Shown here one piece after another: positions 1-64,000 of a stretch of DNA of 64,000 nt (the first letter of the stretch is position 1; the number at the start of each line of letters is the position of its first letter). A program made the translations under genes and the position numbers. The stretch spans positions 2,208,001 to 2,272,000 of the forward strand of contig OX638340.1 in assembly GCA_951812955.1 (NCBI GenBank), read 5' to 3'. A model generated the notes under the pieces. That model was not told the origin of the DNA and ran no database searches. It worked only from the letters and a program-made list of their open reading frames with translations. The stretch comes from an uncultured Gemmatimonadota bacterium (GTDB lineage Bacteria > JAAXHH01).

Positions 1-844
1 GCACACCGGCTGTCGCCTCGATGGCCGTGCGGTTCAAGGGTCCGAGCCTGCTGCCGGGGAAGGGGCCGATGTTGGTCTGCGTCTGGACCAGCGCGGCCAG
101 CCGGCCCGTGGTCCGGTATTCGAAGGCCAGCACGAGGGAAGTGATGGACCGCAAAGGGAATCCCTCGCCATGGGAAGGCCTGCCCAGCCGGCTGTGGGCC
201 AGGTTGGCGTGAAAGACCAGGTGCTGCTCCGGCCGCCAGGTCGCGAACAGCGCCGCCTGGAAATCCGTTCCCCCGCTGCCGGTCAGCGTCTCCAGGTTGC
301 CCGTGGACAGCTTCACGGCGCCGGCAAGGGCAAGGGTGACGTTCCTCCCGCCCAGGTACAGCGGCGTCTTCACCCGAAGCACAAGGTCCCCGGGCCGAAA
401 GGCGGCGGACTCCACGCTTCTGATCCAGAAACGGCGGTTTCGGACGACGAATACGCCATAGTCGTTCCTGGGGGCCCACTCCCTGCCCCCGTTGGACAGG
501 TTGAACATGCCGTGGAACCCCTCCACCACGCCATCCAGAAAGCCGCCGCCGTGCTTGAGGAAGGGCAGGGTCATGCCTGCCTGCAGGCGCGATGCGATTC
601 GCCAGTCCAGGTCCACCGAGACGCGCAGGGTTTCCGAATCGACGAACAGCCGGTATTCGTTTGCAGGTGCGGCCCGGTAGTAGTCATCGGCGATCAGGGT
701 ATCGCCCACGGGAAGGGTGCTCGCGTAGGTATTGGCGTAGTCGAACCGAACGGCCCAACGGGCCGACCGCCTCGGCAGCAGGTCTCCCGCATCGGGACGG
801 AGTCCGAGGAACAACATTCTTACCGGGAACTGGTCCCGCTGCAT
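1..844 (-). CDS. hypothetical protein, 3' end outside window (Gly/Arg-rich, possibly envelope-associated)
   Basis: Hand translation of the minus strand from ATG at 842-844 gives a continuous ORF to the window edge: MQRDQFPVRMLFLGLRPDAGDLLPRRSARWAVRFDYANTYASTLPVGDTLIADDYYRAAPANEYRLFVDSETLRV... It is absent from the ORF track only because no stop lies in the window. The listed plus-strand ORF 170..895 is its antisense shadow. Confidence 0.45.
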   Translation of the reverse strand, partial: MQRDQFPVRMLFLGLRPDAGDLLPRRSARWAVRFDYANTYASTLPVGDTLIADDYYRAAPANEYRLFVDSETLRVSVDLDWRIASRLQAGMTLPFLKHGGGFLDGVVEGFHGMFNLSNGGREWAPRNDYGVFVVRNRRFWIRSVESAAFRPGDLVLRVKTPLYLGGRNVTLALAGAVKLSTGNLETLTGSGGTDFQAALFATWRPEQHLVFHANLAHSRLGRPSHGEGFPLRSITSLVLAFEYRTTGRLAALVQTQTNIGPFPGSRLGPLNRTAIEATAGV

Positions 845-1075
845 GAAGGGACCGGTGGCAGGGGACTGGGAGAATACGGGAAAGGCGATGGTTAACAGGC
901 TGCAAGCAACCGCCCGGCGCAACACGCGAGCCGCGCCCGGTAGGCGAGCCGCCCTTGGAAAACGAGCCGCACCCGGAAAGCGAGTCGCAGCACCCGGAAA
1001 GCGCTTTTCAACCTGGAAACGGTGCGATGTATATTCCGTCATTCCATGCTCCAGCCCAGGTCCCGCACCGGGATC

Positions 1076-2887
1076 TCAACCCAGGTAGGCCAGCGTCTGG
1101 CCCGCGATCACCTGGACGCCCGGGTTTATGGAGACATGGGTCACGGTACCTGCGACGTCGGCGGTGACCTGCATTTCCATTTTCATGGCTTCCAGGACCA
1201 CGATGACGTCCCCTTCCTCTACGGTCTGCCCGGGAGCGACCGCCACCTTGAGCACTTTGCCGGGGATCGGCGCGATAACCGGCGTGGTCCCGGCTCGTTC
1301 CGCCGCCTCAGACGCGGCCTCGGACGTATCGGGCTGCAGGTCGACATCATAGGCCTTGCCGTTCACGATCGCCGTTTTGCCCTCGATGCGCAGCGCGTAA
1401 CTTCTGCCGTTGACGGTCACCTGGTATCCACGGGGACCGTCCGTTCCAGGCAGCGCGTCTTCCGGCGGTTCCTCCTGGTCCTTCGCGGCCTTCTTGCGGA
1501 CGCCGATGAACCCCTCACCCTTCAGAAAGGCCACCCCCCGGTCGCCGCACGCCGCGACGATGAAGATGTTCTCGTCCGTATCCTCGATCCCGGCTTCCTT
1601 CAGCACGCTTCGAGCCGCTTCGATGCCCTTCTTCGGATCGTTGTCGTTCAGTTCCAGCACAGGCCGACGGTTGGGCGGCAGCCCAAGCTGCTCCGAGGCG
1701 ATGTTCACGACCACCGGGTCCGGGGGCACGGGCGTCTTGCCGAAATAACCCAGCACCATGCGTCCGTAGTCTTCGGCGATCTTCTTCCAGGGGCCCATCA
1801 TCACGTTGTTGAAAGCCTGCTGGAAGTAGAACTGGGAAACCGGGGTGACCGACGTGCCGTACCCGCCCTTCTCTACGACCTCGCTCATGGCCTTGATGAT
1901 GGCGGGATAACGGTCCATGATGCCATTGTCCCGGAGCATCTGCGTATTGGCGGTCAGGGCGCCGCCCGGCATGGGGCTCCAGGGGAGCAGGGGTTCGACG
2001 GCCACGGCCTCGGGGGGAAGGAAATAGTCTTCCATGCACTCCTTCAGGACCTCCGACGCTTCCCGCACACCGTCGGGGTCGATGTCCAGGTCGTAGTTCG
2101 TGCCGCGCAGCGCGTGCCACATGACGAGGATGTCGGGCTGCGAGGTGCCGCCCGAAACCGGTGCGAAGGCGAGGTCGATGGCATCGGCGCCGGCTTCGAG
2201 CGCCGCCTGGTACGCGGCGACGGCGATGCCCGACGTGTCGTGGGTATGATAATGGATCCAGGTACCCTCGGGCAGCAGCTTCCGGGCGGCCTTCACGGAT
2301 TCGTAGGCCTTGGAAGGCACGGCCGTGCCCGAAGCGTCCTTGAAACACACCGAGTCGAAGGGAATGCCGGCGTCGAGGATCTTCCTGAAGGTCTCCGTGT
2401 AGAACGCCGCGTCGTGAGCGCCCGAACATCCCGGCGGAAGTTCCATGACGGTGACGCACACCTGGTGCTTGAGGCCGGCCTCCGTGATGCACCGTCCGCT
2501 GTGCACGAGGTTCTCCACGTCGTTCAGGGCGTCGAAGTTCCGGATGGTCGTCATGCCGTGTTTTTTGAACAGTTCAGCGTGCAGACGGATGATGTCGCGG
2601 GGCTGCGAATCCAGTCCGACCACGTTAACACCCCGGGACAGGGTCTGCAGGTTGGCGTCCGGACCCACGGCCTCCCGGATGGCGTCCATCCGTTCGAATG
2701 CGTCTTCGTTGCAATAGAAATAGGGCGACTGGAACAAGGCGCCGCCGCCGGCTTCGAAGTAATCGATCCCCGCGTTACGCGCCGCTTCCACGGCGGGCAT
2801 GAAGTCCCGGGTAAATACGCGCGCGCCGTAAACGGACTGGAATCCGTCCCGGAACGTGGTGCACATGAAATTGACTTTCTTTTTCAC
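1076..2887 (-). CDS. oadA: oxaloacetate decarboxylase alpha subunit (5S carboxyltransferase plus C-terminal biotinyl domain)
   Basis: 603 aa. N-terminal HMGL-like carboxyltransferase (MCTTFRDGFQS..., HYHTHDTSG). C-terminal biotin-attachment motif EAMKMEMQV. Lies in a predicted operon with beta and gamma subunits. Confidence 0.85.
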   Translation of the reverse strand: MKKKVNFMCTTFRDGFQSVYGARVFTRDFMPAVEAARNAGIDYFEAGGGALFQSPYFYCNEDAFERMDAIREAVGPDANLQTLSRGVNVVGLDSQPRDIIRLHAELFKKHGMTTIRNFDALNDVENLVHSGRCITEAGLKHQVCVTVMELPPGCSGAHDAAFYTETFRKILDAGIPFDSVCFKDASGTAVPSKAYESVKAARKLLPEGTWIHYHTHDTSGIAVAAYQAALEAGADAIDLAFAPVSGGTSQPDILVMWHALRGTNYDLDIDPDGVREASEVLKECMEDYFLPPEAVAVEPLLPWSPMPGGALTANTQMLRDNGIMDRYPAIIKAMSEVVEKGGYGTSVTPVSQFYFQQAFNNVMMGPWKKIAEDYGRMVLGYFGKTPVPPDPVVVNIASEQLGLPPNRRPVLELNDNDPKKGIEAARSVLKEAGIEDTDENIFIVAACGDRGVAFLKGEGFIGVRKKAAKDQEEPPEDALPGTDGPRGYQVTVNGRSYALRIEGKTAIVNGKAYDVDLQPDTSEAASEAAERAGTTPVIAPIPGKVLKVAVAPGQTVEEGDVIVVLEAMKMEMQVTADVAGTVTHVSINPGVQVIAGQTLAYLG

Positions 2888-3013
2888 ATTAGTTCCTTAC
2901 GGTTTGGAGGAATAGATGCTTTCTCATATCCTGTGCCACCCATATCTACATTGTATCTACATACATATCTACATTGTATCGACGTGCCCGTGGTACCGGT
3001 TTTTGCGCCGTGC

Positions 3014-4144
3014 TCATACGCCTACCAGCACCGACCATAGTATGCCCGCGGCGATCGCGGAGCCGAGAACGCCTGCCACGTTGGGCCCCATGGCGTGAAA
3101 CAACAGGAAATTCTGCGGGTCTTCGCGGTGCGCTTCCACCTGGGCTACCCTCGCCGCCATGGGCACGGCGGATACGCCCGCGGCGCCAATCAGCGGGTTG
3201 ATCTTGTCTTTGACAAACAGGTTCATGAACTTGGCGAAAAGCACGCCGCCGCTCGTCGCGATGCAGAATGAGACCACGCCCAGGGCGAAAATGAAGAGCG
3301 ATTCCAACGAGAGAAAGGCCTCCGCCTGCGTGCTCGCGCCGACCGAGAAGCCCAGCAGGATGGTGACGATGTCGATCATCGACGTGCGGGCCGTGTTGGC
3401 CAGCCGTTCCGTCACGCCGCATTCCTTGAGCAGGTTGCCGAAGAAGAGCATGCCCACCAGGACCACCGAGTCCGGCGCGATCATCGCGGCGATGATAAAG
3501 GCGACGATGGGGAAGATGATCTTCTCCCGCTGCGAGACCGTCCGGGGCGAAACCATGCGGATGAGCCGTTCCTCCCGCGTGGTAAAAAGCCGCATGATGG
3601 GCGGCTGGATGATGGGAACCAGGGCCATGTAGGAATACGATGCGATGGCGATCATGGACAGCAGGTGGGGCGCCAGTTTCGAAGACAGGAAAATGGCGGT
3701 GGGACCATCCGCTCCGCCAATGATCGCGATGGCGCCCGATTCAGCCGGAGTGAATCCGATGGCCATGGCGCCCAGCAGGGTCAGGAAAATGCCGATCTGG
3801 GCGGCGGCGCCCAGGAGGACGAGCCGCGGGTTGGACAACATGGCCGAGAAATCGGTCATGGCCCCGATGCCCAGGAAGATCAGGGGCGGGAAGATGCCTT
3901 CCCTGACCCCGAAATAGATGTAGTAAAGTACGCTTCCTTCGTCGTATACCCCGTGGCCGTCCCCTTCCATCATGGGGATGTTGCCCAGCATGATTCCGAA
4001 ACCGATGGGAACCAGGAGCAGCGGTTCGTACCTGCGGACGATCGCGAGCACGATCATGACCATGCCGATCAGGATCATCACGCCGTGTCCCCACGTAGCC
4101 GAGGCCAGGCCGGAAGCCGACAGAAAGTCATACAGTATCGTCAT
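3014..4144 (-). CDS. oadB: Na+-translocating oxaloacetate decarboxylase beta subunit (membrane)
   Basis: 376 aa polytopic membrane protein. Typical OadB/GcdB/MmdB family sequence (IGFGIMLGNIP, GAADGPTAIF, AMGPNVAGV). Confidence 0.85.
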   Translation of the reverse strand: MTILYDFLSASGLASATWGHGVMILIGMVMIVLAIVRRYEPLLLVPIGFGIMLGNIPMMEGDGHGVYDEGSVLYYIYFGVREGIFPPLIFLGIGAMTDFSAMLSNPRLVLLGAAAQIGIFLTLLGAMAIGFTPAESGAIAIIGGADGPTAIFLSSKLAPHLLSMIAIASYSYMALVPIIQPPIMRLFTTREERLIRMVSPRTVSQREKIIFPIVAFIIAAMIAPDSVVLVGMLFFGNLLKECGVTERLANTARTSMIDIVTILLGFSVGASTQAEAFLSLESLFIFALGVVSFCIATSGGVLFAKFMNLFVKDKINPLIGAAGVSAVPMAARVAQVEAHREDPQNFLLFHAMGPNVAGVLGSAIAAGILWSVLVGV

Positions 4145-4166
4145 TTAATCCGCCCGCATGGCCTGA

Positions 4167-4430
4167 TTACCGGTTATTGTTTTTTTCGTCGAGTGCGAAT
4201 CCGACCGCCGCGGCCACGGCTTCGTCGTCGTGCGGGGATTCCGATTCGGTGGGGTTGTGCGGACTTTCAGGGAGTATACCCCCGATCGAGGCCATGACTT
4301 TCGGCAGCATGGCAATGCAGAAGCTGATCGCGGCGAGGGCCAGGAACACGATGAACATGCCGGTGAAGGCGATTTCAAGGCCCTGGCCGTCCACGATGCG
4401 TTGCCAACCGATATACAGGGGAGTGGACAT
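4167..4430 (-). CDS. oadG: oxaloacetate decarboxylase gamma chain (OadG family small membrane subunit)
   Basis: ORF 4167..4508. The likely start is the internal Met, giving ~87 aa (MSTPLYIGWQRIVDGQGLEIAFTGMFIVFLALAAISFCIAML) with a single TM helix. Sits immediately upstream of oadB on the same strand. Confidence 0.6.
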   Translation of the reverse strand: MSTPLYIGWQRIVDGQGLEIAFTGMFIVFLALAAISFCIAMLPKVMASIGGILPESPHNPTESESPHDDEAVAAAVGFALDEKNNNR

Positions 4431-4588
4431 TAGCCCTTTGACAGAATCCGTGGAGACATTAGATATTATCGATTGGATCAAATAAAGGGCGGAACGCGCT
4501 CCGGGCAAGGGATTTATGGTGTGAAAGCCGCCGCGTGAAAGGGTGGTTTCCCGCTGCCCATTCGAAGCCAGACACCAAGGAATCCGGT

Positions 4589-5896
4589 ATGAGCACCGAC
4601 ATCAGGAACATCACGTATGCACTGGCCCCGGACCGGGTATGGGACGGCGTTTCGGACGAGACGCGGGACGGGTTGGCCGTCGTGGTGAAAGACCGCCACA
4701 TCGACGCGGTCCTGCCGGTTGCGGAAGTCCCTGCCGACATGGAGACCGCAATCCTGCCGGACTGCACGCTCCTGCCCGGCCTGATGGACGCCCACGTCCA
4801 CTACAGTTCCGTCATGGGACCGGCGTTCCTGGCCGCGGGGGTAACCACGATCCGTGACGTGGGCAACGACCTGGCGTGGATCCTGGGCGAGCGCGAGCGC
4901 CACGCCAATGACCTTTCGGCCGGTCCCTCCATCCTGTGCTGCGGCCATCTGCTCGACGGACCTCAGGTCTACTGGCCCCAGATGGGCCGTGCGCATGGCA
5001 GGTCGGAAGAGATCGTCGAATCGGTCCGTCGGCACGCCGAAGCCGGGGTGGACCAGATCAAGCTGTACGCGGGCGTGGAACCACAATTACTGAAGGCGGC
5101 TGTTGACGCCGCCCATGAATCGGGTAAATTCGTGGTGGCTCATCTGCAGACGACTACCGCGGAGGATGCCGTACGGCTCGGGCTTGATGAATTCGAGCAC
5201 CTGGCCGGCTGCGGCGTAGCCTGGCGCGCGGCCTCCGAAATGGAAGACGATCTCATGATCGATCTGCTCCTGGAGCGTGACGTGATCATCGACCCTACCC
5301 TGGTGGTCTGGGACCGGCTCGGCCGCATCCTGGACCGGCCGTTCCACCACGACGCCCGGAAGTCCTGGGTCCACCCCCGCCACCTGGATATATGGCAACG
5401 GTACCTCAGCCGTTTCGGACCGCCGGAGCAACGGTGGAGATACCAGGGCGCCATGACGCACCTGAAGCGGTTCCTGCGCAGGGCGCATCAACGGGGCGTT
5501 ACCGTCGCGCTGGGCACAGATACGCCCTTTCCCCACCTCGTCCCGGGGATGAGCGTGCATGACGAACTCGCCATGTATACCGACGCCGGCATCCCGGCCG
5601 TGGACGCGCTCCGGTCCGCCACTGCCGTAAACGCCCAAGTGCTGGGCATAGACGACCGGACCGGTACGATCCGGCCGGGCCTGCGGGCCGATCTCGTCGC
5701 GGTACGGGGGAATCCCCTCGAACGGATAGAAGATATCGAAAACGTACACTGCACCGTGCGAGAAGGACGGCGTTTCGAACCGTCTGGACTGATGGAGGTC
5801 CATAGGTCGACCTTCGGCAGAGAACCCGACGGCGCGGTCACGCGGGATCTGCAGGATTACGTCGACGGCAAACTGTTGAATCGGCCGGCCTCATGA
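4589..5896 (+). CDS. amidohydrolase family metal-dependent hydrolase
   Basis: Metal-binding signature LLPGLMDAHVHY near the N-terminus and a C-terminal RADLV motif typical of the amidohydrolase superfamily. I prefer the internal start MSTDIRN at 4589 over the ORF-track start at 4535, which would leave only 27 bp to divergent oadG. Confidence 0.7.
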   Translation: MSTDIRNITYALAPDRVWDGVSDETRDGLAVVVKDRHIDAVLPVAEVPADMETAILPDCTLLPGLMDAHVHYSSVMGPAFLAAGVTTIRDVGNDLAWILGERERHANDLSAGPSILCCGHLLDGPQVYWPQMGRAHGRSEEIVESVRRHAEAGVDQIKLYAGVEPQLLKAAVDAAHESGKFVVAHLQTTTAEDAVRLGLDEFEHLAGCGVAWRAASEMEDDLMIDLLLERDVIIDPTLVVWDRLGRILDRPFHHDARKSWVHPRHLDIWQRYLSRFGPPEQRWRYQGAMTHLKRFLRRAHQRGVTVALGTDTPFPHLVPGMSVHDELAMYTDAGIPAVDALRSATAVNAQVLGIDDRTGTIRPGLRADLVAVRGNPLERIEDIENVHCTVREGRRFEPSGLMEVHRSTFGREPDGAVTRDLQDYVDGKLLNRPAS

Positions 5897-6096
5897 AACG
5901 CATGATCAAGGACCTCCTGTTCTGCCTGATGATATCCGCCTTCACGGCGGCCATCCCCGCGGCAGGCGCAAGTACGCTGCTGGCGATGACCGGGATCATT
6001 GAGGACGACAGTGCACTGATCTGGATTTTCGTGGTTCTCGCGATACCTGTTTTCGTTTTTACCTACATGCGCGTTACGAGGAATTCGCGCGGCTGA
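5893..6096 (+). CDS. small hypothetical membrane protein (67 aa, two predicted TM helices)
   Basis: ATGA start/stop overlap with the upstream amidohydrolase. Hydrophobic composition. No recognisable family. Confidence 0.3.
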   Translation: MKRMIKDLLFCLMISAFTAAIPAAGASTLLAMTGIIEDDSALIWIFVVLAIPVFVFTYMRVTRNSRG

Positions 6097-6098
6097 AT

Positions 6099-6235
6099 GC
6101 GGCTGAGCAAGCAGGCAACGGACCCCGCGTGGATGAGCACGGCCTGGCGCTTCTGAACGCGACCGGACGCGGCTGAGCAAGCAGGCAACGGACACTGAGC
6201 GACCTGGCTCTTCTGGACGCGGTCCGGCGCGACGG
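6099..6235. repeat. imperfect ~70-bp tandem duplication (2 copies), intergenic
   Basis: CGCGGCTGAGCAAGCAGGCAACGGA occurs at 6099-6122 and again at 6168-6192. The following segments CTGGCGCTTCTGAACGCGACCGGACGCG and CTGGCTCTTCTGGACGCGGTCCGGCGCG are also paralogous. Confidence 0.7.
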
Positions 6236-6282
6236 TGGCGATTGAAAACGGATCAGCTCTCAACCCCTGGGAGGACGGCAAC

Positions 6283-6822
6283 ATGACGCAAAAGACGCAA
6301 GCGGCGACGCTGGGCGGAGGTTGTTTCTGGTGTCTCGAAGCGATCTATCAGCAGATCAAGGGCGTCACGGGCGTGGTGTCCGGCTATGCCGGGGGAAGCG
6401 TCGACAACCCGGATTACAAGTCCGTTTGCACCGGTGCCACGGGTCATGCCGAGGTCGTACGGATCACCTTCGATCCGGCCGCTATCAACTACGCGGATCT
6501 CCTGCATATCTTCTGGCGCATTCATGACCCGACTACACGCGACCGCCAGGGCGGGGACGTCGGTACGCAATACCGTTCGATCATCCTGTACCACGACGAT
6601 GAGCAGAAACGCACGGCCGAATACTCGAAGACGGAGGCCGACGCGTCGGACCTGTGGAGCGCGGCGATCGTCACCGAGATCGAACCGCTCACGACGTTCT
6701 ACGAAGCCGAGGCGTACCACCACGACTATTACCGCAACAATCCACGGCAACCCTACTGTTTCATGGTCATCGACCCGAAAGTGGACAAGTTCAGAAAATC
6801 CTTCCAGCACATGATTTCGTGA
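6283..6822 (+). CDS. msrA: peptide-methionine (S)-S-oxide reductase
   Basis: Catalytic GCFWC motif (ATLGGGCFWCLEAIYQ) and AEVVRITFDP. RBS GGGAGGACGG lies before ATG 6283. The ORF-track start at 6235 is probably too long. Confidence 0.9.
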   Translation: MTQKTQAATLGGGCFWCLEAIYQQIKGVTGVVSGYAGGSVDNPDYKSVCTGATGHAEVVRITFDPAAINYADLLHIFWRIHDPTTRDRQGGDVGTQYRSIILYHDDEQKRTAEYSKTEADASDLWSAAIVTEIEPLTTFYEAEAYHHDYYRNNPRQPYCFMVIDPKVDKFRKSFQHMIS

Positions 6823-6850
6823 TCCGCCGTAATCCAAGGAGTGCTTTTCT

Positions 6851-8320
6851 GTGCGCGTGGGCATCCTCTCGCTGATCCACGAATCCAATACCTTCAGCAA
6901 TACGCCTACGACCCTGGACCTGTTCCGGCGGGACGGGATCCTTACGGGCGAAGCCGTCGCCGACCACTTCAGGGGCGGATTCCACGAGATCAGCGGATTC
7001 CTGGAGGGCCTGGACGACGCGCGTATCGGCGCCGTACCGCTCTTCTACGCATCCACGCCCCCTTCCGGCCGGATTACGCGGGACACCTGCTTCGCGCTGA
7101 TCGAGATGATGTTCGAGCAACTCGCGGGCGCGGGGCCGCTCGACGGGCTGCTCGTCGCTCCCCACGGCGCCAATGCCGGCGAGGGAGCGGACTACCACGA
7201 CCTGGACGGCTACTGGCTTACGCGGCTGCGCAGGGAAATCGGACCGGACCTTCCGGTCATCTGCACCATCGATCCCCACGCCAATCTCTCAAGCCGCATG
7301 ATTTCGTCTTGCAACGCCACCATCGCCTACCGCACCAACCCGCACCTGGACCAGAAGCAGCGGGGTCTGGAGGCCACGTCGCTCATGGCCCGGACTCTTT
7401 CGGGTGAATTGCGTCCCGTACAGGCGGCATCCTTCCCGGCCGTGGCCATCGGCATCGAGCGCCAGGACACGTCCTCGCCGCCCTGCCTGCCCCTCTACGA
7501 ACAGGCAGATGCTTGGCTGAGGGAGGAGAGCGTCCTTTCCAACAGCATCGTCCTCGGGTTTCCCTATGCGGACGTGCCGGAAATGGGCTCGGCTATTATC
7601 GCCGTGACCGACGGCGATGCCGGCCTGGCCCAACACATCGCCGACGACCTCGCCGGATACCTGGTCGCGCACCGCGACGAATTCGTCGGCGAGTTCGTTT
7701 CCATCTCCGATGCGGTCGATGCCGCGCTGGGCAACGAGGGACCCGTGTGCCTCCTCGACATGGGCGACAACGTAGGCGGCGGCTCGGCCGCGGACGGCAC
7801 GCTCATCGCCCATGAATTGCTGGGCCGCGGCGACGCGCGGACTTTCCTCTGCCTGTACGACCCCGGGTCCGTCGAACAGGCCGTTTCCGCGGGCGTCGGA
7901 ACTCGGCTTACACTGGAAATGGGGGGCAAGACGGATGACCGGCACGGGCCACCTATCCGGACCGAGGTACGCGTACTGGGCATCCACGAGGGACGCTTCA
8001 CCGAATCCGCCGTGCGCCACGGCGGCAGGACGGCGTTCGACATGGGACGGACGGCGGTCGTGAGCACGGACAGCGGACTGACCGTCAGCCTGACGACGCT
8101 GCGGACGGTCCCGGTGAGCCTCGGCATGATGACCAGCATCGGCCTGGACCCGGCTGATTTTCAGGTGCTCATTGCCAAAGGCGTACACGCGCCCACGGCG
8201 GCCTACGCCCCGGTGAGCAAACGTCTGATACGGGTGGACACGCCCGGCGCCACAACGGCGGACATGCGGCGGTTCGAGTACCGGTACCGGCGGCGGCCGC
8301 TCTATCCTTTCGAAGACTGA
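6851..8320 (+). CDS. M81 family metallopeptidase (MlrC-like, DUF1485/DUF1446)
   Basis: 489 aa. N-terminus MRVGILSLIHESNTF matches the conserved MlrC/DUF1485 start. Length and architecture are consistent with the family. Confidence 0.7.
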   Translation: MRVGILSLIHESNTFSNTPTTLDLFRRDGILTGEAVADHFRGGFHEISGFLEGLDDARIGAVPLFYASTPPSGRITRDTCFALIEMMFEQLAGAGPLDGLLVAPHGANAGEGADYHDLDGYWLTRLRREIGPDLPVICTIDPHANLSSRMISSCNATIAYRTNPHLDQKQRGLEATSLMARTLSGELRPVQAASFPAVAIGIERQDTSSPPCLPLYEQADAWLREESVLSNSIVLGFPYADVPEMGSAIIAVTDGDAGLAQHIADDLAGYLVAHRDEFVGEFVSISDAVDAALGNEGPVCLLDMGDNVGGGSAADGTLIAHELLGRGDARTFLCLYDPGSVEQAVSAGVGTRLTLEMGGKTDDRHGPPIRTEVRVLGIHEGRFTESAVRHGGRTAFDMGRTAVVSTDSGLTVSLTTLRTVPVSLGMMTSIGLDPADFQVLIAKGVHAPTAAYAPVSKRLIRVDTPGATTADMRRFEYRYRRRPLYPFED

Positions 8321-8611
8321 ACAGGCAGCGCACGAAAGACTGAACAGGCAATGCACGTGCGTATGCTCGGGCCGGATCCACCAGGTTCTCGCATGACCGC
8401 TCGCTTAACCGGCTTTCGCACGGACGCTCGAAGAGTCCGTATGCCTTGACAGTAAACCTCCCGGTGATTATGGTTTTTCGGAATGCGCAGCAACCCGGAT
8501 GGTCAGGAAGCGGCCCTGTCCTGATTTCGGCAATCGAATACGTGCAGCGACCTACAAGATACATACTGAGACGTACAAGAAACGTACAAGAGACATGCAA
8601 GGAGAGACCAG

Positions 8612-9361
8612 GTGGATGATCTGAACGTAAAACTCGATCAGCTGGAACGGGATGGTTTCGTGTTGATCAAAGGCGCCCTGTCTCCGGAAGAAACCGAGGA
8701 AGTACGTTCGCGGATCTTTCACGCCAGGGAACAGGGGTGGGAAGAAGGCCTGAACGCGGTGGGCAACATGTGGTTCGACACCCTGCTGGACCGGGAACCC
8801 GGGATCTTCGGTCCGCTCGTGGGCCATCCGAGCGTGGCGCCGCTGCTCTACGCCATGATGGGCAAGCAATGCCAGCTCCGCAGTTTCCGTGCTCACATCA
8901 ATCCCGGCGCCTATACCCAGGAATGGCACATGGACTTCTACGGTTACTGGAACGAGAAGCGGGAAACGGAAAAACGAAGGCTGGCCGTGCAGCCCAGCAG
9001 CGTGAACACGACCTTCTACTTCCAGGACAACGTCGCGGGCCAGGGCCATCTGAGGTTCGTCAAGAACGGCCACCTATCCGAGCCGCCTCACCTGTATCCC
9101 CGGATCGAGCATGAAGCATTCGAAAAGTGGTGCTACGCGCAGGAACACGTCGTGCTGCACCCCATGGCGGGCGACGCCGTCGTCTTCCTCAGTCACATCC
9201 CCCACCAGGGCGCCAAGGAAGATGACGACATGGAACGGTGCAACGTGGTCTGCCATTTCCAGACCTGCCCGATGTACGAAGGCGTATGGTACGTCTCCAG
9301 TCCCCGTCCCTTCAAGGGATCCTTCCCCTTTCACAAGACGGTGCCTGCGGGGATGGACTAG
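8612..9361 (+). CDS. phytanoyl-CoA dioxygenase (PhyH) family Fe(II)/2OG oxygenase
   Basis: 249 aa. Start LERDGFVLIKGALSPEE and the HxD...H arrangement are typical of PhyH. GTG start is preceded by AAGGAGAG. Confidence 0.65.
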   Translation: MDDLNVKLDQLERDGFVLIKGALSPEETEEVRSRIFHAREQGWEEGLNAVGNMWFDTLLDREPGIFGPLVGHPSVAPLLYAMMGKQCQLRSFRAHINPGAYTQEWHMDFYGYWNEKRETEKRRLAVQPSSVNTTFYFQDNVAGQGHLRFVKNGHLSEPPHLYPRIEHEAFEKWCYAQEHVVLHPMAGDAVVFLSHIPHQGAKEDDDMERCNVVCHFQTCPMYEGVWYVSSPRPFKGSFPFHKTVPAGMD

Positions 9362-9550
9362 CCCTGAGGTACACCCGTTGCGAACGGGCGGTTGTTCACT
9401 GTATCCCGATGTTTCAAACCATCGCGACGAAATCCGTTGACACGAGAAAAATCGACCTTTAAAATACGGTCCTGCGTTGTTAAGTTAAATTAATGCATAG
9501 GGATAGCGTTCAATAGTCATCGGCGGTCCGGTTTCCGGGAGGAGGCCTTC

Positions 9551-9847
9551 ATGACCACCACCAAGAAGGAACTGGTGGAACAGATCAGCAAGCGCCTGGG
9601 GCTCAAGAAGGAACAGGTGTTCCCTGTTGTCGACCAGACGTTCGCGGCCATGCGGGATTCACTGATCCAGGGCGATCGCATCGAAATCAGGGGATTCGGT
9701 GTTTTCGAAGTCAAGGACACGAAGGCCCGCACTTCTGCGCGCAATCCCCGCACGAGTGATATCGTTTACGTCCCGGCCGGAAAAAAGACCCGTTTCAAAC
9801 CCGGAAAACTGTTGAAAGAAGCCCTTCGGGTCCCTCTCGATGACTGA
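9551..9847 (+). CDS. HU/IHF family DNA-binding protein
   Basis: 98 aa. MTTTKKELVEQISKRLGL...RIEIRGFGVFEVKDTKARTSARNPRTSDIVYVPAGKKTRFKPGK is the canonical IHF/HU fold signature. Strong RBS GGAGGAGG. Confidence 0.9.
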   Translation: MTTTKKELVEQISKRLGLKKEQVFPVVDQTFAAMRDSLIQGDRIEIRGFGVFEVKDTKARTSARNPRTSDIVYVPAGKKTRFKPGKLLKEALRVPLDD

Positions 9848-10730
9848 AACCAAGGCGGATTGCATACCTCCCGCCGTCCTCTCGAAACTCACCGCATTCG
9901 TCCGTACGCATCTGTTTCGATGGATGATGTGCCTGTGTCCTTTCCTGGCCGCCTTGCTGGACACGGCAGCACAGCAGGACACGGCCACCGTACAGGATTC
10001 GACCGCCTTGCAGGACACGACCGTCGAAACGGCCCTGCAGCAGGTCCCAGCGATATCGCTGGAAGAAGCCGTAACATTCTACGAATCCGGCCAGAACGAC
10101 CGGGCACGCGAGGCCTTCCTGCGTATTCTCGGTGACCGGCCTGAAGAGCCGATCGTCCTCTACCATATGGGACGCCTGGAGACGGACCAGGAGGCGGCCG
10201 AACAGTATTTCCTGAAGGTCCTGTTGCACGAACCGGAACACGCGCTGGCGGACGACGCGCTGCTGGAGGTCTCCCGCATCCAGTACGCCCTGGGCCGACA
10301 CGACGAGGCAGTGAACGCCTGCAACCGGCTCCTCGTGGCATATCCGGAATCGGACCTGGAGAACGAAACGCGCTTCCTGCTGGGACGAGCGCTTCTCGAC
10401 GGGCGAAGGCCGGAACTCTCGCGTCTGGTCTTCGAGCAACTGCTCGCTTCGGCGCCCGACTCGACGCTCGTTCGTTCGGCGCGGCTGGCCATTGCGGACA
10501 GCTACCAGGTGCAGGGGGATTTGATCGAAGCCGCCCGCCAGTACCTTAGGTTCGAGATCGATTTTCCGGGCGTGGAAGGGCTGGAGACGGTCCTGTGGCA
10601 GGCGGGGCAATGCCTTGAAAACGCGGGACGCACCGTCGAGGCCGGATACGTGTACCAGCGACTGATCAAGCGGTATCCCGACTCGGCGGAAGCGAAGCGC
10701 GCCCGCGTGGAAAGGCCTGTGCCGGAATAG
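9840..10730 (+). CDS. tetratricopeptide-repeat protein with N-terminal signal/anchor
   Basis: Overlaps the HU/IHF stop by 8 nt. Repeated helical TPR-like segments (AREAFLRIL, AEQYFLKVL, LIEAARQYL). Confidence 0.6.
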   Translation: MTETKADCIPPAVLSKLTAFVRTHLFRWMMCLCPFLAALLDTAAQQDTATVQDSTALQDTTVETALQQVPAISLEEAVTFYESGQNDRAREAFLRILGDRPEEPIVLYHMGRLETDQEAAEQYFLKVLLHEPEHALADDALLEVSRIQYALGRHDEAVNACNRLLVAYPESDLENETRFLLGRALLDGRRPELSRLVFEQLLASAPDSTLVRSARLAIADSYQVQGDLIEAARQYLRFEIDFPGVEGLETVLWQAGQCLENAGRTVEAGYVYQRLIKRYPDSAEAKRARVERPVPE

Positions 10731-10763
10731 CGGCGCGTCCGACGCGGTCCGAGCCGACTGGCG

Positions 10764-13637
10764 CTACCTGGCCGGCTTGAAGTACACGGAATGGTCCGGC
10801 GCGATCATGATACGCTTTACCTTGTCCGGCATTGCATACTCGAAGGTCTGACGCTTTTTCGTATTCCAGATTTCACGGGTTATCCGCTCCCCGTTTTCCA
10901 GTTCGAATACAAGGGGCACGATCGCCCTGAAAACCCGCCCGTCCTGTTCCTGCAGAAGCTGCCCGCGTACCGTAAACACCTTTCCTGCCGCCGCGCTGCC
11001 CTCGCCGGCCGCTCCTCTGCCGGTCTCCTTGCTGCCTGCGCCCGCGTTGCCGTCGCTCGCGTTACTACTGACGCTGACGGACCCCTCGCCGGCCGCCCCC
11101 TCGCTGCTCGAATCGCTGCCTGCCGCCGCGCTGCCGGTGTGATATACCCGGTAGACCGGATAGCCTGTGTCCCGGATCCACTGGTCGAAGAACCAGTCCA
11201 TCTCTCGGCCCGTAACCTCCTCGACTTCGGTCTCGAAGTCTTCCGTCGTAACGAGCTTGCCTGCCTTTTCGCGGCTGAAACGGGAGAGCACGCTCATGAA
11301 ATGGCCATCCCCGATGGTGCGCCGCAGCATGTGGAGTACCATGGCGCCTTTCTCATAGACGATGGCCTGGTAATTTCCCCCGAGCCGGCTTCCCAGGTCG
11401 ATCGCGCCGTGACGGTCGGCAAAGAGCGCCTGGTCCGTGTGCCGCTTCAGCATCTCGCGGAACGCTTCTGCGCCGGCCTCGCGTTCAATGTACATGTCGG
11501 CCGCGTAGGTCGCCACGGCCTCCGACAACCATGCGTCGCGGTACGTCCTGGGGATCACGGATCCGCCCCACCACTGGTGGGCCAGTTCATGGGCCAGGAA
11601 TCCGCGGAAGATGTGCTGCACTTCCGTGTACATGTGGGCGTGCAGGTTCGCGCCCAGGCTGAAGGCGTCCTGGTAGTACAGGCCCCACAGCATGAGCATC
11701 GACGGCAGCGCCCGGCCGAATGCATAGTCGTCCGGCATCTGGACGACGTCGAGTTTTTCGTAGGGATAGGGCCCGAAGATCCCGCCGAAGAAGTCCAGCG
11801 CGGGGCCGATGTGGTTGAGGATCCGTGCCGTGCTCGAATCGGCCCTGCGTCGGTCTTTGTCCACGCTGAGCATCACGTCGACTCCCCCCACGGATACCGT
11901 GCGGGTACGGCTTTCGGAGAACGTCATGCCCAGTGACGATACGGGACGCTTCCGCTGCCAGCGTGTGACGCGCGTATCTTCCTTCACTCGACTGGCCACG
12001 CTGGCGCCGGTCGTCGCCACGGTCAGCTTTTCGGGGTAGCGCAGTTCCAGGTCGAAAGTGTACAGATCCTCGTTGGAATGCACGGGCAGCCACTGCTGGT
12101 TGTTTAACAGGCCGAAGAAGTCTTCGCCGCCGTCCCGAAAAACGTCACCATCGTACCAGAAGGTCAGCGTGGTGGTACTGTCCTTCTGAACAGGCCGGCG
12201 AAACGGCACGGTGACATAGGTTCCCTGCCTCGTGAATAGCGCGCCATCGCCGCTGGCATAGTCCACGCGAAAGACTTCGAATTCCGGGTTCAGGGCGAAA
12301 GTCGCCGCCGTGAGCGGGTCCGCCCAGGCCGTGATTTCCAGGGTCGTCTTCATACGCATCCGCCTGCCGTCATCCTCCATCGTCCCAGCGATATCGTAGT
12401 GGTCCAGGGACAGCAGCGGACCAGGGGTCATCTCGTTCTTCTTCGCACGTTCAACCGGTTCCTGCGCGAAACGGCACCAGACCACGGGGGGACTGATTTC
12501 CGGGTTCCTGGGAAAACCGCTCTTCTGTACCAGGCTGACCGACTCCGCTTCATAGGGACTGTACGTGTAGACGAGCCACCGGTCCGAGTCCTTGAGGTCG
12601 ATTTCGGTCTGCAGGAAGTAAGGATGGGTGTGGGCGAGTGAGAAGCGTTGCCGGGCGGGTCTCATGTCCATGAAGTAGTCCTGGTCTACGCGTTTCAGCA
12701 AAGCCCGGGCGCGGTCGAATACCCGTCCGCCCTTGACGCGCGACAACGCGACGCCTTCCACCAGGTTCTCGTAACCTTCGGGCGACAGGACCAGCACCAT
12801 CCGGTCGAACCGGGCCGTGTACACATCGGCGTCCGTGCGGGAGTACCGGTTCATCTGCTGGCGCTCGACACGGTCCGGCGGCGTGAAGGTGAATCGGCCC
12901 GTTCCCACGAGGACCGCGCGCCCGATCCGGTCGCCGGAATATCCGGGCATGAGCAGGCCGTCTTCCATGTGCATTACGCCGGCGGGTCGCTCGATCGTCA
13001 GGCGGTCGAAGGCGTAGACTTCGTCCTCGCGCAGCGCGAACCGGTAGCCGAGGCGGGCCGTCAGCAAGGGTTCGAACCGTTCGGCCTTCCAGTCTGCCCC
13101 ATGCTGCGCGAAATGGACTTTCCACAGTTCCGACGAAAGCCGTTCTTTTCCTTCCATGAAAACACTGAGGTGGATTTCGGGACGGGCAAGAAGACTATCC
13201 ACCGCGTACCGCTCCCTCAGCCGGATCCTGGTACCCGCATGCCGTTCAGACAGGGAAGGCGCGTCTTCTGCGAGGATCTCTTCCAGCTGGACCTCGTCGA
13301 TTTCACGGCCGTTAATAAGCCTGTACAGACGGGTAAGGGCGTTTTCGATGGACGCGCCCGGGATGACGGGCTGGTCGACTGCGCGGTCTTCAGTCGCAGG
13401 GTCTTCGTTGACGGACCGGCCGATTGCGCGGTCGTCTATCGTGGGGGCTTCGTTCGCGGTGCCTGCCGACTGCGGGGCCGCAGAACCACGGACCGAGCTC
13501 GCCGGGCCTTCGACAGCCTGCGGAGGCGCCGGTTCGGCGCTGGGGCCGTCGTACGCGTCAAAGACAACGAGAGAGAGAATGAAAATCGGAAGGGTGAGCA
13601 ACAACCGGGATATCGGACGTGGCGGGGTGGCGATCAT
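10764..13637 (-). CDS. M1 family zinc aminopeptidase (large, with N-terminal signal peptide)
   Basis: 957 aa. HEXXH zinc motif HELAHQWWGG and the downstream E of WLSEAVATY, i.e. the gluzincin M1 signature. Confidence 0.8.
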   Translation of the reverse strand: MIATPPRPISRLLLTLPIFILSLVVFDAYDGPSAEPAPPQAVEGPASSVRGSAAPQSAGTANEAPTIDDRAIGRSVNEDPATEDRAVDQPVIPGASIENALTRLYRLINGREIDEVQLEEILAEDAPSLSERHAGTRIRLRERYAVDSLLARPEIHLSVFMEGKERLSSELWKVHFAQHGADWKAERFEPLLTARLGYRFALREDEVYAFDRLTIERPAGVMHMEDGLLMPGYSGDRIGRAVLVGTGRFTFTPPDRVERQQMNRYSRTDADVYTARFDRMVLVLSPEGYENLVEGVALSRVKGGRVFDRARALLKRVDQDYFMDMRPARQRFSLAHTHPYFLQTEIDLKDSDRWLVYTYSPYEAESVSLVQKSGFPRNPEISPPVVWCRFAQEPVERAKKNEMTPGPLLSLDHYDIAGTMEDDGRRMRMKTTLEITAWADPLTAATFALNPEFEVFRVDYASGDGALFTRQGTYVTVPFRRPVQKDSTTTLTFWYDGDVFRDGGEDFFGLLNNQQWLPVHSNEDLYTFDLELRYPEKLTVATTGASVASRVKEDTRVTRWQRKRPVSSLGMTFSESRTRTVSVGGVDVMLSVDKDRRRADSSTARILNHIGPALDFFGGIFGPYPYEKLDVVQMPDDYAFGRALPSMLMLWGLYYQDAFSLGANLHAHMYTEVQHIFRGFLAHELAHQWWGGSVIPRTYRDAWLSEAVATYAADMYIEREAGAEAFREMLKRHTDQALFADRHGAIDLGSRLGGNYQAIVYEKGAMVLHMLRRTIGDGHFMSVLSRFSREKAGKLVTTEDFETEVEEVTGREMDWFFDQWIRDTGYPVYRVYHTGSAAAGSDSSSEGAAGEGSVSVSSNASDGNAGAGSKETGRGAAGEGSAAAGKVFTVRGQLLQEQDGRVFRAIVPLVFELENGERITREIWNTKKRQTFEYAMPDKVKRIMIAPDHSVYFKPAR

Positions 13638-13667
13638 GTCCGTTTCCTCACGGGGAATGCATGATCC

Positions 13668-14048
13668 CTAGTCCATCGATTCCCGCAGGTCGATCAGGCT
13701 GGACCTGATCCACTGTATGATTTCAGGTTCGGATGCGGTTTCACCTGGAGACTCTTTCGCCTCGCCGCTTTGAACCCTGTCCCCCCCGCGCCCAGCTTTC
13801 GCCGCGCGGCGGTCCGACGAAGATTCCTGGAGCTTCTTCCTTGCACCGGCTATCGTGTATCCTTCGTCCCGGGTGAGACGCTTGATCGTGCGGATGAGCT
13901 TGATGTCCTTTTCTCGGTACATCCGCTTGCCGGCGCGGGTCCGCTTGATGCGAAGCTGGCTGAATTGATCTTCCCAGAATCGGAGTACCGACGGCTCAAG
14001 GTCGAGCAGGGTCGATACTTCGCTGCTGGAGTAATACAGCTTGTTCAT
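13668..14048 (-). CDS. MerR family transcriptional regulator
   Basis: 126 aa. N-terminal HTH YSSSEVSTLLDLEPSVLRFWEDQF...YREKDIKLIRTIKRL is typical of MerR. Confidence 0.7.
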   Translation of the reverse strand: MNKLYYSSSEVSTLLDLEPSVLRFWEDQFSQLRIKRTRAGKRMYREKDIKLIRTIKRLTRDEGYTIAGARKKLQESSSDRRAAKAGRGGDRVQSGEAKESPGETASEPEIIQWIRSSLIDLRESMD

Positions 14049-15370
14049 CGTTTTCCTTCCCGCCCGCGAACGATCACCCGAATAGGCGACCCCTCGAATT
14101 CGAAGGTCTCGCGAAGCCGGTTCGACAGGTAACGCTTGTACGAATCCGGAACGCCTTCGTCGTGGTTCAGGAAAAACACGAAAGTGGGCGGAGATGCCTG
14201 TGCCTGCGTACAGTATAGAATCCGGGTCGACCGGCCGTTTCGCGCAGCCGGGGGCGGATAATAGGCTGAGATGCTTTCCACGACCCGGTTCAATTCACCG
14301 GTTGAGACCCGGAGCGAGCACATTTCGTGCACGTGCTGTGTCTTCTGCATGATCTGCGTCACACCCCGGCGGGTCTCGGCCGACACGAACAGGATCGGGG
14401 CGTAGTCGGCAAAACGGAGGTACTCCCTGGCCGACCGGATAAAGGCTTCGGACGATTGCTCGGTCCGGTCCACCAGGTCCCACTTGTTGAAGGCGATGAC
14501 CAGCCCCTTCCCGGCTTCTTCCACCTGGGATACGATCCGCTGTTCCTGTGCGGACAGGCCATCGACCGCGTCCACCAGGAGCACCGCCACGTCGCAGCGC
14601 CCTATACTCCGCATCGACCGCGTGAAACTGTAGAACTCGACATCGCTGGAAATCCGGGCGCGGCGCCTGAGGCCGGCGGTATCGATCAGGCTGTATTTCA
14701 CGCCTTGCCGGGTGATCCGCGTGTCCACCGAGTCCCTCGTCGTGCCGGGAACGTCCGAGACGATCACGGTGTCCCTTCCCACGATGGCATTGACCAGGGA
14801 CGATTTTCCCACGTTGGGCTTGCCCACGATCGCCACCTTGATCGCGCCGTCTTCCTCCTCGGCGACGGGTACGGGTTCGGGCATCCGTTCCGCCAGCAGG
14901 TCCATCAGGTCGCCCGTATTGCGTCCCTTCAGCGCGGAAATCATCACAGGGTCGCCCAGGCCGAGGGCGCCGAACTCGTAGGCATGGTTCTCCTGCGCGC
15001 CGCTGTCCACCTTGTTGGCGACGACGATGACCTGCTTGCCGGCCCGGCGGACGACTTCGGCCGCCTTCTGGTCCAGGGGCATTACGCCGGTGCGGACGTC
15101 CGTGACCAGCAGGATCACGTCGGCTTCGCTGACGGCCAGCCGGGCCTGCTGTTCGATGGCCGCCTCCATGGGTTCGTCGGATTCAGGTACCAGGCCACCC
15201 GTGTCCACCACCGTGAACTTCTTCCCGAACCAGTCGGCCTCGGCGTAATGCCGGTCCCGCGTAATGCCCGGGGCGTCGTGCACGATCGCGTCCCGGCGTC
15301 CGATCATCCTGTTGAACAACACCGACTTGCCCACGTTGGGACGTCCTATGATGGCGATGACAGATGACAT
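14045..15370 (-). CDS. der: ribosome-associated GTPase Der (EngA), tandem GTP-binding domains
   Basis: Two G-domains with GRPNVGKS and GKPNVGKSSL P-loops, two DTAG motifs and a KH-like C-terminus. Confidence 0.92.
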   Translation of the reverse strand: MSSVIAIIGRPNVGKSVLFNRMIGRRDAIVHDAPGITRDRHYAEADWFGKKFTVVDTGGLVPESDEPMEAAIEQQARLAVSEADVILLVTDVRTGVMPLDQKAAEVVRRAGKQVIVVANKVDSGAQENHAYEFGALGLGDPVMISALKGRNTGDLMDLLAERMPEPVPVAEEEDGAIKVAIVGKPNVGKSSLVNAIVGRDTVIVSDVPGTTRDSVDTRITRQGVKYSLIDTAGLRRRARISSDVEFYSFTRSMRSIGRCDVAVLLVDAVDGLSAQEQRIVSQVEEAGKGLVIAFNKWDLVDRTEQSSEAFIRSAREYLRFADYAPILFVSAETRRGVTQIMQKTQHVHEMCSLRVSTGELNRVVESISAYYPPPAARNGRSTRILYCTQAQASPPTFVFFLNHDEGVPDSYKRYLSNRLRETFEFEGSPIRVIVRGREGKR

Positions 15371-15423
15371 GGTTGTTTTATTGTACCTTAGAGATCATGG
15401 GTTCGGTGCGATCCGGAGACAGT

Positions 15424-16716
15424 TTACAGTCCCGGTAGATCCATCACGTTTTCCGGGAAGAGTTCCACCGGCGCGCCGACACGCTCGCTCAGGCCGGACA
15501 GGGTCATGTCATCCAGCAGCAGGCCATTGTCGTTCAGCACGTTCGGCGGCAAATACACCCGGTCGCCCACTTCCCTGTCCTTCAACGCGCGAAGGATATC
15601 CTGGCCGGTCAAAAGTCCCGACACGGTGATCCCCGATCCGAAGAAAGTGTTTTCCGCCACGACCAGTTTCGCGTCCACGTTTTCCACCCGGTTGAGCGGT
15701 TCCGCGAGAGAAGTCCTGACCACTTCCTGGGCCAGTTCGGCCGTGACGAGCGTCGTTCGTACCGTCCCGGCCGCCCGGCCGGGCAGCATCCTCGTCTGCT
15801 CCGCCATGCGGGTCTCGAAATGCGAGACCATGCCGACGCCGTTCTCCACGACGGGACAGTCTTCGTAGAAGGACGGCGGTGGCAGCGGCGTGGACGACAT
15901 CAGGTACCATTCGTCGGAAAGGTACACGAGCGGATGTCCAAGCCGCTCGCGGAGTTCTTCCTGCCAGGCGCCGACCGTGTCGATCATGCGCCTTGCGTAG
16001 TCCACGGTGACCGGTTCGAGGTGGTAGAGTCCCTGCCGGTGTTCGGAAAGACCGACCGGTACGATGGATATCGATTCCACGGCCGGATAGAGTTCGGCGA
16101 GGTCGTCCACCGTTTTCCTCAGCGCCGCACCGTCGTTGAGACCGGGACAGAGCACGATCTGCGTTTCGATCAGGATGCCGCTTTCGGCCAGCCGTCCGAG
16201 TATGGGCATGATGTCCTTCGCCTTCGGCGAGCCCAGCAGCATCCGGCGAAGTTCCGGGTCCGTGGCGTGGACCGACACGTAGACCGGGCTCAACCGCTGC
16301 ACGATGATACGTTCGAGGTACGCGTCGGAAGCGAAGGCCAGCGTCACGTAGTTGCCGTACAGAAAGGTGAGCCGCACGTCCTCATCCTGGAAGTATACGG
16401 CCTTGCGCATGCCCTTCGGATTCTGGTGGATGAAACAAAACACGCACTTATTCGCACAGGCCTGGTAGGGCGGCTCATGCAGGTCCAGTCCGAGGTCTTC
16501 ATCCGGATCCTTCTCCACGTCGATCAGGATCCTGCTTCCATTCGCCTGGAGGATGTCCAGTTCCAGCACGTCTTCGCTGGACCAGAACCTGTAGTCGAGC
16601 GAATCCCTGACCCGGGCCCGGTTAATCCGAATCAACCGGTCGCCAGGGACCAGACCGACATGCTCCGCGATGCTGCCAGGATGTACCTGTTCTATCCGCA
16701 TATCACATAACACCAT
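15424..16716 (-). CDS. DUF512 family protein (PDZ domain plus radical-SAM-like CxxxCxxC core)
   Basis: 430 aa. CANKCVFCF cysteine motif after an N-terminal PDZ-like segment. Der-adjacent position is commonly conserved for this family. Confidence 0.7.
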   Translation of the reverse strand: MVLCDMRIEQVHPGSIAEHVGLVPGDRLIRINRARVRDSLDYRFWSSEDVLELDILQANGSRILIDVEKDPDEDLGLDLHEPPYQACANKCVFCFIHQNPKGMRKAVYFQDEDVRLTFLYGNYVTLAFASDAYLERIIVQRLSPVYVSVHATDPELRRMLLGSPKAKDIMPILGRLAESGILIETQIVLCPGLNDGAALRKTVDDLAELYPAVESISIVPVGLSEHRQGLYHLEPVTVDYARRMIDTVGAWQEELRERLGHPLVYLSDEWYLMSSTPLPPPSFYEDCPVVENGVGMVSHFETRMAEQTRMLPGRAAGTVRTTLVTAELAQEVVRTSLAEPLNRVENVDAKLVVAENTFFGSGITVSGLLTGQDILRALKDREVGDRVYLPPNVLNDNGLLLDDMTLSGLSERVGAPVELFPENVMDLPGL

Positions 16717-17128
16717 GAAATTTCAATGACAACATAGCGTCATCACAAGCATTCGTTTAGGTATCTCCATTAACAATTTGCGACTCTTGACAATATAGAG
16801 AATCGAACCCATTGTGTCAAGGGTATTGGCGTGCCGCGGAACCCGTAGATTGGGGGTGCCGACGGCCGGAATCCGGGGGCACTGGAACGCGGACTTTTCG
16901 CTTGCCCGCAGCGCCGCCGCAGGGCTATATTGATTACATTGGCCCGCCGATCGGCATAGCGGGTGTAAGCGATTGAATTTACGGTCTTTACAGGCCATCG
17001 AGCGGCACGACATCGACCGGTGGAACGGCTCCACGCCTGTTTACGGAAGTTCTCGCATGTTTACCGCGTGTATCGTGTATAAGAAGTTCGCGCATGTTTA
17101 CGAATCAGAGATTGCCGGGGAACAAGCC

Positions 17129-18529
17129 ATGACAGCCAGAACCATGTACGAGAAGGTCTGGGACCAGCACGTCGTCAAGGAGATGCCCGATGGGCTTACC
17201 GTCCTGTACATCGACGCCCATCTGGTCCACGAAGTGACCTCTCCGCAGGCTTTCGAGGGGCTGCGGACCGCGGGCCGGAAGCTGAGGCGGCCCGACCTGA
17301 CCTACGCCACGATGGACCACAACGTGCCCACCACCGACCGGTCCATTCCCATGACCGACGAGATCGCGCGGCTGCAGGTGGACATGCTGTCCCGGAATTG
17401 CGAGGAGTTCGGCGTGCCCCTGTACGATCTCGACTCGCCGCGCAACGGGATTGTCCACGTGATCGGACCGGAGCTGGGCATCACGCAGCCCGGGCTGACC
17501 ATGGTCTGCGGCGACAGCCACACGTCCACCCACGGGGCCTTCGGCGCGCTGGCTTTCGGCATCGGCACGAGCGAGGTCGAGCACGTGATGGCTACGCAGT
17601 GCCTGCTGCAGAAGCGTTCCAGGACCTTCGAAATACGTGTCGACGGCGTGTTGAGCGAAGGGGTTACCGCCAAGGACATCATCCTGAACATCATCCGCCG
17701 CACCGGTACCGCAGGGGGTACAGGCGCGGTCATCGAGTACACGGGCAGCACGATCCGCGGCCTTTCCATGGACGAACGGATGACGATCTGCAACATGTCC
17801 ATCGAACTGGGCGCCAGGGCCGGCCTCATTGCGCCAGACGACACAACCTTCGAGTACCTGGCGGGGCGGGAATTCGTCCCCGAAGGCGCGGCGTTCGACC
17901 GGGCCGTGGAGGGATGGCGGAAACTGGCCACCGACGATGAAGCCGAATACGACGAGCGGCTCGGGCTGAATGCGGACGAGATCGTACCCCAGGTGTCGTG
18001 GGGTACGAACCCCGGCATGGTGACGGACGTGACCGGCGTCGTGCCGGATCCCGGCGGGATGGACAGCGAGAACGACCGGCGCGCGGCGGAAAAGGCCCTG
18101 TCCTACATGGCGCTGGAACCCAACACCTCCATCACCGATATCGAGATCGACCGCGTCTTCATCGGCAGCTGCACCAATTCCCGGCTGAGCGACCTGCAGG
18201 CGGCGGCGGACGTCATCAAGGGCCGCCGCGTATCGCCGCGGGTGACCGCCCTGGTCGTGCCCGGCTCGCACGCGGTCAAACGGCAGGCCGAAGCCGAGGG
18301 ATTGGACCGGGTGTTCAAGGAGGCGGGTTTCGAGTGGCGCGAAGCCGGTTGCAGCATGTGCCTGGGCATGAACCCGGACATCCTGCAGCCCGGCGAACGG
18401 TGCGCCAGCACCTCTAATCGTAATTTCGAAGGCCGGCAGGGACGGAACGGACGGACCCACTTGGTCAGCCCGGCCATGGCTGCGGCGGCGGCCGTAGCGG
18501 GGCATTTCGTCGACGTGAGAAACTGGTAG
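17129..18529 (+). CDS. leuC: 3-isopropylmalate dehydratase large subunit
   Basis: [16 protein letters not shown]... and aconitase-family Cys ligands ([15 protein letters not shown]). Start chosen at the conserved MTxxTMxEKxWD rather than the ORF-track start at 16973. Confidence 0.92.
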
Positions 18530-18563
18530 GTAGGCAGTAGGCACACCCGAAACGGAGTATGGC

Positions 18564-19160
18564 ATGCCGGAACCCTTTACCACACACACCGGTCTGGTCG
18601 CCCCACTGGACCAGATCAACGTGGATACGGACCAGATCATCCCCAAGCAGTTCCTGAAACGCATCGAGCGCACCGGATTCGGCCAGTTCCTCTTCTACGA
18701 CTGGCGGTTCACGGGAGACGGTTCGCCCGATCCCGGTTTCGTGCTCAACGAAGGCCGCTACCGGGACGCCACGATTCTGGTCACCGGGGACAACTTCGGC
18801 TGCGGGAGTTCCCGAGAGCACGCCCCGTGGGCACTGCAGGACTATGGCTTTCGCGTAATCATCGCGCCGTCCTTCGCGGACATCTTCTACAACAACTGCT
18901 TCAAGAACGGACTGCTTCCCGTCGTACTGGACGCCGATACTGTGCGGCGCATGCTCGCAGACGCCGCGGAACAGCACCGGTATACCGTCTCGGTAGACCT
19001 CGAAGAACAGGTCGTCTCCGAGCCCCGCGGCGCGTCTCATCGGTTCGAAGTCGATCCCTTCCGCAAGAACTTTATCCTGAATGGTCTGGACGAAATCGGC
19101 TGGACCCTGCAATACGAGGATGATATAGCGGCGTATGAACGTACCCAGCGTACCGGTTGA
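18564..19160 (+). CDS. leuD: 3-isopropylmalate dehydratase small subunit
   Basis: 198 aa. [17 protein letters not shown] aconitase swivel-domain motif. Immediately downstream of leuC. Confidence 0.92.
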
Positions 19161-21894
19161 CCGGCTGCTCGCGCTGTCCCAGGCCAGCGACGAAATGTTG
19201 CGCAGCGTGTTTCACCGGGACCGCCACGCCACGCTGTGCACGGTGACCCGGTGCGTCCACGACCTGTTGGATGCCGAGTACTGCGGCATCTTCCTGGCAC
19301 CGGACGACGCGCCGCACGAACTCGAACTGACGGCGCAGTACTCGGACCTGTCCGGTCACGACGATTCGGCGCCGGTCCGCTTGCGGATACACAGCGACAC
19401 CCGGGGGGGCATGACCGGTCATATCGCCGAGCAGGGAGACGTCGTGCGCCTGCGCGGCACGCAGATCACCGAAAGTCCCTTCTATACCTCGGAAGTGCGC
19501 GAATACCTCGCCAGCAAGAAGCTGCGATCCCTCCTCGCCATTCCGCTCAAGGATCCCAAGGACCTGGTCCTGGGACTCGTCAAGGTGGAAAACAAGAAGC
19601 GGCCCGATGGTCCATCCTCGGAGTCCGGCTTCGACGAGGCCGACGAATCCATCGCCCGCATCCTGGCCAATACCATCTCGCTCGTCCTGGAGCATCTGAG
19701 GACGGATTCCATCAACCGGAGCCTCGTGCAGGCGATTCACTCGATCCGGGACCGTGGCTCCATGCTCGAAGAGATCCTGCGCTGCAGCCGTGCGCTCGTC
19801 CACGCCGACCGAAGCGATCTCGCCCTCTGGAACGACGCGCTCGGCGACCTGGTCGTGGGCGCCCAGTTGGGGGAGCGCACGATGACCATGGGCCGGCCGG
19901 TCCCGGGACCCAGCATCGTGCGCCGGCTTTGGAACGATCCCGGTCTGCGCGAGGTCTGCATTCCCGACGTATCGGCAGAGCCGTACTACCATGCAATCGA
20001 CGTCAGAACCCGAAGCCAGGCGTCGGTCAAGCTTCGGTTCGAGGATCGGGACATCGGCGTACTGAACGTGGAATCCTTCAACGAAGACGCCTTCGACGAG
20101 CACGACCTGGAGATGCTCCAGTGGCTGGGCCACTACGCGGCCATCGCCTACCAGGTCGTCGGCAGGGAAGTCCAGTTCCGCGGGATCGTCGAGCGCCTCG
20201 TCGAACAGTCGCCGCCCCGCGACGAACTGCTCAACCGGATCCTCGTCAGCATACGGTCGATCTACGGGTTCACCGACTGCGTAATCTACACCGTGGACAA
20301 CACGGAGCAGATGCTCCAGTGCAGGTCGTACATCGGTTGCGAGGGATTCGACGAAGACCCTTCGGTGCTGAGTTACCGGTTCGACGATAACACCCTTGCG
20401 AGCAAGGTTTACCGCGATCGCAAGGGATACCTGTGCGCCGATCCCCAGACGGATCCCTACATCAGTCGGCACGCTCTCCACCGGTTCAAATTCAAGTCGC
20501 CCATACTCGCCATCCCCCTGATTTACAACGAGAAAGTCGTGGGCACCTGCACCCTATGGAGCCAGTCCGGGAAGGTGACGCCCGGCGAGCATCACCTGGT
20601 CGAGATGGAGCCCTTCGCCCGGCTGGCGGCCGCGAACATAGCCCTGGCGGAGACCGAGCGGCACCGAAGCACCGTACTGGAATCCATTCAGGAAATCCTC
20701 ACGCTCATGCAGACCGAGATGTCGCGGGACAAGAACCTGCGTCTCATCCTCCAGGGCGTACAGGCCGCGGGATTCGACCGGGTACGCATCTACGAGACGG
20801 ACGAGACCCGGGAGAAACTCGTTGGGATCGACTCCGTCGGCATGGCAGATTCCGAAACCTTCATCGGTTATTCCATGACCATCAGGGACAATCCCTACGT
20901 CGACCACGTGGCGAAGCAGTCGCTGACCCGGCCCGCCGCCTGCTGGTTCGACCCGGCCGACCCCGCCTTCTGGGGGACGGACCCGGCCGCCGCCAGCCTG
21001 GGCAAGGACGACGATCTGCCCTGGCTGGACGTTCCCCTGGTCATCGCGGGCAGGTTCTACGGCATGATCGGCGCGGACAACATGCATACCCGCCGCGAAA
21101 TCACCAGCGATCACCTGGATTTCATGAACGTCGTGGGTGCCCTGACCGCGCAGGTCATCGCCAACTCGAGAACCGTCGACCTCCTGCGCGACCGCACCCG
21201 CGCCGAGGCGCGAAGCGAACTGGCCCAGCGGACGCTACACGCTCTGAAGACGCCCGCCATGGCCACGCAGATCTTCCTGAGGCATCTCGGCGAGACGGTC
21301 GTCGACACGCCGTCGAACAACGGCCGGGCGGGAGAGCTCATGGACAAGATCCGCGGACAGGTCGACCGGATCGCCGCGATCGCGGAGGACATGCAGCGGT
21401 TGACCAAGCTGACCTTCACGCCGAAGCGAAAGGTGAACATCAACGAAGTGGTGCGCCGCACCGTCATGGACGGCCTGATCAGCGACGACTGCCACGCGGA
21501 GTTCGACTTCGTGGAACCGGCGCCCATCGTCGAAGCAAACGTGGAAGAAATCGACCAGGTCATTACCGAACTGACCGGCAACGCGTGGAAGGTCATGGGG
21601 TACCGGGGAGATATCCAGGTATCCACCCGGATGGGTTCATCCGCCGACTATCCCCGGTTGTTGCACGGGAAAGAGGGCCGGTACGTGCTGATCAACGTGC
21701 GCGATACGGGCCCCGGGATCCCGGAGACCATGCTCAAAGAACTCTTCGAACCCGGCGTGTCGACCACCGGCGGTTCCGGGCTCGGGCTGTATGCCATACG
21801 GACCATCGCCGAGGAGCACCAGGGCGAGGTCTGGCTCGAGGATACCGGTCCGCAAGGCGCCACCTTTACCTTCGCCCTGCCCCTTGCGGGCTGA
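19135..21894 (+). CDS. sensor histidine kinase with multiple (about four) GAF domains
   Basis: 919 aa. Repeated GAF-like segments. H-box [11 protein letters not shown]. HATPase_c G-boxes DTGPGIPE and [11 protein letters not shown]. Confidence 0.8.
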
Positions 21895-21935
21895 ACGACA
21901 TTCCGGGCACGGACAAACTCACTGACGGGCATGCC

Positions 21936-23099
21936 ATGGCCAAACCCCTCGTATTGCTCCTCGACGACGATCCCGCCATGATCGATGCCGTTTCCCTCGA
22001 TCTGGAACCGGATTTCGACGTCATCTGCGCCAATGGGGTGGATGAATGCGTGGAGCGGATCGGCAGCGCCCGTGGCGCCGTCGACGTGGCGGTGATCGAC
22101 ATGTGGATCGAAACGGACCGGGAAGGTGGACTCGAAGCGATCCGGCGCATCCGGGCCCTGGAGTCTCCGCCGGAATGCGTCGTGCTGACCGCCTACGGCA
22201 CCCAGCCCAACATCGTGAAGTGCATGGAGGCAGGGGCCTTCAGTTACGTGGAGAAATCGGGCCGGGTCGCCGACGATACCACCGGACTGTTGATCACGGC
22301 CATCAACCGGGCGTTGGAAACGCGCCACCTGAAACAGCTCGAGGCGGCCCAGGAACAGATCAAGGCGGACGAGCGTCTCAAGCAGGACATCCAGCGCGCC
22401 TACGAGATCCAGCGTTCCATGCTGCCCCAGGAGGACCTGGCACACGCCGGTATGCGGTTCACCGGTTACTGCCGGCCGGCCGAGAACGTGGGAGGCGACT
22501 ATTACGACTACTTCTCGCTGCCGGACGGGCGGGTCGGCCTGCTGATCGGCGACGTGACCGGGCACGGGTTCAACGCGAGCCTGATCATGGCCATGGCGCG
22601 CAGCTGCCGGTCAACCCAGACCCGTGTCGACCCCGATGTCCCGCCGGTCATGGACGCCCTCAACCGGATCGTACAGACCACCGGTCCCAACTGGCTCTTC
22701 ATGACGGCCTGCTACCTGCTGATCGATCCAGCCGAACGTCGGTACGCCTACGCCAACGCCGGCCATCACTTCCCGCTTCACTACCACGCGGATACCCGCA
22801 CGGCCGACCCCCTGGAGTCCACCGGCCCCCTGCTGGGGATATACGCCGGCACGACCTTCGAAGCCGTGGAACGGACCTGGAACCCCGGCGACACGCTGGT
22901 CCTCTTTTCGGACGGGATCGTCGAGGCGGAAAACGCCACGGAAGAGGTCTTCGGAGAAGACCGCCTCCGGGCGCTCGTGGAAACCCATGGACACGAACCG
23001 CCGGCGGACCTGAAGCAGCGCATAATCGACGCCGTCGAGACGTTCAGCCAAGGCGTTCCGTTCATGGACGACGTGACACTCGTGGTGGCGAGACTCTAG
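21936..23099 (+). CDS. response regulator with receiver domain fused to PP2C/SpoIIE-type phosphatase
   Basis: The ORF track shows one 888-aa frame (20433..23099) whose first ~500 codons overlap the kinase in another frame. The real start is ATG 21936 (MAKPLVLLLDDDP). Receiver Asp region DVAVIDMWI. C-terminal SpoIIE/PP2C motifs GDYYDYF and LIGDVTGHG. Confidence 0.8.
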   Translation: MAKPLVLLLDDDPAMIDAVSLDLEPDFDVICANGVDECVERIGSARGAVDVAVIDMWIETDREGGLEAIRRIRALESPPECVVLTAYGTQPNIVKCMEAGAFSYVEKSGRVADDTTGLLITAINRALETRHLKQLEAAQEQIKADERLKQDIQRAYEIQRSMLPQEDLAHAGMRFTGYCRPAENVGGDYYDYFSLPDGRVGLLIGDVTGHGFNASLIMAMARSCRSTQTRVDPDVPPVMDALNRIVQTTGPNWLFMTACYLLIDPAERRYAYANAGHHFPLHYHADTRTADPLESTGPLLGIYAGTTFEAVERTWNPGDTLVLFSDGIVEAENATEEVFGEDRLRALVETHGHEPPADLKQRIIDAVETFSQGVPFMDDVTLVVARL

Positions 23100-23130
23100 A
23101 GCGGTATTCCGGGACGAGATTTTTCGATCG

Positions 23131-23252
23131 AACATCAGATGCCATGCCCGTGGCACGTTGCGAGCGAAGCCATGGCGAACTTCCCCGGCGAGACAACATC
23201 GTTGGAACATCAGATGCCATGCCCGTGGCACGTTGCGAGCGAAGCCATGGCG
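23131..23252. repeat. 47-bp direct repeat, 2 copies with 75-bp period, each with an internal inverted repeat GCCATG...CATGGC
   Basis: AACATCAGATGCCATGCCCGTGGCACGTTGCGAGCGAAGCCATGGCG occurs at 23131-23177 and 23206-23252. The region is intergenic between the response regulator and the GNAT gene. Confidence 0.8.
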
Positions 23253-23276
23253 TAGCGCTGAGTTGAGGACACTGTC

Positions 23277-23858
23277 TTGAAAATTGTCGAAGAACCACTG
23301 ACAAGGCTGACCGAGCACGGCCAGGTGCCCATCGCCTTCGAGGTGAAATCCCGTTTCCGGACCGATCCGGTGGACGGCGGCCTCGGCGGCATCGCGCTGG
23401 TAGAAGAACCGGTGCATCCCTCCTACGTAAAGGACTACGACCGGACGTCCGAAGAAGGACCCGCCGGATGGCTCGGGCGGTGGCGCGAGCGGTGGGACAC
23501 TTCGGCGTGGGGGATGCTTGCGGCCTATGACGGTTCTCGACGGGTGGGCGGGGCGGTACTTGCCCGGCGCACGGACAGAGTGAACATGCTGGAGGGGCGG
23601 GACGACCTGACGGTGCTTTGGGACCTGCGCGTCCACCCGGACTATCGCGGGACCGGCTTCGGGCGAGCTCTGTTCGAAGCCACCGTGGAATGGGCGCGCC
23701 GACACGGTTGCGTCGAGTTGAAGATCGAAACCCAGAATAACAACGTTCCCGCGTGCAGGTTCTATGCCCGCCAGGGGTGCCGCCTTGGTGCCATCATCTC
23801 CAACGCCTACGAAGAGTTCCCGGACGAGATTCAGCTGATATGGCGACTGCCGATCTGA
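23277..23858 (+). CDS. GNAT family N-acetyltransferase
   Basis: 193 aa. Acetyl-CoA binding motif RVHPDYRGTGFGRALFEATVEWARRHG. Apparent TTG start. Confidence 0.7.
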   Translation: MKIVEEPLTRLTEHGQVPIAFEVKSRFRTDPVDGGLGGIALVEEPVHPSYVKDYDRTSEEGPAGWLGRWRERWDTSAWGMLAAYDGSRRVGGAVLARRTDRVNMLEGRDDLTVLWDLRVHPDYRGTGFGRALFEATVEWARRHGCVELKIETQNNNVPACRFYARQGCRLGAIISNAYEEFPDEIQLIWRLPI

Positions 23859-23997
23859 CGGGGATTTCCGCCTTGCGTCCCGGTTGCGCCGGCTTATAAT
23901 GAGGAGTATCCGGCAGCACGGGAATTCTCACGGTCCCTCGCATCGAGAGCGCCGGCCCGCTGAGGGCACCGGCTCACCACAGGATATATCGAAGTAG

Positions 23998-24017
23998 AGC
24001 TGTACAATTGTACAGCT
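23998..24017. promoter_or_regulatory. perfect 20-bp palindrome AGCTGTACAATTGTACAGCT, 45 bp upstream of a PhyH-family gene; candidate operator
   Basis: Read directly from the sequence; it is its own reverse complement. No regulator gene with an obvious matching specificity is adjacent. Confidence 0.5.
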
Positions 24018-24061
24018 GAAAGACCGGACCACAACCTGGACAGGCAGCCTCGGACCGCTCC

Positions 24062-24910
24062 ATGCACCCCACGCCCCTGACCGAATCCCAGCGACGTTCT
24101 TTTGAAGAGGACGGTTTCCTCATCGTCCCGGGCGCACTCGACCCCGCTCAAATCGATGCGCTGACGGAAACAGGCGACCGGCTCCTGGATGGTTTCGAGT
24201 ACCCGGGTTTTTACGCCCATCGCCGTCCCGGTCTCGTGCAGGAGAAGCCCTTTCTGGATCTCGTAACGAACGATCGCACGGTCCCGCTGATCGTGGCCTT
24301 GCTCGGTTTCAACATCCACATCACGAACACGGCCCTCATCCACAAGCACCCAGAGGCGCCAGGGGATACCGATCAAGTCAACTGGCACCGCGACGTGGGC
24401 GTTTCACTGGACGTGGGTCACGTGAAGGTACCGCTGGTCGGCCTGAAGATCGGCTATTGCCTGACGGATTTCCTCGGTCCGGACACGGGCACGACCCTGT
24501 TCGTCCGGGGCAGCAATAACATGAAGTCTGCGCTCGCGATACGGAAGGGGCAGATCCATCCGGACGAATACGTGCAGCCGGTCCTCCGGGCTGGCGACGC
24601 TTTTCTCTTCGAAAACCGGACCTACCACGCGGCCGGACTGAATTTCACGAAACAGATCGCCAAACTGGTCATCTATGGCTATCACTACCGGTGGATCAAG
24701 CCGGACCACTACATGCGGTTCTACAACGATACGCCGCAGCCCGATGCCAGCCTGCTCGAGGGAACCGACGACGTGGGCCGCCAGTTGCTGGGCGCTACGG
24801 TGGACTCCGAGGGCCGCGAAGCGCCCGACGGCATCGACTGGCCCATCCGGGAATGGGCCGATCAGCACGGACTCGACGTAGCGCAGTACACGCACACCGT
24901 AGATGCCTGA
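24062..24910 (+). CDS. phytanoyl-CoA dioxygenase (PhyH) family Fe(II)/2OG oxygenase
   Basis: 282 aa. N-terminal QRRSFEEDGFLIVPGAL; conserved H (VNWHRD) and the distal His region. Confidence 0.7.
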   Translation: MHPTPLTESQRRSFEEDGFLIVPGALDPAQIDALTETGDRLLDGFEYPGFYAHRRPGLVQEKPFLDLVTNDRTVPLIVALLGFNIHITNTALIHKHPEAPGDTDQVNWHRDVGVSLDVGHVKVPLVGLKIGYCLTDFLGPDTGTTLFVRGSNNMKSALAIRKGQIHPDEYVQPVLRAGDAFLFENRTYHAAGLNFTKQIAKLVIYGYHYRWIKPDHYMRFYNDTPQPDASLLEGTDDVGRQLLGATVDSEGREAPDGIDWPIREWADQHGLDVAQYTHTVDA

Positions 24911-24979
24911 TCGATTTGCTCGAAACTGACCGGACTGTTTCCAGAAGGTCCGCTGCAACCCAAGTCTGCACAGGTTCCC

Positions 24980-25707
24980 ATGTACCTGAAACACATGCTT
25001 CCCCATCAACTGCGCAAGGCGGTGGAACGGGGCGACCCACTGCTGGTCCCCGCGCCGGATGCGTCGAGACCCACGGGCCGCACATGGCCATCGGCCACGA
25101 TACGATCATCGTGGAAGAGATCTGCGACCGGGTGGCCAGACGCGTTGAAGCCGTCATCTCGCCGCCCTTCGACTTCGGCCCCACCGGCTACGCGCTGGGC
25201 GGCCCCGAAGACGGCACCATTGATCCCGATTACGATTCCTTCGGGTCGTTCGTGAAGTCAATCTTGCGCAACTTCCTGGAGATGGGCTTCCGGCGGATCT
25301 ACGTAATCATCATGCACCAGGGCATGGAAGCGCCGCTGGCGCTCACCTTCAAGAAGGCCGCAGCGGAACTGTCCTTTGAAATGGTCCTGGCCGAAGGCAA
25401 GCCGCGGGGATGGTGGGCGGACGCCGCGCTGTCCAGGACATCGCAACAGTTCGGTCGGATCCAGGTACATCCCATGATCCTGCCTGCAGCGTCTCCACCG
25501 GCCGGAGGCGACCACGCCGGCTACAACGAGACCTCATTCCTATTGGCCACGCGCCCCGAACTGGTCGACCAGGAACAGTTGGACGAGAACGCGCCGTGGT
25601 ACTGCCGGCAGGATGAAGAACGGAACAGCTGGACAGCCAACGCTCAGCACGGGGCGTCGATGGTCGAAGCTGTCGTCGATGCCTGGGTTGCATTACTGCA
25701 GGACTGA
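24980..25707 (+). pseudogene. creatininase-family amidohydrolase with apparent -1 frameshift near 25057
   Basis: Frame A (from ATG 24980) reads MYLKHMLPHQLRKAVERGDPLLVPAP and then goes off-family. Frame B (offset -1) continues GCVETHGPHMAIGHDTIIVEEICDRVA..., matching the creatininase core LPVGSxEQHGPHLPLGTDTII, and runs to the stop at 25707. Joined they give about 241 aa, the normal family size. Confidence 0.55.
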
Positions 25708-25746
25708 ATTCCAATCGAAGTGCTTTATTGTAGAAAGGAGCAAAGC

Positions 25747-26457
25747 ATGCGGTCCATTTTCGTCGGTATCGAGTACGCCGGCAAATCCACCCTCATCGAT
25801 CTGCTGGACGCCTATTACCAGAAACGGAGGCGCCGGACGCACCTGGATGATCATTTCACCATCCCGGACGCTTCACTGAGTCCCGTGTCCAGGGCTCAGT
25901 ACGTCCACTACCCCGACGACGTGAAAGAACGCATGCAGCGGATGCAACTGCACTACCACGTGGAGGTGATCCGCAACTACCCCCATACGCTGATCGCCGG
26001 CTGGCACATCGAGGAAGCCGTCTACTGCGACGTGTACGGCAACGTGGCGGGGAATCCCTATTACCCCAACTACATCCACAACAACCAGCGGCATTACGAG
26101 GTGCTGGTGCTGGAAGCCCGACTGCCCGACGTCGTGCTGATCCACCTCACGGCCGACGACGAGGCGATCCGGGAGCGCATGCGCACCGATCCCCACGAGT
26201 ACCAGATCATCGACGAGAAGGATGTACCGGATCTGAAGAAGCGCTTTGAGGACGAAGTCGACCGGTCGCTCCTGACGCGCAACGGCCACCTCATCACGCT
26301 GGATACGACCGAAAAGTCTCCAGAGGAATCGCTGGACGAATTGCTGCTCAAGACGGATCCGCTGGTGACCGACGGGGAACTGGCCATGCGGGCCATGCCG
26401 GTGCCCGAGGGAGATTACGAGGTACGGTACGAGAAGGGTGTGAGGACGTTGGTGTAA
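25747..26457 (+). CDS. P-loop NTPase, nucleoside/nucleotide-kinase-like hypothetical protein
   Basis: Walker A GIEYAGKST directly after Met at 25747 (ORF-track start 25720). No further assignment possible by eye. Confidence 0.45.
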   Translation: MRSIFVGIEYAGKSTLIDLLDAYYQKRRRRTHLDDHFTIPDASLSPVSRAQYVHYPDDVKERMQRMQLHYHVEVIRNYPHTLIAGWHIEEAVYCDVYGNVAGNPYYPNYIHNNQRHYEVLVLEARLPDVVLIHLTADDEAIRERMRTDPHEYQIIDEKDVPDLKKRFEDEVDRSLLTRNGHLITLDTTEKSPEESLDELLLKTDPLVTDGELAMRAMPVPEGDYEVRYEKGVRTLV

Positions 26458-26615
26458 ATGGACGGTGGCAAACACCTATTCAAGACTAAATTGAGTCTGG
26501 ATACTAGATTGCCGACTCGTTTTTCGACTGTATTATAATAGCAGCGGCCATCGACCAGATCGGCTTTCTCAATACATGTTGTCAGTAAGGACTTCGGTTC
26601 TAACTGGACCATCAT

Positions 26616-26855
26616 ATGGATAATCTGGCTTTGATAGTAGACTCGGTATCTACCATATGCCTCGTAGTCTTGGCAATCGTCACCCTGTCATGGAAGTTCT
26701 CACAAAGAAATCAGGGCGAGTTGCAGGAGGTACGTGATTCCATTAATGAAATCAAAAACGTACTGTTTGACATCAATGGCAGACTGGGACGAGTTGAAGG
26801 GCAGTTGGCTTCTGGCTTAGGTAGCAGCGAGGAGAAAATTAACAGTGACAAGTAG
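26616..26855 (+). CDS. small hypothetical protein (N-terminal TM helix plus coiled-coil-like tail) in low-GC islet
   Basis: 79 aa; overlaps the next ORF by 11 nt; region 26460-27236 is visibly AT-richer than its flanks. Confidence 0.3.
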   Translation: MDNLALIVDSVSTICLVVLAIVTLSWKFSQRNQGELQEVRDSINEIKNVLFDINGRLGRVEGQLASGLGSSEEKINSDK

Positions 26856-27120
26856 ATTGTCTTTAGAAGCTAAAACGCTGGTTCTGAAGGCCTTGCAAAC
26901 CGAAGATGGGCTGATTTTGACCGGGCAGACTTTCGGAGGTTGGTTCATTCAGACCGGTAACTGGAATACCGGGTTTGTGAAAGGACACGATGCGGCCAGA
27001 TGGAAAGACGCACTGGAAACGTTGTATTTAAACCAGTTTATCAAACTTACCGGCGTCCACCTGTATGAACTCACATCCAATGGCCGGCAGTTGAGCAATT
27101 CTCTCAGTGCCGAAGATTAG
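26845..27120 (+). CDS. small hypothetical protein in low-GC islet
   Basis: 91 aa; soluble; no recognisable motif. Confidence 0.3.
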   Translation: MTSRLSLEAKTLVLKALQTEDGLILTGQTFGGWFIQTGNWNTGFVKGHDAARWKDALETLYLNQFIKLTGVHLYELTSNGRQLSNSLSAED

Positions 27121-27236
27121 CATCTACCCTCAATAGGGCCCCGGGCAGAAGTCCGGGGCTTTTCCATTCTGGGTGGTGATTCAGGGCTATATCCAATTTA
27201 ACTAATACAATCCGATTGATCTAGCTTGTCGGGTTT

Positions 27237-28376
27237 CTAAGCCGCCATTTCCTTGCCCTGAGCTTCCCTTATGCACTCCGCGAGAATGGGTATGCCATCG
27301 CGGATATCCTCAATCGTGGGGAAACCGTACGCGATGCGCAGGTAGGGAATATCCTCTCCCAGGGCGCTGAATCCCTGCCCCGGCGTGTAGTAGACGTCGC
27401 GGCTTGCCGCCAGTTGGTGGGCCTTGCGCGTGTCCGTCGCCGATGGGATCCGTACCCACACGAACATGCCGCCGGGCGGATCCGTCCACCAGACCTCATC
27501 GCCCAACGCGCCGAAGTGGGCCTCCAGCGATTCGACGACCGCGTCCTTGCGCGCTTTCATGACGCGGTTCACTTCTGCGATGTGGTCCCATAGATGCTCG
27601 CCGAAGTATTCCGCTACGATCATGCTCGCCAGGGCGTTCGTCCCTCCGTCCATCTTGTTGGCCATGATCCGCTGCTGCAACGCCTCCGGGGCCATGAAAT
27701 AACCCTGCCTCACGCCTGGTCCGAGTATCTTGGAGAAAGAACCGACGTAAACGACCCGTTCGTCTTCGTCCAGATGATACAGGTTCGGCGGCACCGGATC
27801 GGACTGGAACACGATGTCCCCGTAGCAGTGGTCGTCCACGACCGGCGTATCAAACTCGCGAGCCAATTCGAGCAGGCGTTCCCGCCGTTCCAGCGGCATG
27901 ATAGAGCCCGTTGGATTGTGATGGGTGGGGATGGTGTAGATGAACTTCGGCGGCGTTCCCGCGTCGACAAGACCCTGCAATACGGTCTCCAGTTCGTCCG
28001 TGACCAGTCCCTGTTCGTCGAGCGGCGCAGGCACGATGCGCACCTGCCTGCTGCGAAACACACTCAACGAGCCGCCGTAAGAAAAGGATTCCGTGACGAT
28101 CGTGTCTCCGGGTGACGCGAAGGCGTCCGTGATCAACTGCAGCGCCTGCATCGAACCAGAGGTTAAAACGATCTCTTCCAGGGGCACCGCTCGTCCAGTG
28201 CCGCGCGCGAATCGCTGCGAAGCGATGGCTCTCAACGGTTCGTATCCCCGGCCGTCCGGGTAGTTTACCAGTTCCGAGCCGCGTGCGGCAATGACCTTTG
28301 CCGCGGCCTCGGCCAGCGCATCTGACGGGAAGGACAGGGGGTCGGGCCGTCCGGCGCCTAGATTGATCTCACGCAT
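27237..28376 (-). CDS. PLP-dependent aminotransferase, class I/II
   Basis: 379 aa. Schiff-base lysine context SFSKILGPGVR and the HNPTG motif. Confidence 0.8.
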   Translation of the reverse strand: MREINLGAGRPDPLSFPSDALAEAAAKVIAARGSELVNYPDGRGYEPLRAIASQRFARGTGRAVPLEEIVLTSGSMQALQLITDAFASPGDTIVTESFSYGGSLSVFRSRQVRIVPAPLDEQGLVTDELETVLQGLVDAGTPPKFIYTIPTHHNPTGSIMPLERRERLLELAREFDTPVVDDHCYGDIVFQSDPVPPNLYHLDEDERVVYVGSFSKILGPGVRQGYFMAPEALQQRIMANKMDGGTNALASMIVAEYFGEHLWDHIAEVNRVMKARKDAVVESLEAHFGALGDEVWWTDPPGGMFVWVRIPSATDTRKAHQLAASRDVYYTPGQGFSALGEDIPYLRIAYGFPTIEDIRDGIPILAECIREAQGKEMAA

Positions 28377-28507
28377 CGATTTGCTCCTGCAGAACTTGGA
28401 TGTATTAGTATCGGTTTTTTGCTGCTAAATACAATCAGGATATCTCACCAACTAGATGGTGTTACAGTCTCAGTGTTTAATGGTAATGGAGAACTGCACT
28501 GTCTTTG

Positions 28508-29152
28508 TCACCTACGTGATCGCGATGGTACTGAACAATGATCATCCAATATTTTAACAAGAGACATACAAACACTTCTCATCTGACTAATCGCACTACT
28601 TATCTCTGATCGAGTATATCTGCGTCCGATATTCTCCGGTGGTTCTCGACCATGGGCAATAGCATTTCTGTGTGCGACCACTTCGTCTATTCGATTTCTA
28701 TGTTTTCGTCGGCGTACAGGCATCCGCCGAATACCAAAAACCCCAAAAATAAATCGCAGATGCGAGTATCTATAATGTGTTCCGTCGGTAGGTGGTTTGA
28801 TATTACTGGACAGATCAGGCTTTTGATCTGAAAATGCACGTTCAAATACTTTAACTCGATTTAACCATTCCTTACTTCGCGACCCGTCCCGCAATGATTT
28901 CAATTCTGGATCCAAGTAAATAGCCATTAGTGTAGGCAACAGATCTTTCATCATGTGTTTGTGGTTTTTAATCGCTTCTACTGCCCCAATCACTGCGTTA
29001 TTCACAGTGTATTCGTAGACAGCGTAAGTCTGCACAAACAAAAGCCCCTTGGCAACGACTGCTTGGTGTTCTTCCAGCTTCCTTGTCGCCTTCCAAAATT
29101 GCTCAATTGATAAAAACCGAGTTTCAATTTCTGTCTTAAGTGCTGGGAACAT
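28508..29152 (-). CDS. HEPN-domain protein (MAE_28990/MAE_18760-like), predicted RNase partner of DUF262
   Basis: 214 aa. Rx4H HEPN motif in VVAHRNAIAHGREP. Overlaps the upstream DUF262 gene by 17 nt. Lies in the AT-rich islet. Confidence 0.55.
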   Translation of the reverse strand: MFPALKTEIETRFLSIEQFWKATRKLEEHQAVVAKGLLFVQTYAVYEYTVNNAVIGAVEAIKNHKHMMKDLLPTLMAIYLDPELKSLRDGSRSKEWLNRVKVFERAFSDQKPDLSSNIKPPTDGTHYRYSHLRFIFGVFGIRRMPVRRRKHRNRIDEVVAHRNAIAHGREPPENIGRRYTRSEISSAISQMRSVCMSLVKILDDHCSVPSRSRR

Positions 29153-30215
29153 ACACTCTTCCTAAGAATCGATCTCGGCAGAACTCTATACGACCCTTCA
29201 CAGCTCTCAAACTATTTGTCGCGCCTGTGGTGAATCCTCTGAGTTCGTCCGAGTTCATCCAAGTAGAAATGTCTGTTGTGTCCAGTTTAGCATGTTCTTT
29301 TAATGCTAGTGATGCTCCTACGGCTATTGCCTCATAGAGATTCAATGGCGTTAAGCCCTTCCGACCAGGACGCCTTATACCTTCTGGGAAAGTTTGGGCT
29401 AGTTTTTGAAAAACCGTTCGAAACTCTTTTTCTTTGGTAATGTAGTCAAAGTGATTGCTCGCATCCTTCATGTAATCCGTTAAAAACTCCTCAACACTGT
29501 GTTCAAAGTTATTGTATCGATCCAAATACGCAAAATAACGAAGCACACATTCTTCTAAAGTTCCATCATTCCTGTTTCCTTTTGAAAGTTTTACGACCTT
29601 TTGGAAGTCATCAGTTTTTGCCAACTCATCTAGTTTGTCAGCAAACTTTCCTTGGTACACGCAGTCCCGTATTTCTTGGTTCGTTAGCAAAACACCGCCG
29701 GTGTTCAAGCGCTCAAAAAGATCAAACCGTATTACTTTGTCACTCTTATCGTTCAGGGTAACAACTCTTAAAGGTCTAGTCTTCACATGTTGTTGAATTG
29801 TTGTAGGAAAGGTACCATATGTCAAATTGTTGAAATTACTTAGTTTCTTCAGCCCTTTTAATACTAGCTTCTCACCCAAGCCAAATTGATTACGCAGTTC
29901 TTCATCGCCAGCAAACTTGACTATTGCACTCAAACGTTGAACTCCATCAACAGCTTCCCACGTGAAATCGTCATTTGTTGCCATAAAAAGATTGGGAATC
30001 GGTATTCCAAGCATGAGCGATTCTACGAGTCGAGAACAGCGTTCATCATTCCAGCGAAATTGCCGTTGGTATGAAGGTGCAACTGATATCTGTCCTTCCT
30101 TTAGCATGCTCAATAGTTCTTGGAGTTGGATGTCGAAAGTATCGAAATCCACTGTTCGTCGTTGAGTTGCCAGTTGATCAGTAAGGTCTTGCGGTATTTC
30201 GATAGGAATTTGCAC
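29136..30215 (-). CDS. DUF262 (ParB-like nuclease/NTPase domain, GmrSD N-terminal-type) protein
   Basis: 359 aa. DUF262 signatures APSYQRQFRW and AVDGVQRL (DGxQR). There is no C-terminal DUF1524/HNH half as in full GmrSD. Confidence 0.65.
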   Translation of the reverse strand: MQIPIEIPQDLTDQLATQRRTVDFDTFDIQLQELLSMLKEGQISVAPSYQRQFRWNDERCSRLVESLMLGIPIPNLFMATNDDFTWEAVDGVQRLSAIVKFAGDEELRNQFGLGEKLVLKGLKKLSNFNNLTYGTFPTTIQQHVKTRPLRVVTLNDKSDKVIRFDLFERLNTGGVLLTNQEIRDCVYQGKFADKLDELAKTDDFQKVVKLSKGNRNDGTLEECVLRYFAYLDRYNNFEHSVEEFLTDYMKDASNHFDYITKEKEFRTVFQKLAQTFPEGIRRPGRKGLTPLNLYEAIAVGASLALKEHAKLDTTDISTWMNSDELRGFTTGATNSLRAVKGRIEFCRDRFLGRVYVPST

Positions 30216-30706
30216 TTCACCCTCCTACGATCCGGCTTTCAATCAAGTTCCGATTAGCGAGACAATCTTGTTACGAACCAAGATGATAAAGGCTGCCAGT
30301 GCTAGTTAAACTCTAACATGTTCTTGGTAGGTAAAATATGCGCTAATAAGCCTCTCTGATTTGCCAATCTCATAAACTCATATACTTAAGCCGTAGAATT
30401 GCTAATGTGAATTATGTGTGAAACTGTGCAAGATTGAGGTACTCGATTACCGTGTAAGTTTTGGACGACACGGTGCCAGTTGGTTCATTCTCCTACAGTT
30501 ACTACAAATGCCGTGTAACTCGACCAGACAGCCAATGTAGAGCGGCCTTCCCATGCCTGTCAACCGCTTATGCACGGACGCGGGGCGTCTTCAACCGTAT
30601 ACGAGGCGCATTCAGCCGGATAAGTGGGCGCCGTTGACAGGATGCATGACCCTTTCTACATTGGTCCTACCGGTACCAGCAACTGAATCTCTCCATCATA
30701 TCGCCC

Positions 30707-33082
30707 ATGATCTCACACCGATTCATCCCCCTGCTCGCCACAATTGTTACGTGCGCGTCGTTCCAGACCGTTGCGCCCGTCACCCATGCGCAGGACCAGC
30801 CACCGGGTCAGCTGCAATCCAAGCGCCCGATTCGCGTCGAAGTCCCGCTCTTCGAGGGCGGCCAGGGGCTGGAGTTCTTCCTCGAGTGCGCCCGGACCTA
30901 TGAACAGGAGCATGAGGGCGTAGTGATCGACCTCTACGGCGATCCCCGCATACACGACAAGGTGCGGGTGCGCATCCTTGAACGCTCCTTCCCCGAGGTC
31001 ACAAACGCCCGCCTGAACTACTGGGCGCTCATCCGCAACGGCGACCTGCTGCCCTTGGACGAGTTTCTCGACCAGCCCAACTGGGAAGGGGACCGTACCT
31101 GGCGCGAATCGTTCCTGCCCGGTACGCTGACCCAGTACACGCATGAGGGTAAGACCTATGGCGTTCCCCTGATGGCGTCGGCCTACGCGGTGTGGTACAA
31201 CAAGAGCCTCTTCGAAGAACACGGCTGGCAACCGGCGACCACCTGGGAAGAGTTCTTTGCGCTTTGCGAAGAGATCAAGGCCGCCGGCATGTGGCCGCTC
31301 GCCTTCCAGGGCCGTTACCCGGGCTACGTGCAGGCCGTGATCGACCACGCATACTACCACCTGGCAGGACCGGAAAGGTACTTCGACCAGAAGAACCTGG
31401 TACGCGGCAGTTTTGACAATCCCGAATTCGTCGAGTCCCTGTCCCTTGCGCAGCAAATCGCACTCAACTTTTTCCAGCCGGGCGCCATGGGCATGAGCCA
31501 CACCGAATCGCAGCTCGAGTTCTTCCTGGGCCACACGGCCATGATCTTCTGCGGTTCGTGGCTCAAGAGCGAGATGCTGGGCAAGATACCGGACGGTTTC
31601 CGCCTGGGCTCCTTCAACCTGCCGGTAGCGCCTACCGGCAAGGCGGATCCATCGGCCGTTTACGGCGGGTCCGGGTACTATTTCGTCATGAAGGACAGCG
31701 ACAACCCGCTGGCCGGGGTCGAGTTCCTGCGCTTCATGACCTCCCGGCGCATGGCCGGCCGCTTCGCCCGGATGCGCGACATCCCCGTGTCCGTGGCCGG
31801 CGTATCCGAAGAGAACCTGTCGGAAGACATGGCCGACCTGGCGGCCATGCTGAAAGACGCGGCCGTCACTTACGGTACGCCGCCCGGGGAAGGCTATCCG
31901 GCTATGACGCAGTACTGGACCGACGCGCGCTTCCGCGTCATAACCGGACAAACCACGCCAGCCGAAGCCGCGGCGGAACTGGAAACCGCGGCGGCCGTGG
32001 TCCTGCGCCAGACCGTATCCCCGGACGAGATCAACATCCGGCACGTATGGAAGCCCGTCCTGCTGATCGGTCTCATGGCTCTGGCGGTGGTCTACTGGTC
32101 GGCCACGACCTACAGGCACTACCGGGAACGCAGGCGCGCCGGAATCAGCACCACGGAGGGCCGTCCCTTTCTTCGCCGGACCGACCGGATCATCCTCATC
32201 GCGCCCGCCCTCGTGCTTTACACGGTGTTCGTGATCATTCCGAGCGCGAAATCGTTCCTCTGGAGCCTGAACGAGTGGGATGGGCTGACTGAAATGCGTT
32301 ACACGGGCCTGCTCAACTTCGGCCGCCTGCTCTTCGAAAGCGACGGATTCTGGATCGCGCTGAACAACAACCTGTTCATCATGTTCGTAATCCCGCTGTT
32401 CGTCATCCCGATTTCTCTCTTCCTGGCCGTATGCATCAGCCGAGAGATCTGGGGGTCGCGATTCTTTCGCATCGCCTTCTTCTTCCCGAACATTCTCGGT
32501 GCCGTGGCCGCCACGCTCCTCTGGATGCACCTCTACAATCCCCAGGGCGGTCCGATAAACACGGCGCTGGTGGGCATCGGGGTGATCCTGTCCGCGGCCG
32601 GTCTGGAAACCGCGGGAAGCTGGCTGCAGGCCATGGAAGGATTCGCCTGGCTGTCGCAGTCCAACCTGTACTGGGCGCTGATCCCCATGTCCATCTGGGG
32701 CGCGTGCGGGTTCAACATGATCCTCTTCCTGGCCGCCATGGAGAGCATTCCCCAGAGTCTCTACGAAGCGGCGGATATCGACGGCGCATCGTCGTGGCGG
32801 CAGTTCTGGACCATCACCCTGCCCCTGATCTGGGAGGTGCTATCCATCTCCATCGTTTTCATGGTCATCGGCGGAATGAAGGTCTTCGAGTCCATATGGC
32901 TTTTGACCAACCAGTCGCCGACCACGCAGGTGCACGTCATCGGCACGCTCATGGTGCAGGACATGTTTACCGAGTTCAAGATCGGCGAAGCCACGGCCAT
33001 CGCCGTACTGCTGTTCATCATGGTCTTTTTCGGAACGGCCGCCACGTTGAGACTCATGCGGAGGGAAACGGTGGAATTCTGA
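30707..33082 (+). CDS. fusion of ABC (CUT1-type) extracellular solute-binding protein and ABC permease
   Basis: 791 aa. Signal peptide; ~430-aa sugar-SBP-like domain; an extra TM helix VLLIGLMALAVVYWSATTY; then a MalF/UgpA-type permease domain with the EAA loop YEAADIDGASSWRQFWTITLP. Confidence 0.7.
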   Translation: MISHRFIPLLATIVTCASFQTVAPVTHAQDQPPGQLQSKRPIRVEVPLFEGGQGLEFFLECARTYEQEHEGVVIDLYGDPRIHDKVRVRILERSFPEVTNARLNYWALIRNGDLLPLDEFLDQPNWEGDRTWRESFLPGTLTQYTHEGKTYGVPLMASAYAVWYNKSLFEEHGWQPATTWEEFFALCEEIKAAGMWPLAFQGRYPGYVQAVIDHAYYHLAGPERYFDQKNLVRGSFDNPEFVESLSLAQQIALNFFQPGAMGMSHTESQLEFFLGHTAMIFCGSWLKSEMLGKIPDGFRLGSFNLPVAPTGKADPSAVYGGSGYYFVMKDSDNPLAGVEFLRFMTSRRMAGRFARMRDIPVSVAGVSEENLSEDMADLAAMLKDAAVTYGTPPGEGYPAMTQYWTDARFRVITGQTTPAEAAAELETAAAVVLRQTVSPDEINIRHVWKPVLLIGLMALAVVYWSATTYRHYRERRRAGISTTEGRPFLRRTDRIILIAPALVLYTVFVIIPSAKSFLWSLNEWDGLTEMRYTGLLNFGRLLFESDGFWIALNNNLFIMFVIPLFVIPISLFLAVCISREIWGSRFFRIAFFFPNILGAVAATLLWMHLYNPQGGPINTALVGIGVILSAAGLETAGSWLQAMEGFAWLSQSNLYWALIPMSIWGACGFNMILFLAAMESIPQSLYEAADIDGASSWRQFWTITLPLIWEVLSISIVFMVIGGMKVFESIWLLTNQSPTTQVHVIGTLMVQDMFTEFKIGEATAIAVLLFIMVFFGTAATLRLMRRETVEF

Positions 33083-33125
33083 TGAATCGGGCGAGAACGA
33101 AGCAGCGAACGACGGTGAGGAACTG

Positions 33126-34046
33126 ATGACGCGGACGGACGAAATGAAACAAGCTGGAGATAACGGCCGGACGGGCGAAACGAGTCCGAAGGGCGAGATG
33201 CGCCGGACCGCGGCCTGGAATCTGATTGTATACCCGATCCTGCTCGGTTACCTGGTCATCGTGGTCTATCCGATGGCCTGGCTGCTTTACACGTCGCTCA
33301 AGACGGACCGGGAGATCTTCCTTGCGCCCTTCACGCTGCCGGACTGGGCGGACCTGCAATGGATAAACTTTTCGCGGGCATGGACAGTGGGGCAATTCGG
33401 GGATTACTTCCTGAACAGCGCGGTGCTGACGGTCCTGACCGTGATCCTGTCCCTGCTCTTCGCGGCCATGGCGGCCTATGCCCTCTCGCGGTTCCGCTTC
33501 TTCGGCGCGCGACCGTTGTTCTTCTTCTTCCTGGCCGGCCTGATGGTGCCGCTGCAACTGGCCATCGTGCCGCTATTCTTCCAGATGAAGGACCTGATGC
33601 TGCTCAACTCCCGGCTGGGACTGCTGATCGTGTACATCGCCTTTGGCATGCCCTTCGCCATCTTCATCCTGGCGGGGTTCTTCAAATCGCTGCCGTCGGG
33701 CCTTCACGAATCTGCGCTCATGGATGGGGCCGGCGAACTGCGGGCCTTCTGGCACATTATGCTGCCGCTGGCCAAACCCGCCCTGGTCACCGTGGGCATC
33801 TTCGCCTTCCTCGGCACCTGGAACGAGTTCTTCATGGCCTTCATGTTCCTGTCGGGCGAAAATGCCGAAAACCTGCGCACCCTTCCGCTGGGCCTAGCCA
33901 ACATTACCATCGTGAGCCAGTACCGCAGTGACTGGGGCATGGCCTTCGCCGGCCTGGTGCTCATGATGCTGCCCACCATGGTGGTCTATGCCCTGCTACA
34001 GCGGCAGGTGACCCGGGGGATCACGGTGGGGGCGCTAAAGGGGTAA
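33126..34046 (+). CDS. ABC transporter permease (MalG/UgpE-type)
   Basis: 306 aa, six TM segments. EAA-like loop ESALMDGAGELRAFWHIMLPLAKPAL. Confidence 0.8.
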   Translation: MTRTDEMKQAGDNGRTGETSPKGEMRRTAAWNLIVYPILLGYLVIVVYPMAWLLYTSLKTDREIFLAPFTLPDWADLQWINFSRAWTVGQFGDYFLNSAVLTVLTVILSLLFAAMAAYALSRFRFFGARPLFFFFLAGLMVPLQLAIVPLFFQMKDLMLLNSRLGLLIVYIAFGMPFAIFILAGFFKSLPSGLHESALMDGAGELRAFWHIMLPLAKPALVTVGIFAFLGTWNEFFMAFMFLSGENAENLRTLPLGLANITIVSQYRSDWGMAFAGLVLMMLPTMVVYALLQRQVTRGITVGALKG

Positions 34047-34118
34047 ATTCCAGCGCTTTGTCATCTTAAATCCACAGAATGCACGGAAAGGTACATATTC
34101 ACTCCCGATTCTGTTTAA

Positions 34119-35717
34119 ATGGATCCATCAACGCGTCTGAGGACCAGGGATTGGCAGATCATGCCACACGATTCACAGCCAACAGACACGATCTGGTACT
34201 GCATTCGGCGAAATGGCATCGCGAAAGATGAAGGCTGGATCGGCGATGTCACGCTGGATGACTTGCCGAATCAGGTGGGCGTTGAACCGGGTGATACGTT
34301 CGAAGTTTGTATCGCTTCAGACTTTCAAACTGTACCGCCTGACCAGATATCCAGCTTCTTCTACAACCGGGACCGCGGGATTGTCGGCTTGGAGATGGCT
34401 TACGGTGATGAGACCTTGCGAATCGCGCCTACTCGAATGATCGCAGCGAATCTCGGGTTTGCCCGGGCCATGGAGAGATTCCGTCAACAGTTAAACATAA
34501 GCGCTGACGAATTCGCCACCAACGGCAGGCTGCGTGTTTTTTCCGCCAGGCAGGTCCTGGTACCGGGCGGAAGCATACCTGACCGAATGGAACTACATCG
34601 TGGATCAACACTCGTGACCGAGGCTCCGTCGGATGGCAGGGACCGAGCTGAGGTGCTGGCCTGTGGAATTAGTCGGTGGATGCTTCGAAATATGTCCGAG
34701 GATGGCGCGTTGCCCTACAAATACTGGCCTAGCCGGGGTAAAGAATCTCCGGCCGATAACGCCATTCGCCGGTTTCTTGCATCCCTGGCCCTTGAACGTC
34801 ACGGTAGATATTTCGATGACAAAGAAATTCGTGAGGCGGCCCGGCGCAACCTGGGCTTCAATCTGAAGCGGAATTTCAGGGTCATCGGCGGTGGAATAGG
34901 CGCCATAGTGGAACCAACAGGAGCGAAGCTTGGTGCGGCGGCGCTGGCCGCTTTGTGTATACTGGAGAGCCCGGCATTCAGTGATTTCAAGACCGAGTAC
35001 GACATGCTGACCGCTGGTGTGAACTCACTTGCGGATAAGGAAATGGGATTTCGTACATTCTTCTTTCCACCCGAACGCGACGGAGAAAACTGGAATTTCT
35101 ATTCGGGGGAAGCACTACTGTTCTGGGCCGAGGCCATGCGCCATGGCGCGCCGGGTGCCCCTACGCTGGAACGCTGCGCCGAGACTTTTGATAAGTGCCG
35201 GGAACGGCATTTTCGGGCACGGAACCCCGCTTTCGTTCCGTGGCATATACAGGCCTGCACATCCCTGTTCAAACAAACAAGGCGGCGTGAGTTCGTCGAT
35301 TTTGTGTTTGAGATCAGCGACTGGCTACTACCAATGCAGCAGTGGGACGGAATGTTGCCGGACCTTCGCGGTCGGTTCTACAATCCAAAACGACCGGATT
35401 TTGGACCGCCACACGCGGCTTCCACCGGAGCCTACCTCGAAGGTCTTGCGGACGCCTCGATGTTGGCGCAAATGGTAGGAGACTGTCCCCGTGCCAAAGC
35501 ATACCAACGAGTCGTAAACCGTGGGCTGCGTTCTCTACGTCAACTGCAGTTCCGCGATGCCTGCGACACTTTCTATATTTCAAAGAAACACCGTGTCATG
35601 GGCGCGATCCGTACGGAAGCCTACGACAATTCAGTTCGAGTCGACTCGGCAGCGCACGCCCTGATCGCGGCAGTAAAATGGCTGAAATCAGGACGTACTC
35701 ATTCGGTCGGCGCGTAG
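34119..35717 (+). CDS. hypothetical protein, possibly (alpha/alpha)6-barrel glycoside-hydrolase/epimerase-like; last gene of the ABC uptake operon
   Basis: 532 aa. Weak resemblance of the C-terminal ~370 aa to six-hairpin enzymes (FYSGEALLFWAEAM, ASTGAYLEGLADA). Assignment is uncertain. Confidence 0.35.
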   Translation: MDPSTRLRTRDWQIMPHDSQPTDTIWYCIRRNGIAKDEGWIGDVTLDDLPNQVGVEPGDTFEVCIASDFQTVPPDQISSFFYNRDRGIVGLEMAYGDETLRIAPTRMIAANLGFARAMERFRQQLNISADEFATNGRLRVFSARQVLVPGGSIPDRMELHRGSTLVTEAPSDGRDRAEVLACGISRWMLRNMSEDGALPYKYWPSRGKESPADNAIRRFLASLALERHGRYFDDKEIREAARRNLGFNLKRNFRVIGGGIGAIVEPTGAKLGAAALAALCILESPAFSDFKTEYDMLTAGVNSLADKEMGFRTFFFPPERDGENWNFYSGEALLFWAEAMRHGAPGAPTLERCAETFDKCRERHFRARNPAFVPWHIQACTSLFKQTRRREFVDFVFEISDWLLPMQQWDGMLPDLRGRFYNPKRPDFGPPHAASTGAYLEGLADASMLAQMVGDCPRAKAYQRVVNRGLRSLRQLQFRDACDTFYISKKHRVMGAIRTEAYDNSVRVDSAAHALIAAVKWLKSGRTHSVGA

Positions 35718-36334
35718 ATGTAGTGCCCGCGTCCTTTCTCCGGCAGCACGTCGAAAATCAAGTGCACCCGTGGTTCGTTTGTCGGGTTTCTCGCTTCGTG
35801 CAGCGCCTTGTTGTCGAACACCCACAGCTCGCCTTCCCGCATCACTATGGTTTCACCTTCTGCGGTCATTGGACTCCCCTCCGGGCTCCTCAGCACAAGG
35901 TGGTATCGATCACGTATTCGGTAGTAAGCGCCGGCGTCGGTATGAGGTCGAACCCACCCCTGAGGTTGCAAGGATACCAGTGTAGCGCGTCCAAGTACAC
36001 CCCGATGAAGCGTGGCGATCTCTTTACAGAACGCCAGCGTTCGGGGGAATTTTCTAGCAGTAGCAGTAGTGCGACTGTCATGGACGTCGTTGGCGTTTTT
36101 CGCTCCTGGAGGCAGTGGTTTTTTAGCGGTACGCAGAAAGATATTTTGGGTGTCGCGTTGACAACGAACCTTGCGTTGCCGACTGGTATCGGCGAGCCAA
36201 AGATCTGGTACTGTGTCCAATTCCAGCATTAGCGGTTCAATATCGATGCCCGTCGCGATCCGGGTGAAACGCTTACCTGCCGGTGACACATCATTTGATT
36301 CTTTACCGGGAATCACATCGGTCTTGTGTATCAC
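35699..36334 (-). CDS. aspartyl/asparaginyl beta-hydroxylase family (AspH/LpxO/CinX-type) Fe(II)/2OG oxygenase, soluble
   Basis: 211 aa. Family core GWVRPHTDAGAYYRIRDRYHLVL...GETIVMREGELWVFDNKALHEARN...RVHLIFDV, matching HxxPHxD...RLRxHLxL...FDDSFEHEAxN of AspH/LpxO. No membrane anchor. Confidence 0.7.
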   Translation of the reverse strand: MIHKTDVIPGKESNDVSPAGKRFTRIATGIDIEPLMLELDTVPDLWLADTSRQRKVRCQRDTQNIFLRTAKKPLPPGAKNANDVHDSRTTATARKFPRTLAFCKEIATLHRGVLGRATLVSLQPQGWVRPHTDAGAYYRIRDRYHLVLRSPEGSPMTAEGETIVMREGELWVFDNKALHEARNPTNEPRVHLIFDVLPEKGRGHYIYAPTE

Positions 36335-36469
36335 AAACGACCACCCTTACCGCCATATGCCAATGGGATTGATCAGCACCATCTCAGTATTCAACACAAG
36401 TAGTTACGTATGCTGGAGCCAGCTCAACAGGCCAGAAAGTACACGTTCGGTTAATCGAACAGCCATGAA

Positions 36470-37483
36470 TCAGTCGTCATCGTCGTCATCTTTATCATCG
36501 TCGTCATCGTCATCGTCGTCATCGTCGTCATCATCATCGCCGTCGCCATCCCCGTCACCATCCCCGTCGCCATCGCCATCGCCATCGCCGTCACCATCGC
36601 CGTCGCCATCCCCGTCTCCATCACCATCACCGTCGCCATCTCCATCACCATCGCCGTCACCGTCGCCATCCCCATCGCCGTCCCCATCTCCATCGCCGTC
36701 GCCGTTACCTCCAGAGTTCCCACTGGGCGGTGGACTTAACTCTTCATCGCCGTCGCCATCCCCATCGCCGTCTCCATCACCACTGGGCGGTGGACTTAAC
36801 ACTTCGTCACCGTCGCCATCCCCGTCGCCATCCCCGTCTCCATCACCGTCGCCATCCCCGTCTCCATCACCGTCGCCATCGCCATCCCCATCGCCATCGC
36901 CATCACCGTCGCCATCGCCATCCCCATCGCCATCGCCGTCACCATCCCCATCACCATCACCGTCGCCATCACCGTCGCCATCCCCGTCCCCATCTCCGTC
37001 GCCATCCCCGGCCCCGTCCCCATCGCCATCGCCGTCACCATCGCCGTCGCCATCCCCGTCTCCATCACCGTCCCCATCACCGTCGCCATCCCCGTCCCCA
37101 TCACCATCACCGTCACCATCGCCGTCACCGTCACCATCGCCGTCCCCATCGCCACCATTTGAACTTGTGGTATTTGTTACCACACTTGCGTTGTCCTCGT
37201 TATTGCTACCTGCATCCCCGTTCCCATCCCCATTTCCGTTCCTATCTCCATTTCCGTCACCATCTCCATCTCCATCGCCATCTCCGTCCCCGTCGCCGTC
37301 CCCATCGCCGCTGCCACCCGGACTCTGAGCACTCCCCACCTGATTCGCACTCGTGGCGAATCCAGACCCTGATCCCATGGGGTTCAGATCGTTGTCCCCT
37401 CTGCAACCCAGGATCATGAGCAACGAAGCGACAGTCAGTTGCATTCTTCGCAACCATTGCATAATGGTTCGGCACAAGGCCAT
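36470..37483 (-). CDS. predicted lipoprotein composed almost entirely of (Gly-Asp)n dipeptide repeats, ending in poly-Asp
   Basis: 337 aa. N-terminus MALCRTIMQWLRRMQLTVASLLMILGC (signal plus lipobox-like ILGC). Then GDGDGD... for most of its length, with two EVLSPPPSG / EELSPPPSG spacers and a ~20-residue Asp tail. Wobble asymmetry supports this strand: the Asp codons are always GAY while the Gly codons use all four third bases. Confidence 0.6.
   Translation of the reverse strand: MALCRTIMQWLRRMQLTVASLLMILGCRGDNDLNPMGSGSGFATSANQVGSAQSPGGSGDGDGDGDGDGDGDGDGDGNGDRNGNGDGNGDAGSNNEDNASVVTNTTSSNGGDGDGDGDGDGDGDGDGDGDGDGDGDGDGDGDGDGDGDGDGDGDGDGAGDGDGDGDGDGDGDGDGDGDGDGDGDGDGDGDGDGDGDGDGDGDGDGDGDGDGDGDGDGDGDGDGDGDEVLSPPPSGDGDGDGDGDGDEELSPPPSGNSGGNGDGDGDGDGDGDGDGDGDGDGDGDGDGDGDGDGDGDGDGDGDGDGDGDGDGDGDGDDDDDDDDDDDDDDDKDDDDDD
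36480..37320. repeat. ~840-bp hexanucleotide-periodic microsatellite-like repeat (GGN GAY)n with all six frames open
   Basis: Plus strand reads (TCN CCR)n = SPSPSP. Minus strand reads GDGDGD. The ORF track shows overlapping ORFs in every frame across this interval. A 27-bp element CCACTGGGCGGTGGACTTAAC(T/A)CTTC occurs twice inside. Confidence 0.85.
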
Positions 37484-37817
37484 GGCACGCTACCTATTTG
37501 CCGGTTTGGAAATACAGTACAGGAGTGTTATTTGATTGTAATACGGAGCACACACAATCATGAGGAACCCTACCTTTGCCGTGACAGGCTATAGGGAACG
37601 TCACGGCAGACACAGATAGTAGGTAACGTTGTGTACCCTAAATAAAACCGGATTCCAGCTTGGATGTCAATGATTTAGACTTCAAGGTGATCACAAGACC
37701 TTTACATGACACAGTAATCCGTCCACTTTCGCCATTTCGATTCCTATCACAGCAACTAGGAATACGGCACCGCGGCGACAGTCCTGGCCTTGCATACACG
37801 GGTATATCAATCAGGTA

Positions 37818-38177
37818 CTAAGGCTTGTCGATCCAGACCGGATCCGGCGTGATGCTCGTCTCTGGCGGCGGCCCGGTATCGGTCCATTCTTCCTCGTTCT
37901 CGAGGAGGAATCCGGGTTCGACCGACATGTCGTGATCGCAGATGATCTGGCAGGACAACCGTACCTCGCCGACCAGCCCTTTCTCGGAAAGTACCGCGTG
38001 CTCGGCCTCGGTCATCGTGTCCGGCTCGCCCTCACTGATGGTCACCCGGCAGGTTGTGCACTTGGCGTTCCCACCGCACCGGTGGCCGATGTTCACCCCG
38101 GTGCCCTCGATAGCCAGTACCAGACGCTGCCCGGAATCGACTTCGTTCTCCACTCCGTTGACGGTAAGTTTCGGCAT
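37818..38177 (-). CDS. 2Fe-2S ferredoxin (plant/adrenodoxin-like fold)
   Basis: 119 aa. Cys ligands in GHRCGGNAKCTTCRV and a distal LSCQIIC. Confidence 0.75.
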   Translation of the reverse strand: MPKLTVNGVENEVDSGQRLVLAIEGTGVNIGHRCGGNAKCTTCRVTISEGEPDTMTEAEHAVLSEKGLVGEVRLSCQIICDHDMSVEPGFLLENEEEWTDTGPPPETSITPDPVWIDKP

Positions 38178-38274
38178 GATTCCCTGCTCCTTTCGCGTGT
38201 GTGCTAAACCAGTCTCAAGTGGGTTGTGACTCCATCTCGATCGAATTCAGTACAAGTATCTCCGTTTGCTACGA

Positions 38275-39066
38275 TTAAATAACGTGACCCAGCCGGTCCC
38301 GAGTATGTTCCAGGTCCACCCAGCGATGCGGTCCGTCGGTTACAGCGTAGCACACCTCGTAGACCGGATTCTCCGTGGCCTGCAGGGCCAGTTCGATGAT
38401 CCGCGTGATGTCCGCCTGGCTGCACCAGACCGATCGCAGGAAGGGTTCTGTTGCCTCGTTCTCCTTGTTGACCCATCCGATGCGAAGGCAGACGACGGAA
38501 AAATCGTGGGCATCATGGTAGGTGCGGCAGATCCCCTCGCCCCAGATCTTGCTGGCGGAATAGGGTTCCGTGGGCCGCGGCGGATCGGTGACCTTGACGA
38601 TAGGCATGGGATCGGGCAGCCCCTCCAGACGGCCCTTCAGTAGCGACACGTACGGTTCGTCAAATTGACCGTATCCCCAACTCGCCATGACGGAACTCGC
38701 GTAGATCATTCGCCTGATGCCCTGTTCCCGGCAGACCTCCAGCACGTTGTAGGTACCCCGGATGTTGGCGTCCAGAATGGTCTCGAAGGACGCGCCCGGA
38801 TCGGGGACGGCGCCGAGATGGACCACGGCGTCCATGCCCTCGAGAGCCCTGGACACGGCATCGCGATCGGTCAGATCGGCCAGTGAGAATCGATCTTCCG
38901 GGATGCGCAGGAGATCCTCGTCGTCGATGCGGTCCGACGACACGGTCCGGCGGCCGCTGCCGTAGGCTTCGTACTCATCCTTTCCGCTCAGATACCTGTA
39001 GGTCAGGTTGCCGATCAGTCCGTACGCTCCTGTTACGTGGACCTTCAAGGGTGTTCCTTCGCTCAT
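38275..39066 (-). CDS. NAD-dependent epimerase/dehydratase (SDR family)
   Basis: 263 aa. Rossmann N-terminus VHVTGAYGLIGN and catalytic YSASK. Confidence 0.75.
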   Translation of the reverse strand: MSEGTPLKVHVTGAYGLIGNLTYRYLSGKDEYEAYGSGRRTVSSDRIDDEDLLRIPEDRFSLADLTDRDAVSRALEGMDAVVHLGAVPDPGASFETILDANIRGTYNVLEVCREQGIRRMIYASSVMASWGYGQFDEPYVSLLKGRLEGLPDPMPIVKVTDPPRPTEPYSASKIWGEGICRTYHDAHDFSVVCLRIGWVNKENEATEPFLRSVWCSQADITRIIELALQATENPVYEVCYAVTDGPHRWVDLEHTRDRLGHVI

Positions 39067-39194
39067 CGATTCCTCCAGTTTAACTTCGGCAGATTGGTCG
39101 TACTACTTCTCCAACATACGATTACGCAAAAGTCGAATCATGCCTGCTTAAGATGTCTCGCTCTTCAGTCAGTGAATTTCGGTAATGGCCCTGC

Positions 39195-40826
39195 TCAGGC
39201 CTCGTCCATGAAAGGATAGCGCCAGTCCGTCGGCGGGACCATAGTTTCCTTGATCGTCCGGGCGCTCATCCACCGCAGCAGGTTCATCGGACTGCCCGCC
39301 TTGTCGTTCGTTCCGGACGCCCGGGCGCCACCGAAGGGCTGCTGTCCGACGACGGCCCCGGTGGGCTTGTCGTTGACGTAGAAATTACCGGCCGAGTTGC
39401 GGAGCGCATCCGATATGCGGACGATGGCTTCGCGGTCCTGCGCGAAGACGGAGCCGGTCAGGGCGTAGGGTGACGTGCCGTCGCAAAGCGTAAGCGTATC
39501 TTCCAACTGGTCGTCTTCGTAAACGTAGATCGTGAGCACGGGACCGAAGATTTCTTCTTCCATGGTTTTGAAACGCGGGTTCGTCGTCACGATTGTCGTC
39601 GGTTCGACGAACCAGCCTCGCTCGCGGTCGCAAACGCCGCCCGTGATGATCTCGGCGTCATCCGCCGAACGGGCGTATTCGATGTGACCGGCGATGTTTT
39701 CGAAGGAGGCCTCGTCGATCACGGCCGCCATGAAGTTGGTGAAGTCTTCGGGATCTCCCATCTTGATCTGCGAAGCTTCCGCCGTGAACCGATCCCTGAA
39801 TGCCGGCCACAGGGAACGGGGAATGTACATCCGGGAGGCCGCGGAACACTTCTGCCCCTGGTATTCGAAGGCGCCGCGTACCGCCGCCGCGACGAGGGCT
39901 TCCACGTCCGCTGAGGCGTGGACGAAGATGAAGTCCTTCCCTCCCGTCTCGCCCACGATGCGAGGGTAGTGCCTCATGCGCTCAAGGTTGCCCGCCACCG
40001 TGCGGTACATCCGCTGAAAGGTCTCTGTCGAACCGGTGAAATGGATCCCTGCCAGATCCGGGCTGTTCAGCACCGGATCGCCCACTTCGGCCCCGGATCC
40101 CGGGATGAAGTTAATCACGCCGGGGGGCAAACCGGCTTCTTGCAGCAGCCGCATGACGTGCCACGCCGAATAAACGGCCGAGGATGCCGGCTTCCAGAGG
40201 ACCGAGCAGCCGGTCAGCGCCGGCGCCGTGGGCAGGTTGCCGCCGATGGCCGTGAAATTGAACGGGGTTACGGCAAAGACGAACCCCTCGAGGGCCCGGT
40301 ACTCCAGTCGGTTCCACACCCCGACAGAGGATGCCGGCTGGTCGCTCATGAGCTGCGCGAGGTAGCTGACGTTGAATCGCCAGAAATCGATCAGTTCGCA
40401 GGCCGAATCGATCTCGGCCTGGTAGATCGTCTTGGACTGGCCCAGCATGGTGGCGGCGTTGACCGTCTGGCGCCAGGGACCGGCCAGCAAGTCCGCCGCT
40501 TTCGCTATAACCGACGCCCGGTGCTCCCAGGGCATATCCGCCCACGCGGCGCGGGCTTCCAGGGCCGCATCGATCGCCATACGGACCTCGACCGCTCCCG
40601 CTTTGTGATAGACGCCGAGATCGACTGTGTGATCGTGAGGCGCCCGTAGCGGTGCCGTGTTACCCGTCTTCACTTCGCGCCCGCCGATGATCAGTGGGAC
40701 CTCGACAGGCGAGGATTTCAACTCACCGAGCTTCGCCTTGACGGCGGCTCGTTCGGCCGATCCGGGCGCGTAGTCCAGTACCGGCTCGTTGTAGGGCTGA
40801 GGCGGGTTGAAGCGTGCGTTGGCCAT
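39195..40826 (-). CDS. pruA: L-glutamate gamma-semialdehyde (1-pyrroline-5-carboxylate) dehydrogenase
   Basis: Aldehyde dehydrogenase family with the PruA/RocA-type N-terminus MANARFNPPQPYNEPVLDYAPGS. Catalytic Cys in GQKCSAASR and the ETGGKD Glu motif. I prefer the start at 40826 over the ORF-track start at 40958. Confidence 0.85.
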   Translation of the reverse strand: MANARFNPPQPYNEPVLDYAPGSAERAAVKAKLGELKSSPVEVPLIIGGREVKTGNTAPLRAPHDHTVDLGVYHKAGAVEVRMAIDAALEARAAWADMPWEHRASVIAKAADLLAGPWRQTVNAATMLGQSKTIYQAEIDSACELIDFWRFNVSYLAQLMSDQPASSVGVWNRLEYRALEGFVFAVTPFNFTAIGGNLPTAPALTGCSVLWKPASSAVYSAWHVMRLLQEAGLPPGVINFIPGSGAEVGDPVLNSPDLAGIHFTGSTETFQRMYRTVAGNLERMRHYPRIVGETGGKDFIFVHASADVEALVAAAVRGAFEYQGQKCSAASRMYIPRSLWPAFRDRFTAEASQIKMGDPEDFTNFMAAVIDEASFENIAGHIEYARSADDAEIITGGVCDRERGWFVEPTTIVTTNPRFKTMEEEIFGPVLTIYVYEDDQLEDTLTLCDGTSPYALTGSVFAQDREAIVRISDALRNSAGNFYVNDKPTGAVVGQQPFGGARASGTNDKAGSPMNLLRWMSARTIKETMVPPTDWRYPFMDEA

Positions 40827-41095
40827 GATCCATATGTACCCGCCGCGGGGCCGATGTGTCAACTGTTTTGTAGGCCTTCCATGCGGCTGGAGGATCGGCG
40901 AATCAACGGCCGTTGGACGAGCGGACAGACGGCGGACAGACACTGCCGGACGGGCCATTTTAGCCTTGCCAGATCCTGCGGGGAAATGAGATATTGAGGT
41001 TATAGGCCAAAGCCAGACACGCGAATCATAAGAGCAGGATCAACCAGGTTCGCGGCAGCCCAGGAATTGCAGCCGCCCGGACCGGAGGTACGGTC

Positions 41096-42184
41096 ATGAG
41101 CACCGATCAAGCTGACCAGGAACACGGCATCAAGGCGGTCAACCAGGAATTCACGCAATACGACCAGGTGAAGAAGGAACAGACCTACAACCTGGCCGAA
41201 GGCGCGGCGGAGGAGGAATTCGACGAGGAAACGCAGATCAGGACCTGCGACATGAACCTGTTCCATCACGGCGGACCGGAGGGCAAGGCGCAGTTCGCCC
41301 GGGACATCGGTGAGGCCATGGAGGGCATCGGTTTCGTGATCCTCGAGAACCATGAAATCCCGGCCAGCCTGTACGTCGAGGCCGAGCGCAAGGTAGCCGA
41401 GTTCTTCACGTCCACGCCTATAGCGGATAAGATGAGATACGAGGCCCAGCGGCACGGGTCGGTCAACCAGGGCTACTTCCCCATCAAGCAGACCAGCCGG
41501 ATGCATCCCGATCTCGTCGAGGGCTGGGTATTCTGCCGGCGGGCCTTCAACCTGGGCGAGAACCCGGACTACCGCGAAACGGACTACTGGCCCGCGACCG
41601 GATACGAACCCTTTTTCCGCCAGGTCATCCGGCATCACGAAGGTCTGATCCTGCCCCTCATGCAGAGCATCCTGGCCTATCTCGGCTGTGACTCGACAAT
41701 GTACGACGAGAAACTCACGCGAACGAACTTCGGCTTCCGGCTCAACTACTACCCGCCCATCACCCGGGAGGACGACGAGTCCGGCGCCGGACGCATGCTG
41801 GGCCATGAGGACGTGGACCTGTTCACCATCCTGCCCTCCCACGGGGTGGATGGCCTGCAGGTGCTCAACCGCGAAAACATGAAGTGGATCCGCCTCAATC
41901 CGCCCGAGGGCAGCATCATCATCAACACCGGCGACTACATGCAGCGGATCACCAACGACCGCCTTCCTTCCACCACGCACCGTGTCAGCAAGCCTATCGA
42001 CACCAGTCTCTACGAATCGGCCCGCATCAGCATTCCCATGGCCGTATACGTCTGGGAGGAAGAAATGCTCGAGGTGCTGCCCAACACGGGCGAGCCCAAG
42101 TACGAACCCATCTCCGCCGTCCAGTTCCACACCCGGACCACGAGCAAGTACTACGGCGACGATTATGCGGTGGATGATGATTGA
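41096..42184 (+). CDS. 2OG-Fe(II) oxygenase, isopenicillin-N-synthase-like (DIOX_N + 2OG-FeII_Oxy)
   Basis: 362 aa. HxD...H triad context (GHEDVDLF ... TTHRV) and RxS-type 2OG binding. Confidence 0.7.
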   Translation: MSTDQADQEHGIKAVNQEFTQYDQVKKEQTYNLAEGAAEEEFDEETQIRTCDMNLFHHGGPEGKAQFARDIGEAMEGIGFVILENHEIPASLYVEAERKVAEFFTSTPIADKMRYEAQRHGSVNQGYFPIKQTSRMHPDLVEGWVFCRRAFNLGENPDYRETDYWPATGYEPFFRQVIRHHEGLILPLMQSILAYLGCDSTMYDEKLTRTNFGFRLNYYPPITREDDESGAGRMLGHEDVDLFTILPSHGVDGLQVLNRENMKWIRLNPPEGSIIINTGDYMQRITNDRLPSTTHRVSKPIDTSLYESARISIPMAVYVWEEEMLEVLPNTGEPKYEPISAVQFHTRTTSKYYGDDYAVDDD

Positions 42185-42380
42185 CGGGGACTGTTGAATC
42201 GAAATGGCTGATTCGATGTGGACGACGACTGACTAAATCGGGGCAGAAGCGGACCCTCTTCGAGCATTCGGAAGGTCGACGACCGAAGACGAAGCGATAA
42301 TACGTCTGTCGGCCACCCAGCGGCCCGCGAATGACCACCCGTGGTAGACGACGACAGGCGGGATCCAGGAAAGGCTAAGC

Positions 42381-43136
42381 ATGACTCCCCACGAAAGATA
42401 CCTCTTCGACCTGCAGGGTTTTATCGAGGTCCCGGACGCGTTGGACGCCGGGCAGCTCGCAGAACTGAACGGCATACTGGACGAGAAGATCGACGGGGCC
42501 ATGGCACCCGGCGCCACCACCCACCGATTCGGCTTCACCCTGCTCGACTGGGGACCAACCTACCGGGAACTGATCGACAATCCGCGGATAGATCCTTATC
42601 TGGAACAACTGATCGGTCCGAAGTACCGGCTGGACCACGATTATGCCGATATCATCCGAAAAGGCGACGGTCCAATCGGCACGACCCTCCACGGAGGCGC
42701 CATCCCCTTCGACCCCCTCTACTCCTACACCTGCACCAACGAAGAGATCCGTTGCGGCCTGACTGTGGTCGCCTACTACCTGAAGGACGTAAATCCAGGC
42801 GACGGCGGATTCGGCTGCGTGCCCGGCAGCCATAAGAGCAACTTCCGGTTCCCGGACGAGTGGCGCAACCTCAAGACCGACCAGCCCTTCATCCGCGCCG
42901 TAACCGGCAAGGCCGGCACCGCCGTCATATTCACCGAGGCCCTGACCCACGGCACCATGCCCTGGCACGGTGACGAGCGCCGCACCCTCTTCTACAAGTA
43001 CTCGCCCAATTCGATATCCTGGTACGCGGAATACTATGACGCCGACCGGTACGAAGGTCTGACGGAACGGCAGCAGGAGATCCTTGAGGCACCGAACGCG
43101 CGGTATGGAGAACGGTCTAAGCGTGGGGTTGTGTAG
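42381..43136 (+). CDS. phytanoyl-CoA dioxygenase (PhyH) family Fe(II)/2OG oxygenase
   Basis: 251 aa. ERYLFDLQGFIEVPDAL start; GSHK and the distal His (ALTHGTMPWHGD). Confidence 0.7.
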   Translation: MTPHERYLFDLQGFIEVPDALDAGQLAELNGILDEKIDGAMAPGATTHRFGFTLLDWGPTYRELIDNPRIDPYLEQLIGPKYRLDHDYADIIRKGDGPIGTTLHGGAIPFDPLYSYTCTNEEIRCGLTVVAYYLKDVNPGDGGFGCVPGSHKSNFRFPDEWRNLKTDQPFIRAVTGKAGTAVIFTEALTHGTMPWHGDERRTLFYKYSPNSISWYAEYYDADRYEGLTERQQEILEAPNARYGERSKRGVV

Positions 43137-43505
43137 GTGGGCTTTACGGATAGACCAGTTGATATTACGACCACATTTATTTGCTCATTGATTTACTGTA
43201 TCTCGAGGTTACAAATGGACGTTAAGGAAGCCGTAAGTACGGCCATAAAACATATTGCAGATGTATACTCGGAAGAGGGAATCTCGCATATTGGATTAGA
43301 AGAGGTAGAATACGACGAGATTAACTCACAATGGAACGTGACCGTTGGATTTGCACGTAAGTGGGACTTCCCTACTCCGGTTCTTATCCCCGTATTACCT
43401 TCACCAAGACCAAACCAAAGAACCTACAAAATCGTAGTAATTCGTGATAGAGACAAGAAGGTCACCGCAATGAAGATAAGGGATTTAGCTACGTCGAATG
43501 AATAG
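43137..43505 (+). CDS. hypothetical small protein, candidate antitoxin of the downstream PIN toxin
   Basis: Overlaps the PIN gene by 8 nt. First gene of the AT-rich island. Start ambiguous (GTG 43137 or ATG ~43215). No recognisable antitoxin fold by eye. Confidence 0.35.
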   Translation: MGFTDRPVDITTTFICSLIYCISRLQMDVKEAVSTAIKHIADVYSEEGISHIGLEEVEYDEINSQWNVTVGFARKWDFPTPVLIPVLPSPRPNQRTYKIVVIRDRDKKVTAMKIRDLATSNE

Positions 43506-43968
43506 TGTGCTTATAGATACGAATCTACTTGTCCTTTTGGTTGTAGGATCTACCGATAGAGAGTTTATTAGTCGACATAAACGCACAAAATCGTTCATAC
43601 CCAGAGACTATGACGAACTGACACGTCTGTTGTCGGGATCTCGTGAGTTATGGGTTACTTCTCACTGTCTGGCAGAGACATCGAATCTTCTGAAGCAAAC
43701 CGATAAAACAAAAGCACAGATCTTGTTACATACTCTTGCGGCCTACTGCGATATTGCCCGCGAATCGCATATTCCCAAAGAGACGGTATTTGGATACGAG
43801 AACTACCGCAGACTTGGCGTCACCGACACCGGCTTCATATACTCATCCGAAACAGTCTCTCGATCTATAACAGTAGATTTCAACTTGTACATCGAACTGA
43901 GTAACCTTGGCAGAGAAGTGATAAACTTCCACCACATCCGTGCTTCGTATCTCCAGAATGTCGATTGA
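43498..43968 (+). CDS. PIN-domain protein (VapC-like toxin)
   Basis: 156 aa. N-terminal LIDTNLLVLLVVG with the first acidic residue, plus later conserved acidic positions typical of PIN. Confidence 0.55.
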   Translation: MNSVLIDTNLLVLLVVGSTDREFISRHKRTKSFIPRDYDELTRLLSGSRELWVTSHCLAETSNLLKQTDKTKAQILLHTLAAYCDIARESHIPKETVFGYENYRRLGVTDTGFIYSSETVSRSITVDFNLYIELSNLGREVINFHHIRASYLQNVD

Positions 43969-44089
43969 CACGACGATCACACAGTTTTGCACATTCCAGT
44001 GCTTAGTTTTTGGTCAAGACCAACCTGTAGTTAAAACCAACCAATGGCCCTGAAGAAATCCCAAAATTTGGTAAACACTGCCAGGAGAG

Positions 44090-45034
44090 ATGCCACCTAT
44101 GCTTGACGAATTGGTTGGATGTATCGATGAACTTAAAGATCGTATTTCCAAATACCGAAACTCACTAAATGAGAACGAAACTCGTACTCGAATGCAGTTA
44201 ATAGATCCGCTGCTTCGTGTGCTGGGCTGGGACGTCTCCGATCCACGGTACGTTATCCCAGAATTCAAGGTGTCCGATGGTTGGGCTGACTATGCCTTAT
44301 TGCGGGATGATGGTAAGCCTGCTGCTATGGTGGAAGCTAAAAAACTGGACGAACCGTTAAAGCCCGCACACCGTGCTCAGATGTTGAAATACGCAATTGA
44401 GTTGGGTATCCCATACACTGGTTTGACAGATGGAAATCACTGGGAGTTGTACAATGTTTTCCAACCGGTACCTATGGAGGACAAACAGATCTTGGATGTT
44501 ACTTTATTGGATTCCCACTCCCACGAAAGTGCACTAAAGTTACTGCTGCTCTGGAATCCAAATCTAGACGCCGGCAGCGCGGTGAAAGCAAATGAACCTG
44601 TTCTCGTCGACACTCAGAATGGCGGTTCGATTCCTCCAATAATCGTTCCGCCACCATCGAACTGGAAGGCACTTTCAGATTACGAACCACCAGCAGGAAC
44701 ACCCGCACCTAAGGCTATTAGGCTTTGGGATGACTCAGAAAGAGAAGTGCATCATTGGTATGAAATTCTCACCATAGTAGCCGAAAAGCTCTACAACGAA
44801 AATGTCCTTACATTGGAACATATACCGATTCAATGGGCTAAAAAGACCTATAGTATTCACTCTCAACCAGTACATCCGACCGGCAACAAGTTTGAAAATC
44901 ATAAAGAAATCGGTAACTCGGGATTGTTCGTAAACGTAAATTTAAATACCGGTCAAGTACGAAATAACACCCGGAATCTACTGAAGAAATACAACATTGG
45001 TACAGAGAAGGTTTACCTCAAGGTAGCCGATTAG
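44090..45034 (+). CDS. HsdR_N-like PD-(D/E)xK nuclease-domain protein with uncharacterised C-terminal domain
   Basis: 314 aa. N-terminal NENETRTRMQLIDPLLRVLGW ... DYALLRDDGKPAAMVEAKKL is the type-I-restriction R-subunit N-terminal nuclease signature (D...EAK). The C-terminal ~160 aa match nothing I recognise. Confidence 0.55.
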   Translation: MPPMLDELVGCIDELKDRISKYRNSLNENETRTRMQLIDPLLRVLGWDVSDPRYVIPEFKVSDGWADYALLRDDGKPAAMVEAKKLDEPLKPAHRAQMLKYAIELGIPYTGLTDGNHWELYNVFQPVPMEDKQILDVTLLDSHSHESALKLLLLWNPNLDAGSAVKANEPVLVDTQNGGSIPPIIVPPPSNWKALSDYEPPAGTPAPKAIRLWDDSEREVHHWYEILTIVAEKLYNENVLTLEHIPIQWAKKTYSIHSQPVHPTGNKFENHKEIGNSGLFVNVNLNTGQVRNNTRNLLKKYNIGTEKVYLKVAD

Positions 45035-45444
45035 GTAGTTTCGTTGACCTACCATGTTGAGGAGTGATATTTCTTGATCTCCACAGACAAGGTTAAGGGT
45101 AAACCACAGCATACCTCCTCACTATCAGGCACGGTTCCTCAGTACGTTGAAGCGATATCAGCAACTCGCTAGCTAGCAGCTACCTGCCCCGTCGCATGGA
45201 ATACTGGGTACAAACCGTCTTTCACTTTAGTGGCGATTTGTTCACGGCTCCGTTCGTCAAATACAATTGAGCCCACTAATTCCACCTGTTTACCTCGACA
45301 AACAAGAGTACAGATCAATCACTTCGTATGACAAAACTCATTCAACTTCTATTCGAAATTGGAATCGGTGACCACCACTCAACCTCTGAATCGTGTGAGA
45401 CTGATGAAGATTCGCTGGTACATGGAAAGGATAATGGAGTGTAA

Positions 45445-47622
45445 TTGATGAATTCAACGTCTGAAGAAACCACCACCCGTCCCTGTTGGTTTGTGGGCGC
45501 CAGTTATTCTGGTACGGGCGATCAAACTGAGCGATTTCTCACGGAAGGTATCTGGGAGAACGGCTTCGACAACGATCATCCGGCCGTCGCGATGACCAAA
45601 ACCATTCAGCCCGGAGACCCAATCGCGATCAAGTCCGCCTACGTTCGCAAACACGACCTACCTTTTGACAGTCGCAACCAGTTCGTATCCGTAATGGCGA
45701 TCAAGGCCATCGGGACGGTTTTAGAGAACATCGGTGATGGCCATACCGTTAAGGTTAAATGGAATAAGGAGGTAACTCCGCGAGAATGGTATTTCTTTAC
45801 TAACAGAGGTACAGTTTGGAAAGTATCGCCTGGTAGTGACTGGTATTCCGACGCCCTGATCGGATTCGCGTTCGAGAACAAGCCGCAGGATATCGATCGT
45901 TTCTTAAAAGTGCCGTATTGGAGGGAGAGGTATCGAGGAGACACGCTCAATGATCAACGGTTTGCGTGGACGAGGTTCTACGAGGCCTTTGCGGATAAGC
46001 TGCTCACATATAGGAACAAGCGCTTAGACTTAATAAATGGTATACAAGAAATAGCTGCCAGAGAGTATGCCATGTTGGTTCTGAGGGATCAGTTTCGGGA
46101 CGGTACGATCGGTCCACTCAAAGACATATGCCCATTTACTACCATCGGATTGTTCAATAAGGGAATAACGAATAGCAATCGAAGATCAATTGCATCAGAA
46201 CTCGCTGAATTGCTGGGAGTGTCAGAGTCGGTTCCGGATTCATTCGATGGAATACCTGTTCTCAACAATCAGAATTCCTGGTTTTTTTCGTATGAAAAAA
46301 ACCGACGACCGGAAGATATTGAAATCCTTTGGAATGTTTACTCCCGTGCAATTGCCTTCGCTGATTCAGATGATTCCGATGCGCGATCTGCTTTCGTCTC
46401 TGCTTACGACGACGCATCCGAGGTTTCTCACGTAGGTTGGAAACTTACATTTGGGCTGTATTGGATACGGCCTTGGGATTTCCCCGTCCTCGACACGAAT
46501 ACCCGGCGTTACCTGGACAAGAAACTCAATATTGAGATCGGACTAAATGGACCGAAAAGGGGATACTGTAGTGCGAACGACTACCTGACGGTCCATGACA
46601 CACTTGAAAAGAGGTTTCTGGAGGACACATATCCGGTTCGTTCTTTTCCAGAACTAGCACGCGAAGCCTGGTTGTATAAGCCCGGTGACCCGGATCCCCC
46701 GCCAGATAGCGGTCTGGATCCCCCGCCACCACCTGTCCCTTATTCACTCGATGATATCGTGAAAGACGGCTGTTTCATTGCCAGAGATAAACTCGAGTCG
46801 ATACTCAATCGACTCCGTACCAAGAAAAACCTCATTCTACAAGGCCCTCCAGGAACCGGGAAGACTTGGCTCGCCAGGAAGTTGGCCTACGCTTTGATCT
46901 GTGAGCGAGACGAAAGCAAGGTTCGTTCGGTACAGTTCCATCCCAATCTCTCTTACGAAGATTTCGTACGTGGTTGGCGGCCGGCGGGAGATGGTAAACT
47001 TACGCTCGTAGATGGCCCCTTCATCGCCATAAGGGACGAGGCCGAAAAAGATCCTACTACTCGATACGTCTTGGTCATCGAAGAGATCAACCGGGGCAAT
47101 CCCGCACAGATTTTCGGCGAGATGCTGACATTGTTGGAGACCGACAAGCGAACTCCAGACGAAGCCTTGGAATTGGTTTATTCAAAGACTCCGGATGAGC
47201 GATTCTTTGTTCCTAACAATCTGTTTGTCATCGGGACGATGAACATTGCTGATCGTTCACTGGCACTTGTAGACCTGGCATTACGCCGTAGATTTGCATT
47301 TATCGATCTGGAACCTACCCTTGGCAAGACTTGGCGAGACTGGGTCCATTCTAAAAACGGGATAGATAACGAGACTCTCACCGAAATTGAGCATCGTATA
47401 GATGATCTGAACCGGACGATCTCCAATGATTCCGGTCTTGGCTCGCAATTTCGCTTGGGGCACAGTTATGTGACGCCGCCGTTTGAACAGCCGATTAAAG
47501 ATGGGAGAAAGTGGTACAGGGAAGTCGTTGAAACGGAAATTGGACCACTACTCGACGAATACTGGTTCGAAGACCTCGCGAAATCTAGAAACGCAAAAAA
47601 GAAACTTTTGGATGGTTTTTAG
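45445..47622 (+). CDS. mcrB: McrB-family GTPase (AAA+), with ~440-aa uncharacterised N-terminal region
   Basis: 725 aa. Walker A LILQGPPGTGKTW. McrB signature VLVIEEINRGNPAQIFGEMLTLLE. FVIGTMNIADRS. Confidence 0.85.
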   Translation: MMNSTSEETTTRPCWFVGASYSGTGDQTERFLTEGIWENGFDNDHPAVAMTKTIQPGDPIAIKSAYVRKHDLPFDSRNQFVSVMAIKAIGTVLENIGDGHTVKVKWNKEVTPREWYFFTNRGTVWKVSPGSDWYSDALIGFAFENKPQDIDRFLKVPYWRERYRGDTLNDQRFAWTRFYEAFADKLLTYRNKRLDLINGIQEIAAREYAMLVLRDQFRDGTIGPLKDICPFTTIGLFNKGITNSNRRSIASELAELLGVSESVPDSFDGIPVLNNQNSWFFSYEKNRRPEDIEILWNVYSRAIAFADSDDSDARSAFVSAYDDASEVSHVGWKLTFGLYWIRPWDFPVLDTNTRRYLDKKLNIEIGLNGPKRGYCSANDYLTVHDTLEKRFLEDTYPVRSFPELAREAWLYKPGDPDPPPDSGLDPPPPPVPYSLDDIVKDGCFIARDKLESILNRLRTKKNLILQGPPGTGKTWLARKLAYALICERDESKVRSVQFHPNLSYEDFVRGWRPAGDGKLTLVDGPFIAIRDEAEKDPTTRYVLVIEEINRGNPAQIFGEMLTLLETDKRTPDEALELVYSKTPDERFFVPNNLFVIGTMNIADRSLALVDLALRRRFAFIDLEPTLGKTWRDWVHSKNGIDNETLTEIEHRIDDLNRTISNDSGLGSQFRLGHSYVTPPFEQPIKDGRKWYREVVETEIGPLLDEYWFEDLAKSRNAKKKLLDGF

Positions 47623-48743
47623 TGGTGAATGGCCCAGTAGTTAGTACGGCTGACGAGACGATCGAACAGGCCGGGTATATCGGTCGTATCCCTTTACGAA
47701 ATATCTGGCTGCTCATGCTTTACGCCTCTGACCTTTTCAGGCAACTTGATGCGTCTGAATACCGCTCCTTCGAAGATAATCCTGATGACCTGCCCGATCT
47801 GGTTGCCGAGATCCTATCACATGAAGTCGAACGTCGACTAAAGCGAAATCTGAGTTACGGCTACCAATACCGTAACGAAGTGCTCGGACGGGTTCGCGGA
47901 CGTATCGACCTTTTACAAACCGAAGCTCATCAACTACTGCAACGCGGCATGGTCGCCTGTCGATTCGACGAACTGACAATCGACACACCGAGGAACAGGT
48001 ACGTTCGATCCGCCCTCGAGATGATATCCAAATATGTTCGTCGAAAAGACCTGGCTCACCAGTGCAGGTCCCTCGTTGGAAGCCTTAGGCGACAGGGAGT
48101 CGTTGGAGAACGACCTGGGCGTGAGGTGACGTCAGTTGAGCGATACGGTAGACATGACGCTGTTGACCGCAAGATGGTGGATGCGGCTCGTCTTGCCTTC
48201 GAAATGGCCATTCCGACCGAGCAGACCGGTTCCAGGCACCTTCCACTACCGGACCGTGATATAAACTGGATTCGCAGACTCTATGAGAAAGGCGTTGCAG
48301 GATTCTATGATGTGGTACTTTCCAGAAGGGGATGGAATGTGTATCCGGGAACGATTCTCAGATGGCCCACGACAGTCAGAAGTCCGCGAATAGACGGGAT
48401 ACTACCCTCCATGCGGACCGATATTGTGTTGGATCATGTTGACGAAGGCCGACGGATCGTTATAGACACGAAATTCAACTCGGTTTTGTCGAGAGGTTGG
48501 TATCGAAATGAAGGGATACGAAGCGGATACATGTACCAGATCTATGCTTACCTTAGGTCGCAGGAAGAGAGTGGTGATCCGCTTGATTGTAATGCAGAGG
48601 GAATGTTTCTCCATCCGTCGGTTGGTGAGATGTTCAACGAATGGGTAGATATTCAGGGTCATCGGATCCACTTCAATACCGTTGATCTCGCAACCGATAC
48701 ACAGACCATCAGATCGCAGTTGTTGGATGCGGTGAAACCTTAA
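47622..48743 (+). CDS. mcrC: McrC-family PD-(D/E)xK nuclease subunit
   Basis: 373 aa. GTG start overlaps the mcrB stop by 1 nt. C-terminal nuclease region DIVLDHVDEGRRIVIDTKFN. Confidence 0.75.
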   Translation: MVNGPVVSTADETIEQAGYIGRIPLRNIWLLMLYASDLFRQLDASEYRSFEDNPDDLPDLVAEILSHEVERRLKRNLSYGYQYRNEVLGRVRGRIDLLQTEAHQLLQRGMVACRFDELTIDTPRNRYVRSALEMISKYVRRKDLAHQCRSLVGSLRRQGVVGERPGREVTSVERYGRHDAVDRKMVDAARLAFEMAIPTEQTGSRHLPLPDRDINWIRRLYEKGVAGFYDVVLSRRGWNVYPGTILRWPTTVRSPRIDGILPSMRTDIVLDHVDEGRRIVIDTKFNSVLSRGWYRNEGIRSGYMYQIYAYLRSQEESGDPLDCNAEGMFLHPSVGEMFNEWVDIQGHRIHFNTVDLATDTQTIRSQLLDAVKP

Positions 48744-48834
48744 ACTGACTTTGCTCTCGACATAGTCGTTCCACCAGCCCATTTCCCGCATCCGTTTGGT
48801 GTGTTCGGCAGCTTCGGTAATCTCAAGATTTGAC

Positions 48835-49761
48835 TCACCCCGCCTTCCTGAAGACCTCGAAACGACGGTCCAGCCGGTCCTGGTCCGGATGGTCACGGGT
48901 GCGTGAAGGCAGGTGCAGTCCCGATCCGTCCAGTTGCTTGAGGGCCTGGAGCATGGGACCGTCATCCTTGTCCAGCAGGCGGTCGGATACGTGCAGCCGG
49001 TAGTCGGGATCAATGCCGATCAGGTGGGCGTCAAAGGCCGCATGATGAATCTTGGACAGGGCCAAGCCGTTGGGTACGACGGGTTGTCCCAATGCCTCGT
49101 CGCCATCGGCAATGATGTGGGCGGCATCCAGTAACTGCGTTTCCGGTAGGCCGGTAATGGCACAGCGGCCGCGATAGGCGTGAAGGACAGCCTCGCGGAA
49201 CGTGGCTTGGTGGAGTCGTTCCTTGACCATGCGCAGGGCATACCGCCGCTCTACCGCGTTAATCGGAGCTTCCATCTCGGCCTGGTTGGGGTTCCCAAAG
49301 GCAAGCGTGGACTTGAGCGCGAATCCATCCCAATTGGAGATGAAGGTGGGAATGATCGCCTGATACCGGCTGGGAGACACACCGAGAAAGTAGATCACGG
49401 GAATCTGATTCTCCCAGGCAACCTTTAACCACTGGTTGTCTGCTGCTGCCGGGTCCTGTCCCATGAAGGCGTAGTCCACGGAATCGTTGCCCTCGAAAAT
49501 CTGGCTGTGGACCTGCTTTTGGTCGTCGTACCAGACTCGGCCGCCCGGTCTGGGGTACACGGTCCTGATCGAGAGAAGGTACCGCATCCGGCGCGGCTTG
49601 AATATGCCCCGCTGCGGATTGACAAGGGGGATCCTTTCGCCTTCGAATACGAACCCCGGCGCCAGTTCGTCCCTCGTAAGGTGGCCATGGGTTTCACTCA
49701 GCCGCCGCACGTGATCGAACGCGGCCATCCGCATCCTCGGATCTCGGTCGTCGACGTTCAT
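48835..49761 (-). CDS. HNH endonuclease with N-terminal putative DNA-reader domain
   Basis: 308 aa. C-terminal HNH_2-type motif LLDAAHIIADGDEALGQPVVPNGLALSKIHHAAFD. The N-terminal ~200 aa are uncharacterised. Confidence 0.6.
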   Translation of the reverse strand: MNVDDRDPRMRMAAFDHVRRLSETHGHLTRDELAPGFVFEGERIPLVNPQRGIFKPRRMRYLLSIRTVYPRPGGRVWYDDQKQVHSQIFEGNDSVDYAFMGQDPAAADNQWLKVAWENQIPVIYFLGVSPSRYQAIIPTFISNWDGFALKSTLAFGNPNQAEMEAPINAVERRYALRMVKERLHQATFREAVLHAYRGRCAITGLPETQLLDAAHIIADGDEALGQPVVPNGLALSKIHHAAFDAHLIGIDPDYRLHVSDRLLDKDDGPMLQALKQLDGSGLHLPSRTRDHPDQDRLDRRFEVFRKAG

Positions 49762-49770
49762 CTCAGTCCT

Positions 49771-50787
49771 TTACCCCCGGTAAATCCTCTCATTGTGCCA
49801 GGATAGTACTTCGGTGGACGGCTGGTCCACCGCATTCCTGGGAACGACAATCTGTTTCCCGTGCAAAGAGTAGTAATCGCGCCCGTTCTCGAATTCCTCC
49901 CGGACCTGTCCGCTGACCTCGAAGTGCAATTCAGGGGTCACCGTTACGTATCCGGAATCGAACAGCCCGTGGATGTCGCGCCTTAGCAGCAGTCCGTTCC
50001 TGGCTTCGTGGATGCCCCCTTCGCTGTAGGGACGGATGTGCGCGGCATCAAGGGCCGGCAGCGTCCGTTCGCGGGTAACTGCGCAACGGCGGTCGTAAAG
50101 GTCGGTTACCAGGGCCCTGAAAGCACCTTGACCGAGACGCGGTTTGACCAGTTGCGGTTTGCCGTAAAGGGTTTGCCCGGCCAGGAGGCCTGAGGGTTCG
50201 GCCACGATGCCGGCAGGATTTGCAGATACACTGGTTGGCTGTCGGAATTCCAAACGGCCGTTGACTGCGTCCCACAATGCCCGTCCGTCTGAGTCACCGG
50301 TACTAAATGTCTTTAGTGACACGATGTTCGGCGACCATGTCGACGGCACATCGACAAACTCGGATGCCTCGAAGAAGAAGGGTTGGGTAAGGATCCGGCA
50401 GCCAATCTTGTAATCGCTCGGCTCACGTGGGTCAACATTACGGTAACGTGAGATACGATTTCGCATTTCCTGCAATGTCTCGGCACCGTTGGCTTCCCCG
50501 AATGCTTCCCATGCAAGGGAACAAGGCATCACATTGGCATAGGCAAAAACGCCGCCGCCAACGATTACGTTGTACGGCGCGTGTAGCTTGAAGAGGAACA
50601 GTTCACCGGGCTGAAGTGCCTTGAAGTTCGTGCCAGAAGGCGCCCAGAAGTTGACCTCCTCCAGGTGCGGCTTCTGCCGGAGAGTCTTGAACCAGTCCCC
50701 GTCGGTCACGGCAACGACCAGCTTGATGTCCATAGCGCGAATTCCGGTAAACTTTGGTGCTATTGGGATACAGGCAGATCCGATCAA
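49771..50787 (-). CDS. HNH endonuclease with N-terminal PUA-like (EVE/ASCH-type) domain
   Basis: 338 aa (start possibly the internal Met at 50733). N-terminus WFKTLRQKPHLEEVNFWAPSGTNFKALQPGELFLFKLHAPYNVIVGGGVF resembles the EVE/PUA-like pattern. C-terminal HNH ALDAAHIRPYSEGGIHEARNGLLLRRDIHGLFD. Paralogous to the neighbouring gene. Confidence 0.6.
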   Translation of the reverse strand: MIGSACIPIAPKFTGIRAMDIKLVVAVTDGDWFKTLRQKPHLEEVNFWAPSGTNFKALQPGELFLFKLHAPYNVIVGGGVFAYANVMPCSLAWEAFGEANGAETLQEMRNRISRYRNVDPREPSDYKIGCRILTQPFFFEASEFVDVPSTWSPNIVSLKTFSTGDSDGRALWDAVNGRLEFRQPTSVSANPAGIVAEPSGLLAGQTLYGKPQLVKPRLGQGAFRALVTDLYDRRCAVTRERTLPALDAAHIRPYSEGGIHEARNGLLLRRDIHGLFDSGYVTVTPELHFEVSGQVREEFENGRDYYSLHGKQIVVPRNAVDQPSTEVLSWHNERIYRG

Positions 50788-51076
50788 CGGACAACCGCAA
50801 CCGTGCGTCTCGCTGATCGAGCCTTATCATCTAAAATAAAAGACGGCAACCATGGCAGGTCAAGTGCCGCCTGTGCGACCCGGTTTTTGACGTTTGGAAC
50901 ACAGAACGAGTGCTTCCAGATTGCCTTGACCAAATGTACCTGTTAGTTTACTGAACGTTGGTACACTTGATCTCATAAGTTATCAGGAGATTACGAGCGA
51001 GTAGTGAAAGGAACGATTCATATCTTATGTTGTGTAATTTAAATCATATATCGGAAATAGTACATAGGGGAGTTGT

Positions 51077-51274
51077 GTGGTGAATAGTAACTCAAAAGAT
51101 AATAACGAACGGCGATCGCCGATAAAAACCGCCAAACATGACAACTCGAGTGACGAAAACAATCCCCCAGCCAACCTGGCGGAAGCGATACGCGCCCGTT
51201 TTGCACCGTTGGGTGGGATAGAACTGGATCTTCCGCCACGCGAACCCATGCGCGAACCGCCCGAATTCAAATAA
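51077..51274 (+). CDS. small hypothetical protein (65 aa) at island boundary
   Basis: GTG start; AT-rich context; no motif. Could be non-coding. Confidence 0.2.
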   Translation: MVNSNSKDNNERRSPIKTAKHDNSSDENNPPANLAEAIRARFAPLGGIELDLPPREPMREPPEFK

Positions 51275-51359
51275 TGAGAACGCATTAGCGCTGACTGGAA
51301 ACTGTCCCATATGAACCCGGCAATTCCGCACTGGTAATCCAACCAACAAAGGACACCCC

Positions 51360-52754
51360 ATGCCCCCGATCGACATCGGCTCACGCCGCGAGCTCTTTGT
51401 AGACTCATTTCTGATCGACACCCTCACGGACGCCCACCAACATCTTCACGAACCCGTTCTAAAGGAGACGGTATTCCGCGTAGAGGAACCTCTGGAGAAC
51501 GCCTGTACGGGTTGCTACAACCTGGTACAGACAGACGGCAAAGTCCTGGTGTATTACCGCGGCTATCACCCCACGGGCAAACACGAGGATCTGCCCGAGG
51601 GTTGGGCGGAAACGCAGACGACAAACCTGCTGGTCAGCGATGACGGCATCCACTTCGAACGGCCGAACCTGGGCCTGGTGGAAGCGGAAGGTTCGAAGGA
51701 CAACAACATCCTCGTCCGGGGCCGCGAGGCACATAACTTCTGCGTCTTCCTGGACGGCAATCCGGAAGTGGCGCCCGATCAGCGTTTCAAGGCCGTCGGT
51801 GGAGAAGGCAGGGACAGTCTCTTCGGTTTCACTTCATCCGACGGATTGACCTGGAAACCGGTGCAGGACGGTCCCCTCGCGATCACGGGCGCCTTCGACT
51901 CGGTGAACGTGCCCCTTTGGGACGACTACGCGGGTTGCTACCGCCTCTTCAGCCGGTACTTCGAACAGACGGGGGAAGACGGCGTCGGGGTCCGGGCAAT
52001 TCAGAGCTGCACCTCGGAGGATTTCATCCACTGGACCACGCCCGAACATCACGTGTACGGCGAAGGCGTCCCGTTCGAGCACTTCTACACCAACGCCACC
52101 ACGCCATGCCCTGGCGCGGAACACATCCTGCTGTCCTTTCCCATGCGGTTCGTGCCGGAACGGACGAAGGACATCAAGGGCATGGATTACCCCGGGGGCG
52201 GCGTGTCCGACGCTATATTCATGTCGAGTCGGGACGGCGTCCACTGGGACCGGAGTTTCATGGACGCCTGGCTGCGCCCGGGCCTGGAAAAGCGCAACTG
52301 GACGCACCGCAACCAGACGCCGGCCGCGGGAATCGTTCCGACAGCCCCGGACGAATGGTCGATGTACGTCGCCGAGCATTACGGATGGGACACCAACGGC
52401 GTGAGGCGGGTGACCGTCCGTCCCCACGGTTTCGCCTCCGTCCGGGCAGGCTACTACGGTGGCGAACTGTTTACGAAACCCCTGACCTTCACCGGATCGA
52501 CGCTGTATATCAACTACTCGGCGTCCGCCGTGGGCGCCGTGTCCGTGGAGATTCAGGATACGGAAGGTCGAGCCTTGGAGGGATTTGCGGCAAACGACAT
52601 GGATCCCCTGTTCGGCGACGACCTGGACGCCCCGATTACGTGGAAGGGCTCCGACGGTCTGAATGGCCTGAACCGGCTGAACGGTGTGCCGGTCCGCCTG
52701 CGGTTCATCCTGAAGGACGCCGATCTCTTCTCGATCCGTTTCGGAGATTCCTGA
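51360..52754 (+). CDS. hypothetical glycoside-hydrolase-like protein (beta-propeller-type)
   Basis: 464 aa. No catalytic motif assignable by eye. Confidence 0.35.
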   Translation: MPPIDIGSRRELFVDSFLIDTLTDAHQHLHEPVLKETVFRVEEPLENACTGCYNLVQTDGKVLVYYRGYHPTGKHEDLPEGWAETQTTNLLVSDDGIHFERPNLGLVEAEGSKDNNILVRGREAHNFCVFLDGNPEVAPDQRFKAVGGEGRDSLFGFTSSDGLTWKPVQDGPLAITGAFDSVNVPLWDDYAGCYRLFSRYFEQTGEDGVGVRAIQSCTSEDFIHWTTPEHHVYGEGVPFEHFYTNATTPCPGAEHILLSFPMRFVPERTKDIKGMDYPGGGVSDAIFMSSRDGVHWDRSFMDAWLRPGLEKRNWTHRNQTPAAGIVPTAPDEWSMYVAEHYGWDTNGVRRVTVRPHGFASVRAGYYGGELFTKPLTFTGSTLYINYSASAVGAVSVEIQDTEGRALEGFAANDMDPLFGDDLDAPITWKGSDGLNGLNRLNGVPVRLRFILKDADLFSIRFGDS

Positions 52755-52872
52755 GAAGAATCCTGAGAAGATTCGTGAGAAATACAGACCCCGGGGTTAT
52801 CCCATCGGTATTCCGTGTCAAAGGATAGCTTTGATGAGGATTGAGGACCGGGGGCAGCGACTTCCGGCTCAC

Positions 52873-53643
52873 CTATTCAGCCTTCGGTCTGATTTTCCTG
52901 TAAATCACCGGAGTCAGGGAAATGGTAATCAGCAGGGCGAGGGCGATGCCCAGGTTGGTCAGGGCAGAGGATCTTAGCGCGGCGCGCGCCACGTCGTCGA
53001 GTTCAGTGCCGGCCATGTAGACCTGCATCAGCGACGCCGCGGTGTATGCGTAGATGAAAGTGGAAGGCGTGATGCCGATCATCGTCCCCAATACGTAGTG
53101 AATCTTCCGGATTCCGGACAGCCCGGCGGCAAAGTTGAGGAGATTGAATGGGATCAATGGGATCAGCCGTAGCTGGAGCATGCGCAGGAAACCCTGATTC
53201 CTCAGCTGGCGGTCGATCCGGTCGATCGGACCCTTGATGTAGCGGGAGATGAAATCGCGGCCCAGGTACCGGGCCAGGTCGAAGGCCAGGCTGGCGCCGA
53301 TGTTCGCGCCGACCAGCACGTAAAGCGTGCCCCACATGGCGCCGAAGGTGAACCCGGCGACAAAGGTCATGACCACCATCGGCACGCCCACCGTCGTGAG
53401 CAACGCGTACAGGCCGATGAACACCAGGGGCGCCCACCAGTAGCCCGCGATGGAATCGAAGAATCCCTCCATCGCAATGGGCTGGAGATACGCTCCCAGG
53501 GGGGTGAAGCTATAAACAAGAATGCCGGAAGAGGCGATCGCGAGCAGGATGGCCAGCTTGACGAGCGAACGCTTCCGGCTTGTTCCCTTGCCGGGGCCTA
53601 CCTGCCGCATGGCGTGTATGATTTCTTCATCGATCCATCCCAT
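52873..53643 (-). CDS. TVP38/TMEM64 (DedA/SNARE-associated) family membrane protein
   Basis: 256 aa, multi-TM, with the family glycine-rich re-entrant region FVAGFTFGAMWGTLYVLVGANIGASLAF. Confidence 0.7.
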   Translation of the reverse strand: MGWIDEEIIHAMRQVGPGKGTSRKRSLVKLAILLAIASSGILVYSFTPLGAYLQPIAMEGFFDSIAGYWWAPLVFIGLYALLTTVGVPMVVMTFVAGFTFGAMWGTLYVLVGANIGASLAFDLARYLGRDFISRYIKGPIDRIDRQLRNQGFLRMLQLRLIPLIPFNLLNFAAGLSGIRKIHYVLGTMIGITPSTFIYAYTAASLMQVYMAGTELDDVARAALRSSALTNLGIALALLITISLTPVIYRKIRPKAE

Positions 53644-53745
53644 TCGGAGCGTTGTCAGTCAGCCCGGCGTGTCGGCAGTCAGCTCGGAACATTTGCACTC
53701 GGCCCGGTGTGTCGACAGCCAGCGCTTAAACTATGATCGACCGCT

Positions 53746-54531
53746 TTACTCCGCGCGCTGCTCGTTGATGCCCCAGTCATAATGCAGGTAGTCGACGTCC
53801 ACGTCTTTCCGCTTCAGCAACGCACGCGCCGCATCATCCGGCACGTAGGGCGTGATGTACTCCAGGACTTCCTGCTGGTTCTTCCCGAAGTCGTCCTCGT
53901 ACCAGTCCATGATCGGCGACAGCCAGACGGTGTTATCCTCCGGGTCGGCTCGGAACTTACTGGGATCGGCGAAAAAGACAAGGGTATTCGCCCTCAGCTG
54001 CCGGTCCATGTCCTCCGCTGTGAACGCTTCGGTCATGAGTGGCGGGCATCCTATGGAAGCGCACACGAGGGCGAAGTGGACCAGGGGCTCGTCCATCTTG
54101 CGCAGGATATTGTGCTCGATGTCATCCAGCGAGTATTCCCTGCCCTGGATTTCGATCTTGTAATCCTTCCAGATGCTGTACCCCAACAGGCTGACGTGAT
54201 TCTTGATGCTGCTCGTGGGATAGAAGTGCAGCATCCCGCGGATCGTCAACGCGTTGTAGGTATTGATCCAGAAGGCGAAGACCTCGTTGCGGTCCTTCAG
54301 CCCACCCGGGTCCACGCCCTTGATCATCTCCAGGTAGCCGTCCAACGTACCCACGTCGCGGGCCTTCCAGGTCCGGTAGTCGATCATGCCCCGTTCATCG
54401 ACGTATTTCTTCAACAATCCGTCGTACACGGAATGGTCCACTGTGCCGCCTCCCTGCGCTCCGGCGGTTCCGGTAAACATGATCGCCGTCAGCGCAACGG
54501 TCATCAAGGTAATCCATTGTCTTGTTCGCAT
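53746..54531 (-). CDS. DUF547 domain protein, secreted
   Basis: 261 aa. Signal peptide. WINTYNALTIRGMLHFYP and ALVCASIGCPPL match the DUF547 core. Confidence 0.65.
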   Translation of the reverse strand: MRTRQWITLMTVALTAIMFTGTAGAQGGGTVDHSVYDGLLKKYVDERGMIDYRTWKARDVGTLDGYLEMIKGVDPGGLKDRNEVFAFWINTYNALTIRGMLHFYPTSSIKNHVSLLGYSIWKDYKIEIQGREYSLDDIEHNILRKMDEPLVHFALVCASIGCPPLMTEAFTAEDMDRQLRANTLVFFADPSKFRADPEDNTVWLSPIMDWYEDDFGKNQQEVLEYITPYVPDDAARALLKRKDVDVDYLHYDWGINEQRAE

Positions 54532-54641
54532 CGTTCGCGCCCCCTATTTCCCTTGCCCGAGGTGGGATTTCCTGCTATCTTTCGTTCACTTCCGCAGACG
54601 TTCCACGGACCGGTTACATCCTTCCCAGGCGGTAAGAAACT

Positions 54642-55208
54642 ATGGAAACGAAATCTCGCGTCAACATCGTCTACGTCCTCGCCGCGCTCCTGATCCTGGC
54701 CGGATTGATCTCGGCCATCGTGGGCGAAATGAGATCGCCCGAAGTGGCCGTCATATTCGATGCGGATGGCTCAATCTCTTCTAACCCCTACTCGGTCGAT
54801 CTGGAATTCGCCTTGACGGACGCCGACGAGAACGAATTCACCATCGCGCAGTTCGAGGGCCAGGTCCGGGTCGTCAACTTCTGGGCCACCTGGTGCCCCC
54901 CATGCCGCGACGAGATCCCCGACTTCCAGGCGTTCCATGAGAAGTACGAAGAAAAGGGCGTCAAGGTCATCGGCATCGCCCTCGACGAGCAAGGTGCGGA
55001 AATCGTACAGCCATTCGTCGAGGAAATGAACATGACCTACCTTTCCCTCATCGACACCACGCAGAAGGCCGCCAGGGAATTCGGTGGGATCTACGGTATT
55101 CCGACCACCTTCATCATCGACCGCGACGGAATGGTCCAGAAGAAACACGTAGGCTACATGTCCTACGAAAACCTGGAATCCGCCGTGCTGCCGCTGCTGG
55201 CAAACTAG
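54642..55208 (+). CDS. TlpA/ResA-family thiol:disulfide oxidoreductase (thioredoxin fold), membrane-anchored
   Basis: 188 aa. N-terminal TM; active site WATWCPPCRDE. Confidence 0.85.
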   Translation: METKSRVNIVYVLAALLILAGLISAIVGEMRSPEVAVIFDADGSISSNPYSVDLEFALTDADENEFTIAQFEGQVRVVNFWATWCPPCRDEIPDFQAFHEKYEEKGVKVIGIALDEQGAEIVQPFVEEMNMTYLSLIDTTQKAAREFGGIYGIPTTFIIDRDGMVQKKHVGYMSYENLESAVLPLLAN

Positions 55209-55362
55209 GTTACATCTGCTGCTGGCGAACTAGGTGTTACATTCGGCCGATGCGCGTCGGTATATACGGCCACGGCTCCTCCGGCCGCTGCTCCTCCGGC
55301 TGTTTCCCGTACTCGATCCGATGCTTTGCCGTACGCGCCGAAATCACCTCCCCGAGCAGAAT

Positions 55363-55953
55363 TCACCTCTCCGTGCCGTGCAGTCTCCCGAGCGTCAGCG
55401 CCAGGTTACGCCCCAATCCCTCCACCGCCGCCTGGCGCTTCTCGTCTTTCAAACTACCATCATCCGTAAACGCTCCGTGCGCGCCCGGAACCGCCACCTG
55501 GTCCGGCAGGATCATGACGTGGATGTTGCTTAAGATCGATCGCACGTGCACGAGTCCGCGCAGACCGCCCAGCGCACCTGGCGAAGCGCTCATCAACGCG
55601 GCCGTCTTGTTCCGGAAGACCGCCAGCCTCTCCTCGCCCGGCGCGGGCCTGGATGCCCAGTCGATCGTGTTCTTGAGGAGCGGCGTGATCGAACTGTTGT
55701 ATTCCGGCGCGGCGATCAGCAGTCCCTGGCTGGCCATCATCAGCGCCTTGAAGCGGACCGCGTTCTCTGGAATTCCATCTCGTTCTTCCAGGTCGCCGTC
55801 GTACAGTGGCATGGGGTAGTCGCGCATATCGACCAGGTCGACCGCGGCTCCGGCCTCCTCTGCGCCACGCGCCGCGATACCGACCAGTTTCCTGTTGAAA
55901 GAACCGGTCCGCGCACTGCCGGCAAATGCAAGAATTCTGGGTACATAGCTCAT
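55363..55953 (-). CDS. NAD(P)H-dependent FMN reductase family oxidoreductase
   Basis: Flavodoxin-like N-terminus MSYVPRILAFAGSARTGSFNRKL. Internal start preferred over the ORF-track start at 55974. Confidence 0.7.
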   Translation of the reverse strand: MSYVPRILAFAGSARTGSFNRKLVGIAARGAEEAGAAVDLVDMRDYPMPLYDGDLEERDGIPENAVRFKALMMASQGLLIAAPEYNSSITPLLKNTIDWASRPAPGEERLAVFRNKTAALMSASPGALGGLRGLVHVRSILSNIHVMILPDQVAVPGAHGAFTDDGSLKDEKRQAAVEGLGRNLALTLGRLHGTER

Positions 55954-56484
55954 ATGGTTTTCGCTTTCTCCCACTGTTGATTCAGTTATTTAAATAGTAG
56001 TCCTGAACTATTTCAGCATCATTACTAAGCCACGCCGGAATCGCCCAGCGGCGCGACTTCCAGCCTACTGTCCCGCACGACCTTCAGCCCATTCTCCCAC
56101 GGCACGAACCGGGTCCGCGTTGGCTCCGCCCCGCCGCACGAGCTTCAACCCTCGATGGCACCGCTCCACAGCGAGTCCCGCGGAACGACCCTAAGGTACT
56201 ATAAAAAGTCGTGATACAAACCCCGAAAGTCAAGGGAGGATTAGACACTGAATGCGCCGGTCCGATCGGCTGCTTCACCCCTTCCGGCAAGGACTTTCCA
56301 GGCGGTTGAACGACGGAGAAACACCTTGACTGCAGGGGCTTGTATTGCTATGGTTCCAACATCGTAAACGCAACGTCCTCACAGGGCTTTCCGACGCGCT
56401 GCCGCGATGGGTTCAGCGCGGTATTCCGAGACGGAATCCCGGTTACTCCGAACCGGCCGGAAACCGGCCAATCCAATCCCGCCC

Positions 56485-59226
56485 ATGCCCCGATCCAAAG
56501 GAACGCTGACGCCCGCCATGGCGCAATACGCCAGGATGAAGGATCAGCACAAGGATGCGATTCTCTTCTTCCGCATGGGGGATTTCTACGAGACCTTCGA
56601 AGACGACGCCAAACTGGTGTCGCGCGTCCTGGGCATCACGCTGACTGCCCGCAACTCGGGCACCGGCGGCGGTGAGAAGACGCCGCTGGCCGGCGTGCCC
56701 TATCACGCCGTGGAAAAGTACATCGCCGAACTCGTAGGTTCGGGATACAAAGTGGCGGTCTGCGAGCAGGTTGAAGATCCGAAAAAGGCCCGCGGCGTGG
56801 TCAAGCGGGACGTGGTTGAGGTCGTCACGCCGGGGACGACGATGCTGGCGCAGACCCTCGATCCCGGCGAGAACAACTACATGGTCGCTCTCGCATTCGA
56901 CGAGGCAGAATACGGCCTGGCCTTTCTCGATCTGTCCACCGGCGAGTTCCGTGCGGCGGAACTGAACGAAGAAAACCTGCTCAGCGAGCTCAATCGCCTC
57001 GATCCCGCCGAAGCGATCGTGTCCTACGACTGGGCGGAGCAGGCAGCGGCCCTGCTCGAACCCCGGTTCCCCGAAATGGCGATCAGCCGCCTGGAGGAGT
57101 GGGCGTTTTCATACGATCACGCCCGCCAGGTCCTGCTCGATCATTTCGAGGTGTTGACGCTCAAGGGATTCGGCTGCGACGAAATGGCCGGCGGCGTCTC
57201 CGCGGCGGGCGGCATGCTGGTCTATCTCCGGGAGACCCAGAAGAACCGGCTGGCCCACCTGAAGTCCATGGCCCGCTACGACGTCGCGGACTCCATGCTG
57301 ATGGACACGGAGACCCAGCGCAACCTGGAGTTGATTACCTCGTTGCGGGACGGCGGCCGCGAAGGTACGCTCCTTTCCGTGATGGACCGGACGTACACGC
57401 CCATGGGCGCTCGGTACATGCGCCAGGCAATCACCCGGCCGCTGGTTTCGGCCGAAGCCGTCCTGGCCCGCCAGGGGGCGGTGGGCGAACTCCATGCGGA
57501 GCACGGCACGCGGGACGCATTCGCGGACCTGCTCAAGACCATGGGGGACCTGGAGCGCCTTGCGGCCAGGGTCGGATCCGAACGGGCGAATGCCCGCGAC
57601 CTGATCGCGTTGAAGACCGCCCTGCACGTGATCCCGGTCATCAAGGAAACGCTCAAAAGCCTGAAAGCCGGATTGTCCGCAGGCCTCCGGGACGGGCTGC
57701 GGGAACTGAAATCCCTGGCGGAGAATCTGGATCGAGCCCTGGTGGACGATCCGCCCCTCTCGCTTACGGAAGGCGGGCTCATCCGGGCAGCATACAACGA
57801 GGAGCTCGATGATCTGCGCACGGTCAGTTCGGGCGGAAAACGCTGGATCGCAGAACTGCAGCAGAAGGAACGGGAGCGCACGGGGATCCAGTCCCTCAAG
57901 GTCGACTACAACCGCGTCTTCGGCTACTACATCGAGGTCACCAAACCGAACCTGCACCGGCTGGAAGGCGAATACATCCGCAAGCAGACCATGCGCAACG
58001 CGGAGCGGTTCTTCACCCCGGAGCTCAAGGAATACGAGGAGAAGATCCTGGGCGCCGAGGAAAAGATCGGGGAGCTGGAATATGCCCTTTTCCTCGAACT
58101 CCGGGAGGAGGTGGCCGCGAGCCTGGGCGAGATCCAGGGCAATGGCCGATCGATCGCGCAACTGGACTTCCTGACCGCGCTGGCCGAACTGGCCGCCCGG
58201 AACGACTACGTGGCCCCGGAGATCGACGATGGATCCGTCCTGGAGATCGACGACGGACGCCACCCTGTGGTGGAGCAACTGTTGCAAGGCGAAGCCTTCG
58301 TCCCCAACGATACGCAGCTCGACACCCGGACAAAACAGATCGCCCTCATCACCGGGCCGAACATGGCCGGCAAGAGCACCTATCTCCGCCAGGTGGGCCT
58401 GATCGTACTCATGGCCCAGGTCGGTTCCTTCGTCCCGGCGCGGTCCGCGCGGATCGGCATCGTGGACCGCATCTTCACGCGCGTCGGCGCCTCCGACAAC
58501 CTGGCCCGGGGCGAAAGCACCTTTCTCGTAGAGATGAACGAGACCGCCAACATTCTGAACAACGCGACGCCGCGAAGTCTCGTCCTCCTCGACGAGATCG
58601 GGCGGGGCACGAGCACCTACGACGGGCTGAGCATCGCCTGGTCGGTCACGGAGTTCCTCCACAACACGCCGGAACGGGCGGCCAAGACCCTCTTCGCCAC
58701 GCATTACCACGAACTGATCGAACTGGCTTCGAGTCTCGACCGGATCGCCAACTACAACGTGGCTATCCGGGAGCAGGACGACCGGATCGTATTTCTGAGG
58801 AAGGTGATGCCCGGCGGGAGCGACCGCAGTTACGGGATCCAGGTGGCGCGCATGGCTGGGTTGCCGCGCAGCGTGGTCGAGCGAGCCCGGGTCATCCTGG
58901 CCAACCTGGAGGGCGAGGACCTTGCTCCGGGCGGCCAGGATGGCCAGGGCGGCGTCGAGGACGCGGATGGAACGGGCGGCGCGGCGGGCTCGGATGGCGC
59001 GGGTGGACCAGGTAGTCCGGCTGGCGCGGCGGGCGAGGCGGGCACACCGCGCCACGGAATGCCCAGGGCGGAAAGCGCCGAATACCAGCTCAGCCTGTTC
59101 CTGCCTGCGGACCATCCGGTCGTCGAGGACATCAAGGAACTCGATCTGGACGTAATGACGCCGGTCGAAGCCATGAACGCCCTGTACCGGCTACAGCAGA
59201 AAGCCGCGGATCCCGATGGCGAATAG
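56485..59226 (+). CDS. mutS: DNA mismatch repair protein MutS
   Basis: Start at the conserved TPAMAQYARMK...FFRMGDFYETF. Walker A GPNMAGKSTYLRQ. Family signature STFLVEMNE, DEIGRGTSTYDG. The ORF-track start at 56407 is too long. Confidence 0.93.
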   Translation: MPRSKGTLTPAMAQYARMKDQHKDAILFFRMGDFYETFEDDAKLVSRVLGITLTARNSGTGGGEKTPLAGVPYHAVEKYIAELVGSGYKVAVCEQVEDPKKARGVVKRDVVEVVTPGTTMLAQTLDPGENNYMVALAFDEAEYGLAFLDLSTGEFRAAELNEENLLSELNRLDPAEAIVSYDWAEQAAALLEPRFPEMAISRLEEWAFSYDHARQVLLDHFEVLTLKGFGCDEMAGGVSAAGGMLVYLRETQKNRLAHLKSMARYDVADSMLMDTETQRNLELITSLRDGGREGTLLSVMDRTYTPMGARYMRQAITRPLVSAEAVLARQGAVGELHAEHGTRDAFADLLKTMGDLERLAARVGSERANARDLIALKTALHVIPVIKETLKSLKAGLSAGLRDGLRELKSLAENLDRALVDDPPLSLTEGGLIRAAYNEELDDLRTVSSGGKRWIAELQQKERERTGIQSLKVDYNRVFGYYIEVTKPNLHRLEGEYIRKQTMRNAERFFTPELKEYEEKILGAEEKIGELEYALFLELREEVAASLGEIQGNGRSIAQLDFLTALAELAARNDYVAPEIDDGSVLEIDDGRHPVVEQLLQGEAFVPNDTQLDTRTKQIALITGPNMAGKSTYLRQVGLIVLMAQVGSFVPARSARIGIVDRIFTRVGASDNLARGESTFLVEMNETANILNNATPRSLVLLDEIGRGTSTYDGLSIAWSVTEFLHNTPERAAKTLFATHYHELIELASSLDRIANYNVAIREQDDRIVFLRKVMPGGSDRSYGIQVARMAGLPRSVVERARVILANLEGEDLAPGGQDGQGGVEDADGTGGAAGSDGAGGPGSPAGAAGEAGTPRHGMPRAESAEYQLSLFLPADHPVVEDIKELDLDVMTPVEAMNALYRLQQKAADPDGE

Positions 59227-59373
59227 CACGCTTCGGAGAGAGTAGCCGCGTGGGTGTAGAGAGGAGCCGTGCGCATCGTCTTCTCCGCCCTGCTCGTCAA
59301 CGACGACTCCATATGTAGGTGGCATGATCGGCATTCCTGCCGCCATGCTCTTCAACCCCGACTCCTAAGGTAG

Positions 59374-59799
59374 GTGGCCGTGTCCATCATATCCTCCGCT
59401 ATGCTCGTCAACCCCGATGGAGACATCCTCGTCAACCTCCGCGACGACGACCCCCGGATCATCTTCCCGAATCTGTGGAGCCTCATCGGGGGCCACGTGG
59501 AAGCGGGAGAATCGCCCGAAGAAGGCCTGGTCAGAGAGGTGCTGGAGGAGATCGGCTACCGGTTGACCGAGTACCACGCCCTGGCGACCTTCTTCGACGG
59601 GGAAGACGTGCGTCACCTCTATCTCTCCCCGATCGACGTCCCGATCGAAGATCTCGTACTGGGCGAAGGCCAGGCCATCCGGTTCATCGATCCCAGGCGG
59701 GCGCTCGCCGAACTCGACCTGTGCGTCACCGGCCGGCGGTGCATCGAGGTCTACCTGCGCCACCTCGAATTCCAGGCGTACGTCCGCACGCGAAGCTGA
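59374..59799 (+). CDS. NUDIX hydrolase
   Basis: Nudix box GGHVEAGESPEEGLVREVLEEIGY. Start ambiguous (GTG 59374 or ATG 59401). Confidence 0.7.
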   Translation: MAVSIISSAMLVNPDGDILVNLRDDDPRIIFPNLWSLIGGHVEAGESPEEGLVREVLEEIGYRLTEYHALATFFDGEDVRHLYLSPIDVPIEDLVLGEGQAIRFIDPRRALAELDLCVTGRRCIEVYLRHLEFQAYVRTRS

Positions 59800-59861
59800 G
59801 GGCGGCCCGCCAACCCGGATCCGCCAACACGGATCCCAGCAACCTCCCGAAAGACTTTCCC

Positions 59862-62800
59862 CTACGCTTTCTTCAACCCCCATGACCTGACCATGTAGTA
59901 GATGACCGGAATGACCACGAGGGTCAGTACCGTAGAAGTCACCATGCCGCCCACCATGGGCGCGGCGATGCGCTGCATGACCTCCGATCCCGTGCCGGTT
60001 CCCCACATGATGGGCGTCAACCCGGCCATGGTGGCGGCGACCGTCATCATCTTGGGGCGCACGCGCTCCACGGCCCCGTGCATGACGACCTCGTAGAGAT
60101 CCTGACGTGTGTTCAGCGCGTCACGGTCTACCCGTTCCTGGTAGGCCTGTTTCAGATAGAGCAGCATGACGACCCCCGTTTCCGCCGCCACGCCGGCCAG
60201 CGCGATGAACCCGACGCCCACCGCGATGCTGAAATCGTAGTCCATCAGATACATCAGCCACACGCCGCCCACGAGCGCGAAGGGCAGCGATAGCATGACG
60301 ATCATACTGTCCGTGACGTTGCGAAAGTTCATGTATAGCAGCAGGAGAATGATGGCCAGGGTGACGGGCACGACGACCTGCAGACGGCGCTGCGCCCGCT
60401 CCATGTACTCGTACTGCCCGCTCCAGACCATGCTGTATCCCACGGGCAGGGAAACCCGTTCCGCGATGTGCTGTCGGGCGGTTTCCACGTAGGCGCCGAT
60501 GTCCGTGTCCTTCAGATCCACGTATACCCAGGCCGTGGGCCGGGCGTTCTCCGACTTGATGCCGGCGGGTCCTTTCCGAAATCGGATTTCTGCCACCTGG
60601 CTGATGGGGATCTGCGCCCCCGAGGGCGTAGGAATCAGGATGCGCCTGAGGTCCGATACGTCGTCGCGCAGCTCCCGGGCATAGCGGATGTTCACCGGGT
60701 AGCGCTCGAGTCCCTCGACCGTGTGAGTCACGTCCACGCCGCCCACCGCTGACATGATGACATCCTGCACGTCGCCCACGGTCATCCCGTAGCGTGCCGC
60801 CTCGACGCGGTCGATCTCGAAGTCGAGGTAGTTCCCGCCAAGTGTCTTCTCCGGGAAGACGCTGAGCGTGCCCGGCAGTTCACTGAGTTCTACCGCGACC
60901 TGCTCTGCCAGATCCGACAGCTCGGCCAGATCGTTCCCCATCAGCTTGACGCCCACCGGGGTCCGGATGCCCGTGGACAGCATGTCGATCCGGGTGCGGA
61001 TGGGCATGGTCCAGGCGTTGGTCAGACCCGGAAACTGGATCGCGTTGTTGAGGGCTTCTACGAGTCCTTCGCGGGTCATGCCCGGCCGCCATTCTTCCTC
61101 GGGCTTTAACATGATGGTGGTCTCGATCATGGACAGCGGCGCAGGGTCGGTCGCCGTGTCAGCCCGTCCCACCTTGCCGAATACCCGTTCCACTTCCGGG
61201 AAGGAACTTATGATCTTATCGGTCTGCTGCAGGAGCTGTCGGGCCTTGGTAATCGATATGCCTGGATCCGTGGTGGGCATGTAGAGCAGGTCGCCCTCGT
61301 AGAGCGGCGGCATGAACTCGGACCCGATCCGCTGCAGCGGATACCACGTGGCCGAGAGGACGACCACCGCGACGGCGATGGTCAGCCACCTCAGGCGGAT
61401 CGCCGACCGGATCACGGGCCGGTACAGGAACACGAGCAGCCGGCTGAGCGGATTCCTGCGTTCCGGCAGCAGACGTCCCCGGACCAGGTAGCCGATCAGT
61501 ACGGGTACGAACGTAATCGCCAGCAGGGCGGCCGCTGCCATGGTGTACGTCTTGGTATAGGCCAGGGGCTTGAAGAGCCGGCCCTCCTGGGCCTGCAGGG
61601 CGAAGATTGGCGCGAAAGACAGCGTGATGATGAGCAGGGAGTAGAAGAGGGACGGTCCCACTTCCTTCGTGGCGTCGAGGACGATCTGCCAGTGGTCCTT
61701 CTTCCCGCGGTCCCGCTCCATGTGCTTGTGCGTGTTTTCGATCATGACGATGGCGGCGTCCACCAGCGTGCCGATGGCAATGGCGATCCCGCCGAGGGAC
61801 ATGATATTGGCGTTGATCCCCTGCCAGGACATGACCAGGAAGGCGGCGAGCACGCTGATCGGAAGGGTGAGGATGACCACCAGGGCCGATCGGAAGTGGA
61901 TCAGGAAGATGATGCAGACCAGGGCGACGATGAGGCTTTCTTCCAGAAGCTTGTTGCTCAGGTTGTCGATGGCCCGTTCGATCAGGTTCGACCGGTCGTA
62001 GGCCGTGATGATCTCCACGCCCTCCGGAAGGCCCGATTTGAGCGACTCCAGCTTCTCCTCCACGTCCCGGATGACCTCCATGGCGTTCTCGCCGTACCGC
62101 ATGACGATGATGCCGCCGACGATCTCCCCCTCGCCGTTCCATTCCGCCAGCCCGCGCCGCAGTTCCGGTCCGGTCGTTACCCGCGCTACCTGGTGCAGCA
62201 AGACGGGCGTGCCGAAATCGTCTACACCAAGGGTGACGTTCTCCAGGTCCTCGACGGACTTGATGTACCCCAGTCCTCGGACCATGTATTCTGTTTCCGC
62301 CATTTCCACGACCCGGCCGCCCACGTCGTTGTTGCTCCGCTGGATCGCCGTCTTGATCCGGTTGAGCGGAATGCCGAAGATCAGCAGCTTGTTGGGGTCG
62401 ACCTCCACCTGGTACTGCTTCACGAACCCGCCGATGCTGGCGACCTCGGAAACGCCATGAACAGAAGTCAGTTCGTATCGCAGGAACCAGTCCTGGATGC
62501 TACGGAGTTCCGCCAGGTTGTGCCGGTCGCTCCTCAGCACGTATTCGTAGACCCATCCCACGCCCGTGGCGTCCGGTCCCAGGCTCGGATTCACGCCTGG
62601 CGGCAATCGGTCGGTCACGTAGCTCAGGTACTCCAGCACGCGGCTACGGGCCCAGTAGATGTCCGTGCCGTCCTCGAAGATGATATACACGAAACTGAGC
62701 CCGAAGAAACTGTAACCCCGAACCGTCTGCGCATGGGGCACCGCGAGCATGGCCGTCGTCAGCGGGTAGGTCACCTGGTCCTCCACCACCTGCGGCGCCT

Positions 62801-62966
62801 GGCCGGGATATTCGGTCAGGACGATCACCTGCACGTCCGAGAGATCCGGGATGGCGTCCAGGGGGATCTCCACCAGGGCCACGGTTCCCCCCGCGATCAA
62901 CAGCAAGGTGACCAGGATCACGAGGAACCGGTTCTTGACAGAGTATTCGATTATGCGTTGTAACAT
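59862..62966 (-). CDS. cusA: CusA/CzcA family heavy-metal efflux RND transporter
   Basis: 1034 aa, 12-TM RND with the HME-family N-terminus MLQRIIEYSVKNRFLVILVTLLLIAGG...IPDLSDVQV. Confidence 0.9.
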   Translation of the reverse strand: MLQRIIEYSVKNRFLVILVTLLLIAGGTVALVEIPLDAIPDLSDVQVIVLTEYPGQAPQVVEDQVTYPLTTAMLAVPHAQTVRGYSFFGLSFVYIIFEDGTDIYWARSRVLEYLSYVTDRLPPGVNPSLGPDATGVGWVYEYVLRSDRHNLAELRSIQDWFLRYELTSVHGVSEVASIGGFVKQYQVEVDPNKLLIFGIPLNRIKTAIQRSNNDVGGRVVEMAETEYMVRGLGYIKSVEDLENVTLGVDDFGTPVLLHQVARVTTGPELRRGLAEWNGEGEIVGGIIVMRYGENAMEVIRDVEEKLESLKSGLPEGVEIITAYDRSNLIERAIDNLSNKLLEESLIVALVCIIFLIHFRSALVVILTLPISVLAAFLVMSWQGINANIMSLGGIAIAIGTLVDAAIVMIENTHKHMERDRGKKDHWQIVLDATKEVGPSLFYSLLIITLSFAPIFALQAQEGRLFKPLAYTKTYTMAAAALLAITFVPVLIGYLVRGRLLPERRNPLSRLLVFLYRPVIRSAIRLRWLTIAVAVVVLSATWYPLQRIGSEFMPPLYEGDLLYMPTTDPGISITKARQLLQQTDKIISSFPEVERVFGKVGRADTATDPAPLSMIETTIMLKPEEEWRPGMTREGLVEALNNAIQFPGLTNAWTMPIRTRIDMLSTGIRTPVGVKLMGNDLAELSDLAEQVAVELSELPGTLSVFPEKTLGGNYLDFEIDRVEAARYGMTVGDVQDVIMSAVGGVDVTHTVEGLERYPVNIRYARELRDDVSDLRRILIPTPSGAQIPISQVAEIRFRKGPAGIKSENARPTAWVYVDLKDTDIGAYVETARQHIAERVSLPVGYSMVWSGQYEYMERAQRRLQVVVPVTLAIILLLLYMNFRNVTDSMIVMLSLPFALVGGVWLMYLMDYDFSIAVGVGFIALAGVAAETGVVMLLYLKQAYQERVDRDALNTRQDLYEVVMHGAVERVRPKMMTVAATMAGLTPIMWGTGTGSEVMQRIAAPMVGGMVTSTVLTLVVIPVIYYMVRSWGLKKA

Positions 62967-63006
62967 GATGAGCCCCTTTAAGTTCCGGACGGTCCAGGCG
63001 GACCGG

Positions 63007-64000
63007 TCAATGCATCATCCGGTGGTCGAGCATTTTCTGGATCGCCTCCTGGAGCCGGCTTTCCGAATCGATCAGGAACTGGGCGGAGGTCACGACCCGT
63101 TCGCCCGCGCTGACGCCGCGCATCGCCTCCACGTAACCTTCCCGACCCTCCATGCCGAGGGTAACTTCGCGGGGCTCGAACTTCCCGCCATCGAGGGCGA
63201 CGAAGACCACGTTGCGCTCGCCGCTGTGGATGACCGCGCTGCCCGGGATAACCAGCAGGGGCCGCTCGCTGCGCGCGGAAAGGCGGATATTGGCGTACAT
63301 CTGGGGTTTCAGTTCGAGATCCCGGTTGGGGAACACCAGACGGATCTTGATGTCACGCGACGCGCGGTCCAGGTAGGGATAGATGTAATCGATCGTGCCG
63401 CGATAGACCTTCCCCGGGTTGTAGGGCAGTTCCATCTCGGCCGTCAGTCCCGGATTCAACCACGGGGCGTCCCCGTCGTATACGTGGGCGAAGGCCCAGA
63501 TGCTCGAAAGATCGGCCATACGGTACATGTCCATGCCTGGCGTGACCCGCATGCCCAGTTCGGCCATCCGCTCCACGACGATGCCCGTTGAAGGCGCATA
63601 GATGGTCAGGGTCCGGGCGATCGTGCCCCTTTCCTCCAGCTCCTGGATCTGCGCCTCGGTCACGTCCCAGTAGAGCAGGCGGCGCCGCGAGGCATCCAGC
63701 AGCGACTCCGCGCCTTTCGTGATGGTCTCAAACGTGCTGTTTTCGAGATTTTCAACGTTCTGGAACGCCAGGAGGTATTCTTCCTGCGCCGCGACGAGTT
63801 CCGGCGAGTAGATGGCCAGCATCGGATCGCCCGCGGCGACCCGCTGACCCGTCTCGTTCACGTAGAGCTTTTCGATCCACCCGGGATACTTGACGTTGAT
63901 CCGGGAATACATTTCCTCGTTGTAGTCCAGGTGGCCGACGGTCCGTATGGATCGGGTCAGCGGACGTTCCTGGACGGCCGCGGTTTGGACGCCGATGTTC
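63007..64000 (-). CDS. cusB: efflux RND periplasmic adaptor (CusB/CzcB family), 5' end outside window
   Basis: The ORF-track Met at 63912 is internal. The same minus-strand frame stays open to the window end (...IGVQTAAVQERPLTRSIRTVGHLDYNEEMYSRINVKYPGW). Membrane-fusion-protein beta-barrel/hairpin regions. Confidence 0.8.
   Translation of the reverse strand, partial: NIGVQTAAVQERPLTRSIRTVGHLDYNEEMYSRINVKYPGWIEKLYVNETGQRVAAGDPMLAIYSPELVAAQEEYLLAFQNVENLENSTFETITKGAESLLDASRRRLLYWDVTEAQIQELEERGTIARTLTIYAPSTGIVVERMAELGMRVTPGMDMYRMADLSSIWAFAHVYDGDAPWLNPGLTAEMELPYNPGKVYRGTIDYIYPYLDRASRDIKIRLVFPNRDLELKPQMYANIRLSARSERPLLVIPGSAVIHSGERNVVFVALDGGKFEPREVTLGMEGREGYVEAMRGVSAGERVVTSAQFLIDSESRLQEAIQKMLDHRMMH

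What the first reader, a model, noticed from the sequence alone, without database searches (positions are those of the whole stretch)
28380..30550. AT-rich islet carrying a DUF262 (ParB-like) + HEPN two-gene module: candidate uncharacterised defense system
Two overlapping minus-strand genes (17-nt overlap) sit in a stretch that is visibly lower in G+C than the flanking aminotransferase and ABC operon. The upstream protein has the DUF262 signatures (YQRQFRW, DGVQRL) found in the N-terminal half of the type IV restriction enzyme GmrSD. It lacks the DUF1524/HNH half. The downstream 214-aa protein carries the HEPN Rx4H motif (AHRNAIAHG). DUF262-HEPN pairing has been noted in comparative genomics (MAE_18760/MAE_28990-type HEPN). 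To my knowledge it has no experimentally established function. It could act as a split GmrSD-like system with an RNase effector, or as an abortive-infection module.
Basis: partly seen in the sequence, partly recalled or inferred. Interest (0 to 1): 0.75.

Follow-up and report, generated by a model that had tools for sequence, protein, structure and literature searches.

The report
DUF262–HEPN anti-phage cassette, PD-T4-2-like
A 2.1-kb low-G+C insert carries two coupled genes, a ParB-like DNA/NTP-binding protein and a HEPN RNase, that form a horizontally exchanged cassette of the same kind as the validated E. coli anti-phage system PD-T4-2, so it is real and probably a defence system but not a new kind of system.

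Summary

PD-T4-2 (Vassallo 2022) is a DUF262 + HEPN (PF18735/PF18737) pair that protects E. coli against T4, and that paper made a HEPN His mutant (H127A).

I recovered true PD-T4-2 from E. coli. Window A is 29% identical to PD-T4-2A (E 3e-35). Window B shares only the RNxxAH motif with PD-T4-2B and fails the PADLOC B models. I therefore file this as a sister variant, not a strict member.

The A-B pair is kept in 81 of 82 genomic loci spanning many phyla. It is always lower in G+C than its flanks, and it also occurs on viral contigs.

In close relatives the same slot is empty, holds a native decarboxylase gene, or carries a divergent allele. Cassette and flank relationships disagree, which indicates horizontal exchange.

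The mechanism (DNA sensing by A, RNase activation of B) is inferred, not shown.

The parts
28394..30533 (-). Inserted low-G+C cassette: leader, gene A, gene B and a 3' tail
   Evidence: An empty-site relative (L089) has 60 nt where the window has 2140 nt. Homology blocks end at window 30534 and resume at 28393. G+C is 0.39-0.43 against about 0.60 in the flanks.
30534..30563 (-). Sigma-70-like promoter TTGACA-18-TACATT in native high-G+C DNA, directly upstream of the insert
   Evidence: Consensus scan, 10 of 12 matches. The element is conserved in L001 and in the empty-site relative L089, where it lies about 75 nt upstream of the aminotransferase ATG. Its function is inferred, not shown.
30216..30533 (-). 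318-nt AT-rich leader of the cassette, ending in the Shine-Dalgarno AGGAGG (30221-30226)
   Evidence: Sequence read directly. No tandem repeats, no unusual RNA fold (z = 0.5) and no Rfam match. Poorly conserved against the allele in L001.
29136..30215 (-). Gene A: ParB-like DUF262 NTPase/DNA-binding protein, 359 aa, with a C-terminal helical domain and no DUF1524/HNH
30051..30068 (-). A motif I, QRxxxW (Q50-W55, in YQRQFRW)
   Evidence: Q50, R51 and W55 are invariant in 81 of 81 family members. This motif was not used as a retrieval pattern for those loci.
29934..29948 (-). A motif II, DGxQR (D90-R94), the predicted NTP-binding and hydrolysis motif of DUF262
   Evidence: D, G, Q and R are invariant in 81 of 81 members. 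The role of the motif is taken from the literature on GmrSD, BrxU, SspE and HEC-06.
29703..29717 (-). A motif III, FxxxN (F167-N171, in DLFERLNTGG)
   Evidence: Invariant in the family. This stretch was one of the retrieval patterns, so its invariance among those loci is partly by construction.
29136..29152 (-). 17-nt overlap between the end of A and the start of B (ATGTTCCCAGCACTTAA), suggesting translational coupling
   Evidence: A and B abut or overlap in 81 of 82 related loci.
28508..29152 (-). Gene B: stand-alone HEPN protein, 214 aa, predicted RNase
28652..28669 (-). B catalytic HEPN motif Rx4H (R162-N-A-I-A-H167)
   Evidence: R162 and H167 are present in 80 of 81 family members, the one exception being an alignment gap. 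The equivalent His of PD-T4-2B (H127, in RNAAAH) was mutated in PMC9519451.
28394..28507 (-). 114-nt 3' tail of the cassette, with no recognisable terminator
   Evidence: No terminator-like site on the minus strand here. The RNA fold is no better than shuffles (z = 0.04).
27237..28376 (-). Host aminotransferase gene directly downstream, probably co-transcribed. The cassette sits between this gene's presumed promoter and its ribosome-binding site.
   Evidence: Pfam PF00155 at 1e-35. Empty-site comparison. 88-92% amino-acid identity to relatives both with and without the cassette.

Best explanation
The region is a horizontally exchanged two-gene anti-phage cassette of the DUF262 + HEPN type. It is a distant relative and functional analogue of E. 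coli PD-T4-2.

Shown here:
- A is a ParB/sulfiredoxin-fold DUF262 protein with intact QRxxxW, DGxQR and FxxxN motifs and a C-terminal helical domain like that of NsnA.
- B is a HEPN-fold protein with an intact Rx4H motif.
- The two genes are translationally coupled, strictly co-inherited and co-evolving.
- Both are under purifying selection.
- The cassette is accessory and moves between lineages.

Inferred mechanism:
- A, probably as a dimer, binds DNA and NTP. It recognises a feature of invading phage DNA, such as a base modification or a replication or injection intermediate.
- Its NTP-dependent conformational switch releases or activates the B dimer.
- The composite Rx4H site of B then cleaves RNA (tRNA, rRNA or mRNA) and stops translation. 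This blocks phage production, most likely at the cost of the infected cell (abortive infection).

In this genome the cassette lies in the 5' untranslated region of an aminotransferase gene. It is probably transcribed from that gene's promoter.
For: Domains and folds.

Homology of A to validated PD-T4-2A: 29% identity, E 3e-35. The identity of my PD-T4-2 reference was checked with PADLOC, at 538 bits for A and 213 bits for B.

PD-T4-2 is a DUF262 + HEPN pair whose B hits PF18735 and PF18737 by HHpred. It was selected on T4, and its native deletion sensitises ECOR65. An H127A mutant of B was made.

The pair is kept in 81 of 82 genome loci across Proteobacteria, Acidobacteria, Planctomycetes, Verrucomicrobia, Bacteroidetes, Firmicutes, Actinobacteria and others, and in 29 of 35 viral-contig loci. 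Pairwise identities of A and B correlate at r = 0.84.

Catalytic motifs are invariant or nearly so. dN/dS is 0.07 for A and 0.155 for B.

Module G+C is below its flanks in 79 of 79 loci.

The slot is polymorphic in close relatives: empty in L089, a native decarboxylase in L087 and L088, allele 1 in the window and L090, and allele 2 in L001 and L002.

Phylogenetic discordance: L090 and L001 have nearly identical flanks (dS 0.01-0.15) but cassette dS of 1.4-1.6. The window and L090 have cassette dS of about 0.2 but flank dS of 0.47-0.75. The switch falls exactly at the cassette edge.

The 146 immediate neighbours across these loci include integrases, IS transposases, restriction enzymes and methyltransferases.
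Against: There is no phenotype for this subfamily.

B is not detectably related to PD-T4-2B beyond the RNxxAH motif: BLASTP E 0.89, profile-profile probability 0.5%, and no hit to the PADLOC PD-T4-2_B models. Extrapolation from PD-T4-2 therefore rests on A and on shared Pfam membership.

The mechanism of PD-T4-2 itself is unknown. The text I could read does not say whether it acts by abortive infection or direct immunity.

A, the putative sensor, is much more conserved than B, the putative effector (mean pairwise identity 54% against 29%). That is the opposite of the usual pattern for sensors of variable phage proteins.

Defence genes among immediate neighbours are a minority.

The AlphaFold model of A is only moderate (pLDDT 75.5).

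The promoter assignment is a consensus match only.
Confidence: 0.72

Rival explanations
1. Restriction-like dual-nuclease model. A is itself a ParB-type DNase or nickase that attacks phage DNA, possibly modified DNA, in an NTP-dependent way, like a type IV enzyme. B is an independent second-line RNase rather than an effector controlled by A.
For: Anantharaman et al. 2013 treat ParB domains in these operons as DNases. They propose HEPN as a back-up arm attached to R-M-like systems (PMC3710099). The closest structural matches of A are the type IV enzymes BrxU and SspE. The very high conservation of A fits an enzyme that acts on an invariant substrate such as DNA.
Against: In GmrSD, BrxU and SspE the cutting is assigned to the DUF1524 His-Me domain, and DUF262 acts as the NTPase/sensor. 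A has no DUF1524 or other nuclease domain. Strict pairing, gene overlap and co-evolution with B suggest a physical partnership rather than two independent arms.
Confidence: 0.15
2. Toxin-antitoxin or addiction module. B is a HEPN RNase toxin held in check by A as a protein antitoxin. The main role is to stabilise mobile elements or genomic islets, with phage defence incidental at most.
Against: The relative PD-T4-2 gives phage protection both when cloned and in its native strain. The putative antitoxin A is large (359 aa) and has conserved NTPase and DNA-binding motifs, which a simple neutraliser would not need. The cassette here is chromosomal, with no mobility genes to stabilise, and empty sites persist in relatives.
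Confidence: 0.1
3. A housekeeping or regulatory function tied to the downstream aminotransferase, since the genes appear to share a transcription unit.
For: The cassette lies between the conserved promoter and the aminotransferase start, and no terminator is detectable after B.
Against: Close relatives keep the aminotransferase without the cassette (L089, L087). The same A-B pair sits next to unrelated genes in about 80 other genomes. G+C and codon usage are foreign. Cassette and flank phylogenies disagree.
Confidence: 0.02

Closest known systems
PD-T4-2 (Vassallo et al. 2022, E. coli ECOR65; PADLOC PD-T4-2_A/B)
   Same: It is a two-gene operon in the same order. It starts with a DUF262 protein of about 360 aa that lacks DUF1524. 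This is followed at once by a small stand-alone HEPN protein whose best Pfam matches are PF18735 and PF18737. The active-site motif is RNxxAH. It is accessory and mobile: PD-T4-2 sits in a P4-like satellite hotspot in 17 of 5426 E. coli genomes. The A proteins are homologous, at 29% identity and E 3e-35.
   Different: B here is 214 aa against 167 aa. It has no significant sequence or profile similarity to PD-T4-2B outside the motif and does not hit any PADLOC PD-T4-2_B model. A scores higher on the NsnA model than on the PD-T4-2_A model. This clade is far more widespread and more conserved. No phenotype is known for it.
Menshen NsnA (NsnABC; Millman 2022; Li et al. 2025)
   Same: A matches the NsnA model over nearly its full length, at 7e-63. 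It has the same ParB-DUF262 plus C-terminal helical ('ParBDB') layout, with QRxxxW, DGxQR and FxxxN motifs.
   Different: There is no NsnB ATPase and no NsnC inPIN-nuclease effector. The only partner gene is a HEPN protein.
GmrSD / BrxU / SspE type IV restriction enzymes
   Different: A has no DUF1524 His-Me nuclease domain. The putative effector is a separate RNase-type protein, so the target is probably RNA and not modified DNA.
ParB + MAE_28990 / RiboL-PSP HEPN operons described by comparative genomics (Anantharaman et al. 2013)
   Same: This is exactly the association the window shows. [quoted passage not shown]
   Different: That paper was descriptive only. No methylase gene accompanies the pair in the window. 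Across the other loci, DNA methylase (PF01555) was found in only 2 of the 146 immediate neighbours.
HEPN-MNT and related HEPN toxin-antitoxin pairs
   Same: The closest solved folds of B are HEPN toxins of these pairs, SO_3166, 7ae2 and 8xdj. They are also small two-gene modules.
   Different: The partner here is a ParB-like DUF262 protein, not a minimal nucleotidyltransferase. No AMPylation partner is present.
PD-lambda-5 (ParB/HEPN fusion + methyltransferase, Vassallo 2022)
   Same: It combines ParB-like and HEPN modules in a validated defence system.
   Different: There the two modules are listed as 'ParB/HEPN' and come with a methyltransferase. Here they are separate genes with no methylase. 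I did not compare the sequences.

Membership tests
PD-T4-2 (sensu PADLOC / Vassallo 2022) | Component A: DUF262 protein matching the PD-T4-2_A model | tested here: met
   PD-T4-2_A at 1.5e-47, residues 33-321 against profile 42-327 of 363. The score is 160 bits, against 538 bits for a true member. 29% identical to true PD-T4-2A.
PD-T4-2 (sensu PADLOC / Vassallo 2022) | Component B: HEPN protein matching a PD-T4-2_B model | tested here: not met
   No PD-T4-2_B hit at E <= 1 for window B, nor for the 13 partner-HEPN proteins of related pairs that I scanned. True PD-T4-2B scores 213 bits. BLASTP E 0.89. hhalign profile-profile probability 0.5%.
PD-T4-2 (sensu PADLOC / Vassallo 2022) | Architecture: A directly followed by a stand-alone HEPN of the Pfam PF18735/PF18737 type with Rx4H | tested here: met
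   Window B hits PF18737 at 8e-10 and PF18735 at 3e-9. PD-T4-2B hits the same two families by HHpred, and its 99%-identical cluster carries a precomputed PF18735 hit. The gene order and adjacency are the same.
PD-T4-2 (sensu PADLOC / Vassallo 2022) | Protection against phage that depends on the HEPN His | not testable with these tools
   This needs cloning and phage challenge.
Menshen (NsnABC) | NsnA-like ParB-DUF262 + ParBDB protein | tested here: met
   NsnA at 7.2e-63, residues 19-346 against profile 41-375 of 385.
Menshen (NsnABC) | NsnB ATPase gene downstream of NsnA | tested here: not met
   The downstream gene is the 214-aa HEPN protein, and the next gene is an aminotransferase. The same holds in 81 of 82 related loci.
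Menshen (NsnABC) | NsnC effector (inactive PIN + nuclease) | tested here: not met
   No such gene lies in or next to the cassette.
GmrSD-family type IV restriction enzyme | DUF262 N-terminal domain | tested here: met
GmrSD-family type IV restriction enzyme | DUF1524 His-Me/HNH nuclease domain, fused or adjacent | tested here: not met
   There is no DUF1524 hit in A, in B or in the neighbours. A ends at residue 359 with a helical domain.
HEPN superfamily RNase | HEPN four-helix fold | tested here: met
HEPN superfamily RNase | Conserved Rx4-6H motif | tested here: met
   R162-N-A-I-A-H167. R and H are present in 80 of 81 family members.
HEPN superfamily RNase | RNA cleavage activity | not testable with these tools
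   This needs a biochemical assay.
HEPN-MNT toxin-antitoxin | Adjacent minimal nucleotidyltransferase antitoxin | tested here: not met
   The partner gene is DUF262. No nucleotidyltransferase domain was detected.
Type III (RNA antitoxin) HEPN/AbiF-like system | Tandem-repeat RNA antitoxin upstream of the toxin gene | tested here: not met
   The leader has no tandem repeats and no unusual fold, and there is no Rfam hit.

The most novel reading that the evidence does not exclude
This could be a distinct, very widespread and unusually conserved clade of ParB-like/HEPN systems. The scan found relatives in at least 229 species genomes. The B family has 600 cluster representatives at E <= 1e-10. A is at least 49% identical across phyla.

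Current detection models miss this clade.

The highly conserved ParB-like NTPase may read an invariant nucleic-acid cue rather than a phage protein. It may then license a fast-evolving HEPN RNase directly. That would be a DNA-to-RNase signalling route with no second messenger and no nuclease domain on the sensor.

If so, working it out here would also explain PD-T4-2.
Probability: 0.3. Interest if true: 0.6.

Novelty: new variant of a known kind. Interest (0 to 1): 0.42.

Why it matters
DUF262 + HEPN pairs have one validated example, PD-T4-2, and none of the 8 papers in the searched library that mention it describes a mechanism. The clade found here is much larger and better conserved, and it spans most bacterial phyla as well as (pro)phage contigs. 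PADLOC's B models do not pick it up, so defence-system censuses probably undercount it.

The conservation pattern is unusual: a conserved ParB-like partner with a fast-evolving HEPN partner. Together with the clean natural experiment in this lineage, that makes it a tractable entry point for a mechanistic question. The natural experiment is that the same slot is empty, native-filled, or holds one of two divergent alleles. The question is how a ParB-fold NTPase controls an RNase.

For annotating this genome, the practical outcome is simple. The islet is a mobile defence cassette dropped into the 5' UTR of an aminotransferase gene.

Tried and rejected
- blastn of a Buttiauxella A-B pair against all complete E. 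coli genomes found nothing. PD-T4-2 was reached instead through the lambda-red primer sequence in Table S8 of PMC9519451.
- PADLOC scans of window B and of 13 partner-HEPN proteins from related pairs gave no PD-T4-2_B hit.
- I tried to link the two B families through intermediates (Salmonella IncX 180-aa HEPN, E. coli IncF 211-aa HEPN, P2-like phage 239-aa HEPN). The IncF and P2 proteins belong with the window family (1.8e-15 and 5e-11). None connects significantly to PD-T4-2B.
- An RNA antitoxin or riboregulator in the 318-nt leader was considered and rejected. There are no tandem repeats, no Rfam hit, the fold z-score is 0.5, and the leader is poorly conserved between alleles.
- No intrinsic terminator lies between B and the aminotransferase.
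- No direct or inverted repeats flank the insert as att or IS ends would.
- Exact look-up of window A found no record.
- The NCBIfam scan was uninformative.
- Sequence-profile search of the PDB gave only weak DUF262 and Csx1 hits.
- An s91 dN/dS value came from wrong coordinates and was discarded.
Full report
**1. The observation**

The region holds two minus-strand ORFs. A is 29136-30215 (359 aa) and B is 28508-29152 (214 aa). They overlap by 17 nt, ATGTTCCCAGCACTTAA. A starts at a GTG five bases after an AGGAGG box. A close relative has the same N-terminus, MQ(I/L)PIEIP.

G+C falls to 0.39-0.43 between about 28500 and 30500, against about 0.60 on either side. The kilobase 29001-30000 is the lowest in the 64-kb window. 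GC3 is 0.36-0.37 in A and B, against 0.76-0.85 in the aminotransferase and ABC genes.

**2. What the proteins are**

*Protein A.*
- It matches Pfam PF03235 (GmrSD_N/DUF262) at 2.3e-24 and has no DUF1524.
- In PADLOC it matches Menshen NsnA (7e-63) and PD-T4-2_A (1.5e-47) over most of the profile length. It matches SspE and the HEC-05/06 GmrSD-like models only at the N-terminal motif.
- The three DUF262 motifs described for NsnA and GmrSD are present: QRxxxW, DGxQR and FxxxN (PMC12065111). Motifs I and II are invariant in 81 of 81 family members.
- Motif III is invariant too, but it was one of the patterns used to retrieve those loci.

*Protein B.*
- It matches PF18737 HEPN_MAE_28990 (8e-10) and PF18735 HEPN_RiboL-PSP (3e-9) over its full length.
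- Its AlphaFold2 model is confident (pLDDT 94.4) and all-helical.
- Foldseek against the PDB was uninformative.
  - AF0298;
  - ST0689;
  - the AMPylated and MNT-bound HEPN toxins;
  - Csm6;
  - HI0074.
- The Rx4H motif R162-NAIA-H167 is kept in 80 of 81 members.

**3. What is already known**

- Anantharaman et al. [quoted passage not shown]
- Vassallo et al. 2022 isolated PD-T4-2 from E. coli ECOR65 by selection on T4.
- It is listed as "DUF262, HEPN" and as validated.
- HHpred gives PF03235 for A, and PF18735 (97.8%) and PF18737 (96.9%) for B.
- Deleting it in ECOR65 greatly increased T4 plaquing.
- A PD-T4-2B H127A plasmid exists.
- The paper states that the residues mutated in four systems were essential for protection.

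Only 8 papers in the library mention PD-T4-2 and none gives a mechanism. The text I could read does not say whether it acts by abortive infection.

**4. Direct comparison with true PD-T4-2**

I used the lambda-red primer from Table S8 as a 50-nt query and found PD-T4-2 in 17 of 5426 complete E. coli genomes. In strain 2009C-3133 it lies between psu and the integrase of a P4-like satellite, next to ssrA (L086). PADLOC confirms the identity, with A at 538 bits and B at 213 bits.

Window A is 29% identical to PD-T4-2A over 265 residues, E 3e-35.

Window B is similar to PD-T4-2B only at RNA(I/A)AH. BLASTP gives E 0.89. Profile-profile hhalign of a 25-sequence window-B alignment against a 26-sequence PD-T4-2B alignment gives probability 0.5%. 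HMM searches in both directions are non-significant.

The two B families are linked only through shared membership of Pfam PF18735 and through the fold.

Closer E. coli-world relatives of the window type do exist. An IncF plasmid pair has B at 1.8e-15 to the window-family HMM. A P2-like phage P24B2 pair has B at 5e-11. By the membership rule, I do not file the locus as PD-T4-2 in the strict sense. It has the same architecture and a homologous A, but a different HEPN subfamily.

**5. Distribution and coupling**

A pattern scan of one genome per GTDB species found 229 genomes with a relative. The top 80 have A at least 49% identical. They come from Alpha-, Gamma- and Deltaproteobacteria, Acidobacteria, Planctomycetes, Verrucomicrobia, Bacteroidetes, Firmicutes, Actinobacteria, Chloroflexi, Nitrospira and Entotheonella.

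In 81 of 82 loci A is followed at once by a B-family HEPN of about 214-225 aa. The exception is cut by a contig end.

Pairwise identities of A and B correlate at r = 0.84. B diverges about 1.5 times faster, with mean pairwise identity 29% against 54% for A.

The module is lower in G+C than its flanks in 79 of 79 loci, by a mean of 0.11. Its G+C still tracks host G+C at r = 0.87.

An exhaustive profile search gives 1271 B-family cluster representatives at E <= 0.001 and 600 at E <= 1e-10. The top 150 are mostly stand-alone proteins of about 215-225 aa, with some shorter ones.

Thirty-five IMG/VR contigs carry a relative. Twenty-nine show the intact pair, and most of the rest are cut by contig ends. 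One hundred and forty-three plasmids carry more distant relatives at 31-34% identity.

The 146 immediate neighbours include 5 integrases, several IS transposases, 3 XhoI-type restriction enzymes and 2 methyltransferases. Most neighbours are unrelated housekeeping genes. The pair therefore travels as a minimal two-gene cassette.

**6. The natural experiment in this lineage**

This is the most informative result. The aminotransferase downstream of B belongs to a 90%-identity cluster of 73 sequences from related genomes. At the slot between the ABC transporter gene and the aminotransferase I found four states:

| State of the slot | Loci |
|---|---|
| Empty | L089 |
| Native high-G+C PLP-decarboxylase gene (G+C 0.655) | L087, L088 |
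| A-B allele 1 | window, L090 |
| A-B allele 2 | L001, L002 |

Alignment to the empty site shows 60 nt in place of 2140 nt. This puts the insert at window 28394-30533.

The flanks of L090 and L001 are almost identical (dS 0.012-0.019, and 0.148 in the adjacent aminotransferase). Their cassettes are very different: A 78% and B 64% amino-acid identity, dS 1.4-1.6.

The window's flanks are more distant from both (dS 0.45-0.77). Yet its cassette is nearly the same as that of L090 (A 95%, B 94%, dS 0.19-0.22).

A sliding-window comparison shows the relationship switching exactly at the cassette edge. The cassette has therefore been exchanged horizontally, most simply by homologous recombination through the conserved flanks. 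Divergent alleles and empty sites coexist in one population-level slot.

The pair is syntenic in some close relatives but is not core.

Both genes are under purifying selection, with dN/dS of 0.07 for A and 0.155 for B.

**7. Local anatomy**

The left edge of the insert abuts a TTGACA-18-TACATT element at 30563-30534. This element lies in native high-G+C DNA and is conserved in L001 and in the empty-site genome, where it is about 75 nt upstream of the aminotransferase ATG. An inverted copy at 30634-30662 faces the ABC operon.

The right edge of the insert is just before the aminotransferase ribosome-binding site, CAGGAGCAAATCGATG. No terminator or stable hairpin follows B.

The cassette thus sits in the 5' UTR of the aminotransferase. 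It is probably transcribed from the host promoter, with read-through into the aminotransferase. This is an inference from consensus matches.

The 318-nt leader shows no repeats, no special fold, no Rfam hit and little conservation between alleles. I found no sign of an RNA antitoxin.

**8. Mechanism**

Shown: a ParB-fold DUF262 protein with intact NTP-binding motifs and a C-terminal helical domain, strictly coupled to a HEPN protein with an intact catalytic motif.

From the literature: in GmrSD, BrxU and SspE the DUF262 domain senses DNA features and uses NTP hydrolysis to switch on a nuclease. HEPN domains are typically RNases that act as dimers.

Inferred: A recognises a phage DNA cue and, through its NTP cycle, activates or releases B. 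B then cuts RNA and stops translation, which probably aborts the infection.

The high conservation of A fits an invariant nucleic-acid or nucleotide ligand better than a variable phage protein. The faster evolution of B may reflect phage inhibitors or target shifts.

Three rivals remain:
- A is itself a DNase and B is a back-up arm.
- The pair is a plain toxin-antitoxin addiction module.
- The pair has a role tied to the aminotransferase. This one is nearly excluded.

**9. Verdict**

This is a real, well-delimited, horizontally exchanged DUF262 + HEPN cassette. It is the same kind of system as PD-T4-2, with a homologous A and a HEPN partner from a different subfamily. I therefore class it as a new variant of a known kind.

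Interest is moderate. The kind is known and validated. Its mechanism is open, and this clade is large, conserved and missed by PADLOC's PD-T4-2_B models.

**Caveats**
- The genome scan was pattern-limited.
- Neighbour ORFs were called heuristically.
- Promoter and terminator calls are consensus matches.
- The source organism could not be named.

Noticed in passing
window 43100-49800: A second, larger low-G+C island (G+C 0.45-0.49). It holds a McrBC-type restriction pair: a 725-aa AAA_5 McrB-like protein at 45445-47622 and a 373-aa McrC at 47622-48743. It also holds a 314-aa protein with an HSDR_N/restriction-enzyme-like N-terminus (44090-45034), two unannotated small ORFs (43137-43968) and an HNH_2 protein (48835-49761, minus strand). 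The window therefore carries at least two defence islets.
   Followed up: partly
window 26400-27200: A small low-G+C islet (G+C 0.46-0.48) with two overlapping plus-strand ORFs of 79 aa (26616-26855) and 91 aa (26845-27120). Neither has a Pfam, PADLOC or NCBIfam match. Homologues at 66-69% identity are present in L001. A gene of about 90 aa of unknown function is called at the equivalent place in relatives that lack the A-B cassette (homology not checked). If it is the same gene, this islet is independent of A-B.
   Followed up: partly
window 36470-37483: A long hexanucleotide repeat gives extreme GC skew (-0.5). On the minus strand it encodes a 337-aa protein with a lipoprotein-like signal (…LMILGC) followed by hundreds of Gly-Asp repeats. 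The plus strand reads as Ser-Pro repeats.
   Followed up: no
window 30534-30662: Two TTGACA boxes in inverted orientation (CCTGTCAACCGC / GCCGTTGACAGG, 62 nt apart) form a divergent promoter-like pair between the ABC operon and the aminotransferase. The region is conserved in relatives with and without the cassette.
   Followed up: partly
L001 13045-15109 (and L002): The relative L001 has four extra genes of unknown function (135, 103, 159 and 289 aa, no Pfam hits). They lie between the P-loop kinase-like gene and the creatininase gene. They are absent from the window and from the otherwise nearly identical L090. This is a second variable slot only about 3 kb from the A-B slot.
   Followed up: no
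L086 (E. coli 2009C-3133 chromosome 3553868-3555503): True PD-T4-2 sits in the psu-int hotspot of a P4-like satellite integrated next to ssrA. It is present in only 17 of 5426 complete E. coli genomes. RefSeq now annotates its B gene, which had no protein ID in the original ECOR65 record, as 'HEPN domain-containing protein'.
   Followed up: yes
L087 4572-5960 and L088 3145-4533: In some relatives the slot that holds A-B in the window carries a native high-G+C PLP-dependent decarboxylase gene directly upstream of the aminotransferase. This suggests a decarboxylase-aminotransferase operon as one ancestral state of the site.
   Followed up: partly
window 25720-26457: A 245-aa P-loop protein with only weak AAA_18 and dTMP-kinase-like matches lies next to the small islet. 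It is 88% identical in L001.
   Followed up: no

What the first reader, a model, noticed from the sequence alone, without database searches (positions are those of the whole stretch)
30707..33082. Solute-binding protein fused in-frame to its ABC permease
One 791-aa ORF contains a signal peptide, a complete CUT1-type SBP domain, a single extra TM helix (VLLIGLMALAVVYWSATTY) that would return the chain to the cytoplasm, and then a full MalF/UgpA-type permease with the EAA loop. That topology is consistent with a genuine fusion rather than a missed stop. It is followed by a second permease and a putative glycosidase/epimerase-like gene. No ATPase is in the window, so a shared MsiK-type ATPase is expected. 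N-terminal SBP-TMD fusions are uncommon in carbohydrate uptake systems.
Basis: partly seen in the sequence, partly recalled or inferred. Interest (0 to 1): 0.5.

Follow-up and report, generated by a model that had tools for sequence, protein, structure and literature searches.

The report
Sugar-binding protein fused to ABC permease
One gene really does encode a periplasmic sugar-type binding protein joined through a short conserved linker and one extra membrane helix to its own ABC-transporter permease; the fusion is real and conserved in many uncultured bacteria, but the same design has already been characterised in the Bdellovibrio maltose transporter, so this is an uncharacterised new member of a known kind.

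Summary
Window 30707-33082 (+) is one 791-aa ORF. It has a Sec-type signal peptide, an NgcE-like SBP_bac_1 domain, a 10-residue linker, one extra TM helix, a basic cytoplasmic loop, and a six-helix UgpA/MalF-type permease with an EAA loop. A MalG/UgpE-type permease follows at 33126-34046. The fusion is not a missed stop: 86 of 86 related loci keep both halves in one uninterrupted ORF, and all 120 listed homolog clusters (53-91% identity) are fused. MAG labels span Latescibacterota, Gemmatimonadota, Zixibacteriota, Armatimonadota, Victivallales, Phycisphaerae/Tepidisphaerales and one Actinomycetes bin. The linker is exactly 10 aa in 59 of 60 sequences (xPDxVTVRHV-WKP). The AF2 model is confident (pLDDT 88.7, pTM 0.85). 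No ATPase lies in the window, and few lie near homologs; one locus has a UgpC-type ATPase directly upstream. The conserved unit is two genes. The 532-aa downstream gene occurs only in the two closest genomes, and the upstream HEPN/DUF262 pair in none, so both look like insertions. A characterised precedent exists: Bdellovibrio MalE-MalF (Licht 2019). Our SBP is no closer to that MalE than to any other CUT1 SBP, so the fusion is probably independent. The substrate is unknown. Verdict: real, ordinary in mechanism, and a new member of a known kind.

The parts
30634..30662 (+). Possible sigma-70-like promoter (TTGACA-17-TACATT), about 45 nt upstream of the start codon
   Evidence: 10 of 12 matches. 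The number of such sites in the region (2) is not above the shuffle expectation (1.2 +/- 1.3), so this is weak evidence only.
30707..33082 (+). Fused SBD-TM0-TMD gene (791 aa plus stop): the receptor and first permease subunit of a CUT1-type ABC importer
   Evidence: AF2 model pLDDT 88.7, pTM 0.85.
30707..30790 (+). Predicted Sec signal peptide (residues 1-28, MISHRFIPLLATIVTCASFQTVAPVTHA|QD), with the cleavage site inferred after T-H-A
   Evidence: Hydropathy peak at residues 7-25. AF2 helix 6-22 followed by a low-confidence segment at 24-37. Family members have variable N-termini that end in AxA-like motifs shortly before the conserved first strand. Cleavage is inferred, not shown.
30818..32017 (+). 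Substrate-binding domain (residues about 38-437), SBP_bac_1 / CUT1 oligosaccharide-binding type, closest model NgcE
32018..32047 (+). Fixed-length 10-residue connector (SPDEINIRHV; family motif xPDx[VI]T[VI][RN]H[VI])
   Evidence: the length is 10 in 59 of 60 sequences. P439 is invariant and H446 is 90% conserved. AF2 block pLDDT is about 90-92.
32048..32113 (+). Extra transmembrane helix TM0 (residues 448-469, WKPVLLIGLMALAVVYWSATTY). It returns the chain from the periplasm to the cytoplasm.
   Evidence: Hydropathy. AF2 helix 448-477 with pLDDT about 90. Hydrophobic in all 60 aligned members, with W448 at 80% and P450 at 98%.
32114..32188 (+). Basic cytoplasmic loop (residues 470-494; 9 K/R, 3 D/E)
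   Evidence: Net charge is +2 to +11 in all 60 family members, which fits the positive-inside rule.
32189..33079 (+). UgpA/MalF/SugA-type permease core (residues 495-791): six TM helices plus a periplasmic insert at about 610-656
32765..32824 (+). EAA coupling loop of the fused permease (EAADIDGASSWRQFWTITLP, residues 687-706)
   Evidence: Regex match. E687, A689, G693, T704 and P706 are invariant in the family.
33126..34046 (+). Second permease subunit (306 aa), MalG/UgpE/GlcU type. It starts 43 nt after the stop of the fused gene, with GAGGA upstream of the ATG.
   Evidence: Pfam BPD_transp_1 at 66 bits. NCBIfam GlcU, UgpE and MalG. Sequence. A homolog lies directly downstream of the fused gene in 74 of 86 loci.
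33708..33767 (+). EAA-type coupling loop of the second permease (ESALMDGAGELRAFWHIMLP, residues 195-214)

Best explanation
The two genes 30707-33082 and 33126-34046 encode the membrane part and the receptor of a type I ABC importer of the CUT1 family. In this system the substrate-binding protein is covalently attached to the first permease.

Proposed mechanism:
1. The precursor is targeted by an N-terminal Sec signal peptide, probably cleaved after THA28.
2. The roughly 400-residue binding domain is exported to the periplasm.
3. A conserved 10-residue connector leads into an extra helix, TM0, which acts as a stop-transfer segment and brings the chain back to the cytoplasm.
4. The chain then enters the N-in, six-helix UgpA/MalF-type core in the normal orientation, so its EAA loop faces the cytoplasm.
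5. This subunit pairs with the MalG/UgpE-type subunit, giving one tethered binding domain per translocator.
6. A dimer of a MalK/UgpC/MsiK-type ATPase encoded elsewhere in the genome powers transport.
7. The tethered domain captures a carbohydrate-like ligand, most likely a di- or oligosaccharide or an amino sugar (identity unknown). It docks in cis and triggers ATP-driven alternating access.

Shown here: the ORF, the domains, the motifs, conservation of the fusion and of the junction, and the partner permease.
Inferred: signal-peptide cleavage, docking in cis, the ATPase partner and the substrate class.
For: Architecture and topology:
- The architecture is shown.
- The AF2 model is confident (pLDDT 88.7, pTM 0.85). 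It has helix 448-477 as TM0 and the canonical permease helices.

Conservation of the fusion:
- All 120 listed homolog clusters (53-91% identity, 720-883 aa) carry both Pfam domains.
- 86 of 86 loci have the SBP and TMD in one uninterrupted ORF, and 74 of 86 have the second permease directly downstream.
- 130 tblastn-confirmed hits were found in a collection that holds one genome per species, under at least seven taxon labels, including two paralogs in some genomes.

Conservation of the junction:
- The connector is 10 aa in 59 of 60 sequences, with invariant P439.
- TM0 is hydrophobic in all members, and the following loop carries a net charge of +2 to +11.

Evolution:
- Pairwise identities of the SBP and TMD halves co-vary (Spearman 0.72 over 1770 pairs), so the halves have been co-inherited.
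- The nearest truly unfused SBPs are at most 40% identical. They have lipoprotein-type N-termini and no C-terminal helix.
- No other related SBP lies within 6 kb in any of the 86 loci.

ATPase:
- There is none in the window, and one lies within 6 kb in only 8 of 86 loci.
- In L058 a UgpC-type ATPase (491 bits against a cut-off of 432) sits directly upstream.

Precedent that such fusions work:
- Bdellovibrio MalE fused to MalF gives a 1:1 receptor-to-transporter ratio and an active ATPase (PMC6906923, section 3.1, citing Licht et al. 2019).
Against: - There are no expression, proteomic or transport data.
- All relatives come from MAGs and metagenomes. No isolate genome appeared among those listed.
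- The raw reads of this window could not be inspected.
- The substrate is not defined. The NgcE model scores 215 bits against a 399.65 cut-off, structural neighbours are only about 20% identical and bind different sugars, and gene neighbourhoods differ between lineages.
- The ATPase partner is not identified for this genome.
- A moderately hydrophobic stretch at residues 615-637 would break the topology if it spanned the membrane. AF2 instead places two short helices there (616-630 and 634-641).
Confidence: 0.85

Rival explanations
1. Artefact: two adjacent genes, an SBP and a permease, were merged by a sequencing or assembly error or by a missed stop codon in this window.
For: Single-base indels do occur in such assemblies. 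One relative (L087) has the gene broken by a frameshift in the cytoplasmic loop. Raw reads could not be examined.
Against: - 86 of 86 independent loci from many assemblies and technologies have one ORF.
- All 120 listed homolog clusters are fused.
- The junction carries a conserved motif of fixed length plus a dedicated TM helix that an unfused SBP would not need.
- Unfused relatives lack that helix.
- In the window, the other two frames across the junction are either full of stops or have no similarity.
Confidence: 0.02
2. The fusion is real, but the tethered domain is not the only or main delivering receptor. In this reading it acts as an accessory, priming or regulatory lid, while free SBPs encoded elsewhere also feed the translocator, or it serves as a sensor.
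For: In the Bdellovibrio MalE-MalF system, added soluble MalE further stimulated the ATPase despite the 1:1 fusion (PMC6906923, section 3.1). Some genomes carry two paralogous fused systems (L027 and L031 on OZ220690.1).
Against: - No second related SBP gene lies within 6 kb in any of 86 loci.
- The SBD is strongly conserved (mean 60% identity to the window protein, with many invariant Trp, Arg and Glu residues), as expected for a ligand-binding receptor.
- The fixed short connector suggests a constrained working geometry.
Confidence: 0.08
3. The architecture is the same but the anchoring differs. The N-terminal hydrophobic segment is not cleaved, so it acts as a signal anchor and the binding domain is held at both ends.
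For: Cleavage is only inferred from a T-H-A motif. AF2 models residues 6-22 as a helix. No signal-peptide predictor was available.
Against: - The N-terminal region is the least conserved part (19% identity) and varies in length, as cleaved signal peptides do.
- Most relatives end this segment with AxA-like motifs followed by polar residues.
- The h-region is short, about 13-19 residues.
Confidence: 0.1
4. The system is an importer of the same build but for a non-carbohydrate solute, since SBP_bac_1 proteins also bind glycerol-3-phosphate and other polar metabolites. The CUT1 label would then describe ancestry only.
For: - The score is below the cut-off for every equivalog model.
- In the window's own clade the conserved neighbours are an aminotransferase, a ferredoxin, an epimerase/dehydratase, an aldehyde dehydrogenase and PhyH/2OG oxygenases rather than glycoside hydrolases.
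Against: - All the best sequence and structure neighbours bind di- or oligosaccharides.
- One distant locus is flanked by GH123, beta-helix and CBM9 proteins.
- The family has many invariant tryptophans. That these are typical of sugar-stacking sites is my own knowledge, not a test.
Confidence: 0.2

Closest known systems
Bdellovibrio bacteriovorus maltose/maltodextrin transporter, with MalE fused to MalF (Licht et al. 2019, Res Microbiol 170:1-12; MalE domain structure PDB 6ffl)
   Same: It is a CUT1 type I importer with a single SBP domain fused N-terminally to the MalF-type subunit. The TMDs are heterodimeric, so the receptor-to-translocator ratio is 1:1, and the ATPase is separate. Activity has been shown experimentally (PMC6906923, PMC7756565).
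   Different: - The subfamily differs. Here the SBD scores best against NgcE (215 bits) and poorly against MalE (28 bits), and the TMD is UgpA/SugA-like (88 bits) rather than MalF-like (30 bits).
- The linker and TM design of the Bdellovibrio protein could not be compared, because the paper and the sequence are not held.
GlnPQ (PAAT family) and OpuA/OpuF (OTCN family) importers with SBDs fused to the TMD
   Same: The receptor domain is covalently tethered to the translocator in a type I importer. The tether raises the local receptor concentration and fixes the stoichiometry (PMC8025302, PMC7673798).
   Different: - Those TMDs form homodimers, giving two or four SBDs per complex. Here the heterodimer carries one.
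- Their SBDs are small cluster-F domains. Here the domain is a roughly 400-aa SBP_bac_1 carbohydrate type.
- In OpuA the SBD is C-terminal and has its own anchoring helix.
- An N-terminal fusion to an N-in, six-helix CUT1 core needs an added TM0. That PAAT cores, being N-out, need none is my own knowledge and was not tested here.
LpqY-SugABC (mycobacterial trehalose importer) and UgpAEC
   Different: In those systems the SBP (LpqY, UgpB) is a separate protein, a lipoprotein or periplasmic. Here it is fused through the connector and TM0.
NgcEFG (Streptomyces GlcNAc/chitobiose importer using the shared ATPase MsiK)
   Same: NgcE is the best-scoring curated SBP model (TIGR03851), aligned over residues 36-429. 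The operon has no ATPase of its own, consistent with a shared MsiK-type ATPase. The link to MsiK is my own knowledge.
   Different: The score of 215 bits is far below the equivalog cut-off of 399.65, so this is not an NgcE orthologue. NgcE is a separate lipoprotein, not fused.

Membership tests
CUT1-type (TC 3.A.1.1) type I ABC importer | Extracytoplasmic receptor of the SBP_bac_1 (carbohydrate cluster) fold | tested here: met
CUT1-type (TC 3.A.1.1) type I ABC importer | Two different permease subunits (MalF/UgpA-like and MalG/UgpE-like), each with an EAA coupling loop | tested here: met
   NCBIfam UgpA for residues 491-785, and UgpE, MalG and GlcU for the second gene. Both EAA motifs were found.
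CUT1-type (TC 3.A.1.1) type I ABC importer | MalK/UgpC/MsiK-type ATPase with a C-terminal regulatory domain as the energiser | tested here: inconclusive
   None is in the 64-kb window. In the related locus L058 a UgpC-type ATPase (491 bits against a cut-off of 432) lies directly upstream of the fused gene. The partner in this genome is not identifiable from the window.
CUT1-type (TC 3.A.1.1) type I ABC importer | Substrate is a sugar, oligosaccharide or polyol | not testable with these tools
   There are only similarity-based hints.
ABC importers with a receptor domain fused to the TMD (Bdellovibrio MalE-MalF, GlnPQ, OpuA) | SBD and TMD in one polypeptide, conserved in orthologues rather than a one-off | tested here: met
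   86 of 86 loci have one ORF, and 120 of 120 listed clusters are fused.
ABC importers with a receptor domain fused to the TMD (Bdellovibrio MalE-MalF, GlnPQ, OpuA) | Topology that puts the SBD outside and the EAA loop inside | tested here: met
   This is by prediction only. A signal peptide, TM0, a positive loop and six core helices give seven TMs after cleavage.
ABC importers with a receptor domain fused to the TMD (Bdellovibrio MalE-MalF, GlnPQ, OpuA) | Homodimeric TMD giving two or four SBDs per complex (the GlnPQ/OpuA subtype) | tested here: not met
   A distinct second permease gene without an SBD follows in 74 of 86 loci. The expected complex therefore has one SBD, as in Bdellovibrio MalE-MalF.
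NgcE equivalog (TIGR03851, GlcNAc/chitobiose SBP) | Score at or above the curated equivalog cut-off (399.65 bits) | tested here: not met
   215.4 bits. The distant fused members P0130 and P0136 score 174 and 155 bits.
Orthologue of the Bdellovibrio MalE-MalF fusion | SBD and TMD closest to MalE and MalF respectively | tested here: not met

The most novel reading that the evidence does not exclude
This may be a distinct, cross-phylum CUT1 subfamily whose receptor is held by a sequence-conserved connector of invariant length (10 residues, xPDxVTVRHV-WKP) and a dedicated TM0. That would imply an obligately cis-acting, near-permanently docked 'hinged lid' receptor rather than a loosely tethered one. 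It would have arisen independently of the Bdellovibrio MalE-MalF fusion. Its unusually high conservation (TMD 53-100% pairwise identity across phylum labels) might reflect horizontal spread of a two-gene module for one specific, still unknown, widely available glycan or metabolite. It would also be a convenient natural single-chain receptor-translocator for structural work on type I importers.
Probability: 0.3. Interest if true: 0.5.

Novelty: new member of a known kind. Interest (0 to 1): 0.3.

Why it matters
The finding shows that SBP-permease fusion in carbohydrate-type ABC importers is not a curiosity of Bdellovibrio.

- It is a stable, widespread solution in uncultured Latescibacterota/Gemmatimonadota-labelled MAGs, Armatimonadota, Phycisphaerae and others. 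A second, unrelated fused pair lies on contig L003.
- Public annotation calls these proteins simply 'extracellular solute-binding protein'. Transporter counts and SBP-to-permease ratios in such genomes are therefore mis-stated.
- A 2026 review of bacterial glycoside transporters does not use the words 'fused' or 'fusion' at all.
- The fixed connector gives a natural 1:1 receptor-translocator. It could be used to test whether receptor dissociation is needed in the type I transport cycle.

Beyond that, the mechanism is conventional.

Tried and rejected
1. The afdb50 fold library was not available. Same-architecture UniProt entries, including the full-length Bdellovibrio protein, could not be retrieved.
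2. Licht et al. 2019, van der Heide and Poolman 2002, and the OpuF paper are not held. The precedent is cited through PMC6906923, PMC7756565 and PMC9045158.
3. Candidate split homologs:
   - P0121 (487 aa, SBP plus TM0) looked like a natural split. It is a frameshifted fused gene: residues 33-474 and 487-782 lie in adjacent frames of L087.
   - P0124 (466 aa) ends 45 nt from a contig end and cannot be resolved.
4. The idea that the 532-aa downstream gene indicates the substrate was rejected. The gene is present only in L007 and L008. In about 16 other genomes of the same clade the ferredoxin gene follows the second permease directly.
5. The HEPN/DUF262 pair as part of the locus was rejected. 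It is absent from all 86 loci and has 39-44% GC against about 60% in the flanks.
6. Reading the hydrophobic stretch 615-637 as an eighth TM was rejected. It would invert the EAA loop, and AF2 models it as two short periplasmic helices.
7. Promoter and terminator scans gave nothing above chance.
8. Model coordinates are not exposed to scripts, so the SBD-TMD docking geometry was not measured.
Full report
**Observation**

The ORF is exactly as described: window 30707..33082 (+), 791 aa, ATG start, no internal stop.

- Pfam finds SBP_bac_1 at residues 64-347 (E 5e-28) and BPD_transp_1 at residues 567-774. Both are above their curated cut-offs.
- NCBIfam aligns an NgcE-type binding protein over residues 36-429 and a UgpA-type permease over residues 491-785.
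- The 25 residues after that helix contain 9 K/R, and the permease core shows the usual hydrophobic segments.
- The EAA motif EAADIDGASSWRQFWTITLP is at residues 687-706.
- The next gene (33126..34046, 306 aa) is a MalG/UgpE/GlcU-type permease with its own EAA-type loop. It starts 43 nt after the stop, behind a GAGGA Shine-Dalgarno-like sequence.
- No ORF in the 64-kb window combines Walker A with an LSGGQ-type signature.

**Is the fusion real?**

Yes.

- A search of 5.8 billion proteins returned 226 hits at E<=1e-5. All 120 listed hits (53-91% identity, 720-883 aa) carry both SBP and permease Pfam domains.
- A scan of one genome per species found 130 tblastn-confirmed hits. The 80 loci kept are MAGs labelled Latescibacterota, Gemmatimonadota, Zixibacteriota, Armatimonadota, Victivallales, Phycisphaerae/Tepidisphaerales and one Actinomycetes bin. 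The closest matches are 98% identical (JAPOOT010000279, OY762445.1).
- In all 86 loci fetched, the best SBP and TMD matches lie in the same uninterrupted ORF. In 74 loci the second permease follows directly.
- The exact window protein is already in NCBI/ENA on a 3.81-Mb contig. A cluster-mate is annotated 'extracellular solute-binding protein [Gemmatimonadetes bacterium]'.

**The junction**

In a 60-sequence alignment (A1) the connector between the last SBP helix and the extra TM helix is exactly 10 residues in 59 sequences.

- The motif is xPDx[VI]T[VI][RN]H[VI]-WKP, with P439 invariant, H446 at 90% and P450 at 98%.
- TM0 is hydrophobic in every member.
- The following loop always has a net positive charge, from +2 to +11.
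- The N-terminal region is the least conserved part (19% identity). It ends in AxA-like motifs, as cleaved signal peptides do.
- Pairwise identities of the two halves co-vary (Spearman 0.72 over 1770 pairs). The pairs are not independent, so this is supportive only. It indicates co-inheritance rather than repeated shuffling.

**Structure**

AlphaFold2 on A1 gives pLDDT 88.7 and pTM 0.85.

- A two-lobed SBP fold ends in helix 418-437.
- The connector follows, then a long helix at 448-477 (TM0) and a low-confidence cytoplasmic loop.
- The six core helices are 491-520, 546-578, 584-609, 654-679, 696-723 and 759-783.
- Two short helices (616-630 and 634-641) sit in the periplasmic loop between TM3 and TM4. 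A coupling helix lies at 683-691.
- No solved chain covers both halves (TMq <= 0.43).

**Relatives that are not fused**

An exhaustive search with the SBP domain alone found fused-length representatives from 52% down to 35% identity. From about 40% downward these are interleaved with ordinary 440-465-aa SBPs.

- The ordinary SBPs have lipoprotein-type N-termini and no C-terminal helix.
- The short close hit P0121 is a frameshifted fused gene. The short hit P0124 abuts a contig end.

**Context**

The conserved unit is two genes.

- In the window's clade the synteny is aminotransferase(-) | fused gene | permease 2 | ferredoxin(-) | epimerase(-).
- The 532-aa ORF and the Asp/Arg-hydroxylase-like gene downstream occur only in the two closest genomes. 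The upstream HEPN + DUF262 pair occurs in none and has 39-44% GC against about 60%.
- Elsewhere the neighbours are unrelated: thioredoxin/LytB, PMT/TPR, and GH123/beta-helix/CBM9.
- An ABC ATPase lies within 6 kb in only 8 of 86 loci. In L058 it is a UgpC-type ATPase (491 bits) directly upstream.
- No second related SBP lies within 6 kb anywhere.
- The 532-aa protein has no Pfam or NCBIfam hit. It belongs to a large, conserved family of hypothetical proteins. It models as a beta domain plus an (alpha/alpha)-barrel, with weak matches to GH76, GH88, AGE-type epimerases and AprG.

**Mechanism**

The best-supported reading is a CUT1 type I importer whose receptor is tethered in cis.

1. The signal peptide exports the SBD.
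2. TM0 acts as a stop-transfer helix and restores the N-in orientation that the six-helix core needs.
3. The heterodimer with permease 2 carries one SBD.
4. A MalK/UgpC/MsiK-type ATPase encoded elsewhere energises transport.

The steps shown here are the ORF, domains, motifs, conservation and partner permease. The inferred steps are signal-peptide cleavage, docking in cis, the identity of the ATPase and the substrate.

**Comparison with known systems**

Tethered receptors are established for GlnPQ and OpuA (PMC8025302, PMC7673798). Within CUT1 they are established for the Bdellovibrio bacteriovorus transporter, in which MalE is fused to MalF.

- That system sets a 1:1 ratio and remains active (PMC6906923, section 3.1, citing Licht et al. 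2019; PMC7756565).
- The present family is not its orthologue. The MalE and MalF models score 28 and 30 bits, against NgcE at 215 bits and UgpA at 88 bits.
- It is not an NgcE equivalog either (215 bits against a cut-off of 399.65).
- A second, unrelated fused pair on contig L003 has 26% identity in the TMD and none detectable in the SBP. Such fusions have therefore arisen or diverged more than once in these lineages.

**Novelty and score**

The architecture is known and has been tested experimentally elsewhere. This family is uncharacterised, widespread and mis-named in databases, and it has an unusually constrained connector. I rate it a new member of a known kind, with interest 0.3.

The most novel reading not excluded is an obligately cis-acting 'hinged-lid' subfamily that spread across phyla for one specific unknown substrate (probability about 0.3).

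Noticed in passing
window 28508-30215 (-): A two-gene module: a HEPN protein (MAE_28990/RiboL-PSP type, 214 aa) and a DUF262/GmrSD_N protein (359 aa). The DUF262 protein matches PADLOC NsnA at 211 bits and PD-T4-2_A at 160 bits. The module has 39-44% GC against about 60% in the flanks. It sits between the aminotransferase and the transporter and is absent from all 86 related loci, including the 98%-identical genomes. It looks like a recently inserted anti-phage defence cassette.
   Followed up: partly
window 34119-35717 (+): A 532-aa protein with no Pfam or NCBIfam hit. It has 854 homologs, and the 120 listed are at least 62% identical, about 510-550 aa long and all annotated 'hypothetical'. 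The named ones come from MAGs labelled Gemmatimonadetes, Acidobacteria and Gammaproteobacteria. There are very many invariant residues. The AF2 model (pLDDT 72.8) shows an N-terminal beta domain plus an (alpha/alpha)-barrel with weak matches to GH76, GH88, AGE-type epimerases and AprG. This is a conserved family of unknown function, possibly spread horizontally.
   Followed up: partly
window 35699-36334 (-): An Asp/Arg beta-hydroxylase-like cupin (PF05118, 80 bits). Its 3' end overlaps the 3' end of the 532-aa gene by 19 nt in a convergent arrangement. It co-occurs with that gene in L007 and L008 only.
   Followed up: no
window 36470-37483 (-): A 337-aa ORF made almost entirely of Gly-Asp dipeptide repeats. 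The DNA repeat has periods of 12 and 60 nt, with about 54 copies of the 12-nt unit. The N-terminus looks lipoprotein-like (…LLMILGC). The opposite strand reads as (Ser-Pro)n. Only the N-terminal part is conserved in L008.
   Followed up: partly
L003 7983-12873 (-): A second, unrelated fused SBP-TM-permease gene (821 aa, 26% identity in the TMD only) lies on the same contig as a family member. It is paired with a 628-aa MalG-like permease that carries an N-terminal extension of about 420 aa. A bAvd/23S_rRNA_IVP-like gene lies between them.
   Followed up: partly
L087 4001-6354: A family member is broken by a frameshift in the cytoplasmic loop and is called as a 487-aa SBP plus TM0 and a 253-aa permease. 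This is either a long-read indel error or a pseudogene. A DDE transposase lies nearby.
   Followed up: yes
L027 and L031 (OZ220690.1); L034 and L041 (VXML01); L038 and L049 (OZ244790.1): Some Latescibacterota-labelled genomes carry two paralogous copies of the fused system at distant chromosomal positions.
   Followed up: no
window 24062-24910, 27237-28376, 37818-43136: The surroundings are rich in PhyH-type dioxygenases (two copies). They also hold an aminotransferase, a 2Fe-2S ferredoxin, an NAD-dependent epimerase/dehydratase and an aldehyde dehydrogenase, all syntenic in the clade. This may be a small-molecule catabolic neighbourhood, but no link to the transporter has been shown.
   Followed up: no
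window 30713-32530 (-): A 605-aa antisense ORF covers most of the fused gene. I read it as a shadow ORF of the kind common in GC-rich DNA. The coding strand is set by the domain hits and homologs on the + strand.
   Followed up: no

What the first reader, a model, noticed from the sequence alone, without database searches (positions are those of the whole stretch)
35699..37483. (Gly-Asp)n lipoprotein followed by an aspartyl beta-hydroxylase family gene: candidate substrate-enzyme pair
The minus-strand ORF 37483->36470 encodes a signal peptide with a lipobox-like ILGC, then nearly uninterrupted GDGDGD... running to well over 100 dipeptides (not counted exactly). It has two EVLSPPPSG-type spacers and a terminal run of about 20 Asp. 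The next gene 135 bp downstream on the same strand (36334->35699) has the AspH/LpxO/CinX catalytic core (HTDAG...RIRDRYHLVL...WVFDNKALHEARN). Characterised bacterial members of this family either hydroxylate Asp in ribosomal peptides (CinX in cinnamycin, DurX in duramycin) or hydroxylate lipid A (LpxO, which is membrane-anchored). This one is short and soluble. Beta-hydroxy-Asp is a strong Ca2+ ligand, as in EGF domains. I infer that the pair forms a surface-anchored, poly-hydroxyaspartate cation-binding or mineral-interacting protein. I know of no described system of this kind. The strand assignment has direct sequence support. In the complementary SP frame the Pro codons are only CCA/CCG, never CCC/CCT, while the Ser codons use all four third bases. 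That is what selection for Asp (GAY) rather than Glu on the minus strand would produce.
Basis: partly seen in the sequence, partly recalled or inferred. Interest (0 to 1): 0.85.

Follow-up and report, generated by a model that had tools for sequence, protein, structure and literature searches.

The report
Gly-Asp repeat protein modification cassette
A lipoprotein made almost entirely of Gly-Asp repeats sits next to an aspartate-hydroxylase-type enzyme and a third, unnamed enzyme-like protein; the same trio recurs in bacteria from several phyla, which points to an undescribed way of chemically modifying secreted acidic repeat proteins.

Summary

- **Cassette:** the (Gly-Asp)104 lipoprotein gene (37483..36470, minus strand) and the PF05118 oxygenase (36334..35699, minus strand) belong to a three-gene cassette. 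The third gene was missed: 34119..35717 (+), a 532-aa basic orphan protein with an (alpha/alpha)6 toroid fold.
- **Recurrence:** in 41 related genome loci the toroid gene is always present. It is convergent in every locus whose layout was read. A long GD array lies beside the oxygenase in 39 of 41. The loci come from Gemmatimonadota, Acidobacteriota, Gamma- and Alphaproteobacteria.
- **Carriers:** the array sits on unrelated exported proteins, including lipoproteins, RTX proteins and an S8 protease.
- **Fusions:** GD-polyAsp-oxygenase and oxygenase-toroid fusions both exist.
- **Enzyme:** the oxygenase keeps an intact HxD...H/Arg site, is soluble and is not LpxO.
- **Precedent:** SmaO, an Fe/2OG enzyme, hydroxylates Asp in DGDG motifs.
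- **Caveats:** short GD linkers are common without the cassette. The toroid family also accompanies GD arrays without any oxygenase, so it may be the core partner.

No biochemistry exists, and the physiological role (cation binding?) is untested. I found no prior description.

The parts
36470..37483 (-). Gene for the 337-aa (Gly-Asp)n lipoprotein: signal peptide, lipobox, GD arrays and polyAsp tail
   Evidence: ORF and composition. The frame is supported by codon usage. An equivalent gene lies next to the oxygenase in 39 of 41 related loci.
37403..37483 (-). Signal peptide with lipobox LMILGC (Cys27)
   Evidence: PROSITE-style lipobox pattern match. The post-Cys motif C-x-[DG]-D-x-[DE]-P-x-x-P-T-A-P is shared with Acidobacteriota and Gemmatimonadota homologues.
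36536..37309 (-). Gly-Asp array region (residues 59-316): five GD blocks, an Asn/Ser-rich interruption and two E[VE]LSPPPSG spacers (36779-36805 and 36719-36745)
   Evidence: Block sizes differ in the close strain L170.
36473..36535 (-). PolyAsp tail, D15-K-D6
   Evidence: PolyAsp tails follow the GD array in most, but not all, related loci.
36335..36469 (-). 135-nt spacer between the GD gene and the oxygenase, with a weak hairpin plus T-rich site at 36461..36444
   Evidence: This is a consensus scan only and is not evidence of function.
35699..36334 (-). Soluble 211-aa Fe(II)/2-oxoglutarate oxygenase of the Asp/Asn beta-hydroxylase family (PF05118). Invariant residues: H131-x-D133, H179, R189 and the basic segment 49-85.
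34119..35717 (+). Convergent 532-aa basic orphan protein: an N-terminal beta domain plus an (alpha/alpha)6 toroid. Its 3' end overlaps the oxygenase gene by 19 nt. This is the third cassette member.
36171..37328 (+). Shadow ORF (Ser-Pro frame) antisense to the GD gene; not a gene
   Evidence: It overlaps the oxygenase gene in antisense. Its Pro codons never use C or T at the third base.

Best explanation
The finding is the visible part of a conserved three-gene module.

**Components**
1. An exported protein carrying a very long (Gly-Asp)n array. Here it is a lipoprotein with 104 GD repeats and a polyAsp tail.
2. A cytoplasmic Fe(II)/2-oxoglutarate oxygenase of the Asp/Asn beta-hydroxylase family.
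3. A cytoplasmic, basic orphan protein with an (alpha/alpha)6 toroid fold.

**Proposed mechanism**
- The oxygenase and the toroid protein act together on the unfolded GD array before it is exported.
- The oxygenase beta-hydroxylates Asp residues that are followed by Gly.
- The lipoprotein is then exported and lipid-anchored. It displays a long, flexible polyanionic chain rich in alpha-hydroxy-carboxylate groups that binds cations (Ca2+, Fe3+) at the cell surface.

**Shown versus inferred**
- Shown: the gene anatomy, the reading frame, the intact catalytic site, the three-way genomic linkage and the fusions.
- Inferred: that Asp in the array is the substrate, the order of events, the role of the toroid protein and the physiological function.
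For: **Linkage from the oxygenase side**
- 39 of 41 genome loci with a close oxygenase homologue have a (GD)>=5 array next to it (13 to 143 GD dipeptides per ORF).
- The two exceptions are an IS insertion (L007) and a different lipoprotein starting LGCGGDGDS (L006).
- No other GD array occurs in roughly 450 kb of flanks.

**The array, not its carrier, is what is linked**
- Carriers include plain lipoproteins, RTX proteins (E=2.7e-44) and an S8 protease (2.7e-28).
- They also include lectin-like and TbpB-like C-terminal domains and large N-terminal domains.

**Fusions**
- In Thermoanaerobaculia the reading frame runs lipobox, GD, polyAsp, conserved linker PPWQFVAFAPAA, oxygenase with no stop codon. 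Differences in the linker are mostly synonymous.
- 7 of 19 long toroid-family proteins carry PF05118 domains.
- One such fusion (L172) sits beside a GD-repeat protein.

**Toroid gene:** present in all 42 loci. Its tree is broadly congruent with the oxygenase tree.

**Enzyme competence:** invariant HxD...H plus Arg and a double-stranded beta-helix fold closest to proline hydroxylases and AspH.

**Charge complementarity:** oxygenase pI about 9.4, toroid pI about 9.5 with net charge about +11, mature GD protein net charge about -127.

**No Glu in the arrays**.

**Biochemical precedent:** SmaO, an Fe/2OG enzyme, hydroxylates Asp in DGDG. It needs the downstream Gly and rejects Glu and Asn (PMC12186529).
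Against: - No expression, mass-spectrometry or enzymatic data exist.
- The reverse association is weak. Of 120 metagenome loci with (GD)>=10, only the two longest arrays (L111, L107) have cassette genes. Only 34 of the 120 had 2.5 kb or more of downstream sequence.
- The toroid family accompanies long GD arrays without any PF05118 gene nearby in Gemmobacter, Nordella and a Tara contig, and in L107, where the contig ends inside the toroid gene. Hydroxylation may therefore be an accessory step.
- In the Thermoanaerobaculia fusions a lipoprotein signal precedes the oxygenase domain. This is hard to reconcile with a cytoplasmic enzyme.
- A 43%-identical homologue on a Sulfitobacter plasmid has no GD neighbour.
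Confidence: 0.6

Rival explanations
1. The toroid protein is the primary enzyme or handler for GD arrays, with unknown chemistry. The oxygenase is a lineage-specific accessory tailoring enzyme, interchangeable with ATP-grasp, Mur-type ligase or CapA-type partners in other lineages. On this reading the defining modification of the array is not hydroxylation.
For: - Distant toroid homologues lie next to long GD arrays with no PF05118 gene in the fetched flanks. Examples are L168 Gemmobacter (149 GD), L164 Nordella (104 GD) and L165 (a TPS exoprotein); in L107 the contig ends inside the toroid gene.
- The family has 1,884 representatives.
- Members are fused to Mur_ligase (4), ATP-grasp (2), PGA_cap (1), methyltransferase plus FAD oxidase (1) and PF05118 (7).
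- A Mur ligase gene neighbours the toroid gene in Thioclava, and a PGA_cap gene does so in Nordella.
Against: - Five of nine distant toroid contexts show no GD array.
- In the clade that contains the window, the oxygenase is as invariant as the toroid protein.
- This reading is compatible with, rather than exclusive of, Asp hydroxylation in this cassette.
Confidence: 0.2
2. The oxygenase (with or without the toroid protein) acts on a small molecule, such as a free amino acid. The acidic repeat protein is linked for another reason, for example as a cation sink, scaffold or regulator, and is not a substrate.
For: The closest solved structures are free L-proline hydroxylases. PF05118 also contains lipid and small-molecule hydroxylases.
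Against: - The oxygenase is fused in-frame to the GD-polyAsp protein.
- Linkage is to the array regardless of the carrier protein.
- Both enzymes are basic and the partner is strongly acidic.
- No transporter or other biosynthetic gene is conserved in the cassette.
Confidence: 0.1
3. The GD protein is a RiPP-like precursor. After hydroxylation it is cleaved into small (hydroxy-Asp-Gly)n peptides that serve as secreted chelators, in the manner of siderophores.
For: - Beta-hydroxy-Asp is a classic Fe(III) ligand in marine siderophores (my own knowledge).
- The SmaO precedent is a RiPP.
- A bacterioferritin gene lies near the cassette in 7 loci from two phyla.
Against: - No protease, PCAT transporter or leader/GG motif is conserved in the cassette.
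- The arrays are embedded in large functional exported proteins such as RTX, S8 protease and TPS. That argues for a protein-borne module.
Confidence: 0.07
4. The enzyme is an LpxO/OlsC-type lipid hydroxylase and the neighbouring repeat gene is coincidental. Alternatively, the repeat is a non-coding or Ser-Pro-coding microsatellite.
For: There are weak NCBIfam hits to LpxO and OlsC. A long plus-strand Ser-Pro ORF exists.
Against: - Scores are 28.8 against a cutoff of 500 for LpxO, and 16 against 450 for OlsC.
- The protein has no hydrophobic anchor (sequence; model).
- Linkage holds in 39 of 41 loci.
- There are no GAR codons in about 2,300 Asp positions.
- The signal peptide and the conserved post-Cys motif exist only in the GD frame.
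Confidence: 0.02

Closest known systems
SmaO/SmaX Asp-to-aminomalonate cascade in a graspetide-type RiPP cluster (Kim et al., JACS 2025; PMC12186529)
   Same: - An Fe(II)/2OG oxygenase beta-hydroxylates Asp within DGDG.
- It requires the Gly after Asp and rejects Glu and Asn.
- It is encoded beside its substrate and works with a second enzyme.
- SmaO-SmaX fusions exist, as oxygenase-toroid fusions do here.
   Different: - The SmaO substrate is a short leader-plus-core peptide with two modified Asp residues. It is not a 100-repeat array in an exported protein.
- The SmaO partner is an HD-domain enzyme. Here it is an (alpha/alpha)6 toroid with no HD match.
- There is no ATP-grasp or PCAT gene in the window neighbourhood.
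- Homology of SmaO to this oxygenase could not be tested, because the sequence is not held.
Human aspartate/asparagine beta-hydroxylase (AspH) acting on EGF-like domains
   Different: - AspH recognises a disulfide-defined EGF fold through a TPR domain. It is anchored in the ER membrane and uses a two-His iron site (PMC6817910 abstract; the iron-site detail is from my own knowledge).
- This enzyme is 211 aa, soluble and has HxD...H.
- Its presumed substrate is a disordered dipeptide repeat.
CinX/DurX (lanthipeptide Asp15 hydroxylases) and LpxO/OlsC (lipid hydroxylases)
   Same: Bacterial members of PF05118 (family knowledge; weak NCBIfam hits).
   Different: - No lanthipeptide genes were found nearby.
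- LpxO and OlsC scores are far below the cutoffs, and there is no membrane anchor.
Staphylococcal Ser-Asp repeat proteins (Clf/Sdr) and their glycosyltransferases SdgA/SdgB (my own knowledge)
   Same: A long dipeptide-repeat stalk in surface proteins is modified by dedicated enzymes encoded nearby. The repeat is a portable module on different adhesins. NCBIfam matches the GD array to the SD regions by composition only.
   Different: The chemistry differs (O-GlcNAc on Ser versus presumed hydroxylation of Asp), as do the enzymes, the anchoring and the organisms. The hits are far below the cutoffs, so this is not homology.
Polyanionic amino-acid polymers made by ATP-grasp or Mur-type ligases (cyanophycin synthetase, PgsB/CapA poly-gamma-glutamate, RimK)
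   Same: Toroid-family proteins are fused to Mur_ligase, RimK-like ATP-grasp and PGA_cap domains and neighbour such genes. This suggests a shared theme of building or decorating acidic polymers.
   Different: Here the backbone is ribosomal and no ligase is in the cassette. The link is by domain fusion in distant family members only.
Acidic Ca-binding and biomineralisation proteins (DxDxDG loops, RTX repeats, Aspein/Asprich) and anionic loops of the surface lipoprotein LbpB (my own knowledge)
   Same: (DG)n is a run of overlapping DxDxDG motifs. Gammaproteobacterial carriers also have RTX repeats. Alphaproteobacterial carriers end in a weak TbpB-like barrel.
   Different: None of these is known to need a dedicated hydroxylase or toroid partner. 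The function here is untested.

Membership tests
PF05118 Asp/Asn beta-hydroxylase family (Fe(II)/2OG oxygenases) | Profile match above Pfam's gathering score | tested here: met
   E=1.7e-22, 80.4 bits against 22.6, residues 86-196.
PF05118 Asp/Asn beta-hydroxylase family (Fe(II)/2OG oxygenases) | Iron-binding His-x-Asp...His triad and a 2OG-binding Arg on a double-stranded beta-helix | tested here: met
PF05118 Asp/Asn beta-hydroxylase family (Fe(II)/2OG oxygenases) | Beta-hydroxylation of peptidyl Asp/Asn | not testable with these tools
   Needs MS or an enzymology assay. Support is only indirect: genomic linkage and fusions.
LpxO lipid A hydroxylase / OlsC ornithine-lipid hydroxylase | NCBIfam equivalog score and a membrane anchor | tested here: not met
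   LpxO scores 28.8 bits against a cutoff of 500, and OlsC scores 16 against 450. The 211-aa protein has no hydrophobic segment.
CinX/DurX-type RiPP hydroxylase | Lanthipeptide synthetase and a precursor with a single target Asp in the same cluster | tested here: not met
   Neighbouring genes are an ABC transporter, ferredoxin, epimerase and aldehyde dehydrogenase. Only the GD gene and the toroid gene are conserved neighbours.
SmaO/SmaX Asp-to-aminomalonate cascade | Asp-Gly target motif | tested here: met
   Every Asp of the arrays is followed by Gly. There is no Glu in the arrays. SmaO specificity comes from PMC12186529.
SmaO/SmaX Asp-to-aminomalonate cascade | HD-domain partner enzyme (SmaX; PF20680/PF13328) | tested here: not met
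   The conserved partner has no Pfam match even at E<=10. It folds as an (alpha/alpha)6 toroid.
SmaO/SmaX Asp-to-aminomalonate cascade | Sequence homology of the oxygenase to SmaO | not tested
Bacterial lipoprotein | Signal peptide with a lipobox and an invariant Cys | tested here: met
   LMILGC with Cys27 and Arg residues in the n-region. The same layout occurs in 20 or more related loci. Lipidation itself is not testable here.
Six-hairpin (alpha/alpha)6 glycosidase/epimerase superfamily (third gene) | (alpha/alpha)6 toroid fold | tested here: met
Six-hairpin (alpha/alpha)6 glycosidase/epimerase superfamily (third gene) | Sequence membership in a named family, or known catalytic residues | tested here: not met
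   No Pfam, NCBIfam or PDB sequence match. Identity to structural hits is 7-15%.

The most novel reading that the evidence does not exclude
A widespread and so far unannotated post-translational system. Ribosomally made (Gly-Asp)n arrays of 50-150 repeats on secreted proteins would be converted into a new protein-borne polyanionic polymer, a ribosomal counterpart of cyanophycin or poly-gamma-glutamate. The converting machinery would be an orphan toroid enzyme family working with interchangeable partners: Asp beta-hydroxylases here, and ATP-grasp, Mur-type ligases or CapA elsewhere. The hydroxylase version would have been exchanged among phyla that share a host-associated niche; several of the MAGs are named as sponge or coral holobiont bins.
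Probability: 0.35. Interest if true: 0.9.

Novelty: new variant of a known kind. Interest (0 to 1): 0.8.

Why it matters
**If Asp in the arrays is hydroxylated**
- This would be the first bacterial case of mass beta-hydroxylation of a structural or surface protein. Known bacterial cases involve one or two residues in a peptide natural product.
- It would define the substrate rule for a whole clade of 'aspartyl/asparaginyl beta-hydroxylase domain-containing proteins' that currently have no assigned function.

**The orphan family**
- The third gene opens a family of at least 1,884 sequence clusters with no annotation.
- Its domain fusions tie it to enzymes that act on acidic residues.

**Ecology and applications**
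- The cassette is shared at 65-75% protein identity by Gemmatimonadota, Acidobacteriota and Proteobacteria.
- Many of these are MAGs from sponge and coral holobionts. It is therefore a candidate determinant of life inside calcium-rich animal tissue, through cation or iron capture, control of mineral nucleation, or protection against cationic host peptides.
- Poly(hydroxy-Asp-Gly) chains would also interest work on chelating or anti-scaling biopolymers.

**Why it was probably overlooked**
Gene callers mis-call these repeat genes, choosing the antisense frame or fragmenting them.

Tried and rejected
- **Ser-Pro frame or non-coding microsatellite:** rejected on codon evidence and on the conserved lipoprotein N-terminus.
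- **LpxO/OlsC:** rejected on scores and lack of an anchor.
- **TrAA12 Pfam hit and MSCRAMM NCBIfam hits on the GD protein:** compositional matches to low-complexity linkers, far below the cutoffs where cutoffs apply.
- **Other conserved neighbours:** none beyond the trio. Ferredoxin, epimerase and the ABC transporter are lineage-specific.
- **The steroid gene clusters reported as horizontally transferred in Ircinia sponge symbionts:** these are a different cassette.
- **An internal start for the oxygenase in the fused loci:** an in-frame ATG exists in some loci and a GTG in others, but no stop codon separates the two parts. The 11-13 residue hydrophobic linker is too short to call a transmembrane segment. 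The topology is unresolved.
- **Rfam and tRNA scans of the window:** nothing found.
- **Plasmid search:** only distant homologues. The Sulfitobacter oxygenase (43% identity) has no GD neighbour. Toroid homologues occur on Thioclava and Rhizobium plasmids.
- **Literature searches** for GD repeats, poly-Asp lipoproteins and hydroxylases in sponge symbionts: no description found.

Full report
**1.

The minus-strand ORF 37483..36470 encodes 337 residues, of which 126 are Asp and 120 are Gly.
- It has 104 Gly-Asp dipeptides in blocks of 9, 23, 34, 6 and 28.
- It has two spacers, EVLSPPPSG and EELSPPPSG, and a D15-K-D6 tail.
- The N-terminus (MALCRTIMQWLRRMQLTVASLLMILGC) fits the lipobox pattern, with Cys27.

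The next gene starts 135 nt downstream on the same strand (36334..35699, 211 aa). It matches PF05118 (Asp_Arg_Hydrox) at E=1.7e-22, 80.4 bits against a gathering score of 22.6.

**2. Reading frame**

In the arrays the Gly third base takes all four letters. All eight GGN-GAY hexamers occur.

The statement 'Asp codons end only in C/T' is circular on its own. The informative fact is that GAR never interrupts an array.
- Across 41 related loci there are about 2,300 Asp codons in arrays and no Gly-Glu interruption. The interruptions found were GN, GH, GA, VD and WD.
- In the complementary Ser-Pro frame a GAR codon would be a silent Pro change. Its absence means selection acts on the Gly-Asp frame.
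- The signal peptide, and a conserved post-Cys motif (C-x-[DG]-D-x-[DE]-P-x-x-P-T-A-P) shared across phyla, exist only in this frame.
- The plus-strand 385-aa Ser-Pro ORF (36171..37328) is a shadow ORF that also runs antisense into the oxygenase gene.
- A strain with 96% nucleotide identity (L170) has 117 GD in blocks of 10, 10, 54 and 39 and a longer polyAsp tail, all in frame. The array therefore expands and contracts under a coding constraint.

**3. The oxygenase**

It is not LpxO or OlsC. It scores 28.8 bits against a cutoff of 500 for LpxO and 16 against 450 for OlsC, and it has no hydrophobic segment.
- In 30 homologues, H131-x-D133, H179 and R189 are invariant. So is a strongly basic N-terminal segment, DTSRQRKVRCQRDTQNIFLR..KKPLPPGA.NANDVH.
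- By sequence the order is the same.
- Homology therefore places it in the AspH/proline-hydroxylase branch of 2OG oxygenases. It does not fix the substrate.

**4. Comparative genomics: the enzyme-to-array link**

The oxygenase has 604 detectable homologues, and the best 120 are 65-92% identical. A scan of one genome per species returned 41 loci. They come from Gemmatimonadota, Acidobacteriota (Vicinamibacteria, Thermoanaerobaculia, Bryobacterales), Gammaproteobacteria and Alphaproteobacteria.

In 39 of the 41 loci an ORF with a (GD)>=5 array lies next to the oxygenase.
- The ORFs hold 13 to 143 GD dipeptides.
- The array ORF is nearly always immediately upstream on the same strand. It is divergent in two loci and 2.9 kb away in one.
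- One exception has an IS-type transposase inserted upstream (L007).
- The other has a different lipoprotein beginning LGCGGDGDS (L006).
- No other GD array occurs anywhere in the roughly 450 kb of flanks.

The array is carried by unrelated proteins:
- plain lipoproteins (the window's clade and Vicinamibacteria);
- RTX proteins without a signal peptide (Gammaproteobacteria; HemolysinCabind E=2.7e-44);
- lipoproteins with a weak TbpB-like C-terminal barrel (Alphaproteobacteria);
- a lectin-like domain;
- large N-terminal domains followed by a Pro-rich segment, GD and polyAsp;
- an S8 subtilase (Kiloniellales and the cultured Algihabitans albus).

What is linked to the oxygenase is therefore the array, not any particular protein. 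All carriers are exported, by different routes.

**5. A third gene was missed**

The 532-aa ORF at 34119..35717 (+) converges on the oxygenase and overlaps its 3' end by 19 nt. A homologue is present in all 42 loci, and the arrangement is convergent in every locus whose layout was read.
- It has 854 homologues, all annotated 'hypothetical'. None has a Pfam domain, and identity is 62-73% across phyla.
- It has no Pfam, NCBIfam or PDB sequence match, even with a profile.
- The AF2 model (pLDDT 69) shows an N-terminal beta domain (about residues 25-160) and an (alpha/alpha)6 toroid (about 176-523).
- It has no signal peptide and is basic: median pI 9.5, net charge about +11. The oxygenase is also basic (pI 9.4). 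The mature GD protein carries about -127.
- A conserved Cys/His pattern (C353-x6-C360-x3-H364...H376-x3-C380) may be a metal site. This is inference.
- Neighbour-joining trees of the oxygenase and the toroid protein are broadly congruent. They cluster by class while interleaving phyla. This fits inheritance as a unit with old horizontal transfers.

**6. Fusions**

In ten Thermoanaerobaculia-type loci the frame runs from the lipoprotein signal through GD, polyAsp and a conserved linker (DPS[ST]PPWQF[VM]AF[AV]PAA) into the oxygenase, with no stop codon. Differences in the linker are mostly synonymous, so it is translated.

An exhaustive profile search found 1,884 representatives of the toroid family at E<=1e-3, and 447 at E<=1e-30. 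Of 19 unusually long members:
- 7 carry PF05118 domains, in either order;
- 4 carry Mur-ligase domains;
- 2 carry RimK-like ATP-grasp domains;
- 1 carries PGA_cap (CapA);
- 1 carries a methyltransferase plus an FAD oxidase.

One double-oxygenase-toroid fusion (P0412, locus L172) lies convergent to a 618-aa protein with about 50 GD repeats. The three parts are therefore linked pairwise by independent fusions and by adjacency.

**7. Limits of the association**

I scanned JGI metagenomes for (GGNGAY)10. The scan returned 120 loci with a median of 14 repeats.
- Only the two longest arrays had cassette genes. L111 (102 GD) has the full cassette. L107 (about 60 GD) has a 33%-identical toroid gene directly downstream.
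- Only 34 of the 120 loci had 2.5 kb or more of downstream sequence.
- Short GD linkers are thus common and independent of the cassette.

The toroid family reaches further than the oxygenase. Among nine contexts of distant toroid homologues, four have long GD arrays nearby and no PF05118 gene in the fetched flanks:
- Gemmobacter sp. 24YEA27 has 149 GD in a T1SS-type adhesin directly upstream. The public gene call is the antisense frame.
- Nordella sp. HKS 07 has 104 GD 3.3 kb away, with a PGA_cap gene in between.
- A Tara contig has a TPS exoprotein carrying GD repeats.
- L107 is the fourth.

A 43%-identical oxygenase on a Sulfitobacter plasmid lacks both the basic motif and a GD neighbour. 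The GD-linked oxygenase clade therefore begins somewhere between 43% and 53% identity.

**8. Mechanism**

The best-supported reading is that the oxygenase and the toroid protein act in the cytoplasm on the unfolded array before export, and that the oxygenase beta-hydroxylates Asp in the Asp-Gly context.

A biochemical precedent exists. SmaO, an Fe(II)/2OG enzyme of a RiPP cluster, hydroxylates both Asp residues of DGDG, needs the following Gly, and rejects Glu and Asn. A partner enzyme then processes the product, and SmaO-SmaX fusions occur (PMC12186529). That partner is an HD-domain enzyme, which the toroid protein is not.

- **Shown here:** the anatomy, the frame, the intact catalytic residues, the linkage and the fusions.
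- **Inferred:** the substrate, the timing, the toroid's role and the function.

On function, from my own knowledge:
- (DG)n is a run of overlapping DxDxDG calcium-loop motifs.
- Beta-hydroxy-Asp is best known as an Fe(III) ligand in marine siderophores.
- Anionic loops of the surface lipoprotein LbpB protect against cationic peptides.

Bacterioferritin genes lie near the cassette in seven loci from two phyla, which is a weak hint towards iron.

The fusion of a lipoprotein signal to the oxygenase is unexplained. It implies either export of the enzyme, as with ER-lumenal AspH, or modification before export.

**9. Ecology**

Several MAG names point to animal holobionts.
- APA_bin genomes are from the sponge Aplysina aerophoba.
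- The Plut, RHO1, jk18x and p16x bins are, from my own knowledge of those projects, from Porites lutea, Rhopaloeides and Ircinia. I did not verify this here.

The habitat claim needs a proper census.

**10. Novelty**

I found no description of GD-repeat proteins paired with a hydroxylase, nor of the toroid family, in 7.7 million PMC papers plus bioRxiv. No curated Pfam or NCBIfam model covers the toroid protein.

Automated annotation hides the system. In L170 the oxygenase is called as 56 aa and the GD gene as fragments. In Gemmobacter the antisense frame is called.

I classify the finding as a new variant of a known kind, namely dedicated Fe/2OG hydroxylation of Asp in a neighbouring gene product. 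It comes with a truly orphan third component that could make the system more novel than that.

Noticed in passing
window 27377-30706 (GmrSD ORF 29136-30215): A low-GC stretch (0.46) lies between the aminotransferase gene and the ABC transporter gene. It carries a GmrSD-type restriction endonuclease gene (PF03235, E=2.3e-24). The 96%-identical strain L170 has only about 250 nt here, so this is a strain-specific defence island.
   Followed up: partly
window 44090-50787: A second low-GC region (0.47-0.49) holds a McrBC-type system: an AAA_5 protein at 45445-47622 and a McrC-like protein at 47622-48743. It also holds an HSDR_N-like ORF and two HNH_2 endonuclease genes (48835-49761 and 49771-50787).
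   Followed up: partly
window 30707-33082: A 791-aa ORF fuses an extracellular solute-binding domain (SBP_bac_1, residues 64-347) to an ABC permease domain (BPD_transp_1, residues 567-774). A second permease gene follows. The same fusion is called in L170. This is an unusual architecture.
   Followed up: no
L012, L013, L015, L017, L021, L022, L026, L027, L032, L040 (about 150 nt upstream of the oxygenase match): The frame reads through from the lipoprotein-GD-polyAsp ORF into the oxygenase by way of a conserved linker, PPWQFVAFAPAA. The topology of such a fusion is unexplained, because an export signal precedes a 2OG oxygenase.
   Followed up: partly
P0367, P0382, P0402, P0456, P0414, P0445, P0497, P0387 (toroid-family proteins): Members of the orphan toroid family are fused to Mur-ligase, RimK-like ATP-grasp, PGA_cap (CapA) or methyltransferase plus FAD-oxidase domains. 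This hints at a wider set of systems that act on acidic polymers.
   Followed up: partly
L168 4935-7835 (+) and L170 5539-6986: Public gene calls mis-handle GD-repeat genes. In Gemmobacter the antisense 'AIAVAIAV' frame was called as an 844-aa protein. In L170 the oxygenase is truncated to 56 aa and the GD gene is split into two fragments.
   Followed up: yes
L009, L016, L023, L031, L038 (about 2.4 kb downstream of the oxygenase) and L029, L030: A bacterioferritin gene lies close to the cassette in seven loci from Gammaproteobacteria and Vicinamibacteria. This is a possible hint of an iron connection.
   Followed up: no
L007 4558-5619: A DDE-type transposase gene occupies the position where the GD gene lies in related loci. 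This probably explains the missing array.
   Followed up: partly
L172 368-3265: In the double-oxygenase-toroid fusion, the first PF05118 copy appears to have lost the distal iron-binding His (NKCPYEEGN). The second copy keeps it (NKAVHDAFN). This suggests one catalytic and one degenerate domain.
   Followed up: no
window 36444-36461 (minus strand): A weak 6-bp hairpin plus T-rich tract lies directly after the GD gene's stop codon. It could lower read-through into the oxygenase gene. This is a consensus match only.
   Followed up: no
L164 9917-11578 (minus strand): The Nordella GD protein has no obvious signal peptide. About 100 GD repeats are followed by about 300 residues of GGKGGGE[SG]GGS-type repeats, a second low-complexity module.
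   Followed up: no
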